From contig NW_026924640.1 of the NCBI RefSeq assembly GCF_032062105.1, positions 62,001 through 126,000 of the forward strand: DNA of 64,000 nucleotides, in the 5' to 3' direction. The position numbers were made by a program, and so were the translations under genes. The stretch is from Saccostrea cucullata. Its lineage: Eukaryota. Positions 1 to 64,000 of the stretch are shown piece by piece; position 1 is the stretch's first letter; the number at the start of each line of letters is the position of its first letter. Under the pieces are notes generated by a model, which was given only the letters and a program-made list of their open reading frames with translations, was not told the DNA's origin and did no database searches.

Positions 1-2089
1 CGCATGTAATTAAACAAATGATTTTTCACTATTGTTGTACTAGTTTCTACCAGGTATTAATGTACATAATACTTATCCCAATATTTTTTCTGGACGGTCA
101 TGAATTCTTTCTAGTGACAGATAGTAAATTGCGTCATTTTACAATGGTCGAAGTTACCAACCAACGCCGTATTCATGATGTAGGGATAACTTGGGTCGAT
201 TTCTGTTCAGCTGATTTGCAATTTGATTTGTAAAACCAAATACTATAAATTAAAAGGGTATAAATTTCATTTTCAAAATAATACAATGTATTTGATAAAT
301 GTCACGCCAGGGATATCCATTGATTGTCTTTCCAGACAAGATTTTTCTGAGTTGATAGTTCGCCGTAGTGGTAAAAAATATACTCGTCTGTAATTTTTAG
401 GGTGATAAAGCCTTTTCTTTGATGTAATTTTCCAGTAACGATCTTAATAACGCTCATGGAATTAAAATTATTTTGGACACAATAGTGTAATGGCCTGGGG
501 TAGAATTTAATAAATTAGTTTATTTTTTTATGATTTAATTGTGTCAACATTTATTGGGAAAATTATCTGGGTTGATTTTATTATGCATTAATGACACTAA
601 TACATTTCAGTCCTTTGATTATTTACTCAACGTGATATTGTCTATTTTTAGCACATTTGACATACTTGTTGTTTGGATTTATACAGGAAATGCTATATTT
701 TATGAATTCATGTGCATACCTTCAGAATCTTTGCATGTTACTGTATTTTACTTGATTATTTATGAGTCAAATAAGCGCTTGACATAGCCATAATTGCACA
801 CGATTATTGGAGTCATGGAAGTTGTTTACATCCCGCCGACATCTTATTTGTATTAGCCAGAGTTTCGTATTTCAGCAAGATGTATTTTGTTATGCAATTC
901 GATGTTATAATTGCTTGTGAATATCCACAAAATTAATGTTTGAATATGTTTTACTAAGATTTATCAAGGGATTTTATGTTAAACGTGATTTTATGGTAGT
1001 TACACATTTTTACTATGACCAAGCTATTTGAATATCGTCTGCTATACGATTGCAGTTTTCTGTCATGAAATGCGCGTTTAATTCACATGAATTGTTTACT
1101 TACAGTAGATGAAAACATCTTTTGTAGTCCATATTTATTGTTTATTTTGTCTTTTCACATTTTAATTCCGTTTTATAGTTATTATCCTCATTGTACGGCA
1201 GCCTTGTTTGACACTGTTTGACAGATCTCTGTTTGTACGGCGCCGTACAGCGCTGCGATTGGTTGAGTGACACCGTACAGCTTTTTCACTGGTCAATTTG
1301 TATCACATGACTATTTCCGAAGGTTATAAATATAAGTGCCTCGCCAGTCTCTGGCAGATAAGTTGCACAAGCAACATCGCAGGATTGTAGCCTAAACCTA
1401 GGTGAGACAACTGTAAATTATCTCCCAACACACTGGACACCTGATGTTATATTTTTAGAGCTTTTTCATGCCAAATCAACTTTATTATCATTTTTTTATC
1501 CCTGAAAATACGGTTGACACTGTGGGACAAAATGAATATTAATTATCTATATGTTTCCAATATAGATGTTTGTTTACCTATTGTTATTTCCTGTTGAATG
1601 ATCAATTAATAAACCAATTATTAAACTGATACCAAGCCTTGTCCTTATTGAGAAATATGAAGCAAGAAATAAGGAGTGACCTTGAGAAGTATTGTGTGTA
1701 ATTATTTTGTATAGCCCCCATTCCAGGATGGCCATCCGTGGGGAGCTTACAATATATTAAAAATACGTTTTCTTTCTGCATAATATAAATGTACATACAC
1801 AATTATACGCCATAAACAAAATATATTAAGGTATTTATGAAAGGTCGAAATTAACCAGGTGGTCGAAATTACACCACCCTACCCTATACTTTCATGTTAA
1901 TTGGTTGTATCTGGTATTTCCTTGGGTGAAGAATTTCAATGTTACCCTCAACTGCAGGCGATGTTTTTTAATTATTATTTATCAGGCATTTATCACAAAA
2001 AGGCGGAGTGGAGATTATTGAACCTCCAATTAAATTACAGGTTTTGACTTGTTCCCTTCTCTCTCCCCTCCACAGGAAGAAATCAGACC

Positions 2090-2810
2090 TTTCAGTCAAA
2101 ACTGAATGACATATTTCAGCAACATTTCAGTGACACTTCAGTCACTGAATGGCACACACTTTTCAGTGACCTTTCAGACAACATTCAGTGACATTTCAGT
2201 TAGCATTTCAGTCAACATTCAGTTACCTTTACGTCGTCATTCAGTGACCCTTCAGCCAATATTCAGTGACCTTTCAGCCAACATTCAGTGACCCTTCAGC
2301 CAACTTTCAGTGACCTTTCAGCCAACTTTCAGTGACCCTTCAGCCAACTTTCAGTGACCTTTCAGCCAACTTTCAGTGACCTTTCAGCCAACTTTCAGTG
2401 ACCTTTCAGCCAACTTTCAGTGACCTTTCAGCCAACTTTCAGTGACCTTTCAGCCAACATTCAGTGACCTTTCAGCCAACATTCAGTGGCCTTTCCGCCA
2501 ACTTTCAGTGACCTTTCAGCCAACTTTCAGTGACCTTTCCGCCAACTTTCAGTGACCTTTCCACCAACTTTCAGTGACCTTTCAGCCAACTTTCAGTGAC
2601 CTTTCAGCCAACATTTAGTGACCTTTCAGTCTTGTTTTAGTAACCTTGCAGTCAAAATTCAGTGACCTTTTCAGCCAATGTTCAATAACCTTTCAGCTAC
2701 ATTTTGTCATTTTTCAATCCACATTAAGTGACATTTCAGTTCAACATTCAGCAAATTTTCAAAATTTTAGTTTCCTTTCTGGTCAAGTTTCCGTGACCCT
2801 TCAGTCATCA
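2090..2810 (+). repeat. Left subterminal tandem array, 22-bp unit TTTCAGTGACCTTTCAGCCAAC
   Basis: Visible tandem repeats made of two 11-mers, each containing TTCAG; most homogeneous at about 2240-2630. Confidence 0.95.
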
Positions 2811-3120
2811 AAAAAAATTCAAATATGGCTTGATACTTTTAGTCAATATATAATGTAGGTTAACTTGGTTTCAACTAAAATTAGACAAATCGCTTTACTC
2901 TTTATGCATATTTCAGGAACATTGCTGTCAATATTCCTTTTCCTTAATATTGTGATTGTCTACCAACACAATTAATTTCTATGTCATGACCTGTCTACAA
3001 GAGTGTTCATAGTCTTTGTTAAATAATATTTGTTAAATAATATTTTCTCGAGGTCAAGATTTACTTTTTGCTTAGAAACAAACTTCATGCTGTGTTTCTA
3101 TTTTTGAATGCTTTTTAATA

Positions 3121-3309
3121 CAGTGGAGCCTCAGTTATCCGGACGCTTTGATTCCTGAGTAATTTGTCCAGATATGTGAAGCATCTGGATGAACTGACTA
3201 ACCAGTTAAACTTGACAAAATAATGTTTTAAAAATTCTGTTCAAATGAAAAATCATTTGGAAACTGAAGCATTCCGATTTCTGGCGTCTGGATATCTGAA
3301 GGCACACTG
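3121..3309. mobile_element. Tc1/mariner(pogo)-type MITE nested in the CACTA element
   Basis: TA|CAGTGGAGCCTCAGTTATCCGGACG ... CGTCTGGATATCTGAAGGCACACTG|TA: imperfect TIRs with TA flanks. Confidence 0.65.
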
Positions 3310-4139
3310 TATAAAGCATATATAGCTCATAAAAAGTAATTTAAATAAGCATGTACATCTATCACAGCTTTTTTTATAATTCCGCTGAAGAAATGAAAGA
3401 AGGAAAACCTTTACACATTTACAACATTTTATTTCATTGAACCACCTGGTATATGTTTACTTAATATCATTGAAATATCAAACTATAAAATTACACATTA
3501 ACACAGCAAATATGTTGCATTCTACATAATGAAAAATACTAGTATTAGTCCATGATGATTCTGATTTACATTTTCTTCATTTTTTCTTTCGTTAATATGA
3601 CAAGGTCCCAAGACCATAAACTGATAACAGACTTATGTCAAAATTTAAAACTAGTACATGTATAACTTTTGAAAATAATTTGATAATATAAGGAAACAAA
3701 ATTTAAATCATAAATTTGATTTTTACTGTTATAAATAATTGCAAAATTTTAAGCTAATATGTCAACCAAACTCAAAATATGAAATATCAAAATTAGAAGT
3801 CTATTCTAAGTTTATGGTCTTAGGGTCAGTGCTGATATGCCTAAATCAAAATAGGAAATCTAATACAGATTAAGTCTGATATAAAACATAAATAATCTAC
3901 AACATGATTTAAAAAAAAAACAAGTACAAAAAACAGTGAATGTGGATAATTTGTCAAAAAGAATATTTTTAATAATAAAAAAAAGAGCTCTACACAAAAC
4001 AATTTAATATATAAATAACTAAAAAAGCACTACAAGGTAAATTTCAATTAATTTCAACAAGAATAACTTAGAACATGTATGATCAGTGAAAAAAAATCAA
4101 CTTAAAAATGATACAAAACTGAAATAGTTTTACAATAAG

Positions 4140-4862
4140 GTAGAATATCAAGCAAATTTGATTCTACTCCAACAGAACTGGCTTACATGTAATCTAAAAA
4201 AACCATCACTATCATGATAAAAATTTGGAGTAGCTCTACGACACGGTAGAACATCAAGCGAACTTGATTCTACTCCAACACAACTGGCTTACATGTAGTC
4301 TAAAAAATTTTTAAACTATCACTATCATGATAAAAATTTGGAGTAGCTCTACGACACGGTAGAACATCAAGCGAACTTGATTCTACTCCAACACAACTGG
4401 CTTACATGTAATCTAAAAAAAAAACTATCACTATCATGATAAAAATTTGGAGTAGCTCTACGACACGGTAGAACATCAAGCGAACTTGATTCTACTCCAA
4501 CAGAACTGGCTTACATGTAATCTAAAAAAAAAACTATCACTATCATGATAAAAATTTGGAGTAGCTCTACGACATGGTAGAACATCAAGCGAACTTGATT
4601 CTACTCCAACAGAACTGGCTCACATGTAATCTAAAAAAAATAACTAACACTATCATGATAAAAATTTGGAGTAGCTCTACGACACGGTAGAACATCAAGC
4701 GAACTTGATTCTACTCCAACAGAACTGGCTCACATGTAATCTAAAAAAAATAACTAACACTATCATGATAAAAATTTGGAGTAGCTCTACGACACGGTAG
4801 AACATCAAGCGAACTTGATTCTACTCCAACAGAACTGGCTCACATGTAATCTAAAAAAAAAA
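4140..4862. repeat. About 110-bp minisatellite, about 6.6 copies, downstream of the transposase stop
   Basis: Units start at 4140, 4246, 4359, 4468, 4577, 4687 and 4797; each has the internal hairpin GTAGAACATCAAG-CGAA-CTTGATTCTAC. Confidence 0.95.
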
Positions 4863-4955
4863 CAATGTGACAAAATATCAGCTAAACTTGGTTCTCCTCC
4901 CAATACTTTGTACCAAAACAATGCCATTTGTACCTGCACGATTTTATTGATACCA

Positions 4956-7900
4956 CTAATGATCTATGTCACTAAGGACTCTCCTAGGAATAGGGCATAT
5001 ACACATAAGATCCTTTCCCACACCAGTAAGTCCCTTCGAGAATCTACTATGAATCTTCTGAATGGGAAGAAAACAGTTATCGACTACGGATTCAAATTTG
5101 TTGCTGTGCCACATTTGAAGTGCATTTCCGTACTTGTATCTTTCTGAATATTCTTTGTACCATGAAACTTTTGCAAAAATATTTGTAATATGTTTTCCAT
5201 CAATCAAAGCTGTGTGAGAGAAATAAAAATCTACCCTACATGGACGTAGTTCTAGGGGAGAGCACTCAAAGTTGTTTTGTTCCGTTGTCCAATTAACTAA
5301 AACATCTGATGACCTTAATTTTCTGTTAATTTGTTTTGATCCAAAATTTTCACCTAATATTGTAATAAATCCATACTTCTTAATAATTTCACCCATATTA
5401 TCAATACTGAGAGACACAGAAGGAAACATTTTCCTGTATGAAGACATGAGATACACAATGTCTTCTTTGTCAAGTGCAGACAGTTTGTAAACCTTAGGTA
5501 ATGAAATAAAAGACATCAAGTCTTCATCAAAAAGGAAGTCAGCCCCAATTTCAGATGTTTTTAGAAACCTTACGATATCTGTTATCTTTAACTTTTCCCA
5601 CAAAGATTTACTGAAATTGAAGAATACTTCAGAAAAGTCAACCTCGGTAGTTGACAGCACGACATCTTTAAAGTTATCACAGAATTTTGAAGTCATGATT
5701 TTTCTCATGAATTGAATTTCTACTGCCTTATTGTTTGTATGAAAGTGTCCAAAAGCCCCATTATATCTCTCAAAAGAAAAACACCAGAAAACGTGCATGG
5801 GACCAAAATCAAACAAGCAATCTTTTAAATGATTATGTAGATGCATGTTACAAGTGACTTCTTTTAATGGGTAAATCTTTTCAAAAGTTTTGCAAAAGTC
5901 AAGTAACAATAGATCAGCTTTCTGAATATCAGTGAGAGTTAGAAATGGTTTGCATAGAAAACGACAACCTAATACAAATTTTTCCCAACATTTGTAATCT
6001 TTCTCTGGTAGTATTCCACACAAAGCATAGAGTGAAAATGTGGTTGTCCAGTTTTTCCATTCAGCTGCAGAAAATACACCATAATTTCCAGAAATATGTG
6101 TGGGAATTCTTCCTATGTCAGTTAAGGAATTTAGAGATTCTAGTCTTTCTTCTATAGTTTCCAAGTTTGACGGGGACAATTTGCCACTTTCAACCCAAAG
6201 TTTGAACATTTTTTTTGCCGTTCCAAGAAAGAGGTTGTGCATTGGGTCAATAACACAAAATTGTATTGCATCAAAATATTCCAACTCTATTAACACACTA
6301 TAAAAAGTCCCATATTCCCTAGAAAGTTTATCCGCCTGTGTCTTACTTGTTGCATTCTTAACCCTTCTGGCATGTAAATTATGAGTATATTTTGTTCTGG
6401 GTTTCCAATTCTGCCTGTCAAAACCTGAATAGTCTCTTTTTTCCCCAAAGTCACCAGGAAAAACTTTTAAACATTTATGGCAACCCAAACGAGCAGCGTG
6501 CGATTTAAATCCACAACACTTGCGAGCAGCTGGTATATCACAAGACACACAGAGCAGGGCTGCTCGAAAAACAGATGAAGAATTAAACAAACTTGTGTCT
6601 AACCTGACTCCTTTCCAAAGTGTTTGTAATTCATTAACAATTGGATCTAAAAAACTATTGATACTATGTGGCTCTTTTTTGAAAGCAGGTATTAATCCAG
6701 CAATTATTACATTTTCAGACTTAAATCTAATGCTTCTGGGTAAATTTAACATAACAAAATAAATAACTCCTACTGAATAATCATTCCTGTGTTTAAAGGG
6801 CTGAAACCAGTCTATATTCATCATTAATGCAACACTGTTTTTGTTAGAGAGAAAGGGCTCCCCATTGAAGGACAAAAAATTTTTCCATACTCGTCCATCA
6901 TATACATCTCTTAAAATTGTTAAATCCGAACCCCAGTCTTGCCAGTGTTGCCAAAATTGCCCAATTTCTTTCCTTTTCAAAATAGTTTCAATACCATTAA
7001 TTACACTGTTCAAACAGTAAACTTTCAATGGATAAAATTTTCGGATGTTACCCTTGCAAATAATCTGTTTAACTAAGGGAGAATTACATTTTACATATCT
7101 CCCTCTAACTTTTATTTCAGCAGAGCAGTTTTTTCCGTATCTTAATCCATCTTTCTCATATACACAGTCCAAAAAATCGTATAAACAAAAACATGAGGGA
7201 CACACAACAAATCGCTGAAATTCATCTCTATCTAGCTTCAATATTTTTCTGGCTAAATACAAACTTGGAGGAAATCCAATACAAAATTCTGTTAGCACTT
7301 GATTATTTATGTCTGCACCAAGCACTTGAAAAATTCTGAACAAAAATCGTAAAAGATACTCAACACCATTATCACTGATGTGGTGTATAACCTGAATGTA
7401 CAGAATAGCATACAGTACACAGAAAAGCAAACTGTTGACTTTCTTCATGGGGGATGGATGGACCTCAATTCCGAGTTCATTGTCCAAAAGGTTGGCTGGT
7501 ATGTCCCAGTGCTCTGGTTCATCCTCATTTTCTTCTTCACTATCCTCCATGTCTGACTGAAATTTTATGTACAATATTTTTAGACACAATTTTAAATAAA
7601 CCAGCAAACAGAGACCAGTCCAAAAACTATGGAACAGTCTGAAATGGCACTTTAGGCCAAATAAAAGTGAAAATGCATCACTGGAGTATATGATTTTCCA
7701 TTGGGAAATGAAAAGGATATATCTTATGAAATGAAATTGTAAACAATTAAATGAAAAATGCTCACTAGTAATACCCACCAGATGACTGAATATACTTGAA
7801 CATGTGTTGAATGTGCATGAATTTACTCAAGTTCAGTTACAGACAGTCATATAATTTAACTTTTATAAAATAACTGATTCTGATTGGATAAAAAATTCTT

Positions 7901-10900
7901 TTGATAACTGCATCAATTTAATGCATGGAATCTTGAGTTAGCTTGCACTAGGCAGTCGGAACTACTATGGCTGTTTTTACATGTACATGTATATTACACG
8001 ATTCCAGTTTTCTGTTTCAAGGAATAGATACTTCTACTTTAGGCCAAAATAAAATATACTCTTGTATCCTGTCCCCTGCCCAAAAAAATTAGGGTTGGTA
8101 GGTAGGGAAAAAATTTTATTTTGAGAAAAAATTTTATTTTCAAAATTTAATGAATGCAGAACATATAGCATGTAATAACTGTAATAACAAGAAAATGATA
8201 TGTTAACAGTTTCAAAGCAAGTTTGTTAATCAAGATTTATAAAGTAAAGGTAACCTGTACACTTGTGATGTATTAATTCTGTAAATATCATTGGTCAACT
8301 TCAGTATTTTAGAAAAATAGTTATCCAAAAAATGAAAATGTAATAAAAACTTTTAGGGTCGGAGGGTAAAATGTAGGGTAGGTCGGGTGACAGGAAACAG
8401 GAGTATTTTTTATTTTGGCCTTAATAGATATTTTCCAGAACTTTGAAACTCGTTCATTATGTTCTGGATATATTTACTACTTTCGTTTGTTTCTTTTTAA
8501 ATGATCCCCATTTGCTAAAGAAATCAAATTGTCTACATGACAACAATACAGTTATGGGATGGGAAAGAAGAAAAAAATCAGCATAGTTTTGTTAAATGTT
8601 TGACTTTGAGATTACTGGTATAAACAATTGAACTCTGAAGACATTATTTATGCTACAAAATCTGGGAAATGACTTGCAAGATAATCTCTTAATCCTTCAG
8701 ATTTTTCAGCATTGATGGATTGTGATACATATTTATATGTTTGATTTGAAATTCAGAGGAAAAAATATGCAAATGAACATGATGAAATCCTATGCACATT
8801 GACAATATTTTCCGTTGATTTTTATCTTTGATATATCGATCAAGCGAAAAAATATTACCCGGTACCTTAATTCATTTCTTTAATGAATTAGCAGGAAGTT
8901 GTATCATATTCAATAAAAACTAGAACTGTCCAATAGGGACAAATACCCTCTGTTGGGTTTTTCAGAGAAGGTGTCAAATCACAAATACTAAATGGATCTA
9001 GAGGTGTTCACAATTTTTTTTTACAAACATTTGCAATGAAATATAATTGCTTATTATGTATCTTAATGAATGAAACAAAGATGCAACCAAATGAAACATT
9101 AATAATAGTAATACATTGTAATTCCACTGCAACATTTTTTTTTATTTCTGTATTAAAAATTTTTTATTGCAATTATGTGTCATGACACTCTGCAAACTGA
9201 TTGTTGAAAAAATATCATATTATACCAGTGATTGGGATAAGCTAGGGAGTAAATGTGAATGACGCACCCCAAGTTAGTGTCAATGTGACATTTCAAAATT
9301 CAATGCGCCAAACAGACTTTTTCATGGGACATTTCCTAGTTACAAATTTGCAATTGATTACTTGCTGTTTGAATTTCAGTTGATTTACTTAATTGAAATT
9401 GTCAAATTATTGAATGATGACATTAAAAGATACAAAATTAGTATATTTGTATTCACAAGTGTCAGAAAATAAATAAACACTGCAATTTAATTTCAATTCT
9501 TTATTTTTTGTGTCTGATGTTTGACATCTTTAAAATGATTTAAAGCTTGGTTTAGATCTATACTGCTTCCTTCAAATTTATGTTAAATTTTCGTTTTGGT
9601 TTTTCCTCCGAGACTACATCATCAGTCTTACCGTCAGATTTATCTCGATTCGTTCTGTCAGCATGTTATACTTATTCCGAGTCATTTTGTAGCGATTTAC
9701 TTAAATTTGTTTGTTAGGATTGTGAGAATTAACAAAAGTCTGTCCTTTATCGGTACGAGGTATTTTCTTATGCAGCATGCTGCACTCCTGACACCAGTTT
9801 ATTTCGTGCCCGTTAGGAAATCAGAAAACATGTAACTGTTTGATTAGATACTGGAGAAACTAAAGTCATACAAACTCTTTAACTGAACGATGTAAAACAC
9901 TGTTTTTATTTCAAGCATAAGTTGTCAGCGATTGTTATGGGAAAGACTAGGAGCGCTTGGGGGAAAGCTCAAAGTTTAAAAGTATGCAGTGCATTACATG
10001 CGCCATGATGGCGCAGTGTTTTTAATTTTAATGTGACATTTTAAAATGTAATGCGACTATGGTGCAGGGTGCGTGCTTATCCCAATCACTGTTATACAAA
10101 ATCAACATTTTTGGAATGTTTTTTTATCAATACTTATTAACAAATTACACTAAAGATGTCTCACCTGATCACTTTCTTCTGAAACTTCTGCTGCCATTGA
10201 TGACGTAGGTGGCATGTCATCCAAGCAATCATCTGCATCTAAGGAAGATTGAATATAGAATTATTACACAATGCACTCCACTGTTGAATAAAAGGGTTAC
10301 TTTATCATGTTTATTAAACATCTAAAGTATTTGTAATTTAATCAATTACTTTTCATATCTACCCAATCACTGCCATCTAACATAAACAAAAATGTGTGTT
10401 TGGAACAAATTTGTAACAAATTGTTAATTTTTGCAAATTTTTTCCTTTAATTTTTTTAAATCATCAAATAATTAACATACTATCATGACTATACATTACA
10501 TCAAGTTAACATCATGTACTAGTAGTTTGAAAAGTGCTGTTTCTATATAATTTAAGTACCCCAATTGTAACTTTGGATAAATCACAATCCATGATTTGTT
10601 TTATAAATAAAATGAACTGTTTTTTTTAGGATTGTCCCAATGACTCTGGGAAAGGGGATTTCCCTCACCTATAATGACTTAACGAGACCGGGTCTACTTA
10701 AATTTACTCTAGGGTTTTTGGTAATTTTTTGTGAAATAGTTTTTACTTTTATGTTCATTGTTTTGAGAATATAACTCAAATGTTTTCCATCCGAATTCTT
10801 TAAGGGCCCACCTAATGCAGTTTAATTTGGTATTACACACAACCCCTTTTAGGATAGGAAAAACCAGACCCCATTATATGCTAGAAGGCTTGAAATTATA

Positions 10901-11610
10901 ATTAATAAAGTGCCGCGTCACAGCATGATATGCCCTTCAAAAAATTACAATTTTCTTGAATAGTTTAGGTGCAAGGAAATCATGTCAACTTTGATTCTAA
11001 GATTTTGATGATTTTTCCATTCCTTAAGATATTTATCCATCCCCTGTGATGTAGGCAGTAATTATAATAAATATTACATCACTGATAGATTTCTATGCTG
11101 GCTGTGTTAGACCTTGTCAAATGCCCATCATATTAAACAATACTTGATAAGTTTGATAATCCTAGGTCTAATAGTATTAAAGTTATGAGCCGGAAACAAA
11201 AGCGCTAACAGACAGACGGACGGAAACGAAGCCTTTAACATAACATGTCCCGTTTTAAGATGGGCATATAATAAAGTAAAAGTAATGAACAAAATAATGG
11301 GGAAATAACCCAAAATAATGACATTTTTAAAAATTTTAAAACAAATTTTGAAAAATAACTTGTTTTGGTTATTCACATACACTATATAATATATCAGTGA
11401 CATTTATATATACATACCGGGATGGTCTGAAGCTCTCCCAAAGTCTTCAATCAAGTCTTTAAACCTCTTGTCGGACATCTCTCGAACTGCAGCCTCCCCA
11501 TGGTCGAGCCAGGAGTTTGTGCTTGGATCAAAGAAACTTGCATAGTGTCGATAGTAGCTACTTCGGGGAAAATCCTCATGGCATATTGGACATCTCTTCC
11601 TTTTTGGCAT
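4956..11610 (-). CDS. CACTA/EnSpm-type (Tnp2/Transposase_21-like) DDE transposase, 3 exons, about 955 aa
   Basis: Exons 11610-11418 (MPKRKRCPICH...RH, C2H-type finger), 10238-10165 and 7556-4956, with GT-AG introns in compatible phases (1, 0). Motifs: NIDWFQPF, LNLPRSIRF, SCDIPAARKCCGF..H...GCHKC, DPMHNLFLG, NMHLHNHL, FGP..FWCFSFERYNG. No internal stops. Confidence 0.9.
8042..8420. mobile_element. Kolobok-like MITE in transposase intron 2
   Basis: GGCCAAAATAAAATATACTC ... GAGTATTTTTTATTTTGGCC, flanked by TTTA / TTAA. Confidence 0.65.
9226..10091. mobile_element. Non-autonomous TIR element (hAT-like ends, 6-bp TSD) in transposase intron 2
   Basis: Perfect 17-bp TIR CAGTGATTGGGATAAGC; TTATAC on both sides. 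Confidence 0.75.
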
Positions 11611-13822
11611 GACCTAGTGATTAAATAAAGTGCTGATATAAAACTGCAAAATGGTCAAACAATTACTTTCAAGGCTTTTTGTTATTATATTTGTCAGTGA
11701 AATTTGACACATACCAGTAAAATATTCACTTTCCATTGAATAGATTTTACTAGCCAAAAAAACTACATTTTCTTCATTTTTAATCTTAAACCACCACTTT
11801 TAGGCATCATGACATCAATCAAGTGTTTGAACTTATTACCATGGTACTCTCTTTTGTTTTTAGTGAATAAAAAAGCCCATGGTACATAATATGAGTAGTC
11901 AAATAGACAAATAACAGTCAGGACAGGGGTGTGACTTAAATCCATTACTTTTTAGAATAATGATGAAAAACAGTCATATCTATTTTGAAATTTATTTCCG
12001 AAATTAATTATGACTGTATTTCATCCTTCCTTTTTTAAATCAAATTCTTAAGTCTGGGTGCTCTTAATTATCTGATAAGTTTTAAGGGAAGCACTAACTA
12101 ATAATCTGGTTTTAATTACTTGTCAAGATATTTCTCTACACAAAGGTCTATGGCAGAATAGTGTACCATATCAAATTACTGTAAATAGGTTGGAAAAATT
12201 GAATTGACTTGGGAATGAAAATAATTTTAATAATTCACATTTTAAATATACCATGTGTACTTAGAAAAGATAATTATCAATAATTTTTTATAAAAAAAAT
12301 GGATTTCAATCAAATCCCTGACTGAATAATTTTATAAAATTTGCAACTTGATGTGTCAATACATAATATCACAAGTACCTTGCAGTTATTTAACTTATTA
12401 CTGCTCTTTTGTGGGTGAATCATGAAAGCTCTAAATCTTGCGATTACTGGGGATCATGGCATATTGTTTACAGTAGTGACAATCAAATGATTGAAATAAT
12501 TTTATGCAAAAAGTAGAAAGTATTGAACTCCAAATAATAGATTTTCAAATAAGGAAAGTTTAGAATATTTTATCTGCTTTAATGTGTGACAATTTTCAAT
12601 AAAAATTTAATCAGAAGAGCCTGCTTACTTAAAAATATTGTTAAAAATTGTATTATTTTTGGATAAGCTCCTCTCAAAAACTAATAAGGCTGTTTCAGCA
12701 ATTGTATAGCAAGACATTCAACCAGGATTTTATACTTATCCGTTGCTAATGATCTACAATGATCTTCAAGTCTACAATGATGGATCTTACATTGTATTCA
12801 AGAACTCATTTGCCCCAATCCAATAGTCCTTTCCTACCTATACAGTTATTATGTAATTGCGATATGAAGTTTTAAAACACTTAATGTAAGTTTAGATTAC
12901 GGTAATACTCAATCTTATTTTTAACCCAAGGGCATATAACTGTTCCTGCATATCAGAATATTCAGTGAGGCCTGAATTAAAAAAAAATTAACAACTTCTA
13001 AATGTCTACAACCTTGTATCAAGGCAATTCATGATGCTGACTTGTGATGTATAGTCCAATCCACAATTTGCAAAAGTTAGTGAGGTCAACCAATAGGTCA
13101 AAAGGTAAAGAAAAATCATTTCTCCTCCTTATCAATTATGCTATACACCAAATATACCAGAGTTATTTCTCATTGGCTGCCATATTCAGTCAGGGATGTG
13201 ACTGAAATCCATCATTTTTAAAATGAAAATAATTGTCATTTCTTGTAAGTATATAATGTACACTTTATCTTATTTTTGTAAATATGACCTCTTTCAATCA
13301 TATTTCCATTCCCAAGTCAATTTTCCCAACCCATCTACTACAGTAATAAGATATAGTACACTATCCTGTCATAGGCCCTTGTGTAGAGAAACATCTTGAC
13401 AAGTAATTGAAACCAAAATAATTTAGTGCGCCCCATAAAACCAACGAGATAACGAGTGCGTCCAGACCTAACAATTTGATAAACAAGAGATGTTTGTAAA
13501 ACACATATACCCCACTCCCCCCAAATTTGAATTTTAATTACTAAGTCCAAAAGGGCATAACTCTGTCTAAAATGGTGCGATCCTACCCAAAACATTTCCT
13601 GACCAAGATATTCAGCTGAAAAATCTGTATACTAAATTTCATTTCAACATGTTCAATATGTGCAACCTCTGAGAAAAAAATGAACAGAAACTGCAAATAA
13701 ATGGAATTTTTTTAAGTGGGGGGTATTGTTTTTTTTTTAAATAAATTGTTAAAACTTCTTCTATTTCATAATTTTTATTCCATAAATATTTCCCCACAAA
13801 TATTTCTGCTACACTCTTTTAC

Positions 13823-13994
13823 CAGGTTGGGACCACTCGCCCAAATGGGATATAATAGGCCGTTTGGGATAGAATATCCCAAATGGGCTATAAATTTACA
13901 GTGCAAAAAATAAAAAAAAATTTATTTTGGATAATATATCATATATATAATATATAGCCTATTATATCCCGTTTGGACGAGTGGTCCCAACCTG
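13823..13994. mobile_element. Short MITE (hAT-like ends, 5-bp TSD)
   Basis: About 38-bp TIR CAGGTTGGGACCACTCGCCCAAATGGGATATAATAGGC; TTTAC on both sides. Confidence 0.8.
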
Positions 13995-14514
13995 TTTACA
14001 GCTGTCTTATAGGCCTATTTGGTAGGACAAAGAGCGAAAATTACCCGGTGCCAGACAACTCACCGAAAGACAGGTCACCGACAAAAGTGAAATTCGCGGA
14101 ATAGACAATTCACCGACAATAGTGTCGGTGAGTAGAAATTCACGGACAATGTTTTATAATAATTGTTAGATGAATAGATGTCGTGTTAAGTATTCAGATA
14201 TAATAAACATAATCAAAGATGCATTAAAAAACATGTATTTCTTTGTCCATCTACTTCAAATCTTTGTTCAGTGGAGCTTAAAAGTAGAGTTGAGCTTTTT
14301 TGATCATCCATTATCTGCAGTCTGTCTGTCTGTGTGTCCTTATTTAAACTTTTTTTTTACATTCTTGCTCCTTCCGTTCCATTTTTTAAAAAAAAGTTGG
14401 CACAAAGCTTTCCTTGGTGAAGCTTTTCTTACTATACTCCCTACTTGAAAAAGTGGGCAGTTATATGATGATTAGGATGTGATCCATTTATCTATCTGCT
14501 CAGCTGTTCCTCTA

Positions 14515-15080
14515 TTTGTTGTCCCCCGCTTGAAAAGTGGGGGATATTAATTTGGGTCTGTCGGTCCATCTGTCCGTCCGTCTTTCTGTCTGTCTGTAAC
14601 GCTTCCGTTTCCACAAGATATCTCAAGAACCCTTTGAGCATTTGCAATGAAATTTAGCATAGCAACTCCCTGTGGCCTAAGGAAGACCCCTATTGATTTT
14701 GAGGTCAAAAGGTCAAAGATCAAGGTCATTAATAAGCAAATTCTGTCTGTTATAACACTTTCGTTTCCACACGATATCTCTCGAACCATTTGAGCTATTG
14801 CAATGAAATTTAATATAACAACTACCTGTGGCCTAAGGAAGACCCCTTTTGATTTTGAGGTCAAAAGGTCAAAGTTCAAGATCGTAAATCTATACATTCT
14901 GTCTGTGTGTAATACTATCATTTCCGGGCGATATTTCAAGAAGATTTTGAGCTTATGTAATGTAATTTTATACCAAAACTCCCTAGGACCTCTCTCAACC
15001 CTCTCAAAGTGCCCCACTCCGTTTGTTTTACTAGTATTTATCGTATTGCCTGTCGCTATTTTTAGCACAGGGGCATGCGG
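14515..15080 (+). mobile_element. Non-autonomous Helentron/HINE-like element
   Basis: Starts with T-run plus CCCCCGCTTGAAAAGTGGGGG hairpin, then a (GTCC/GTCT)n microsatellite and internal repeats with GAGGTCAAAAGGTCAA. Similar remnants at about 10900-11280, 13480-13720, 14270-14460 and 28300-28590. Confidence 0.6.
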
Positions 15081-15436
15081 AGAGTTATTGCGTATAAAAC
15101 ATGTTCTTGGAGGGCTTAATGTTCTTATTTCAGCAAAACTCGTTTAATACGAACACAGATATTGCTAATGTACGACTATAACGAAGTCATCTTGAATCCT
15201 CAGCTGTATAAATTTAATGACTTTTCTATACGGTTATAACAAATAACGGTTATAGCGAAGTAATTTCATAGGTCCCTGTGACTTCGTTATAACAGAGTTT
15301 TATTGTACATCTATTAGAACTGTTAAAAGCTAAATAAATCAAACACCGTGAATTGTGTAAAATTTTGATAATACCAAACATGAATATATACATGTATGTT
15401 ACTTCACTTCTGCATATACTTCATTTCATTAAAAGC

Positions 15437-15508
15437 GGTTCCGTGGTCTAGTGGTATGTTTCCCGCTTCACATGTGAGAGGTCCCGGGATCGAATCTCGG
15501 ACAGATCC
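15437..15508 (+). pseudogene. Degenerate tRNA-Val(CAC)-like sequence or tRNA-derived repeat
   Basis: GGTTCCGTGGTCTAGTGGT...CTTCACAT...GGTCCCGGGATCGAATCTCGG; A and B boxes recognisable, but the TTC is changed to ATC and the stems are imperfect. Confidence 0.5.
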
Positions 15509-16072
15509 TTTTATTTTTTTTTTACTTTTCTTTTTTTTTAATGATAGTATTCAACATGTGAAAAGAATAATTTATGAGGTTATAAAATCATCATTACAGT
15601 GTGATAAATATTGATTATAAAAAGAATCTTCTATGTATACACATAATAAAGAATAAGCAATCAAATCTTTATACGCATATTGACATACATGTATTTTATT
15701 TGCTTCAGTATACATGCAAACATTTAATAATTCTACAAATTCAGTCAGGGGATCCGACTTTTTCCCTAAGCGGGGGACACAAATTCTCTGAATTATCTTG
15801 TTTTACATTATTTTTATCAGCAACTTCCCATACACCACTTAATGAAATTTGATGAGATTTTCTGGAATCTTTTTTAAAATTGTGAACATTCTATTTCACA
15901 TTTTGATTGGACACATATTTTTTGGGTTTCCCATAGCAAAACATGGTTACTGCCATTATATTCATATTGGAGATGGGGTATCATTTAGTGTTCTCATTGA
16001 TCATAAAACCTTCTTTTTTTTTATTTTATTGAGCATCAACTGTTACCTTTAATTTTTCATTCCTTTTTGTAG

Positions 16073-17185
16073 GTGCCTGCAAGACATACTTCATATCACT
16101 ACGGGATTCCGAAAGAAGAAAACAGAACGGGCGAGACAAAGACCATGCCACAAGAAGCAGACGTCAAAGCAGAAGGCGAGAAGTATGTATATAAACTTCC
16201 TTCAAATTTGTCATTATTAAGTCATGAAAAAAGTTTAATGGCAGGTGTACAGGTACAAAATAAAAAATCTCTGTAACAGCATTAATGTTTATAGTTTGAT
16301 TTTACAATGAAAATCTTTATAATTTTTTTTCCTTATTTATGAAAGGGAAGTTCATCAGTTTATAGAAGAATACTGTAAATAACATATTTTTGTTGGATTA
16401 AATTTCTGAGGGTTTAGAAAAAAAATTATTGGACCTGGTATGTGGGGACATGATTTTGTGTTTGGAAAATGTTTTGAAATACAGATAAAATTATATATTT
16501 CTTGGTGTCTTGTAAATTCATGGTGTCTCCCCATAACTGGTAAACAGCAAGAATTAAACCCCCACAAAAATAAGTGACATCACAGTAACCATTAACAAGG
16601 CTGGGGGGTGGCAGCTATTTTAAGACCATTTCTATCTCCTTTAAAAGAAGAGCTCCATATAAAAATATACAAAAATGATCAAATTTTAAAACTAAAATGT
16701 ATGATTTTTTTTCTTTGCCAAATGATAGTTGACAGCTTAAGATACCGTATCAAAAAAATAAGTTAAATCTGGTGGTTAATTTGTGGTTAATTTGTTGACC
16801 CCGATCCTCCTTAAAGAAGATAAATTTATCACAGATTTTCTTTACTGTTTTACAGAGAGCAAGAAAACTAAAGAGGACTCTGACTAACATCAGCAGAGAC
16901 AAACTTGGGGACTTTGACAGGTCAAAGCTGATGGAGGTGATGACCCCAGAGTACCTGTCCTCTGAAGAGTCCGAAGAAGATGAAGGAGGGAATTTTCTAC
17001 ACTTTAAAGTCCGCCGGCTGCCATGGCAGAGGGAAACCTTCCAGAGGCTAAAAGACAAACTGGAAGAGGCCCACAAAGAGAGCCTGACCCCCCAGCACAA
17101 GAGACAGCTGAAGAAGAGGGTGATTGATGAGGACTTCTCTTCAAGAACAGCCCCAGATGACTGCCCTAAGTTTGTGAAGGACTGA
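16073..17185 (+). CDS. Transposon second gene, C14orf93-like protein (3' exons only)
   Basis: Exons 16073-16182 and 16856-17185 (AG/GT, in frame) give ACKTYFISLR...RRQSRRRERARKLKR...YLSSEES...VRRLPWQ...LKDKLE...KRV....SSRTAP. The motif order resembles the C14orf93 C-terminus as recalled (GAC..YF, MSDEED, SDRLP). Upstream exons not found. Confidence 0.65.
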
Positions 17186-18199
17186 AGAGATGAAGTGAAC
17201 TCAAGGACAGCCCGAGGAGACAATCATGCACAAATAAAAGATTGACTATTGTATATTATGTAGTCTGTAGGAATTAATTTATTTCATATTTATTGTTATC
17301 ATTTTTGTTAATTTATTTTTTAGAAAAGATGCAATCTTACAATAGTAGCTGCCTGTGCAATTTTAATAGTAGCTCATCGTATTTATTAATATATATGTTT
17401 AAGAATTATAAACTGGTAATGAATACTTTTTTTCACAATATTTTTTAACTGTGATAATTATTTTCTGACACAAATCAGACAAATACATATTATTTAAAGC
17501 AATATGAGCTGCAACTTTAAAATTTACCATTGGTAAATTATCATCAACTATTTCAAGGATAAAGAGAAAGAGCATTTTATGAACTTCTGTCATTCATATT
17601 TGTAGAAGAAAACTATTTACAAGCTCGTAATAATGCAAATTGACATTATTGTCATTCTGTAATCTATAGTTTTCTTAAATAATACTACATATTTGTTTGC
17701 TACAGAGGTCTCTTTTGGAACAGATTCATACTTTATTGTAGACTTATTGATCTGAAAGATTAAATTACTTAAAAATTATCATGACACATTTCAATCATAG
17801 TAAAATATATTTTTTTTTAAAATGCAGCCCATATTGCTCTAATGTGAAATCTATAAATATTTGTTTTTGCCAATGTATTTAAAGAAACATGTTTATGATT
17901 CCTTTTCTCATCAATTTTCATTTTTGAATTAATCCATTGAAGAGAAGTTTGTATTGCTTGAGTTCAAAAAAAAAAAGCATTATATTTTGTGTCAAGAGCA
18001 ATCAATGTTTTCATATGATTGTACCATTTTGTTATTTATTTTCAAAATGCTTTCACATTAAAAAAAAAAATTATTACTTTATTAAGTTGTTTTATTTTTT
18101 ATGGAAATTCTCTTGATGATGACAAGGATATTGTTTTAGGTCATTGAAATATGTCTGAAAAATAAAAGAAGTGTGACTAATTAATAAAAAAAAAATTAG

Positions 18200-19080
18200 A
18201 CTGAATAGTAATTGAAATATGGCTGAAGGGTAACTTAAATGTGGCTAAAAGGTCAGAGATATATAGCTGAATGGTAACTGAAATATGGTTGAATGGTCAC
18301 TGAAAGGTCCCTAAAATATGGCTGAAAGGTCACTGAAATAAAGCTGAATGGTAACTGAAAAATGGCTGAAAGGTCACAGAAACAAAGCTGAATGGTAACT
18401 GAAAAATGGCTGAAGGGTCACTGAAATATAGCTGAAAGGTCACTGAAACATGGCTGAAAGGTCACTGAAATATGGCTGAATAGTCACTGAAACATGGCTG
18501 AAAGGTCACAGAAACAAAGCTGAATGGTAACTGAAAAATGGCTGAAAGGTCACTGAAATATTGCTGAAATGTCACTGAAACATGGCTGAAAGGTCACTGA
18601 AATATGTCTGAAAGGTCACTGAAACATGGCTGAAAGGTCACTGAAATATGGCTGAATGGTCACTGAAACATGGCTGAAAGGTCACTGATATATAGCTGAA
18701 AGGTCACTGAAATATGGCTGAAAGGTCACTGAAACATGGCTGAAAGGTCACTGAAACATGGCTGAAAGGTCACTGAAATATGGCTGAATAGTCACTGAAA
18801 CATGGCTGAAAGGTCACTGAAATATTGCTGAAATGTCACTGAAACATGGCTGAAAGGTCACTGAAATATGGCTGAAAGGTCACTGAAACATGGCTGAAAG
18901 GTCACTGAAGTATGGCTGAAGGGTCACTGAAAGATGGCTGAAAGGTCACTGAAATGTATGTGCCATTCAGTTGAATGAATGGTCACTGAATTGTAACGGA
19001 ATTGTAATGGAAAAGATCTTTATCAGTGATCATTCCTCCACCATTCCGCTTCCATTCAGTCACCTTTAAGTCGACTGAAT
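18200..19080 (-). repeat. Right subterminal tandem array, 22-bp unit GGCTGAAAGGTCACTGAAACAT (inverted relative to left array)
   Basis: Its reverse complement ATGTTTCAGTGACCTTTCAGCC shares 19 of 22 nt with the left unit. Confidence 0.95.
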
Positions 19081-19209
19081 GGTTAGATTTCATCCTGTGC
19101 TCGAACTTTGAGAAAACGATTGTATAAGCGTTTAGTTGTTGACATTTTACTTTTGAATTTCCTCAAAACAGCGAACGTTATCTCCATTTCTAAACTGTCA
19201 TTTTTTAAG

Positions 19210-21513
19210 GCTGCTGTTCCGACGAATAAATACACGCAGTTCATCGATGGAGCAACAAAGCTTATAAATGAGACAGACCCTGGCTGGGCTCTTCTGGTAG
19301 AGGTCATTCTAACGTTCATGATAACTTTCACTGTTTTACTCACAGCGTTTGATAAAAAGAAGAAAAATATGTCACCTCTTGCTATTGGATTCTCGGTCGT
19401 CGCATGTGCAATGTCAGGGTAAGATTTCAAGACAAATTATTTACTGGAAATAAATAACTTTCATATATTGCTGCATAAGTAAGGGAGGTTGACGATTGAA
19501 AAATAAAAGTGATTACATTGATTATGAAGTTTGTAACCTGTTGTAACTTATAGATTCGTTCACGTCTTTTTCTTGTTAGATATAAAAGTGTGAAACATAT
19601 GTATCAGACTCTGTGGTATCTTTGATATAGCTCACTGGGAAATATTGTGTCGACATATGAATGGAAGTAATTATTGTTGATTGATATTATGTCTTCGATA
19701 TATCTAATTGTCGAGTTGAAAGCCAAAACCATTGTTTTCTTTTCCCCGTGTTTAAAATTTTAAATGAATTCTGCTTAATATGTGTAACCCGGGGTCTTAG
19801 GGCGGTTCGAATTTAGTATGGGTGGAAAGAACGACTCCGGATAAAGTTTACACCATTTATTTGGATATAGAGATGAAATGACATATGATGACCCTGTAAC
19901 ATAATAAAAGCTTTATAAACAACGTTGTAAGATAGATAACCTCTAAATATAGATACAGTGTGCAAAAGTTAAAAATATTCACACGAGTGATATGCTTATC
20001 TCAGAAAATAACTTACAGTAGCTGAAATATATTAATATTCAACAAATTCATGATTCAAATAATTTTTCTAAATAATGAAAATAATAAATTAAATAATCCT
20101 AATAACTTGATAAAAATATCTACAAATTTCACTCTGCCACATATGAATACAAAAAAGTCTGCAAATAACAGGTGCAATTGGTACCTATGGAAATTCCAAA
20201 TGATTGTTCGATACAAAAACCTAGTCTCCAAAACCAAATAGACATTGTCATCAAAAACTCAAACATTTTTTTTAATATCGACAAGTATAAGAGTACTTGT
20301 GTGTACAATCAGAATGCTTTTAACAAAGTAATTTTGCAAATGACAAATGACAAGATAAGTTAATAAGACTAGAACATTTTTTGTCTACTATTTACATGTT
20401 CACTATTGCACGATCTTATCAGGTTTTATCTAATCCTTTAAATCGCTTTATGAAAGTCAAAAGTGTTTGTTAATGACATCAAGTTATAAGGTTTTTTCAG
20501 GATTGCGTACTTCGTCAATGCTCAGATATTTAAAGAAATGCATTAAATCAAACTGAACTTAAGATGACATGCTTTGAAATATAATTTACAAATTTACAAC
20601 AGGACACCATATACTGGTGGATATATGAATCCGGCTGTAAGTTTAGGACCGGCTGCATCCTACTCAAGATACATGTACATAGATATCGATGTTTTGGAGC
20701 ATCATTATGTCTATTGGGTGGGACCCAAAGCAGGGGCATTGGCCGCAGCTATAATATACAGGTTGGAGATTATTTGCATTGCCGATAAAATAAAACATAT
20801 GTACTGTACACATATGGTTTATTAAACGTTGTTAGTTATACACTTTGTAATGAAAAATATAGAGATAAAGAGCAGTATTTAAGCGTAGAAGTCCATAAAG
20901 CAAAACAAAGTAGGAGCAGAGCAAACACGGTCCTCCAAAACATCAGAAGTGGAATCAGATGCCATGGAGGAGTGAGCATTACCCGCCGACAGGTCATACC
21001 CGCGGTGTGCTCCTTGTCATGATGGGGAAATAACGGAAGAATTCGTCGTCAATTCAGGGTGTAAATATTGGACTAACAATTAGTATGAAAAAGGTCGGTC
21101 AGATTTTGACTCAATGATAAATCGATTTGCTGAAAAGGTCATCGCAAGTAATGAAGTTTCATTGTTTACTTAAGTTTGGCAGTGTAATTTGAGTCGACAA
21201 AATATAAGGTAATTGAAAGAATCTATTTTTTATTAAAAAAATTATAAGCCTTTTTAATATTAATCAGGATTATTTAAGGTATGACAAATTGATAAATTTC
21301 TATTTTATGTAGGTATAAATTTTACATTTAATTGAATCTTTACAAACTTTACAAGGATTGAAGAAAATTAATGGGATACTTTATAAGTATGAAAATAATA
21401 AATCATTCTTTCATTTCAGTGTTTTGTTTTCAAAGAGAAGGACACCAGATTTTATGAACTTTACACATTCTGAGGGACACTCAACACCCAGCAATAACAT
21501 TCCCATACAATGA
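19210..21513 (+). CDS. AQP8: Aquaporin-8-like copy 1 (exons 3-5; exons 1-2 presumably upstream of the window)
   Basis: Exons 19210-19418, 20603-20761 and 21420-21513; MIP motifs EVILTF, PLAIGFSV, GGYMNPAVSLGP, HYVYWVGP. Confidence 0.85.
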
Positions 21514-24509
21514 CATCAAATTCAAAGGATCAGTCGTGATTTAATAAAGTCAAATAAAAACTTATCCTTACGTGCATGGATTTCTGTTTACATTTATATA
21601 TTTCAACTCCGGATTCCAAGATTCAGAGACATAAAATTTTTGCCCTGTCCAATCGTCTATATGTATGTCTGTTTGTCGGCAAAATTTATTTTAATTTTAC
21701 CCATAACGTTTGATATATTTCATTTTTTCGTTAGAAGAAAATGTTTTGGGGTATCAACATATTTGACCTCTTGACCTTTTGATTTGATTAAATTTTTTGC
21801 AAGATTTTAAAAACTTTAACTTCATGTCTTATAAACAGTTAATGAGAGGATATGCATATACTTGACATGAGCAATGTCTGTAACATGATTTCCCTTGGAT
21901 TTCATAATTTTGACCTTCATCTTGGATTTTGACCTACTTTTGAAAAAAAGACCTTTGCAATATATGTGCCTATGTAAAAGGTTTCATTTTTCACATAACT
22001 GTAATAAGATATTTCCGACTATGTTATGCTTTTGGTCCCTTGGTCCTGATCTTAATGTTTGACCTCAACATGTATTCACTATGACAAAAGAATTGACATA
22101 CAGGAGAGAACAATTTCCCGGAAAAAGTGACATTTAAAATTAATCTTTATTTGTTGTTTTCTGTCGTATATTTGTCTAAATTTTTCAAATTTGTATTTTA
22201 TACCTAATATTTATTATTTACAACTTTACAATAAACCTCCGAAGTTGGCCAAAACACTATTTTGTATATCAAAGCGTATGTATTTTGGCCTAGAAGTCCT
22301 TCAGGGCAGGCCTGCCCCTATATAAAACTGTGATATTTTTATAGGTTAGATGTAAAGAATAATTTAAGATGGTTTTTTAGGGGCACCCCTGCCCTAGGGT
22401 TGAAATTCACAAAAAAAAACCTACAAAAAATAAGGAAACCTGATTTTGATAATCTGCTTAAAATTAATACCAAACAACTTTAATAGTCAGACTAGCTCAT
22501 TTGATTATGTGCCGATTTTTACACTAACGATACTTTCTTTTAAAGTCGGGGGTTCGAATCAACCTGGCACCCCACTTTTAAAGTTTTAATTTTTCGCCTT
22601 TTCAAAGATTATTTAATTTTTTTTATAAACTTGTGCATTTTCTTTCAATTATATATCCTTTATGCATGCCCATTCTTGATATAAGAAACACTAAAGAAAG
22701 ATCAGATCGTAACAATCCAATGTGCAGATGCCAGTCAGGCTCAACAATATAAGCACACTTTCTCCGAGGACAAGAATAGCTCACTTTGTGTTACTCGATA
22801 CAGGTATTCTTGGCAGCATTGAGCTGCGATGAATTTCATTTGTATATATCCCTTGTATAGAATTTAATCACATTGGTTTGGCTACAGATATCAGTAACTG
22901 TTTTCCATGGATTTCATTTAGGCCAATATATTTTGCACACATTAATGGTATGTTTTATTATATCCACGGATAAAGAACCTTTACATAAAGAATAGAATTT
23001 CTGAGACAGTAGGCATTACCTTTATGCACAATGAGAAGTAAAGAAATATCAGTATTACATTTGGAGATAACAAACTCAGAAAAATCAATAAATGGGTTAC
23101 TCCAATCTCTACTCACTGAAATAAAGATTTAGGAAAAACAAATTGTTATATGTATTCAGCCTAATCTCATTATTCAGAACGGAAATCGACAAGATTTCTG
23201 TAGAGAATAAAACCAAGCCCGGTCCTATTGGTCAGATCCCTTTTTATAATGAAGTGATCCTTTAAAAAATAATTTTGGTGATTACATTTGAAAAACATAA
23301 TGAATTTATAAGGCGTTCATATTTTATTTGAAACAATTTTACAGAAGTTTGACATCTCATCCACAAAGACAACAAAATTGAGGGACCAAGATTCTTTGAG
23401 TTCGCTTGCTCACATTAAAGCTTTATTTTATTTTAACACCTCTCTAAATAATATAAATGGACATTTAAGCACTTGCAAAGTTCTATCAATATATTTAAAT
23501 ACAAATTTAACATCTAACAAAATAGTGTTTTGCAACAAATTTTATTTTAATTTTTATTATTCAATTTGCATTCGTTTGATCTAAGACACTTAATCATATT
23601 ATGCCCCTTTCAGTAATTCCACAACCAATTACAAATTCAAAGGTGTACTCGGATATTCTAAGCAGTAAAGCTCTTTCTAAACAAAAAATAGAAGATTAGG
23701 GTGTCTTTTGTGCAAAAAGGAAATGACGTAGTTTGAACTGAGATCGATGTCGAATGATGTCTTATTCTATACAACAATCCACTTTGCAGTGCCTTTGTTC
23801 ATTTCCAAAGTTTGAAACCAGGAATAGAAATGCATCAAAACATTGATGTTGTTTCCAGGTTTTCATGGTAACTGACGGAAAATATTCAAAGATTGAGATT
23901 TTTTTTATGTTTATTTTAGTCGTTATCGAGCCTTAACAAAGGAATATGAAAGCTACATTGTCCACTATCACCCTAACACACACATCTAATTGATAGTACC
24001 TTGTGGAAAGTTTTTATGTCTCAACGAAACCACTGCTAGCAATATATATTTAGCATTCATTTTATATGCTTAAAGACCTTAAACACTCAAATAAAGAAGT
24101 TATATGACCAAATTGAAATACAACTCATATAGAAACAATGAAAATGGTTCACCCGACGTAATTACCGGTATGTTACATGCATAGCAATATTAACCTGAAA
24201 TAAATATCAACGTTGAAATGATACCACAGTAAAGTTAAAAAAATTTTTTTTTTTTTTTTTACTAAACATTAAACGACTCAGATTATTATATCTCCCTTCA
24301 TCAAAGTGAATACATGTACAGAATAAATTATACTCAGGGACTTCAAAAACGCATATTGAGATTGCTTTTAGTGTCATTGGTACATTATATTACATGTTGT
24401 AGGAAATTAATTAAAAATCATAACTTTTCCATGGAATGTCTTCATTTCCAATACAATCAACGAATTTGTTAACCGAGTTTTTTCAAGGCAAACAGTTAAA
24501 ATCACACTG

Positions 24510-24835
24510 CAGGGTTCTCCACAGGCCATTTAACGTGGTGGCCCCGCCACAGTCAAATTCCTTAGCGCCACAGTTAAAAATTAAAAATTTAATAATGTAG
24601 AAATACAAAATCTTGAAATTCAAAATAATAATACGGCCTGACAAGTGTAGATCAGTTTATAGTTGTTGCTAAAGACGGTAAGCTTTTTTAAAAAGCTCTA
24701 CTTGTTAATGCTATTTGTATTTGAATATTGATTCATATTATGTGATGTGTATTTTTCAATTTATTTCGGGATTCCTTCGCAAATTGGTCGCGAAATGACC
24801 GCGAATATAAGAGCTTGAATTGATTGAGAACCCTG
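24510..24835. mobile_element. hAT-like MITE, 5-bp TSD
   Basis: CAGGGTTCTC...GAGAACCCTG flanked by CACTG on both sides. Confidence 0.6.
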
Positions 24836-24869
24836 CACTGTCAACAGTTTTTGTCGTTTTGATTATTAA

Positions 24870-25105
24870 CGTGTATGACCACCATTTGCAACTTCACATG
24901 CTCTCAAGCGGAGACTCAGGATTGGTATACAGCTCGAATTTGTCTCATAGGAATGTTATTCCACTCTTACAGTAAAGCCTTTGCTAAATCTGGCACGCTT
25001 GTGGGTTGGCATTGACGTCTTTTTAACCATCTTCCAAGCTCGTCCAATACGTATTCGATGGGATTAAGGTCGGAAGACCGAGCTTGGAATTCCAAGATGT
25101 TACCT
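24870..25105 (-). pseudogene. Degenerate Tc1/mariner transposase C-terminal fragment
   Basis: ILEFQARSSDLNPIEYVLDELGR...PTSVPDLAKALL*EWNNIP resembles the Tc1 WPxxSPDLNPIE motif; contains stops. Confidence 0.7.
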
Positions 25106-25222
25106 GTTTTAGTAGGCGTTTTTAAAGTCTCTGAGTATATAATACCGGTAATAATAAAAGAAAAAAACGAAAATGAACGAAAAGTAACAAAAAAGCAGCA
25201 ATTTACAGAAGAAATAGGCAAT

Positions 25223-25355
25223 TGGAGTTTTATGAAGAGACTTACTTTTACAACTGACGACTGACTTTTACAATTTAAACTGTAACCAACTCCCATTACT
25301 TAAAATGTAAAAGTCAGCTGTCGAATGTAAAAGTAAGTCTCTTCATAAAACTCCA
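25223..25355. mobile_element. Palindromic about 133-bp MITE (second copy at 34251-34382)
   Basis: TGGAGTTTTATGAAGAGACTTACTTTT ... AAAAGTAAGTCTCTTCATAAAACTCCA; absent at the paralogous site near 38680. Confidence 0.8.
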
Positions 25356-25648
25356 TTAGTAATATCTTTCACTCAACTAAAGTGTTTTGGGGTAAGTTGT
25401 AATTTCTTTTTCAAAACTGTTCCCCCGAGCTTTAAAGAGCATACGTAAGCATTTTACAGATGTATTCAATCTTCTCTAATGTAATGTTGTGCTTAAAGTT
25501 GTTTATTTTTATATGTTTCATGCATTTTTATGTTTATGCCAGAGAAAATAATGCACAATTGTAGATCTAACCGGATATAGATTTACTTGAATGACTTTCA
25601 TAAATGTTAAAAGCTTACAAGTTTACTTCACACTTTGCAATGACAAAG

Positions 25649-28600
25649 ATGGCCGACGAAGCTCAAACGATACCTCGACACGAATCTGTTTGTGTGCTGT
25701 GTGGTGGTTCTGTGGTAGACAAATTTGTTCGTCCAACATTAGCGGAGTTTTTAGGGACCGCATTTCTGGTGTTTCTCTTGTGTTCTTGTGCTCCAATCCG
25801 CCTTAATACATTTATGCATATTATTGAGGGCAATGTATTTTCGGCACTAGTGTATGGATTTGGTTATGCATTCTTGATTTATGCATTCGGTGATATCAGG
25901 TATGAATTTATATTTTAACTAATGGCGGATATTGTTTTTCCAAGGGAATTTTGACAGAAAAAATATTTTTAAAAATATCGCTCTTACGCAAAACTACTGT
26001 GAGTAATGAGCTCACTAAATGATACCTGCGCCTCCCATATGAATATAATGGCAGTGTCCATGTTTTGCTATGGGAAACCAAAATGTATCGAAACAAAAAG
26101 TAAATAGGAGATGCACAATGGCAGTGTGTAATAAAGATTCTGTGAAAGTCTTATCAGGCCACAGAGCACAAAATGTCACAAACTGACAAAGTGTTGACAA
26201 CATTCAGTGGTAAAAAATTATGCAATATGTACCAGTAATGACTGATGACTATCGTTGAAAAAAGAATTATACCATGTCAGGAATGGAAAAGAAAAAAAAT
26301 TAGTATGGTAAAAAAAATATTAATTTGAAAAATCTGAAAGACATTCAAGTCAATTTTTTTTCAAAGTGTAAAACAATAATCGATGCACATTTTAATAATT
26401 AAAAATACTAAACAGATGACAATAATGCATGAATGAGAGTTGAGTATCTGTATATAAACAAAAATGTCAGGATTTCAACATTTGAGGTTTTGCTTCAGAG
26501 CATGACAGTTTTTTTTTTTAAATTATCAATATATAAAATGACATATTATGATTCCCTGATTTGTATTATGGAAAGTAATGACACAAAAAAATATTTAACA
26601 AATAATTTTTTTTTGCCATACAATTTTTTTTCTTTTCCATTCCTGACATGGTATAATTATTTTTCAACATTAGACATCAGACATTACTGGTGCATATTGC
26701 ATAATTTTGTTACAACTAGATGTTGTCAACACTTTATTACATTTTGTGTTCCATGGCCTTGTTTTTCAATTTTACTGATGTTTGGAATTCAACAAAACTC
26801 TTCAACAATTATCAAAAATCTTCATCTTTCTTATCTAAAAATAAATTGAAAAGTTTGATACTACATAAAACATTTTGTCTTTGAATAAATTAGAGGTATA
26901 TTGCAGTTAGTGCAAAAAATAGTTTTCATCACCTTAAATACATGTATATTGATATATTACACAATTGCATATAAACCTTTTTTTAAAGTCTTAAAATTAT
27001 GAAACACTTAAAACAGTTTATGACATGTTGTGTTCTATGGTCTTTTTTTTAATTTTACTGCTGTAGGGATTGCAACAAAACTGTTTTATAATTATCAATA
27101 ATCTTCATCTATCTTTTCTAAAAAATATTATTGAAAACAGGTTTGATACTATCTGTTATTCAAAAATTTATGTCTATCAACAAATTAGAGGCATATTCCA
27201 GTCAATTCATAGAATAGTTATTATCACCTTAATATTTTTTAAATACAATATAAATATATACTGGTATGTAACACATTGCAAATAAATATTTTTTAAATTC
27301 TTGAAATTTTGAAAAACTTACCGTTTATTATAATAAATATCAAAACGACGAACTGATTTACAAACTAAGAATGGGTAATTGTGTGTTATTAATCAAAAAA
27401 GTAGGTTAAATAAAACTAGAGGTACTATGAACACTAAGCATATTAACTGATACCCCGCCTCCCATATGATTTTAAGGTGGAATATCCCTCTGATAAGAGA
27501 AATAACTTTTCTGATAAGAGAGATAACTTTCTTCAGACATTTTGTCATGAAATTCAGTGAAATTTCTGCAGAGTTTACAAATTTCATTCACATGAACCAT
27601 TTTGTTGTCAACATAATCAAACCTGATTTATCGTACAGATGTTGACTTCTAGTTTCTTTTGGTAGTATATTTATTAATTATTCATAATGGTTTACCTAAA
27701 ACATTTATACTCAGGTCCTTTAAACAGTGTAAATTGAAAATTTTCTATCTCTTAACGTAAAAGTCTTTTAATTGTACAGGAATATCAGATGCAGAATTGT
27801 TTATAAACATTTAATTAATATTTAGTTTCATTAAAATATATTTTCAAGGGCAATAATGGAACGATGACTCCTGTTTATGGATGCGTATTATTTTACATAC
27901 ACAGAAAACAATTTGATATTGTAATTTAAAAAGCAACGCTTCGGTATGTTTTCTAATGGTAATTAGATAAGTATGAGAGTAAATATTATATCGATACATA
28001 CATCATATTTCTAATTTAATTGTGAGATTAAAAATAATATATCTTTCTATTTACCATATCACATTTTCTTCACATCGTGATATGACATATTATTCATTTC
28101 TGAAAAATTAAGCAACGCTTCATGCTTCAACCTATTTTCCATTTGAATTTAATGCTATACATGTATATGGTTGTTGCTGAAAATCAATGTTTGGAATTTT
28201 AAAGAAAAAGTCGTGAAATTAAGAGCAGAGGGATATTGCCCCTTAATAACAGTTTAAAATCCATGTTTTGCTCTGGGGAAAACCCGAAGTAAGTGTCAGA
28301 ACAAAAAGTAAAATAGAAGATGCACAACAGTATGTATTAAAGATTCTGTGAAAGTATCATAAAATTTTATTCAGTGTTATAGGGGGGGTTGATGATAAAA
28401 GAATAAGAGGTGCACAATAGCGATTTTTCATAAGATTCTTTGAAAGTCTCATTTTCATTTAGTTGTATAAGAGGAGTTGCGGATAAGAGATGGGTACCCC
28501 CAAAGCGTAATTGACGAACGGACGGACTTCCAGGCGGACGGATATCCCGATCACTATATGCCTTCCCACTTTTCAAGCGGGGCGTTTAATTATTGACTTA

Positions 28601-31600
28601 AATTGACAAAAAATTATATTAAGGGACTTTATTGTTTCAATTTTTTTTTATTTTAAAACTGTTCAAACCAGAATTTAAAAAAAAATAATGTAAAATTACA
28701 ACCAAAAACCTCTTTTTCACATAAAAAAGAGAAGAATCTCAAACACTTATTTTTTTAAATCTAATCATTCATATTGTATCGTGGAATAAGCCAGGCTTTT
28801 CTTTTCAAATCAAAACAAGAATTTCTTCAAAGAAAACAAGAGTTTATTTACAAAAAAAATAATAAAGAAAAGAAAATCAACTAATATATCACACAATCAC
28901 ACACATGCACACTCACTCAAATGATCGATCAAAAAAAATGTTATTTACAATGAGAAAAAAAATAATCAACAGATTTTTAATCAACGGTTTTCAACACGTG
29001 TTCTCAATAACTCAAGCCTATAAACATTGCCAGTATTGTCCACATCAATACGAAAGTCCACACTATTCGGATCAACACTGTCCTCCAAACTTCCGGGGCT
29101 TTAGTCCTAGACTGTTGTTTGAGGATCAGTAGTATTGATTCACGACTGTTAGTGATTCCCGTGCTTAAACATCTTCATCGACTTCGTCTTCATCAACAAC
29201 ATTATCATCATCATTGACATCATCGTCACCGACATCGTCATCGATATCATCGTAGTCATCATCACATCATCGAATTCACATTGACATCATCCTCGTCATC
29301 AACACATCATCGACATCAGAGTACCAATAACACCTCAGCATGGTGCTAAAACATTAACTTTCCTTTATCAGTAAATAATTATGTACTCTACATATGGCAA
29401 TACTATAATACAATTATACTGGCTTTAATTAATAACCATGTACAGTACCGATCAGACCCAACCTTACACTAAGCAGTCCCGGGGAAGTCCCACAGAGGTC
29501 CCAGAGCAGTCCCATAGCTGTCTCAGAGCAGCCCAAGCAGTCCCAGTGGGCGAGGTTTATTAATTTAATGTTAAATGAGATTTGCAATAAACAATGGAAC
29601 TATATAAGGCAGTAGAAAATGACTCTTGGTAGTATGCCAGGAATTCTTACATGTAAGCGAAGGTCATTTATGAACAGTACGCGCATAGAAACAAATTGAA
29701 ATAATATTTATTGAAGGAAGAAGGCTTTCACACTTTCATGAAAATGAATATTTAATTATCGGGTATATTAATAATTCAATTTCTTAATTTTCTGCGATTG
29801 ATACTGTTTCCCATATTTTTATATATTTAACGTGAATTAATTATTTTCCACCAGTAAGAATTAGTTTTAAATAGATCTTATATGGCCAATTTTTATACTA
29901 TCGGGATACTCAAAACGAATTTTCTTAAGAAATTGGGCCTTTACAAAATTCTTTGTTAAATTTTGCTAAGTTATACCGGTATTTTTCAGTATTTTTACTG
30001 AGATGTCAATTTAATTATTGTTAATTTCTCTATCTTTAAAATACTCAGTTTTAAGTGTTTTATTTGTAAATGTTGGAAATGTTAGAATGTACATCTATAA
30101 ATCACCAGAATGGAACCATCAGATTTTATTCAAAATTAATTAATCCTAAAAGAAATCATACACATTTCATTTATCAATTTTATTTGTGCATTACATACTG
30201 GTAGATTGAAATAAGGGTCATTGTTGACCAGGCATGATCAATGATGTGAAACGCTGATACTTATACCCAAATAACACGCACTGATTTTCTGTCCTAAGGC
30301 ACAAGCAAAACAAAAAAGAAATAAATCACAATTCCCGACATTTTCAATTGTTTATTTATAAAATAAATCTACTCTTTTGATAATTTGTTTATTAACTAAA
30401 AACTACCGGTAATTCATTAATAAATTCCACAATGATTATTCACATTGTTTCACATTGTTAAAGTTACGGAAGAATGGTAGCAAAATTTTATTTCATGGTC
30501 ATTTTATAAAATGTTAGACTTTATTTGGAGGTTGCATGGAATACTTTTTTTAGCGTGGTACTCGTAAAACATGTAGCTTTTAAATTAAAAAATCTTATGT
30601 CTAAACTGTAATGATTATTTTTAAATAGTGCCAATGCAACTTTTGAGTGCACATAATTTTACATTGAATAATAAAATAGGCCTACAAGTAGATATTTTTT
30701 TCATAAACTTGTAGTTTATTTTTAGGGAAAAAAATCTTCTCCTGGCTTCCATATTGTACAACTTTATTTAATTTTTTTTTCTAAACTACATTTGTGTAAA
30801 TATACCGTCTCTGAAAACATTAATTATGATAATCTCTTCTTAATATCAAAAGATTGTTAGAATTCATTGCTTTTTTTAATAGTTTAAACTCCTCTCTGCT
30901 GCTAGTAAACAAAACAACTGGGAGTCTGCAAATTCAGAATACACAAGGAGGCGGAGCTATCATGTCACTCAGAACCCTTTTCACACATGAATGAACAAAG
31001 CAGTCCAAGAAAGCAGTCCCAGGGACAGCTGGGACTGCTGGGTCTGCTTTATAGAGCAGTCTCATAGCGGTCCCTGAGTAGTCCCACAGCAGTCCCAGAG
31101 CGGTCCTAAAGCAGTCCCGGGGACTGCTTTCAGGGATTGCTTTGGTGTCAGGTCGGGTCTGTTCGGTACTGTAGTTATGTTTGAGTTCAATATAACATAA
31201 ACACTAAGATACTTTCAATATCTTCAGTTTGTTTACAGTTGACATAGATACAAAATGGTTGACAATACTTCCGGTCACTTACTTCCGCTCAGACATTTAA
31301 ATTAAAAAGTAATACAGCGAACAAATATATATATTATAGAATAATTTCACCAAATACCTATAGAAAATTTATTTTTACTGATAAAGGCAATGTCACATAT
31401 CAGATAAAGGTCTGTCATGCGAAACACGAAGTGGTGCGTATCTGCAAATGCACGGACACACTCTAACACAGTAAAAGACCACTACCGCTGATGATTGAGT
31501 TGTCGAACGTTTCCTCCCCGTAGCGGTCAGTCGAAATGCTAGTTACTTGTCCTGTCGGCCAAAATTCTGCAAGGAATTCTGGGTGCTTTACTAAAGAGGT

Positions 31601-34600
31601 GCCCGAAGGGCAATACTTGAAACAAAACAAATGGGTACCTTAAAGGTTAAACTAGTGATTGTTACACATATCCCTGTTACCATTTTGAAGCACAGAAAAT
31701 AAAGTTCTTTTTATTACGTATTTTAGAAGTCTTTTTGGATGTAGTGTTATTTTCTTCTTTTTTTCAGAAAAAAAGTTCTACCACTAATAAATCTTTAACT
31801 CTTTTATAAAATTGTTTATTCTATTGGACTTAAGGGAAGTTTAACTAGAATGCATGTTATATATGGAGATGCATTATATACATGTAATTAAGTGAAAAAA
31901 AATCAAAATGAATCAATTTGGTAGTCATTATTGTTGACTTCACTCATAATTCGCATTTTCATATTCAGTATGCTTTTTTTTCGAATGTTTATTAACGTAC
32001 ACATTTATTAAATTTCAAAACAACTGACGATTCTTTTGTAGCGGCGGGTATTTTAACCCAGTCATAACATTCGCTCTGACTTTGAATGGTGCGCTACCAG
32101 TGCTTGTTGCAATATGCTTTTTCATTGCTCAGATAGGGGGAAGTTTCTTGGGAGCGGCATTGGCCCTTGTATGTATAATGATATAATATTATTATAATTT
32201 TTTAACATAATTATGTATTATTTATTTTTAACATAATGAAAAAAGTCTTGTTCTAGGGAAATATTTGTACATTTCTTAGACTGTTCGCACAGGCATGTAT
32301 CACAAAATGGGAGAGGGAAAGGCGGCCCACCTTTAGTGGCATATCATTAAACCTTTTCATTTACTTATGTTTTTTAGCTCACCACGAAGTTGTCGAAATG
32401 AGCTTAAAATTTACCTAGAGTTGGTGTCGATGTCGTTGTCATAGTCCCGAATAACGTTTTATGAGCAGTTCCATTACCAAGTAACTATAAGCCCTACCTG
32501 GACCAAACTTGCACGGATAATGCATCTAGGGATGGACGTTACCAAACTTGCTTCGGATATTGGATCTGACATATTTTCCAGAAGGGTGACCAGGTAAATG
32601 TTTACTTGATCCGCTACTGTGGACAAAACTTTCATTGAAGATGCATCTAAAGATGGAGACGTTCTTCGAATGCTGGATCTGACCCATGTTTTTCAGATGA
32701 GTGACCAGTTTAAAGTTTTTGGAGCAGGTCAATTCCTAAGTAACTATAAACCAAACATGGAAAAAACTAGCATGGATGATATATCTAGCTAGGGATGAAA
32801 ACTTAAGGCTTACTTTGGATGCTTGATCTGAAAAACTTTTCCAAATGAGTGACCGGGTTAAAGGTTTAGAAGCAGTTCATTCCTAAGTAACTATATGGCC
32901 TACACGGACCAAACTTGCATGCATCTTAGAATGGACACTTCAAGTCTTGCTTTGGGTGTTTGATCTGAAAAAAAAATTCAAATGACTGGCCAGGTTAAAG
33001 TTTTAGGAACAGTTCCATTACTATAAACTATAAGCCCTACCTGAGCCAAACTTGCATGGATGATGCATCTAGGGACGGACACTTACAGGCTTGCTTCGGA
33101 TACTGGAACTGGCCTATAATTTTCAGGTTTCCAGTTTAAGAGTTGATCTGAGTCCTACTTTAACCAAATCAGTTTGGATGTTACATCTATTGATGGAGAT
33201 GTACTCATGTGCTCACTTACTAGGAAAAAAAATTGAAATATTTACCTTACTTATAGACAACATTCGTCGAGGTGAGCTACAAAATTTATGATTACCGTTT
33301 TTTTTATTTGTTACCCCTTTCTCTCACCCTCGGACTTACGATGATGCGTGCCTGTACTTGTTGACATTTTGATTATGAGTTAAAAGCAACGTCAAATTAC
33401 TCCAAAATTTTTAACATTTTTACTTTATTTTTGCGTAAGGCTGCTATTCCGACGAATAAATACAAAGAATTCATCGGTGGAGCAACAATGCTTATAAATG
33501 AGACAGAACCTGGCTGGGCAGTTCTGATAGAGGGCATCCTTACGTTCATATTGACTTTCACTGTTTTACTCACATCGCTAGATAAAAAGAAGAAAAAAAT
33601 GTCACCTCTTGCTATTGGATTCTCGGTCATTGCTTGTGCTATGTCTGGGTAAGCTATAAAGACCAATGGTATGTTGGTAATAAATGATTAATATAACAGG
33701 TATACATATTGATAAAGAAGATAAGCGAAGAAGGCGGGCCTTCTGCGCATAGTGCAACAAATAAACACAAAGGTGAAAAATTAAATCTTAATTATATGAA
33801 ATTTTTCTTTGATATTTCATCTAACATTAAAGTATACGTTGTGTAAAATTTCTACCATTAGCAAAAATCTTGTCAAGAGAATTTTTTCGATTCTATGTAA
33901 AAGCATACAAACACTTAATGAGTAGTCCGAAATTATTGTCGTTTTCCATATTTTTTTACGATTTTGATACTTTAGAACTACCACCATTACTAAAAATGGG
34001 AATTCGTCGCCTCTAACCGCAGGCTAAATTCTTTGATTTATTTTCTATACTTGCGCACCGAATTGAATTATAAACGTACAACTCAATAGTAAAATACTCA
34101 CCGACATCGCCCTATGGTTCGTTTATAAAATACACAATCCAATGAAAATTATATCAGATTGTCGAGATTTCATTTTATGCATTTTAAAATCTTGCAAGTC
34201 CTGTAACGAAATGTGGTTTGGTGTTTTCTTTTCATTGTTTTGATGAGTATTGGAGTTTTATGAAGAGGCTTACTTTTACAATTGACGACTGACTTTTACA
34301 GTTTAAACGCCGACAAACTCCAATCATTAAAATGTAAAAGTCAGATTTCAAATGTAAAAGTAAGTCTCTTCATAAAACTCCACTAGAAGCATTCGGCTTA
34401 TTATAAATTGTAAGTTCATCATTTAAGTCAGTTCGGAAGTGTCAAAAATACACTCCAGTTGGAGAAGGCCGATTTCCAATCTTCGTAATTGTGCCGGTTC
34501 CTGACGTTTTCCTTGTATATCACAAATCGCAAAAAGCCTGGAAAACTCAGATATTTTGACTATAAATTGGGCAAACATTTAACAAATAATATATTATATC

Positions 34601-35648
34601 CAGATATATAGGCATTCTGCACGTTATATTTGCCTACCGTTTTACACATATTTTTTAAATGTTGGAGGGAAATTATGAAATCGAAACACGTGACTTTGTA
34701 CCAGCTCAGCACTTATGGAGGGGCTTTTTTCATGCTAAAGCCCATCGAATATACCTAAAAAAAATATTATTATCATTATTATGAGACTTAAACAAATGCC
34801 CTCTAACATTTAACCATTTTACGATGATTAACATTACGTGACTTTCCTGGCCTGGTCTAGTCCTGAAAACGCTCAATGAAAGACATAGATAGTGATAACT
34901 TGATGACATTTAGAAAAAAAATTGAAAGGAGCAGTATTTCATTAATATATGGAAAATAGTTTAGAGCTTTAAGAGCAGAAGTTTTCCTAAAATAAATGCA
35001 AGGAGATCAAATTGAACTCAAAATGGCGTGCTTTGAAAGTTAATTTATAAATTCACAACAGGGCGCGATATACTGGTGGATCTATGAATCCGGCAAGAAG
35101 TTTAGGACCGGCTGCAGCCTACTCCAAATACCTGGAATTTAATGTGTGGGAACATCACTATGTCTACTGGGTGGGGCCCACCGCGGGGGCAGTGGTAGCA
35201 GCTATTATTTACAGGTTTGAGATTATTCGCATTGCAAATAAATGTACATGTAATATATTTCAAAAAATATTCACATAAGGTATATTGGACATTGAAGTTA
35301 AGACAAACAGTGTAATTCAAGTCTATGAAATATAACTTAATTTTGAGTATTAATTTTTAAAAATCAAAATCAACTAATATTATTCAGGATATTATTAAAG
35401 ATGAGAAAAATTGACACATTTCTAATTAGTTCTTCATTTTACATTTAAGTGAACCTTTACAAACTCAACAATGATTTTAGAAAACTGATTGAATATTAAT
35501 GAGTATAAAAATGATTTTAAAAAATCCAAATAATATGTAACTTTTTCATTTTAGATTTTTGTTTGCAAAGAGAAGGACACCAGATTATATGACGTTTACA
35601 AATTCCGAGGGACACTTAACTCCCAGCAATAACATTCCAATACAATGA
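25649..35648 (+). CDS. AQP8: Aquaporin-8-like copy 2, 5 exons, 277 aa
   Basis: Exons 25649-25899, 32042-32168, 33440-33648, 35062-35214 and 35555-35648; all GT-AG, total 834 nt, open. Motifs AEFLGT, SGGYFNPV, MNPARSLGP. An in-frame ATG also lies at 25640. Confidence 0.92.
29443..31171. mobile_element. 1.7-kb non-autonomous Tc1/mariner-type element in intron 1 of copy 2
   Basis: TA|CAGTACCGATCAGACCC ... GGGTCTGTTCGGTACTG|TA, with subterminal AGCAGTCCC repeats. Confidence 0.75.
32370..33280 (+). mobile_element. Helentron/HINE-like element with internal tandem repeats (intron 2 of copy 2)
   Basis: TTTTTAGCTCACC ... GGTGAGCT ends and diverged internal repeats; the homologous insertion lies at about 40860-42990 in copy 3. 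Confidence 0.6.
34251..34382. mobile_element. Palindromic MITE, same family as 25223-25355
   Basis: Same TGGAGTTTTATGAAGAG termini. Confidence 0.8.
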
Positions 35649-35801
35649 CACTCAACTCCCAGCAATAACATTCCCATACAATGAGGGACACTCAACTCCC
35701 AGCAATAACATTCCCATACAATGAGGGACACTCAACTCCCAGCAATAACATTCCCATACAATGAGGGACACTCAACTCCCAGCAATAACATTCCCATACA
35801 A
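35608..35801 (+). repeat. 40-bp tandem repeat of the last codons and stop of aquaporin copy 2
   Basis: GAGGGACACTCAACTCCCAGCAATAACATTCCCATACAAT about 5 times; a further copy at about 36409-36450. Confidence 0.9.
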
Positions 35802-35803
35802 CA

Positions 35804-36410
35804 TGTATTATTGTTTTACAAACAGCGTGGCAGTTTGCTTTGTAGGGCGTGCTAAACTTTTGTATGCTGATAATCATTTTACTCATCGATTGGATGTTTT
35901 ATTTCAATGGAATCAAAAATACTTTGCATATGAAACATAGAACCCAACAATACCACTGACAATACTGACCAATCGTATTCAATCACATGTTTACTAGCAT
36001 GCAGTAAACAACAGTTACACGTGGACGGACAAAGCAAGTTTTACAACCTACATTGATGATATTGATAGGTGCATAGTACAGCAGCAGCAGAGTAGCCTTA
36101 CTAATTCTATTCTTTGAATTTTCTTGTACGTATATAAAACCATCCGGTCAAATCATCACAAATATAATACATGCTTTTTTGAGGACAGAGAACGGGCTTT
36201 GACTGACCACGTGTTGCTAGTGAGTACAAATGCCGCACTGGTGAACAAGCATTCAATGTGATTGGCCACTATTCTCAGGATATTGTTGTATTCTAAGTTT
36301 CATATGCAAATTAGTATTGATTCCATTGAAATAAAGCATCCAATCACTGAGTAAAATTTTAGCACGCCCCATCTAGCAAACTGTCACGCTGTTTGTAAAA
36401 CAATAATACA
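35804..36410. mobile_element. Foldback MITE with about 150-bp TIRs in the 3' region of copy 2
   Basis: TGTATTATTGTTTTACAAACAGCGTG ... CACGCTGTTTGTAAAACAATAATACA. Confidence 0.8.
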
Positions 36411-39037
36411 ATGACACTAAACTCCCAGCAATAACATTCCCAAACAATGACGTCAAATTTCAAAGGATCAGCCGTTATTTAATAAAGTCAAAAAAAAACA
36501 TATCATTACATGTATGGATTTATGCATATATATAAAGTTTTTGTTCTGTCCATCCGTCTATATGTTTGTCTGTTTGTCGGCAAAGTATTAATCTTAGCCA
36601 TAATATTTGATATATTTCATTTGGTACCAACATATTTGACCTCTTGACCTTTCGATTTGATTCAATTTTTGCAAAATTTAGTAAACTTTAACTTCATGTC
36701 TTATAAACAGTTAATGAGAGGACATTCATATACTTGGCGTGAACATTGTCACGATTCTGACCTTCATTTTGGATTTTGACCTACTTTTGAAAAAAAATAT
36801 ATAATCTTTGCAATATACGGACATATGTAAAAGCTTTCATTTTTCACATAACTGTAAAAGATGTTTCCGAGCATGTTATGGTTTGACCCCTTGGCCCTGA
36901 GCTTCATGTTTGACCTACTTTTCAAAAAAATAATTTTAGTGATTATACATTTGAATGACATAATGAAATTATAGGGCGTTTTTATTTGAAACAATTTTAC
37001 ACAAGTATGACATCTCACCCACTAAGACAACGAAAGTGGGGGACCACGATTCTTTGAATTTGCTTGCTCACATTTAAGCTTTATTTTATTTGAACATCTC
37101 TCTAAATAATATTCATGGCCATTTAAGCGTTTGCAAGGTCTTATCAATACATTTAAATTCAAATTAAACATCTAACAAAATAGTTTTCTGCATCAAACTT
37201 ATTTAACCTTTATTCATTCAACTGCAGTCTTTTGATCTAGGACACTTGATCATTTTATGCCCCTTTTAGTAATTCCACAACCAATTACAAATTCAAAAGT
37301 GTACTCGTCTCTTTTAAGCAGTAAGGCTCTTTCTAAAACAAAAAATAGAAGCTTAGGGCGTCTTTTGTGCAAAAAGGAAATGACCTAGTTTGAACTTGGA
37401 TCGATCTCGAATATTGCACTTTTTTATTTGCGCCTTGCAGTGCCCTTGTTCATTTCCAAAGTTTGAAACCAGGAACAGAAATGCATCAAAACATTGATAT
37501 TGTTTCCAGATTTTCAAGATTGAGATTTTTTGCTATTTATTCTTGTCGTTATCGAGCCTAAACAAAGGAATATGAGAACTAAATTGTTCACTATCACCCT
37601 ACAACACACATCTAATTCATAGTTACCTTTTTATGTCTAAATAGAATGCAACCTTGGCTAGCTATATATTTTTAGCATTCATTTTATATGCTTAAAGACC
37701 TTAAAGACCTTAAAAACTCAAATATAGAAGTTACATGACCCAACTGAAATACAACTCATACAGAAACGTTGAAAATGGTTCACCCGACGTAATTATGTTA
37801 CATGTATAGCAATATTACCTTAAATAAATATCAACGTTGTAGTGATAATATAGTAAAGGTAGAAACAATTTGTGTGTTAGTTCTTACATATCAAACGTTG
37901 ATGTGATTTTGCGAAAGTTTCAAATCTGTAGCTCGAATTAAAGATGATTTTTATTTGGCTTTATCATAAATATATGCATATAAATACAATGGCAATAAAC
38001 GTTTTTAGAATCTGAACCTAAGAGATTTTTTTTTCTTTTTTACTTAGAGTGGCAGTTATTAAACGTTACCCTTCCACCTTGAATTGAATGTGACGACTTT
38101 AAATTGACTTTAAAAATGTAATATTTAGGTAATAAAGAGTAAGTAAATTATACCCTGCGTTGCTCCTATCGATGTTGTTAAGCTTTCTGTTGGCTCAACA
38201 AGAAGATCTCCACTACATTGAGGTAGGGATACAACTTAATAACCAGCTATTAGCTTAACTAAAAAGTGTTGACGTTGATATCGTTGGACATGCAGACCCA
38301 TCCTGTAAGATCAGAAACCAGAAAAACCTACAACTAAGATAAAAATTTGATTGTGTGAATTACTTTATTAAAAAATGATTTTAATCTTTTTGAAAAGAAT
38401 TAAGAAAAACCATTTTAGTGCAATAAATTTTTAACAGAACCCTACTCAAATTTAGTAATATTTTTACTTCAAATATGTTTTATTCACAGATGTAAAAGTG
38501 AATTGGGTTGGAGAGCAGACTCACCTTTTTTTTATCCCTCTCCCTACATCAAGGTCAAGGTTAATAGATGTACAGAATAAAGAATAATAATTAAAAAATG
38601 TACAAAGGAAAAAAAAAACAAAAACGAAAATGAACAATAAGTAACAAAAGAAAAGCAATTTATTGAGGAAATAGGCAATTGATAATACCTTTCAATCAAC
38701 TACAAGGTTTTGGGGTTAGTTGTTATTTTCTAAAACTGGCTTCCTGAACTTTAAAATACACTTTTACAAATGTATTGAATCTTCTCTGATGTAGAGTTCT
38801 GTTTTAAATTGTGTATTTTCATACATGTATGTATATAGAAATTATTGATTTGTATTATTCTACTATACCAACATTCAAAATATGTTCTTTCGAAAGGTTT
38901 CCGAATTGGATAGAGTTTTTTATGTTTATACCTGAGAAATGACACAAATGTAATCTAACCTGATCGATTTACTTGAACGACTTTTTTAAATTTTACAACC
39001 TTACATGTTTACTGCGCAGTTTGCAATGTGAAAAAAG

Positions 39038-42000
39038 ATGGCCGACGAAGCTCAAACGATACGTCGAAATGAATCTGTTCGTGCACTGTGTGGTGGTTCA
39101 GTGGTAGACAAATTTATTCGTCCAACATTAGCCGAGTTTTTAGGGACCGCATTTCTGGTATTCCTCTTGTGTTCTTGTGGTCCTATCTACCTTTTTCACG
39201 GCGAAATTTATGATCGCAGCATTACATTAAATGACAATTTATTTTCGGCACTAGTGTATGGATTTGGTTATGTATTCTTGATTTATGCATTCGGTGATAT
39301 CAGGTATGAATTTATATTTTGATTTATGACAGAAATGTTTTTCCAAGGTAACTATTTGACGGAAAAAATGTTTTTAAAAATATCGCTCTAACGAAATTAT
39401 TTATATTGAAAATAATAGCAAAATGATAAATGGGTAAATTTGAAAAAAAATATGACCACCCGCACGAAAAATACAGGCAATTGTAATGAATTTCTATGTC
39501 TCAGCATATGTCTTTAGATAGTGATTGTGTCTAAATACTAGTAGTACATGCCAAATTGAAATCTCAAATAACAAAAAATAAGGCTAAAAAAATCAGAAGT
39601 ACAACACTTTTTGTGATATTTAAAAAACCAATATTTTTTAGGTCTGTGAAATAAATAATATTAACGGTTTATGTTTAAAATAAAGACTTTTATACCGTTA
39701 TACCGTGTCAGGGGTGGAACAGAAAAAAAATAAGTATGGGGAATTTAAAAATCTGAAAGATGTTTAAGTTATAAGAGAGTTTTTTGCTCCAAAGTATGAG
39801 AAAATGGTTTTCATTTATCAATATATAAAATGACATAATATTATTATGATTCTTTGATTTTTAAGAAATTTTACCAAATAAATTTATCAATTACAGAGTT
39901 TGCATGTGCTGAGGATGATCTAGATTTACATGGTCAGGAAAGCAACGCATTTTTTATAGACTTAAGTTATATGATGAAAAGACATATTTATGTTGAGAAA
40001 TAATCTTTCGTTAATAATGTTCTATTTGAATAGCTTATTGACAGTTTTATTATTTAAATCCTTTGCCTGTTCAATTTTAACAATTCAGATGTGGTATTAG
40101 CTTTACTTAGATTTATTTATGAAACACAAAAAAGAAAGATATAAATAGGGAATAATTCAGGACATAAAGCCAAGTTTAAAAACTTTCATATGTTTCAAAA
40201 ATGAAGTATTGGGCTACAAATATTGCATAATTTCGTTACCACTTGATGTTGCTAACACTTTATGACATTTTGTGTTCTACGGTCTTATTTTTTTCAAATT
40301 TATTCTGTCAGGATAGCATCGAAACTGTTTTTATTGTAATTATCAACAATCTTCATCGATCTCTTCAAACAAGAAAAACAAATTTATAAAAGTTTGATAC
40401 TATCTGTTGTTCAAAACATTATATATTACCAATCAACATAATTAGAGGCATATTAAGGGTAGTGGAAAATTTTCACAAAAAATCAATCTGATGGTCATTA
40501 TTGTTGACTTCACCCATAATTCGCATTTCCATACTCAGTATGTTTTTTTCCCAAATGTTTATTAACGTACACATTTAGTAAATAAAAAAAACAAAAACAA
40601 CAACAACTGATGACTGTTTTGTAGCGGCGGATATTTTAACCCAGTCATAACATTCGCTCTGACTTTGAATGGTGCGCTACCAGTGCTTGTTGCAGTATGC
40701 TTTTTCATTGCTCAGATTGGGGGAGGTCTCTTGGGAGCAGCTTTGGCCCTTGTATGTATAATTATATATATTATTTATCAGGCACGCATCACAAAATTTG
40801 GGAGGGAGGGGCGGCCCACCTTTAGTGGCATATCATTAAACCTCTCATTAACTAATGTTTTTTAGCTCACCACGACGAAGTCAAAATGAGCTTATGTTTA
40901 ACCTTGAGTTGGTGTCGATGTCTGCATCGGCTTCTCGGTAAAAGTTTTTGGAGCAGGACTATAACCCCTTCCCGGATCAAACTTGCATAGATGATACATC
41001 TAGGGATGGCCATTAGCAGACTTGCTTCGGATGTTGGATCTGACCTATATTTTTCAGATGACCAGGTTAAAGTGTTTGGAGCAGGTCCTTATTCATGTAA
41101 CTTTAAGCCCTATCTGGACTACTGGCGGATTTAGAGGGAGTACAGTGGGCCTGTGACCCCTTTTGTGTCCAAACTATACATGAGATTCAATAAATCTGTT
41201 TTTTTCGGTGTGTCTGTGGGCCCAGATCAGACTCCAATTTGCCATCCCTTTCAAGATTCCTGGATCCCCTCCGTGGACCAAACTTATATTGAAAATGCAT
41301 TATTCCTGGATCCCCCTTGAAGACCAAACTTATGTATTGAAAATGCATCGAGGGATGGACACTTACAGACTCGCTTATATTTTCCAGATGAGTAACCAGC
41401 TCAAAGTTTTTTATGTTGGTTAATTCCCAACTATTTATAACTAAAAGCGCTACTGGACCAAACTTGCATGTAGGATGTATCTAGGGATGGACAGTAAAGG
41501 CCGGTATACACGATAAGATTTGTAGTATAATACAAGTATTATAATACTTTCTTGTACTCACGCTAATACAAATCTTATAAGATTGTAGATAAACTACGTA
41601 TTCCCACGTGTTTTCCCCCGCCATATTTCTCTCTCTGTCAGAATAATAAAAATGGAAGATGGGGTTCTGATGGCAAAGTCTATCATCGTACTATGCACAG
41701 CCTTATATATGACACAAGTCGTCCTCTTCCCTTTGCTTTTAAACCACGAGTTTTTCGATGTCTTTACCAGTAAAGTTGGCCATAATTATTACTTACCATG
41801 TGCTTTTTTAGTAATGATATAAATAAGATGACCCCCAGTGGGAGTACATTTCATTGGTTGAAAGTGAAAGGTAAGTTAAGACTTATATTAAGAAATAGAG
41901 CATTGCCCTAGTATTCTTAATACAGTTTTAAAAGATTCGAAAAATCGTACGATACACTGTATTAAGAGTGTATACACAGTAAGATTTTGTATTATAATAC

Positions 42001-45000
42001 AAATCTTATAATACAAATCTTATCGTGTATACCGGCCTTTACAGGTTTGCTTTGGATGTTTGATCTGAATAATATTTTTCAAATGAGTGACTAGGTAAAA
42101 GTTTAAGGAGCAGTTTCATTCCCACGAACATATAGGGCCTACCTAGACCACACTTCCCCGGATGATGCATCTAGAGATTGACACTTGTAAACAGACTTGC
42201 TTCCAAACCTGAAATTGATCTAATTTATTTTTCAGGATACCAGTATAATTAAGAGGTAATTAGAGCCCTACTTTAAGGTCAAGATCTAGTAATTGTAAGA
42301 TACCTACAGATTCATTAAAAATTGAGAGATAAATTTCTTTAATGGTGTTTTACAACTCAAGCTTGGTCAAATAAGGTGTTTTGGAGTATAATTTGTAGAA
42401 AAACAAGATGAAAAACCATATTTTAAACTGTCATTTTCAATGAAACATTAAGAAAACAAGTCATGAATATGGAATTGTTTTATGTTCGACAAAGGAAATG
42501 TATCCCGATTGCCCACAGGATCTCAGAAAACGGTAATTTGTATGTTCATAATGGCTCTAGCACTAAAACATTAGTCTTAAGTCATTTGCTAGATCTTGAC
42601 CTTAACCAAATTAGTTTGGATGTCGTATCTACTGATTGAGACTTCCATACAAGCTTTGTTTTACTGAATCTAAAATAAATTTTTACAAACGATTGACCAT
42701 GATAAGGGTTTTAAGTAGCTATAAATATTATTGCTTGTTATCATTAAACTTGCATGGATAATGACGTTTAGGATGGAAACGTCCAGCCTTGTTTCATATG
42801 TTTGAACTAACAAACATCTTTCTTGATAAGTAAATAAGTTTAAGTTTTTAAGCAGGTCCATTCTCAAGTAAATATAAGAAATAATTAAACCAAACGTGCA
42901 TAGATCTCGGGATGCAATCATGCGCTCACTTATTAAGAAAAGGATTTTGATATTTATCTTACGTATATACAACATTCGTCGAGGTGAGCTTCATACATCA
43001 TGTAATCTTTGATTACCGTTATTTGTTTTAATTGTCACCCCTTTCTCTCCCCTCGGACTAAGAAAACGGCGATGCGTGCCTGTAGTTGTTGACATTTTAA
43101 TCATTAGTTAAAAGCAATGTAAAGTTAAGTAATTTTTTTAACTTCATTTTTCCTTTAGGCTGCTGTTCCGACGAATAAATACACACAATTCATCGGTGGA
43201 GCAACAATGCTTATAAATGAGACAGAACCTGGCTGGGCAGTTCTGATAGAGGGCATCCTTACGTTTATAGTAACTTTGACTGTTTGTATCACAGCGCTGG
43301 ATAAAACGAAGAAAAAAATGTCACCATTAGCTGTTGGATTCTCGGTCATTGCTTGTGCTATGTCTGGGTAAGACTTAAAGACCAATGGTATGCTGGTAAT
43401 AAATGATTTACATATGACAGGTATACATATTGATGAAGAAGATAAGCGAAGAAGACGAGCGTTATAAACAAACATAAAAGTGAAAAAAAATCAATCTTAA
43501 TTATATGAAATTTTCCTTTGATATTTCATCTGATATTAAAGTATACATAATGTAAAATTTGTACAATTGAATACTAGGTAGTCCGAAATAGTTGTCACTT
43601 TCCAGCCTTTTTAACGATTTTAATATTTTGGAACTGGGAATTCTTCGACTCTGACCAGAGGCTGTATTCTTTTATTGATTTTCTATACTTGCGAACCGAA
43701 TTGAATGTTAAACGCACAACTCAATGATAAAATACTCATCAACATGACCTTATGGGTCGTCATTTGGTTATTTAAAAATTGTGAGTTCACCATTGAAGTC
43801 AGTTCGCAAGTGTCAAAAATCAACCCCGGTTGGAGACAGCCGATTTCCTGTCCTTGACATTGCGCCGGTTTCTGGCATTTTCCTGGCACAAATCGCAAAA
43901 AAGCCTGGAAAATTCAGATATTTCGGACTATAAATTGTGCAAACATGTAACATATATACTCAGAAATATAGGCATTCTGTGCGTCATATTTACCCACCGT
44001 CTTATACATATCAAAATGTTCGAGGGAATCTATGAACTTATCATTTTCCAGAAAACGAAACATGTGACCTGTTACCAGCTCAGCGCTAATGGAGGGGCAT
44101 TCTCTCAAGCTAAAGCCCCTGATTCGTTGTAAACATTTTTACCCCACCTCTGTTGATTTTTCCGTGAAATCCTGGCTTACGATTGGTTAAAGTCTGTCAC
44201 GTGAAAGCAGTGGATTACTTATACACGGTCAGTTGCAAATCTATACCCGGTCAGTTGTAAATCTATACACGGTCGATGTATTACGTAACAAACATAACGT
44301 GACGTCATAATAGGCACAGTATAAGCGTGATGAAGCAGTTCGCAGAGAAAATCATTTATAAACCACAGATAAAACGTAAATGTTTCATCGGTGGGGTAAA
44401 TTCGTTACATAGTCTTTTAGTGACAGGGTATGGGATGATACCTGGTTAGTAAATTTCATACCTGACTCGGCTCCGCCTCGTCAGGTATGAAATTTACTAA
44501 CCAGGTATCATCCCATACCCTGTCACTAAAAGACTATGTAACTAATAATACCTGAAATAATAATGATATTATTACGATACTAAAACAAATGTCCTCTAAC
44601 ATTTTATTTTTTAACATGATTTTCAAACAATGCGTGACTTTTCTGGCCTGGTCTTGTCCTAGACATTCACAGTGAGAACTTGAAGACATTAAGAAACAAA
44701 TCAAAGTTTCCTATGGGAGCAGTATTTTATTAATATTTGGATTATAGTGTATAGCAGGAGTTTTCCTAAAATAAACTGAACTCAAGATGACGTGGTTTGA
44801 AAGTTAATTTACAAATTTACAACAGGGCGCAATATACTGGTGGATCTATGAATCCGGCAAGAAGTTTAGGACCGGCTGCATCCTACTCCAAATATCTGGA
44901 ATTTAATGTGTGGGAACATCACTATGTATACTGGGCGGGGCCAACCGCGGGGGCATTGGTAGCAGCTATTATTTACAGGTTGGAGATTATTTGCATTGCA

Positions 45001-45404
45001 AATACATGTACACGTAATATATTAAAAAATAATTACGTATGGTATATTGAACATTAACGTTAAGACAGATAGTGTAATTCGAGTCTATAAAATATAATTT
45101 AACTGTATTAAATTTTTTTAATAAAAAATCAAAATCAATTTAAATTTTCAAGATCATTATAGATGAGACAAAGTGATAAATTTCTAATTATGGTTCTTCA
45201 TTTTACATTTAAGGGAAACTTTACAAACTCTAAAATGATTTTAGAAAATTGATAAAATATAAATGAGTATGACTAAATCGAATATATAATATTTCATTTT
45301 TTAAATTCAGATTTTTGTTTGCAAAGAGAAGGACACCAGATTATACGACCTTTACGAATTTCGAGGGACACTCGGCACACAGCAATGACATTCCCATACA
45401 ATGA
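39038..45404 (+). CDS. AQP8: Aquaporin-8-like copy 3, 5 exons, 282 aa
   Basis: Exons 39038-39303, 40625-40751, 43159-43367, 44826-44978 and 45311-45404; total 849 nt, open; NPV and NPAR motifs. Confidence 0.92.
40860..42990 (+). mobile_element. Helentron/HINE-like element (homologue of 32370-33280) with nested insertions
   Basis: Same ends and same intronic position as in copy 2. Confidence 0.6.
41498..42038. mobile_element. PIF/Harbinger-type MITE
   Basis: AGGCCGGTATACACGATAAGATTTGTA ... TACAAATCTTATCGTGTATACCGGCCT, flanked by TAA / TTA. Confidence 0.8.
44120..44545. mobile_element. Insertion ending in a perfect 63-bp-arm hairpin (Crypton-like non-autonomous element)
   Basis: Arms 44404-44466 and 44480-44542 around the loop TCGGCTCCGCCTC; the segment is absent from the paralogous intron at about 34745. 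Confidence 0.6.
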
Positions 45405-45490
45405 AGTTAAAATTCAAAGAATCAACCCTGATTTTAGAAAGTCAAATAAAAACATATGATTTATATGTATGAATTTCCGTAAACATATAA

Positions 45491-46071
45491 AAGAAGAAGG
45501 TATGGTTTCAATACAAATTTTGCCCTGTGATTTTCAAAAATGAAACTGGTATAAAAGTTGAAAACTCATGCTTTTTAAATAATTGAAATTCAATGCAGAA
45601 AAATCATGCAAGTCATTTTTCTCACATGTGTTTTTAAATGCTAATTATGACGTCATAAACAAATGCATTTTCCCGTATTTTCTTAAAAAGTTGCAGATGA
45701 CACCAATTTTCAATGGAATTTTCTTTCAGATAACATTGTCCACAGGCATCGCCCACAAAGATCTTGAGATATGTGATTTGTTATTGAATTTTGCACAAAA
45801 TATCAAAAAATTAACGTGGGCAACAGCTGTGGACACTGTTTTCTAAAGGAAAATTACCCTTGAAATGTGCCATTTTGAGGCTTTTTCCATTGAAAATAGA
45901 GAAATGCTTCACATTAATGACGTCATATATGCAGAATGGTAAACCTTCATGCCATATTCTTTCCTGATTTATCATAGTCATTCATTTAACTAACATTTAA
46001 GCCGGTTTCAATACTTTTTGATGTCATTTCATTTTTAGGGCGCAATAAAGCTTAAACCATACCTTCTTCTT
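45491..46071. mobile_element. TIR element downstream of copy 3
   Basis: AAGAAGAAGGTATGGTTT ... AAACCATACCTTCTTCTT; absent downstream of copies 1 and 2. Confidence 0.6.
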
Positions 46072-46873
46072 TCCGTATACATGTATTTTTTTATACTCTG
46101 TAATGGAATATTTAGAGACTTAAAGTTTTTGCTTTGTCCATCCGTTTATATGTCTGTTTTTCAGCAAAATTTTAATCTTGCCATAATTTTATATATATAT
46201 TTTATAGGTATTTTTCGTGACAAGAAATTTCTTCGGGTACCAACATACTGGACCTCTTGACCTTTTGAGTTTGATTCAATTTTTTGCAAAATTTTCAAAA
46301 CTTATTTTTGATCATATCTTTTAAAAAGTTAATGAGAAGACATTCATACTACATTGTCTGTAACAAGACCATGGATTTTCACAATTTTGAAAGGAACCTT
46401 TGTATAATATATGTATATTAAGCCTTCTCGAGAGAAATATGACTCATTAGTAATTTTATGCGTTCAAATATTACAAAAAGGCCTAACAGTTAACTGTTAT
46501 AACACGTCTTTTTATTTGCCATTTATGTATTATGCTCACTAGATAGATCTCATTTTGTTATACCTAATCATACTTTATAGATACGTGTATATATTTATTT
46601 ACTATTCTATATTCTGGTTTGTTACGTGGCGCAAAGAATATTATCCTGAAATAAATATTCCATATTTCATATTTTGTTGTGTTAACACAGTAAAATTACA
46701 CACAATTTGTGCATTTAGTTTTTACTAAACAATGTTATTATAATTTTGTGGAATGACATGGAAAGTTGAAACTGCTCAAATATATACCTTTAAGTCATCG
46801 TTAAAGTAGGATTCTTCTATGGTTTCTGACTATAGATAAAATATTCAAAATATATTTGCTTATATGTCTTATA

Positions 46874-47848
46874 CAGCTCAACACACTTTTTAAACTCACA
46901 TGGTTTTTCGCACAATATAAGGTCACATTTGCAATAAAAATTAAAATCATCGAGATTCAGTACGAGACATAACCCCTATATTATTGAATATTTATGTAAA
47001 ATGCTCATTTTCTCTTAAATCATTATCTTAAGTTTTAAAACTCCTTTTTTGAAAAGGTATTTTTTTCATAAATTATATGATGTTACATGAGTATGATTCT
47101 ACCATAGGTAATTACATATTAATTAATCAATCATTCGTTGAAACTATTTAGTTGAAATGCTCAAATTGCCTTCTTGCAGATGAGCATTTTTCTAATTACT
47201 TTGCACATTTTCCATACTTGTCTTGGTTTTGCCGAAATGCAGCACCGAAAAATGATAAAACTGCATAAAGAAATCATGTCAAAGGATAGGATAAAATAAT
47301 GTTTGTCTTTTAACATAGTAAATTTTTAGTATTGAAAAGAAAATTCTTTTACATTTACGGTCTAAAACCTTGAATTTCTGCTTTGGAATGTATCTTTCAT
47401 GATGCTAGATTTCAGAAGGTTAACGTGCAAAAATATCATCTTTTTAACATGTAAAGCAGTCGAACAGACGAGAAGTACTTCTATCATCTTGGGACTTAGT
47501 GTCATATTCGTGTACAGAAAATACAGAAGTTATATGAATTGCCATGTTTCTGTATTAAGCAAAGACAATGGTATGCTTTAAAATGAACAGATACAAAAAA
47601 TTGGCAGCATTTGACGAGAAACCATAAAAACATTTGGGAACTGTCATATTCTATCAACCAAGAGCATATTATAAAATTCCTACCAAACATTTTGTTTGAA
47701 CCGTGTTTAAAATAATGGATTAAGATCAAAATTAAGTTATAGATTACCTAAGAAATATATTTTACTGTCGCGTTACAAATTTGCATTATAACAATGTGAC
47801 ATTAATTGGTGCGAAAAGCCATGTGAGTTTAAAACGTGCGTTGAGCTG
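46874..47848. mobile_element. Tc1/mariner-type non-autonomous element
   Basis: TA|CAGCTCAACACAC..TTTAAACTCACATGG ... CCATGTGAGTTTAAAACGTGCGTTGAGCTG|TA. Confidence 0.7.
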
Positions 47849-48195
47849 TATATCTATGTGAAAGAGATTTAAGGTCAGATGATACAAACAATTTTTTTCA
47901 TTGGAAGATATTTAATATCATGTCACGAGTTAAGAAAAGTGGATAAGAGAAGGATATGGAAATAACGAACAGTATTCAATATCAATTCTTAGAATTTTTT
48001 ATCTTAAGAACTGGAAAATTAAATAGACTTGGAAAATATTAGTAATACATGTATATCAATAAAAAAAACAAATATAGACACATCACACTGGTAAAGGTTT
48101 ACAGGTGAAAACAAATTTCAGAATATGTTACATTGATGCTAAAAGTTTAATATAAACTTAGGAAAATTATACCAAGCCGGGTGAATTTTTTTAGG

Positions 48196-48198
<3 letters not shown>

Positions 48199-48282
<84 letters not shown>
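48199..48282. repeat. (TA)n microsatellite
   Basis: Direct. Confidence 0.98.
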
Positions 48283-48284
<2 letters not shown>

Positions 48285-49120
48285 AAAATGAAAAGAATTG
48301 GCACAGTGTCCGGTAAATAATGTTAGAAAAAAATGACAAGGCAACAATGTTAGTAAAACGTTAATGTGAGGATTTCTTTCCTATGTAAGTTGTCCCATTT
48401 TTTCTGACTAAGTTTCCATAAGGATTGAAAGACTTCCTGGGTCCCTGTCCAGGATGTCTGTTTCTTAATGCTTGTTTTTCTGTTGAATATCCTCCCTGAG
48501 GTTGTTGGAATTTGTTCTTGTTATACATCATTGTCGAATGATTATCATTTCCCCGATGCAGCATCTTCCCTGTTTTTCTCCCATTCTTTGAAGCAGGGAT
48601 TTGAAACGAATTTCTGTTAATTTGCTGAGATGTTTCCTTGTAACTAGATGTATTTTTTGGTCTACTGGCTGCTTCAGCATAGCTCAGTTCCTGTTGTCTT
48701 GAGTTTACAACAAAAAAGAAGAGGGAGAAAACAGTTCCAGCAACTAACTCAAGCCAACAGGAATTGAGCTATGCTGAAGCAGCCAGTAGACCAAAAAATA
48801 CATCTAGTTACAAGGAAACATCTCAGCAAATTAACAGAAATTCGTTTCAAATCCCTGCTTCAAAGAATGGGAGAAAAACAGGGAAGATGCTGCATCGGGG
48901 AAATGATAATCATTCGACAATGATGTATAACAAGAACAAATTCCAACAACCTCAGGGAGGATATTCAACAGAAAAACAAGCATTAAGAAACAGACATCCT
49001 GGACAGGGACCCAGGAAGTCTTTCAATCCTTATGGAAACTTAGTCAGAAAAAATGGGACAACTTACATAGGAAAGAAATCCTCACATTAACGTTTTACTA
49101 ACATTGTTGCCTTGTCATTT

Positions 49121-49128
<8 letters not shown>
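48283..49128. mobile_element. Palindromic RT-less insertion between (TA)n tracts (putative PLE-mobilised non-autonomous element)
   Basis: Inverted arms 48323-48705 and 48746-49128, nearly identical, each with the same ORF 3' end (SYAEAA...KKSSH*); a 40-nt tail on the left arm only. Confidence 0.7.

Positions 49129-49209
<81 letters not shown>
49128..49209. repeat. (TA)n microsatellite
   Basis: Direct. Confidence 0.98.
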
Positions 49210-49213
<4 letters not shown>

Positions 49214-49287
49214 AGTCCATGAATTCACAGTGGTCGGTATAGTAGTAAAGTAAAAAATAATTAAAAAGAAAACACGAAGACAACAAA

Positions 49288-49331
49288 GTAAAGCATTAGC
49301 GCTTTCATTTAAAAATCTTCAGATGCTTTAC
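49288..49331 (-). ncRNA. Minimal type I hammerhead ribozyme motif (family A, inverted arm)
   Basis: Reverse complement of 51913-51956. Confidence 0.7.
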
Positions 49332-49858
49332 AATAAAGTTTTTTAATTGTCACATAGTAACGCCTTCTATGACGTCATAATTAGCGGAACGTAATACAGT
49401 CTCTATGACGTAATTCTCCCAGCAGTTATTACGGGAAAGTCAAACAATGCTATTTAGCTTTGGTTTTAAAGTAGTAATAAAGTGTTTTTTTTTTCTCTTC
49501 GTTGAATTTGGTTTCCAGACATCTTATAGAACGGGAAAACGGTAAATTGTCTCTTCCCGCATATATCTAAATGTTCACTAAGTTTAATTTGTCTGTATTG
49601 CGGGTTATTAATATGTTGTTTGTGGACTCTTACCCGAGCTCTTAGTGTAGTGCTAGTTTCTCCAATATAAAATTCGTTATAACCCGGGCATGATATGACA
49701 TAGATTAGGTTCTTAGTTTCACAGGACATGTCAGCATTTACTGTGAAATTTCGGCCCCGGAAGTCGTAGCTGGTTCCCTCCAAAATATAGTCGCAGGTAC
49801 CGCATCTCGGGTCATTGCATTTTGTTACTGAACAATTCTTTTCCTTGAAACTGGATGT

Positions 49859-51805
49859 ACCTGTGAATTTTCAGCACATAAAGGCAAATCTTTCTAAAGA
49901 GGAAGAAAAAGCACTGAGAAATCTTTCAACGGATCCAAATATTGTGATCAAAGAGGCCGACAAAGGGGGCCCAGTTGTTATAATGAACAACCATTTTTAC
50001 AAGAGTAAAATTATGGACATGTTGCAGGATAACAACTTTTACAAACAAATTCATGGAAATGATGATAGAAAAACCATGAAGAAAATAAAAAGTCTAATTC
50101 ATGGACCCCTATGCCCAGACGTAACAGAAAAAGAGAAGGACTATCTAATTAATTTCGACTTCCGGGAAAGCCAATTTTATGGACTTCCTAAAGTGCATAA
50201 ATCCGCTATGATAAAGGAAGCTATCAAAAATCAAAACAAGGAATACATCATCTGTCCAGATCCAGTAGACCTGAGTTTTAGACCGATAGTTGGAGGACCT
50301 AATGCACCTACACAGAGACTCAGTCAATTACTGGATATTCTCTTGAAACCTCTCTGCAAAAAGGTAACTAGCTATGTTAGAGATGATCTCGACTTTCTAA
50401 ACCACCTCCCCAGTAATGTCAACAAAATGCAAAACTGGTTACCTTTGATGTTGTGAGCTTATACACAAATATACCGACAGATTTAGGAATACAGGCTGTA
50501 AAGTTTTGGATGGAAAAATATCCGGATATGATCAACAGCAGATTTCAACATGATTTTATTTTGGAAGGATTGAAATTAGTACTTAATAACAATACTTTTG
50601 CATTTGCCGAAAACCATTACATCCAAACCAAAGGCACGGCAATGCGTACCAAGGTAGCGCCAACATATGCAACCCTAACTTTAGGCTACCTTGAAACGTT
50701 ACTTAAAAGTGAACTTATTAAAGTATGGGGAGAAGAATTTGCTGATTTGATAGAAACAAACTGGAAAAGATTTCTGGACGATTGCTTCATTATTTGGCAC
50801 GGCGACATGGAGAAATTAACGCAATTTCACAAAATACTAAACGGGTTAAACTCCAATATTCAATTCACTTTAGAGATGAATGATGAAAAATTACCATTTC
50901 TTGATGTGTTAGTGGAGAAAAAGAACACAAGGATAACTACGGATATATACTACAAAGCCACCGATACACATCAGTATTTACACTTCGGCTCATGTCATCC
51001 AAACCATACTAAGAGAGCGATACCATATAATCTGGCAAGAAGAGTTTGCACCATAGTAAGTGAGGAAAGCACAAGGGATTTACGACTAGAGGAATTAAAA
51101 TCTTTTCTTGTGAAACGTAAATACCCTAGACGACTAGTGGATGATGGTATAAAAAAGGCTAGGTCTTATGAAAGAACACAACTACTTACGACACGTGACA
51201 ATCAGAAGGAAAAACAAATTATACCTTTTGTTCATACCCACAATCCACGAAACCAAAACCTAACACCAGTGGTAAAACAATTAAACCTGATACTAAAGGA
51301 GGATGAGAACACAAACGCAATTTACCGAAATGTTCAATTTATAAATAGCAAACGCCAGGCTAAAAATTTAAAAAGAATTCTGTGCACATCCAGTTTCAAG
51401 GAAAAGAATTGTTCAGTAACAAAATGCAATGACCCGAGATGCGGGAGCTGCGACTATATTTTGGAGGGAACCAGCTACGACTTCCGGGGCCGAAATTTCA
51501 CAGTAAATGCTGACATGTCCTGTGAAACTAAGAACCTAATCTATGTCATAACATGCCCGGGTTGTAACGAATTTTATATTGGAGAAACTAGCACTACACT
51601 GAGAGCTCGGGTAAGAGTCCACAAACAACATATTAATAACACGCAATACAGACAAATTAAACTTAGTGAACATTTAGATATATGCGGGAAGAGACAATTT
51701 ACCGTTTTCCCGTTCTATAAGATGTCTGGAAACCAATTCAACGAAGAGAAAAAGAAAAACACTTTATTACTACTTTAAAACCAAAGCTAAATAGCATTGT
51801 TTGAC
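49859..51805 (+). pseudogene. Penelope-like RT + GIY-YIG endonuclease, frameshifted
   Basis: ADKGG, FYGLPKVHK, RPIV, FDVVSLYTNIP, GTAM(R)T, RFLDDCF, LPFLDV, CNDPRCGSC linker, LIYVITCPGC..YIGET..R...H...H. Frameshifts near 50425 and 51735. Confidence 0.9.
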
Positions 51806-51912
51806 TTTCCCGTAATAACTGCTGGGAGAATTACGTCATAGAGACTGTATTACGTTCCGCTAATTATGACGTCATAGAAGGCGTTACTATGTGACAGTTA
51901 AAAAACTTTATT

Positions 51913-51956
51913 GTAAAGCATCTGAAGATTTTTAAATGAAAGCGCTAATGCTTTAC
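51913..51956 (+). ncRNA. Minimal type I hammerhead ribozyme motif (family A)
   Basis: GTAAAGCAT-CTGAAGA-TTTTTAAAT-GAAA-GCGC-TA-ATGCTTTAC: 9-bp stem I, core boxes, weak stem II, palindromic stem III. Confidence 0.7.
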
Positions 51957-52327
51957 TTCTTAAACTAACATAACTGCCCTAAGTGAAGAAATATTAATAT
52001 ATAAAGCACAAAGAAACTGCCCTAAGTGAAGAAATATTAATATAGAAAATATTAATATAGAAAATATTAGTTTAAACAGAGGATTGTTACCATTTGTTAC
52101 CTTTCTTTATTAATATTTCTTCACTTAGGGCAGTTATGTTAGTTTAAGAGTTGTTGTAAATTGTGCTTTATAAATAATAATTAATTTCATTACAACATGT
52201 ATTGGTAACAATCCTCTGTTAAAACTAATGTCCAAATAACTGTATCTCACTTCTATTCTCAATGACCGTGTAGTGTAAGGCAGCGCCGCGAGAATTCCAT
52301 CGGCATCGAAAGCAAGTTTTTAAACTT

Positions 52328-52415
52328 GCCTAGATAGCCGAGCGGTCAAGCGCGCTGTTCCTGCACTGCTAGGAGACAGTTTCCGAAGGTCGAGAGTTCA
52401 ACCCCGGGCTATGGC
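52328..52415 (+). other. tRNA-derived (SINE-like) sequence
   Basis: A-box-like TAGCCGAGCGGTC and B-box-like GAGTTCAACCC; GCC...GGC acceptor-like ends; no clean anticodon arm. Confidence 0.55.
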
Positions 52416-52456
52416 GGAAGTGGTGGGTATCCATGTGAAAGTGAATTTCTTTGTGC

Positions 52457-64000: not shown

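Follow-up and report, generated by a model that had tools for sequence, protein, structure and literature searches.

An EnSpm/CACTA element with an open transposase gene and a truncated second gene in an aquaporin intron of Saccostrea cucullata

Intron 2 of an intact aquaporin gene in the Saccostrea cucullata DNA analyzed here (a stretch of 64,000 nucleotides, referred to as the window) measures 19,652 bp, while four paralogous introns measure 171-2,407 bp. The question raised by this locus is whether one complete and recently moved transposon accounts for the difference, as the original prediction had proposed in describing a CACTA-type element that enlarges the intron beyond 19 kb. We consider it very likely that the insert is a single cut-and-paste element of the EnSpm/CACTA type, whose spliced transposase gene is intact and whose second gene is truncated, and which probably inserted recently into intron 2 after the aquaporin tandem duplications. 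Removing it leaves 2,620 bp; in other words, a single insertion lengthened the intron from 2.6 kb to 19.7 kb.

The element occupies positions 2071-19099 (~17 kb) as one single unit. By sequence inspection, its left end reads CTC followed by CACAGGAAGAAATCAGACC at 2071, and its right end reads TTTCATCCTGTG at 19099 followed by CTC; as originally described, the termini are CACAG...CTGTG and the target-site duplication (TSD) is CTC. Inside the terminal inverted repeats (TIRs) lie inverted subterminal arrays, which are also found in plant En/Spm:

2068..2070, no strand: left TSD, CTC; a single CTC is present at empty sites
2071..2097, plus strand: left TIR (CACAGGAAG...), 23 of 27 bases the same as in the right end
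2086..2810, plus strand: left subterminal array of 22-bp (2 x 11) units, TTCAG-rich, from motif counts
18127..18953, minus strand: right subterminal array, in the opposite orientation to the left one, from motif counts
19073..19099, minus strand: right TIR (...TTTCATCCTGTG), from comparison of the ends
19100..19102, no strand: right TSD, CTC, from sequence inspection

The 23/27 agreement concerns the outermost bases of both ends. The left terminus was the same in 30/30 loci retrieved by the end search, and a 3-bp TSD flanked 15/19 related two-ended elements, compared to 10/342 mismatched end pairings used as a control. The motif TTCAGTSRC occurs 22 times in the left subterminal array and 0 times in the element interior. 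Related elements share the order left array, transposase, second gene, right array.

The transposase gene lies on the minus strand:

4959..7556, minus strand: coding exon 3, with the Tnp2 domain, candidate D338/D429/E685, C448xxC451 and H661xxxH665; RNA cover in run X2
10165..10238, minus strand: coding exon 2, 74 nt, GT..AG ends, open frame
11418..11616, minus strand: exon with the ATG at 11610 and an N-terminal CxxC...H motif, matched exactly by an X2 RNA contig

The original prediction of an open, spliced transposase was borne out: at both junctions (11418/10238 and 10165/7556) the intron ends are canonical GT..AG, and the frame across the three coding exons is stop-free for 954 aa. Pfam Transposase_21 (Tnp2) matches with E 5e-17 and 62.3 bits, above its cut-off of 28.6, and D338, D429, E685, C448, C451, H661 and H665 are invariant in 52/52 aligned homologues. 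We take D338, D429 and E685 to be the candidate DDE triad, assigned from known CACTA motifs rather than from a structure. DUF1258, presumably the domain linked to the Mirage branch of CMC, stays below its cut-off (22.3 versus 33.1). As an acceptor at 11617 precedes the exon at 11418..11616, a further, unplaced 5' exon of 173 nt must exist. Compared to the broken copy on contig C18244, dN/dS is 0.020/0.045; dS is saturated against more distant relatives.

The transposase exons are covered in 1/2 RNA runs. In X2, exon 3 has a depth of 10-13, compared to 0-1.6 in unique non-coding bins, and the RNA contig fits 11418-11616 exactly, with the acceptor (11617) on one side of it and the donor (11417) on the other. 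In the poly-A run X22 there are almost no transposase reads (depth 0-0.24). The proposed RNA check of the two junctions was thus answered in part: exons are covered and contigs end at splice sites, but neither junction is among the best 15 of 497 RNA joints. This RNA derives from 99%-identical copies under another organism label and not from the copy in the window; it is the transposase family that is intact and transcribed.

The predicted completeness holds for the ends and the transposase, but not for a second gene, overlooked earlier, on the strand opposite to the transposase. Only its last two exons are left in the element, which is therefore complete in ends and transposase and incomplete in gene content:

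16073..16182, plus strand: second gene, penultimate exon; upstream exons are absent from this copy
16856..17185, plus strand: last exon of the second gene, encoding 109 aa before the stop; an AATAAA lies near 17234; open frame, with homologues

Three methods did not find the 5' exons in the element. Exons 1-3 score 29-35 here versus 94-136 in a relative on contig C5039, the profile search found the 5' exons only in C5039, and P0132 as query gave no match in this contig. C5039 carries five exons of the second gene, arranged back to back with a transposase of 75% identity. Exons for a predicted three-helix domain are missing in the element and present in a 33-kb relative. With the front of the gene lost here and kept in a relative, a comparison is ready-made. 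Four related elements carry homologues of the last exon, at a distance of 1.5-1.9 kb inward from their right ends, and for one homologue, P0002, the structure model (pLDDT 92.9) shows three helices at 25-108. Pfam gave no family for the second protein (0 matches for P0002), comparison of the P0002 model with known folds yielded weak matches (Z of 6.7 at best, and none from Foldseek at E 0.001), and a sequence search against solved structures gave nothing below E 0.05. We therefore infer the role of this gene from its position, as an accessory (ORF2/TnpA-like) factor.

These features support the originally proposed CACTA type and place the element in EnSpm/CACTA (CMC): a Tnp2 domain, short CAC...GTG TIRs, a 3-bp TSD and subterminal arrays at both ends, judged by the CMC criteria (CAC...GTG TIRs) in PMC12730594 and PMC6004678. 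The termini are CACAG...CTGTG and not the literal plant-type CACTA...TAGTG, and this copy does not have the intact second gene of a full-length two-gene CACTA element. Animal CACTA elements are not unusual (PMC9679248, PMC6004678): EnSpm makes up 0.09-0.47% of five oyster genomes (PMC9679248) and has also been counted in clam (PMC8905726). The element is a further member of a class that is already known, also from oysters, and its family may already be named in Repbase. Like the animal CMC elements ENS1_Cis of Ciona, Spongebob_HMa of Hydra and oyster EnSpm, it has a Tnp2-type transposase, and its ends resemble the 5'-CAC...GTG-3' ends of ENS1_Cis (PMC6004678). It differs from this group in its 3-bp TSD, where 2 bp are reported for ENS1_Cis and Spongebob (PMC6004678, PMC4298943), in its length of 17 kb, in a separate second gene on the opposite strand and in the evidence of recent mobility. 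With plant CACTA elements (PMC4158355), such as maize En/Spm (TnpD and TnpA) and grass CACTA with ORF2, it shares two genes between short TIRs, a 3-bp TSD and a DDE transposase, but it differs in its CACAG ends, in having genes back to back on opposite strands, and in the 5' truncation of the second gene, whose protein has no Pfam match and no demonstrated sequence link to TnpA. Fungal EnSpm of the CMCT clade likewise has CAC..GTG ends and a 3-bp TSD (PMC12730594); the element differs in its animal host, and the TET/JBP gene was not seen in it.

By analogy with established CACTA biology, the DDE transposase would cut the CAC...GTG ends and leave the 3-bp TSD, and the 22-bp arrays would be putative binding sites of an element-encoded protein. 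If the second gene encodes the accessory factor, the loss of its predicted three-helix domain suggests that this copy likely moved with the factor supplied in trans, or without it. A mechanism in which the transposase alone makes the family fully autonomous, with the second gene dispensable and decaying, is possible, if somewhat unlikely. In its favor, copies in two other samples have the same interior pieces, X2 holds transposase RNA and almost none from the second gene (depth 0.57), the relative on C241 is likewise without second-gene 5' exons within 22 kb, and the DNA-binding domain of animal elements is typically fused to the transposase, as reported in the preprint 10.64898/2026.08.24.746577. 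Against it, X1 and X3 contigs leave 13.4-15.9 kb of the element unbridged, so that the missing exons may be present in sister copies; the leftover exons retain an open frame, and conservation of the gene extends to related elements and across invertebrate phyla; and maize En/Spm requires both proteins, in line with titles in the reference list of that preprint. This alternative concerns mechanism only and is compatible with the main reading.

A broader reading, in which the second protein belongs to an undescribed invertebrate-wide CACTA accessory family from which vertebrate C14orf93 was domesticated, and in which a currently active oyster CACTA keeps moving and crosses oyster lineages after losing the DNA-binding half of that second gene, seems to us rather unlikely. 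The link to C14orf93, which we take to be the protein of Pfam DUF4616, is a weak lead from sequence comparisons: language-model look-alikes of the second protein comprise a chordate cluster (0.83; 99% DUF4616) and a fungal cluster (0.89; 17% DUF4616), both below threshold, and DUF4616 hits 1/60 second-protein homologues at a sub-threshold E of 0.009, in the region shared with the query. A DUF4616 search of this genome gave no match anywhere, with controls unmatched too, and full-text searches gave no paper that brings C14orf93 together with transposons or domestication. If the lead is true, a poorly understood vertebrate gene would gain a transposon origin.

The timing of the insertion can be read from the host gene. 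Its exons 1-2 lie upstream of the window, and the following exons are:

19210..19418, plus strand: host aquaporin exon 3 (Pfam MIP)
20603-20761, plus strand: host aquaporin exon 4
from 21420, plus strand: host aquaporin exon 5

An aquaporin search gave 9 matches with 8 paralogous introns, 8/8 of which are without the element. Deleting the element and one CTC makes the sequence collinear with all 8, and 29 bases across the junction are exact in 4/8 (L118-L121, outside the window, some of which may be haplotigs of one another). The claim that deletion recreates the paralogue intron thus holds, with a good fit near 43045 and a poorer one near 33330. No allelic haplotig of the insertion site above 87% was found in the assembly. 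These comparisons support an insertion after the tandem duplications, as first proposed. The two orphan exons of the second gene lie in the orientation of the aquaporin gene; as a prediction, they could trap its splicing and might truncate this aquaporin copy. X22 contains five exon 2-3 spliced aquaporin reads, all matching a paralogue instead of the interrupted copy.

Empty-site contigs were found in two independent runs. Two of eight X1 contigs and the sole X14 contig begin at 19100 and run on into the left flank of the window; their loose ends match that flank at 29/30 and 30/30 bases, compared to 26/30 for the best of the 8 paralogues. In X1, the right end of the element is 140/140 identical in a different flank. 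The empty sites and this identical end elsewhere support recent mobility, in line with the original claim of a recent insertion. Over the eight listed pieces, X1 and the element disagree at 29 of ~5,180 bases (0.6%), and in the aquaporin flank X1 departs from the window at 37 of ~600 bases (6%); between samples, the element differs by 0.6-1.8% and the host site by 6-8%. Judged from this one host locus, spread between close lineages may have occurred. Distant horizontal transfer to organism B was rejected: these high-copy repeats are also found, very deeply covered, in the B runs, so that B must be either this species or a close one. The polymorphic site and the RNA in 1/2 runs are only indirect signs that the element may be active on its own. 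This animal CACTA has well-defined boundaries, its transposase family is intact and transcribed, and it seems to have moved recently; it thus offers a test bed for whether a second protein is required as in maize En/Spm.

An older insertion, fixed in the lineage, with the empty-site contigs derived from an unassembled close paralogue and this copy perhaps a donor elsewhere, is in our view very unlikely. The contigs are 93-96% identical to the flank (4-7% off), which is low for alleles and could mean that they stem from a young paralogue that the assembly does not contain; the array of aquaporin genes, with 9 matches, is dynamic, and some nested repeats are just 75-82% like their nearest copies. 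However, X1 has no flank contig of at least 99% among those listed, and none of its listed pieces or loose ends bridges a filled junction, yet its element pieces are 99-100% identical. None of the 8 paralogues matches the loose ends as well as this copy does, and the TSD and transposase frame are intact.

The proposed genome search with both ends recovered the shared terminus but only truncated pieces of the family: 317 bp (C2657), 1.5 kb (C6158, C261), a 1.2-kb right piece (C11830) and 4.7 kb at ~97% (C18244, C20380; end searches and 13 neighbourhoods examined). With 40 candidates scored in each search, a second full-length copy did not turn up in the assembly, and interior searches gave dispersed repeats only. 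It is nevertheless extremely improbable that the two ends come from different elements with a chance CTC match, for which this lack of a full-length copy and the location of close left and right pieces on different contigs might speak, as taking out the full interval gives back the paralogous intron with single-base precision and also agrees with the empty-site contigs, and related elements keep the same order of parts.

The element also contains these repeats:

3121..3309, no strand: nested MITE bounded by CAGTG...CACTG and flanked by TA, within a block common to C18244/C20380 and C6158/C261
4087..4866, plus strand: seven ~110-bp tandem copies downstream of the transposase stop, also in C18244 with copy-number gaps
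8040..8421, no strand: nested MITE in a transposase intron, possibly missing in the X3 copy (the X3 contig fits only from 8426)
9500..10092, no strand: segment of a dispersed repeat nested in a transposase intron, left boundary unmapped; at least 39 other places, 83-95%
12358..12840, no strand: old nested dispersed repeat; at least 39 other places, 75-82%
14515..15805, no strand: nested high-copy repeat, itself interrupted at ~15131-15307
16592..16814, no strand: nested MITE within the second gene's last intron, missing from the collinear stretch of C241

The nested repeats are passive insertions riding along; they would have accumulated in the family over time, most now being mere passengers. 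The proposal that the nested MITEs moved as cargo is partly borne out: several nested repeats are common to copies that sit elsewhere or come from other samples. The repeat at 14515-15805 is absent from C241, an older relative, and the MITE at ~8040-8421 may be missing from one sample's copy. No captured host genes were seen; a tRNA-Val(CAC)-like stretch at 15437-15509 belongs to the high-copy repeat. At least one nested repeat appears to be younger than a sister copy.

The element in aquaporin intron 2 is 17,029 bp long (2071 to 19099), begins with CACAGGAAGAAATC and ends with TTTCATCCTGTG; its two termini agree at 23 of 27 bases, and CTC adjoins it on each side, which bears out the original prediction of an insertion with both ends and a CTC target site duplication. 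The prediction had also called the element complete, and this holds for its ends and its open transposase and not for its second gene, from which exons 1–3 are missing.

Features of the element (window coordinates)
2086-2810: left subterminal array of a 22-bp unit, opposite in orientation to the right array
18127-18953: right subterminal array of a 22-bp unit, opposite in orientation to the left array
11610-11418, 10238-10165, 7556-4959, minus strand: transposase coding exons, stop-free, 954 aa
16073-16182, 16856-17185, plus strand: retained exons of the second gene, C-terminal 146 aa

The core motif of the arrays occurs 22 times in the left and 25 times in the right array, and 0–1 times in the interior and elsewhere in the window; the arrays are likely binding sites.

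The five exons of the host gene encode a protein that is open throughout and contains two NPA motifs; exons 1 and 2 precede the window, and the insertion lies 107 bp upstream of exon 3. Intron 2 measures 19,652 bp, and 2,620 bp once the element is removed, confirming the predicted growth beyond 19 kb; the corresponding intron in four paralogues is 188, 171, 1,271 and 2,407 bp long. A genome search with the element's right flank identified 8 further aquaporin copies, none of which contains the element, and in 4 of these the rebuilt empty site is identical over 29 bases. The insertion therefore postdates the aquaporin duplications, as had been proposed because deleting the element recreates the intron of paralogues. 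Most of the remaining 2.6 kb of intron 2 is another insertion, of 2.3 kb with 21-bp terminal inverted repeats (window 1-1883 plus 421 bp upstream; locus L092). The tandem aquaporin array (window 19210-45500; G000:C6777 36.7-52.7 kb) comprises at least five similar copies on the window's contig, and four more matches lie across three other contigs.

Part of the transposase region is present in 20 of the 24 public sequencing runs listed, from 11 studies, and five runs were compared with the element and its flanks. At the right junction, two of eight contigs from run X1 and the single contig from run X14 start at 19100 and run on into the left flank of the window; these empty-site contigs agree with that flank in 29 and 30 of 30 positions (best paralogue, 26), and their right sides are 93–96% identical to the window, compared with 80–86% for paralogues. 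They could instead derive from a young aquaporin paralogue missing from the assembly. The predicted recent insertion is supported by these contigs together with right ends found in other flanks, one in X1 that is identical over 140 bases and two in run X3. The filled right junction was bridged by no loose end, nor by any of the 17 of 22 pieces listed, and no X1 flank contig reached ≥99%, so that X1 is not the source animal. Among the pieces listed, the element diverges by 0.6% in X1 and 1.8% in X3, and the aquaporin flank by ~6% and ~8%, respectively (the X3 pieces may be paralogues). Between these samples and organism labels, the element is 3–10 times more conserved than the single host locus compared, and on these sequences its spread between close oyster lineages is possible.

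To find relatives, we scored the best 40 of 522 and the best 40 of 256 candidates from searches of the genome with the two ends. The 60 loci fetched contain 19 distinct two-ended elements, mostly of a ~1.5-kb non-autonomous family, and 15 of the 19 carry a 3-bp duplication, compared with 10 of 342 mismatched end pairings. This family (L008–L030, L039–L060) is young, with related ends and 3-bp duplications. Among the loci found by these searches, each close copy of the large element is truncated. A protein search gave 104 transposase matches, the best four others being full-length or near-full at 72–98% identity. Looking for other copies by both ends, as originally suggested, thus yielded related two-ended elements and truncated close copies; no second complete copy was found by the end and protein searches of the assembly, which give lower bounds. 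A relative of ~33 kb (G000:C5039:45400-78763) has an open transposase and five second-gene exons. Its left flank, TTA in contigs C5039 and C11624, equals the right flank, TTA, in contig C9991, which is 97% identical and likely a haplotig. Taken with C11624 and C9991, the C5039 element is the most promising candidate for a complete element with two genes.

The last exon of the second gene has 44 genome matches, four of which sit 1.5–1.9 kb inside right ends from the end search, and the five exons on C5039 stand back to back with a 75%-identical transposase; the second gene therefore belongs to the element. Local alignment, profile and genome searches did not find exons 1–3 in the window's copy. 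A full-length homologue of its protein (P0002) has 240 aa, and 138 homologues were found at E 0.001 among cluster representatives, the named ones among 10 checked being from oyster, mussel, amphioxus, sea star and flatworm. The P0002 model is confident (pLDDT 92.9), with three helices at 25–108, a region mostly encoded by the exons absent from the window element, and fold searches gave weak matches (best Z 6.7), several of them nucleic-acid-binding domains. We infer that the second protein is an accessory, DNA-binding factor. It may resemble C14orf93/DUF4616; scores for this link fall below threshold, which makes it a weak lead.

EnSpm repeats are counted in oyster (PMC9679248) and clam (PMC8905726) genomes, and PMC6004678 and PMC4298943 describe animal CACTA elements that have CAC ends; the oyster element belongs to this already known class. 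According to a 2026 preprint (10.64898/2026.08.24.746577), which also mentions other accessory proteins, animal elements typically have the DNA-binding domain joined to the transposase, and plant elements keep it separate, making the separate accessory gene here a mild exception to the animal pattern described there.

Most likely, the transposase would have cut out a copy that then integrated at CTC in the aquaporin intron, the excision–insertion route described for other CACTA elements in PMC4158355. Considering that the predicted DNA-binding half is absent from the window copy, the second-gene function would be supplied in trans or be unneeded. Sister copies may keep exons 1–3; 13.4–15.9 kb is not covered by their contigs. 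The orphan exons run in the same direction as the aquaporin gene and end near AATAAA, and splicing of aquaporin exon 2 to them is predicted to yield products cut short at 165 or 233 aa.

The transposase matches Pfam Transposase_21 (E 5e-17), and its closest named homologue, from rock oyster, is 60% identical, which makes an oyster host likely. Residues D338, D429, E685, C448xxC451 and H661xxxH665 are invariant in 52 aligned transposases (that of the window plus 51 of 120 homologues listed), and correspond to the CMC motifs given in PMC12730594. An acceptor precedes the ATG exon both here and in the C5039 relative, implying a further 5′ exon, whose position was not found. In RNA run X2, exon 3 has a depth of 10–13, compared with 0–1.6 in unique non-coding bins; one contig spans 11418-11616 exactly, from acceptor to donor, and a second stops at the exon 3 acceptor. 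Of the junctions proposed for checking by RNA-seq, 11418/10238 and 10165/7556, neither is among the 15 of 497 joints listed. The second gene has a depth of 0.57 in X2, and transposase reads are almost absent from the poly-A run X22. Of the two RNA runs, one therefore supports spliced expression of the transposase; the copies expressed share 99% identity with the window element.

X1 depth exceeds 100 in 16 of 30 bins across 4900–18100, with unique parts at ~15. The MITE at 3121-3309 lies within a block common to copies at two other sites, and contigs cross several repeat borders at 11.2–13.4 kb (X1 and X3), as does an X1 contig near 16.0 kb; these nested repeats travel with the element. The proposal that MITEs were moved as cargo is partly borne out by these repeats, as passive nested insertions. 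The repeat at 14519-15805 is missing from the relative on contig C241 (81–85%). One contig of X3 aligns from 8426 onward only, suggesting that the MITE at 8040-8421 is missing from its copy. The interior was assembled stepwise, and no captured host gene was seen in the element. ARAGORN reports a tRNA-Val(CAC) at 15437-15509, within the high-copy repeat 14515-15805, and other repeat copies cover the same stretch.

Elsewhere in the window, 48134-56994 contains long inverted repeats that are nearly perfect, with arms of 1194, 715, 386 and 351 bp at 98–100%, and which could also be an assembly artefact; in both arms, near 52916-53014 and 56496-56609, a coding stretch resembles the GIY-YIG nuclease motif, as in Penelope-like retroelements. 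A tandem array of 171-bp units with ~95% identity occupies 61941-63300.

Follow-up and report, generated by a model that had tools for sequence, protein, structure and literature searches.

The window (the whole 64,000-nt stretch of Saccostrea cucullata DNA that was analysed) holds a Tnp2/CMC (CACTA-like) DNA transposon with two genes between its TIRs: a Tnp2 transposase on the minus strand and, on the plus strand, a small multi-exon gene whose last two exons occupy positions 16073–17185. The features of this element, in window coordinates, are:

2071–19099, no strand: whole Tnp2/CMC (CACTA-like) DNA transposon carrying the gene, 17 kb, with CACAG...CTGTG ends and a 3-bp TSD, CTC
2206–2670, plus strand: left subterminal array, composed of a 22-bp unit, TTTCAGTGACCTTTCAGCCAAC, in about 23 copies
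4956–7778, minus strand: main exon of the transposase, a 940-aa ORF matching Pfam Transposase_21/Tnp2 at E 5.7e–17
11404–11610, minus strand: first coding exon of the transposase, encoding a Cys/His-rich N-terminus, 60% identical in the C5039/C11624 subfamily
11809–11881, plus strand: first coding exon of the NCBI model P0001, made up of 24 codons and 1 further base, with donor GT at 11882
14521–15800, no strand: 1.28-kb insertion in the long intron, private to the window copy (the closest copy, C12024, is contiguous there)
16073–16182, plus strand: penultimate exon of the second gene, with acceptor AG at 16071–72 and donor GTATGT at 16183, read in frame 16075
16856–17185, plus strand: last exon of the second gene, with acceptor AG at 16854–55 after a pyrimidine tract and a TGA stop at 17183–17185
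18200–18954, minus strand: right subterminal array, about 30 inverted copies of the same 22-bp unit

The TIRs are imperfect and 27 bp long (2071–2097 and 19073–19099, with 23 of 27 positions identical), the left one beginning CACAGGAAGAAATC; the right subterminal array lies 1 kb 3' of the stop codon of the second gene. The two genes are placed head to head, the ATG of the transposase and that of the first exon of P0001 (11809) being only 198 bp apart. A block of about 100 bp at 14040–14150 (alignment A1), with a donor-like GGTGAGT on both strands, was considered as a shared promoter or first exon and rejected: the block is an unrelated interspersed repeat of high copy number in the long intron (103 candidates, of which 40 were scored, at 91–100% identity), and its position and orientation vary among copies.

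The initial annotation had read 16073–17185 as two spliced, in-frame exons inside the element, pointing away from the transposase, and this reading is borne out by the canonical splice sites, by the placement of the two genes on opposite strands and by the NCBI model P0001 (170 aa, 100% identical), which shares the junction 16182/16856. The penultimate exon starts with a split Gly codon and encodes the motif GACKTYFISLRD and an Arg-rich helix; it is 57–92% identical to seven other oyster copies. Because the stretch 16075–16182 measures 108 nt (36 whole codons), it runs in frame into the last exon, which supplies the remainder of the basic helix, an acidic SSEES strand, a VRRLPW hairpin, a helix and an S.R..P...CP tail. 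The succession described earlier, of an Arg-rich stretch followed by LSSEES (here LSSEESEED), VRRLPW and SSRTAP, is present in full in the translation. The two exons were searched singly, and the joined product was analysed as the database protein P0001, named 'uncharacterized protein LOC134266916 [Saccostrea cucullata]'. The conserved C-terminal part of the full-length product, about 200 aa long, is hereafter called the module. Gene predictors label the product of the second gene an 'uncharacterized protein' or join the gene to adjacent exons, an example being model P0043 of Actinostola.

Splicing and coding function find further support in related sequences. A transcript-like contig of 922 nt from a related oyster (L057) carries the protein P0005 as an unbroken ORF across the matching junction, and when P0005 is aligned to the genome the alignment blocks stop at exon boundaries, as they do for spliced RNA. 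For the last exon, dN/dS is 0.12–0.28 among six copy pairs (95–114 codons each), the comparison of the window with the copy on C241 giving dS 0.39 and dN/dS 0.16; the coding sequence of the second gene is kept under purifying selection. The two window exons probably amount to the 3' two-thirds of the second gene in this transposon.

The 5' part of the gene is missing from this copy. Proteins P0005 (240 aa), P0006 (224 aa) and P0007 (211 aa), from transcript-like contigs of related oysters, have an extra conserved N-terminal region of about 65–90 aa, which in the sister elements on C5039 and C16921 corresponds to two further exons 5' of the GACKTY exon. Neither of these upstream coding exons was found in the window (tblastn at word size 2; HMM search with all filters off) or in the 9–13 kb of upstream sequence searched for the closest copies, C12024 and C241, whose DNA is respectively 91% and 81% identical to the window. 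Since these two exons of the sister subfamilies are absent, the window copy is N-terminally truncated, the missing part being about 65 conserved residues that make up helices 1 and 2 and part of helix 3; the initial annotation, too, had found no 5' exons and had suspected a defective copy. The 170-aa NCBI product is for this reason a truncated form with an unrelated 24-residue start: the 24 residues encoded by 11809–11881 are conserved in no other copy, and this exon is probably a makeshift start of the truncated gene. The truncated window copy may make no functional protein; the last exon is constrained within the window subfamily, however, so that the short form may have some use, or else the loss is recent.

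A profile built from the module's C-terminal half detected at least 138 related exons in the oyster genome; the linkage of these copies to transposases was scored from coordinates. On 12 contigs (C6777, C5039, C16921, C6646, C1791, C4837, C10803, C18878, C11245, C12397, C4842 and C10739) a module exon accompanies a Tnp2 transposase that is 34–100% identical to that of the window. The two genes are divergent in all 12, at a distance of 5.6–26 kb, or of 0.3 kb in the internally deleted C10739. With about 140 module loci and about 100 transposase loci in 1.17 Gb, we estimate a chance expectation of about 0.7 pairs (fewer than one within 30 kb), and one fixed arrangement out of four was seen 12 times out of 12; the association is therefore not due to chance. 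In the 33-kb element on C5039, whose transposase is 75% identical to that of the window, both genes lie between the two subterminal arrays, and these are built of a 22-bp unit identical to that of the window. On C9991, the sister copy has the same CACAGGATGAAATC terminus adjoining the gene. About 100 module-like exons of the oyster genome are on contigs with no listed transposase; these include a class of about 50 open frames of about 112 aa that match the second half of the model only.

The module is not confined to oysters. A profile search of 1.84 billion representatives recovered 605 proteins of the family at E ≤ 1e–3. Among the named members are proteins of amphioxus, starfish, sea cucumber, acorn worms, a brachiopod, a ribbon worm, sea anemones and bivalves. 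Regardless of protein length, the match to the module, of about 200 positions, ends no more than about 20 residues from the C-terminus in the majority of full-length matches. Eleven non-oyster loci were fetched, and at eight of them (Actinostola, Actinia, Lineus, Lingula, Apostichopus, Acanthaster, Ptychodera and Branchiostoma) a Tnp2 transposase was recognized no more than 10 kb upstream of the module gene, either from its Transposase_21 annotation or by tblastn at 39–48% identity over 700–890 residues. These eight loci span six other phyla, Cnidaria, Nemertea, Brachiopoda, Echinodermata, Hemichordata and Cephalochordata. The arrangement is divergent at seven of the eight; the two gene models of compact elements are separated by just about 0.5–0.8 kb, and in Actinostola and Lineus a tandem array lies 3' of the gene, as in the oyster. 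At the other three loci (Patiria, Potamilus and amphioxus P0038), all of which encode longer proteins, there was no transposase within 10 kb. Among these, P0038 (532 aa) is a candidate host gene, since it has ordinary neighbours and orthologues conserved at 71–77% identity in three Branchiostoma species.

As a check, the initial annotation had asked for homologues in other copies of the element and for their co-occurrence with Tnp2 transposases across metazoans; the linkage holds across copies, subfamilies and phyla. Together, the 12 oyster contigs, the eight of 11 loci elsewhere and the dN/dS range of 0.12–0.28 sustain the earlier view of the gene as the second gene of the element, and its second-gene status in animal Tnp2/CMC elements is strongly supported. 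This is a small multi-exon gene, not described before, which faces the transposase head to head in seven or more animal phyla; Repbase or Dfam entries for animal EnSpm elements might already mention a second ORF.

The same data bear on whether the gene is simply passenger DNA, that is, a fragment of a host gene captured by one transposon lineage and without a role in the element. The truncation of the window copy, with an unrelated first exon in its NCBI model, is what such a passenger might look like, as is the lack of a transposase within 10 kb of some homologues. Against this, the gene stands head to head with oyster transposases that are just 34–48% identical to each other, and does so in seven phyla; selection between copies is purifying; and repeated capture would not be expected to yield a divergent arrangement in 12 cases out of 12. 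We regard passenger status as very improbable, being largely refuted by the linkage.

An AlphaFold2 model of P0005, based on an alignment of 150 homologues, reached a mean pLDDT of 93.7 and a pTM of 0.79. The model predicts helices at residues 25–41, 58–74 and 85–108 and a second long basic helix at 111–137, followed by an acidic serine strand (162–167) predicted to pair with a strand at 173–179 ahead of the invariant Trp; the C-terminal part is modelled as a helix (186–202) and then a short S.R..P...P tail. In sequence, the module is marked by two long Arg/Lys-rich helices, the acidic Ser-rich strand (YMSSEES) and a V-R-x-L-x-W strand, and the positions that are invariant or nearly so over 150 members are two serines, the Trp and one Leu. 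The basic helix noted at the outset was correctly recognized, and the prediction places it within a folded domain rather than in a loose tail. Foldseek found no fold match in the PDB (nothing below E 0.56), and profile searches gave no match to PDB sequences; the VIA all-against-all structural alignment gave Z ≤ 6.7, for the N-terminal helices only and within the noise stated for helical domains. No DNA-binding domain was recognized in the module.

We propose that the module protein works in the nucleus as a non-catalytic cofactor or regulator of transposition, and that it would join the transposase at the element's repeat-rich ends. Judging from the short intergenic region, the two genes may be co-expressed from a shared bidirectional promoter. 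The basic helices would contact nucleic acid, and the acidic serine strand, of the casein-kinase-2 type, may serve as a regulated protein contact.

Several features would also suit a protein directed at the host rather than at the DNA ends, acting in nuclear import, in chromatin or histone handling, in protection from silencing or in control of transposase dosage, through protein contacts made by the phospho-acidic strand and the basic helices. No DNA-binding fold was recognized; the invariant residues are acidic serines, Trp and Leu, not basic residues; and in some elements a kinase gene adjoins the module gene. Moreover, the module is conserved across phyla but the array units differ, measuring 22 bp in the oyster but 43 bp in Actinostola and 45 bp in Lineus, and the transposase has its own Cys/His-rich N-terminus, the exon for which could encode the repeat-binding part instead. 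Indirect pointers to contact with the ends are the conservation of the long Arg-rich helices and the identity of the 22-bp unit in two oyster subfamilies whose basic exons are 78% and last exons 55% identical, which is compatible with DNA binding. We consider a host-directed role rather unlikely, and retain the cofactor acting at the element ends as the preferred reading.

The initial annotation had also suggested, for the end of the protein, a similarity to the C-terminal domain of vertebrate C14orf93, the roughly 540-aa product of a single-copy host gene. We judged this similarity via the Pfam model DUF4616 (PF15394, 524 positions, cut-off 27 bits), and it received partial support: some homologues give subthreshold, colinear matches, and the oyster proteins give none. 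In the Pfam profile check the claim failed for the oyster proteins themselves, P0001, P0005, P0006 and P0007 matching no family at E ≤ 1. Searches of the window exons, of six oyster proteins, of ten long members and of 34 members with the full module likewise gave no DUF4616 match, and a six-frame scan of the oyster genome with this model returned one noise match elsewhere (E 2.1). Over 150 members searched against 24,736 families, DUF4616 was nonetheless the commonest Pfam match, in six members, the next families having three. The best of the six is P0110 (20.7 bits, E 2.5e–4, residues 17–94 on HMM positions 402–471), which is also 32% identical to the window's last exon over 101 aa (E 3e–13); located matches were also obtained for P0082 (14.3 bits, E 0.022, HMM 402–460) and P0114 (12.9 bits, E 0.058, HMM 401–459). 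These three of the six are colinear on HMM positions 401–471 of the 524, covering 58–70 positions and reaching well past the acidic patch. All six scores are below the 27-bit cut-off, and membership in DUF4616 is therefore not established. In the ESM Atlas, a DUF4616-bearing cluster is among the nearest named clusters of an amphioxus and an oyster member, as a lead only. A word-index search with alignment A3 reached amphioxus proteins only, and no C14orf93 sequence.

This pattern of sequence matches makes it probable that the module, in its C-terminal half, is distantly homologous to the C-terminal region of vertebrate C14orf93/RTFC. The competing explanation is that the resemblance is spurious, produced by a shared acidic Ser/Asp/Glu patch with a basic stretch after it rather than by common descent. 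In its favour, none of the six matches reaches 27 bits, and their scores could be raised by the acidic serine patch; long proteins from oyster, amphioxus, echinoderms and hemichordates gave no match, nor did the oyster six-frame scan; and weak matches occur also to other acidic/basic families, SPT16 and SSRP1_C. Yet DUF4616 is matched twice as often as any other family and with the best E-value of the recurrent families, the three located matches share HMM 401–471 and extend past the acidic patch, and an independent embedding search also retrieves a DUF4616-bearing cluster. A chance resemblance of composition seems to us unlikely on balance; we continue with remote homology as the favoured view. 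C14orf93 may then have been domesticated from a transposon gene, if evolution ran in that direction. In published work, C14orf93 is a protein of elusive function that a localisation survey placed mainly in the nucleus and in which no structural domain has been identified (PMC5322522); C14orf93/RTFC is also linked to familial thyroid carcinoma and cortical development (PMC5322522, PMC10163356). None of the papers searched links C14orf93 or DUF4616 to transposons.

Taken as a whole, our best explanation, to which we give a probability of about 0.7, is that 16073–17185 belongs to a conserved second gene of the transposon, whose product is a transposition cofactor or regulator and a probable relative of the C-terminal part of C14orf93. 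A broader and more speculative version, which we put forward tentatively and would not bet on, makes the module the universal second gene of metazoan (perhaps also fungal) Tnp2/CMC transposons, with a fold unlike any solved; it would be a cofactor as old as the animal superfamily, and C14orf93/RTFC, and possibly the amphioxus 532-aa gene, would be its domesticated descendants.

CACTA elements with two components belong to the textbook cases of plant genetics; to our knowledge, no more than a transposase has been ascribed to the animal members of the superfamily. If seven or more phyla carry a conserved, selected and confidently folding second gene, this would alter how such elements are annotated and what mobilisation assays must supply, and would point to where domesticated descendants should be sought. 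The link to the module also provides a first testable idea on the origin and biochemical nature of C14orf93/RTFC.

Among known proteins, vertebrate C14orf93/RTFC (mouse 4931414P19Rik, DUF4616) resembles the module through the subthreshold matches at HMM 401–471; it differs in that the shared stretch is only about 70 residues and in that the oyster protein itself lacks a DUF4616 match. Fungal DUF8263 (PF26792) supplies the nearest named clusters in the ESM Atlas for both an amphioxus and an oyster member, closer than DUF4616 (score 0.94, 190 of 256 features shared), again as a lead only.

Among known transposons, the comparison is with maize En/Spm, whose TnpA binds the subterminal repeats and is needed for transposition (PMC1636069). 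The oyster element shares with TnpA and plant CACTA ORF2 systems a non-catalytic second protein, a Tnp2-type transposase, CACxx ends, a 3-bp TSD and subterminal arrays. Plant TnpA showed no sequence similarity to the module protein: the oyster proteins have no Pfam match at all, and no plant TnpA family is among the 25 top recurrent Pfam matches of 150 members. The layout differs as well: a separate, divergent gene with exons of its own encodes the oyster protein, whereas in maize a single transcription unit yields TnpA by alternative splicing. Because of this layout and the lack of similarity to plant TnpA, 'TnpA-like', as the initial annotation had it, should be understood as comparing roles and nothing more. 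Among animals, the closest precedent for the idea of a TnpA role is SmTRC1, a Tnp2 element of Schistosoma mansoni, for which shorter, transposase-free products, PrA and PrB, were proposed as TnpA analogues; the same study found that these resembled no other element from animals or fungi (PMC1636069). The SmTRC1 products are splice forms of the transposase unit, whereas the module gene is divergent and conserved across phyla. By analogy with these systems, the module protein would fill the role that TnpA has in En/Spm while having no kinship to it.

Among oyster Tnp2 elements carrying the module gene, three internal features are repeats or an apparent duplication:

window 14040-14247, conserved block of about 100-200 bp, common to three transposon subfamilies
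window 4151-4846, tandem array of units of about 110 bp, between the left subterminal array and the 3' end of the transposase gene
L033:6654-6767 (+) and L044:3812-3922 (-), inverted partial extra copy of the module gene's second upstream exon in the 33-kb elements of oyster contigs C5039 and C11624

The conserved block, which contains a short palindrome and varies in position and orientation among the three subfamilies, is an interspersed repeat of high copy number, with 103 candidates, of which 40 were scored at 91-100% identity. The extra exon copy sits near this repeat and points to an internal inverted duplication in the C5039 and C11624 elements. Of the tandem array, the window's closest copy, on contig C12024, holds one single related unit (L038:7581-7722).

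At three loci fetched from other animals, a gene annotated Pkinase adjoins the Tnp2 transposase as well as the module gene:

L050:8085-9108 (-), protein-kinase gene
L049:7684-8004 (-), protein-kinase gene
L054:993-2425 (+), protein-kinase gene

These kinase genes, from sea anemone, ribbon worm and amphioxus, are homologous (31-32% identity between phyla), and no such gene was found in the oyster loci. Some Tnp2 elements with the module gene may carry the kinase as a third gene of their cargo.

Some 50 open frames of about 112 aa in the oyster genome match the C-terminal profile, at its positions 32-107 only, for example:

C6646:4767-4991, short module-like frame
C11324:16817-17041, short module-like frame
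C4415:922-1146, short module-like frame

Among the matches listed, no transposase shared a contig with these frames, which may represent a short single-exon paralogue or part of another carrier element. A candidate domesticated copy is P0038 of Branchiostoma lanceolatum (gene at L055:10001-15460), a 532-aa protein with the module at residues 320-513 and orthologues 71-77% identical in two other Branchiostoma species, because its gene neighbours encode a zinc-finger protein and an esterase and no transposase lies within 10 kb.

In the AlphaFold2 model of P0005, the 240-aa full-length protein of a related oyster, the module is predicted at very high confidence (pLDDT 93.7); no convincing PDB match to it was found by structure or sequence, and the modelled fold is possibly undescribed. 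CMC-type transposons are abundant in fungi. That the module is present there too is hinted at by its nearest named ESM Atlas clusters, which comprise DUF8263-bearing proteins from Basidiomycota and, from Mucoromycota, proteins of about 140 aa that bear DUF4616, the Pfam family of vertebrate C14orf93.
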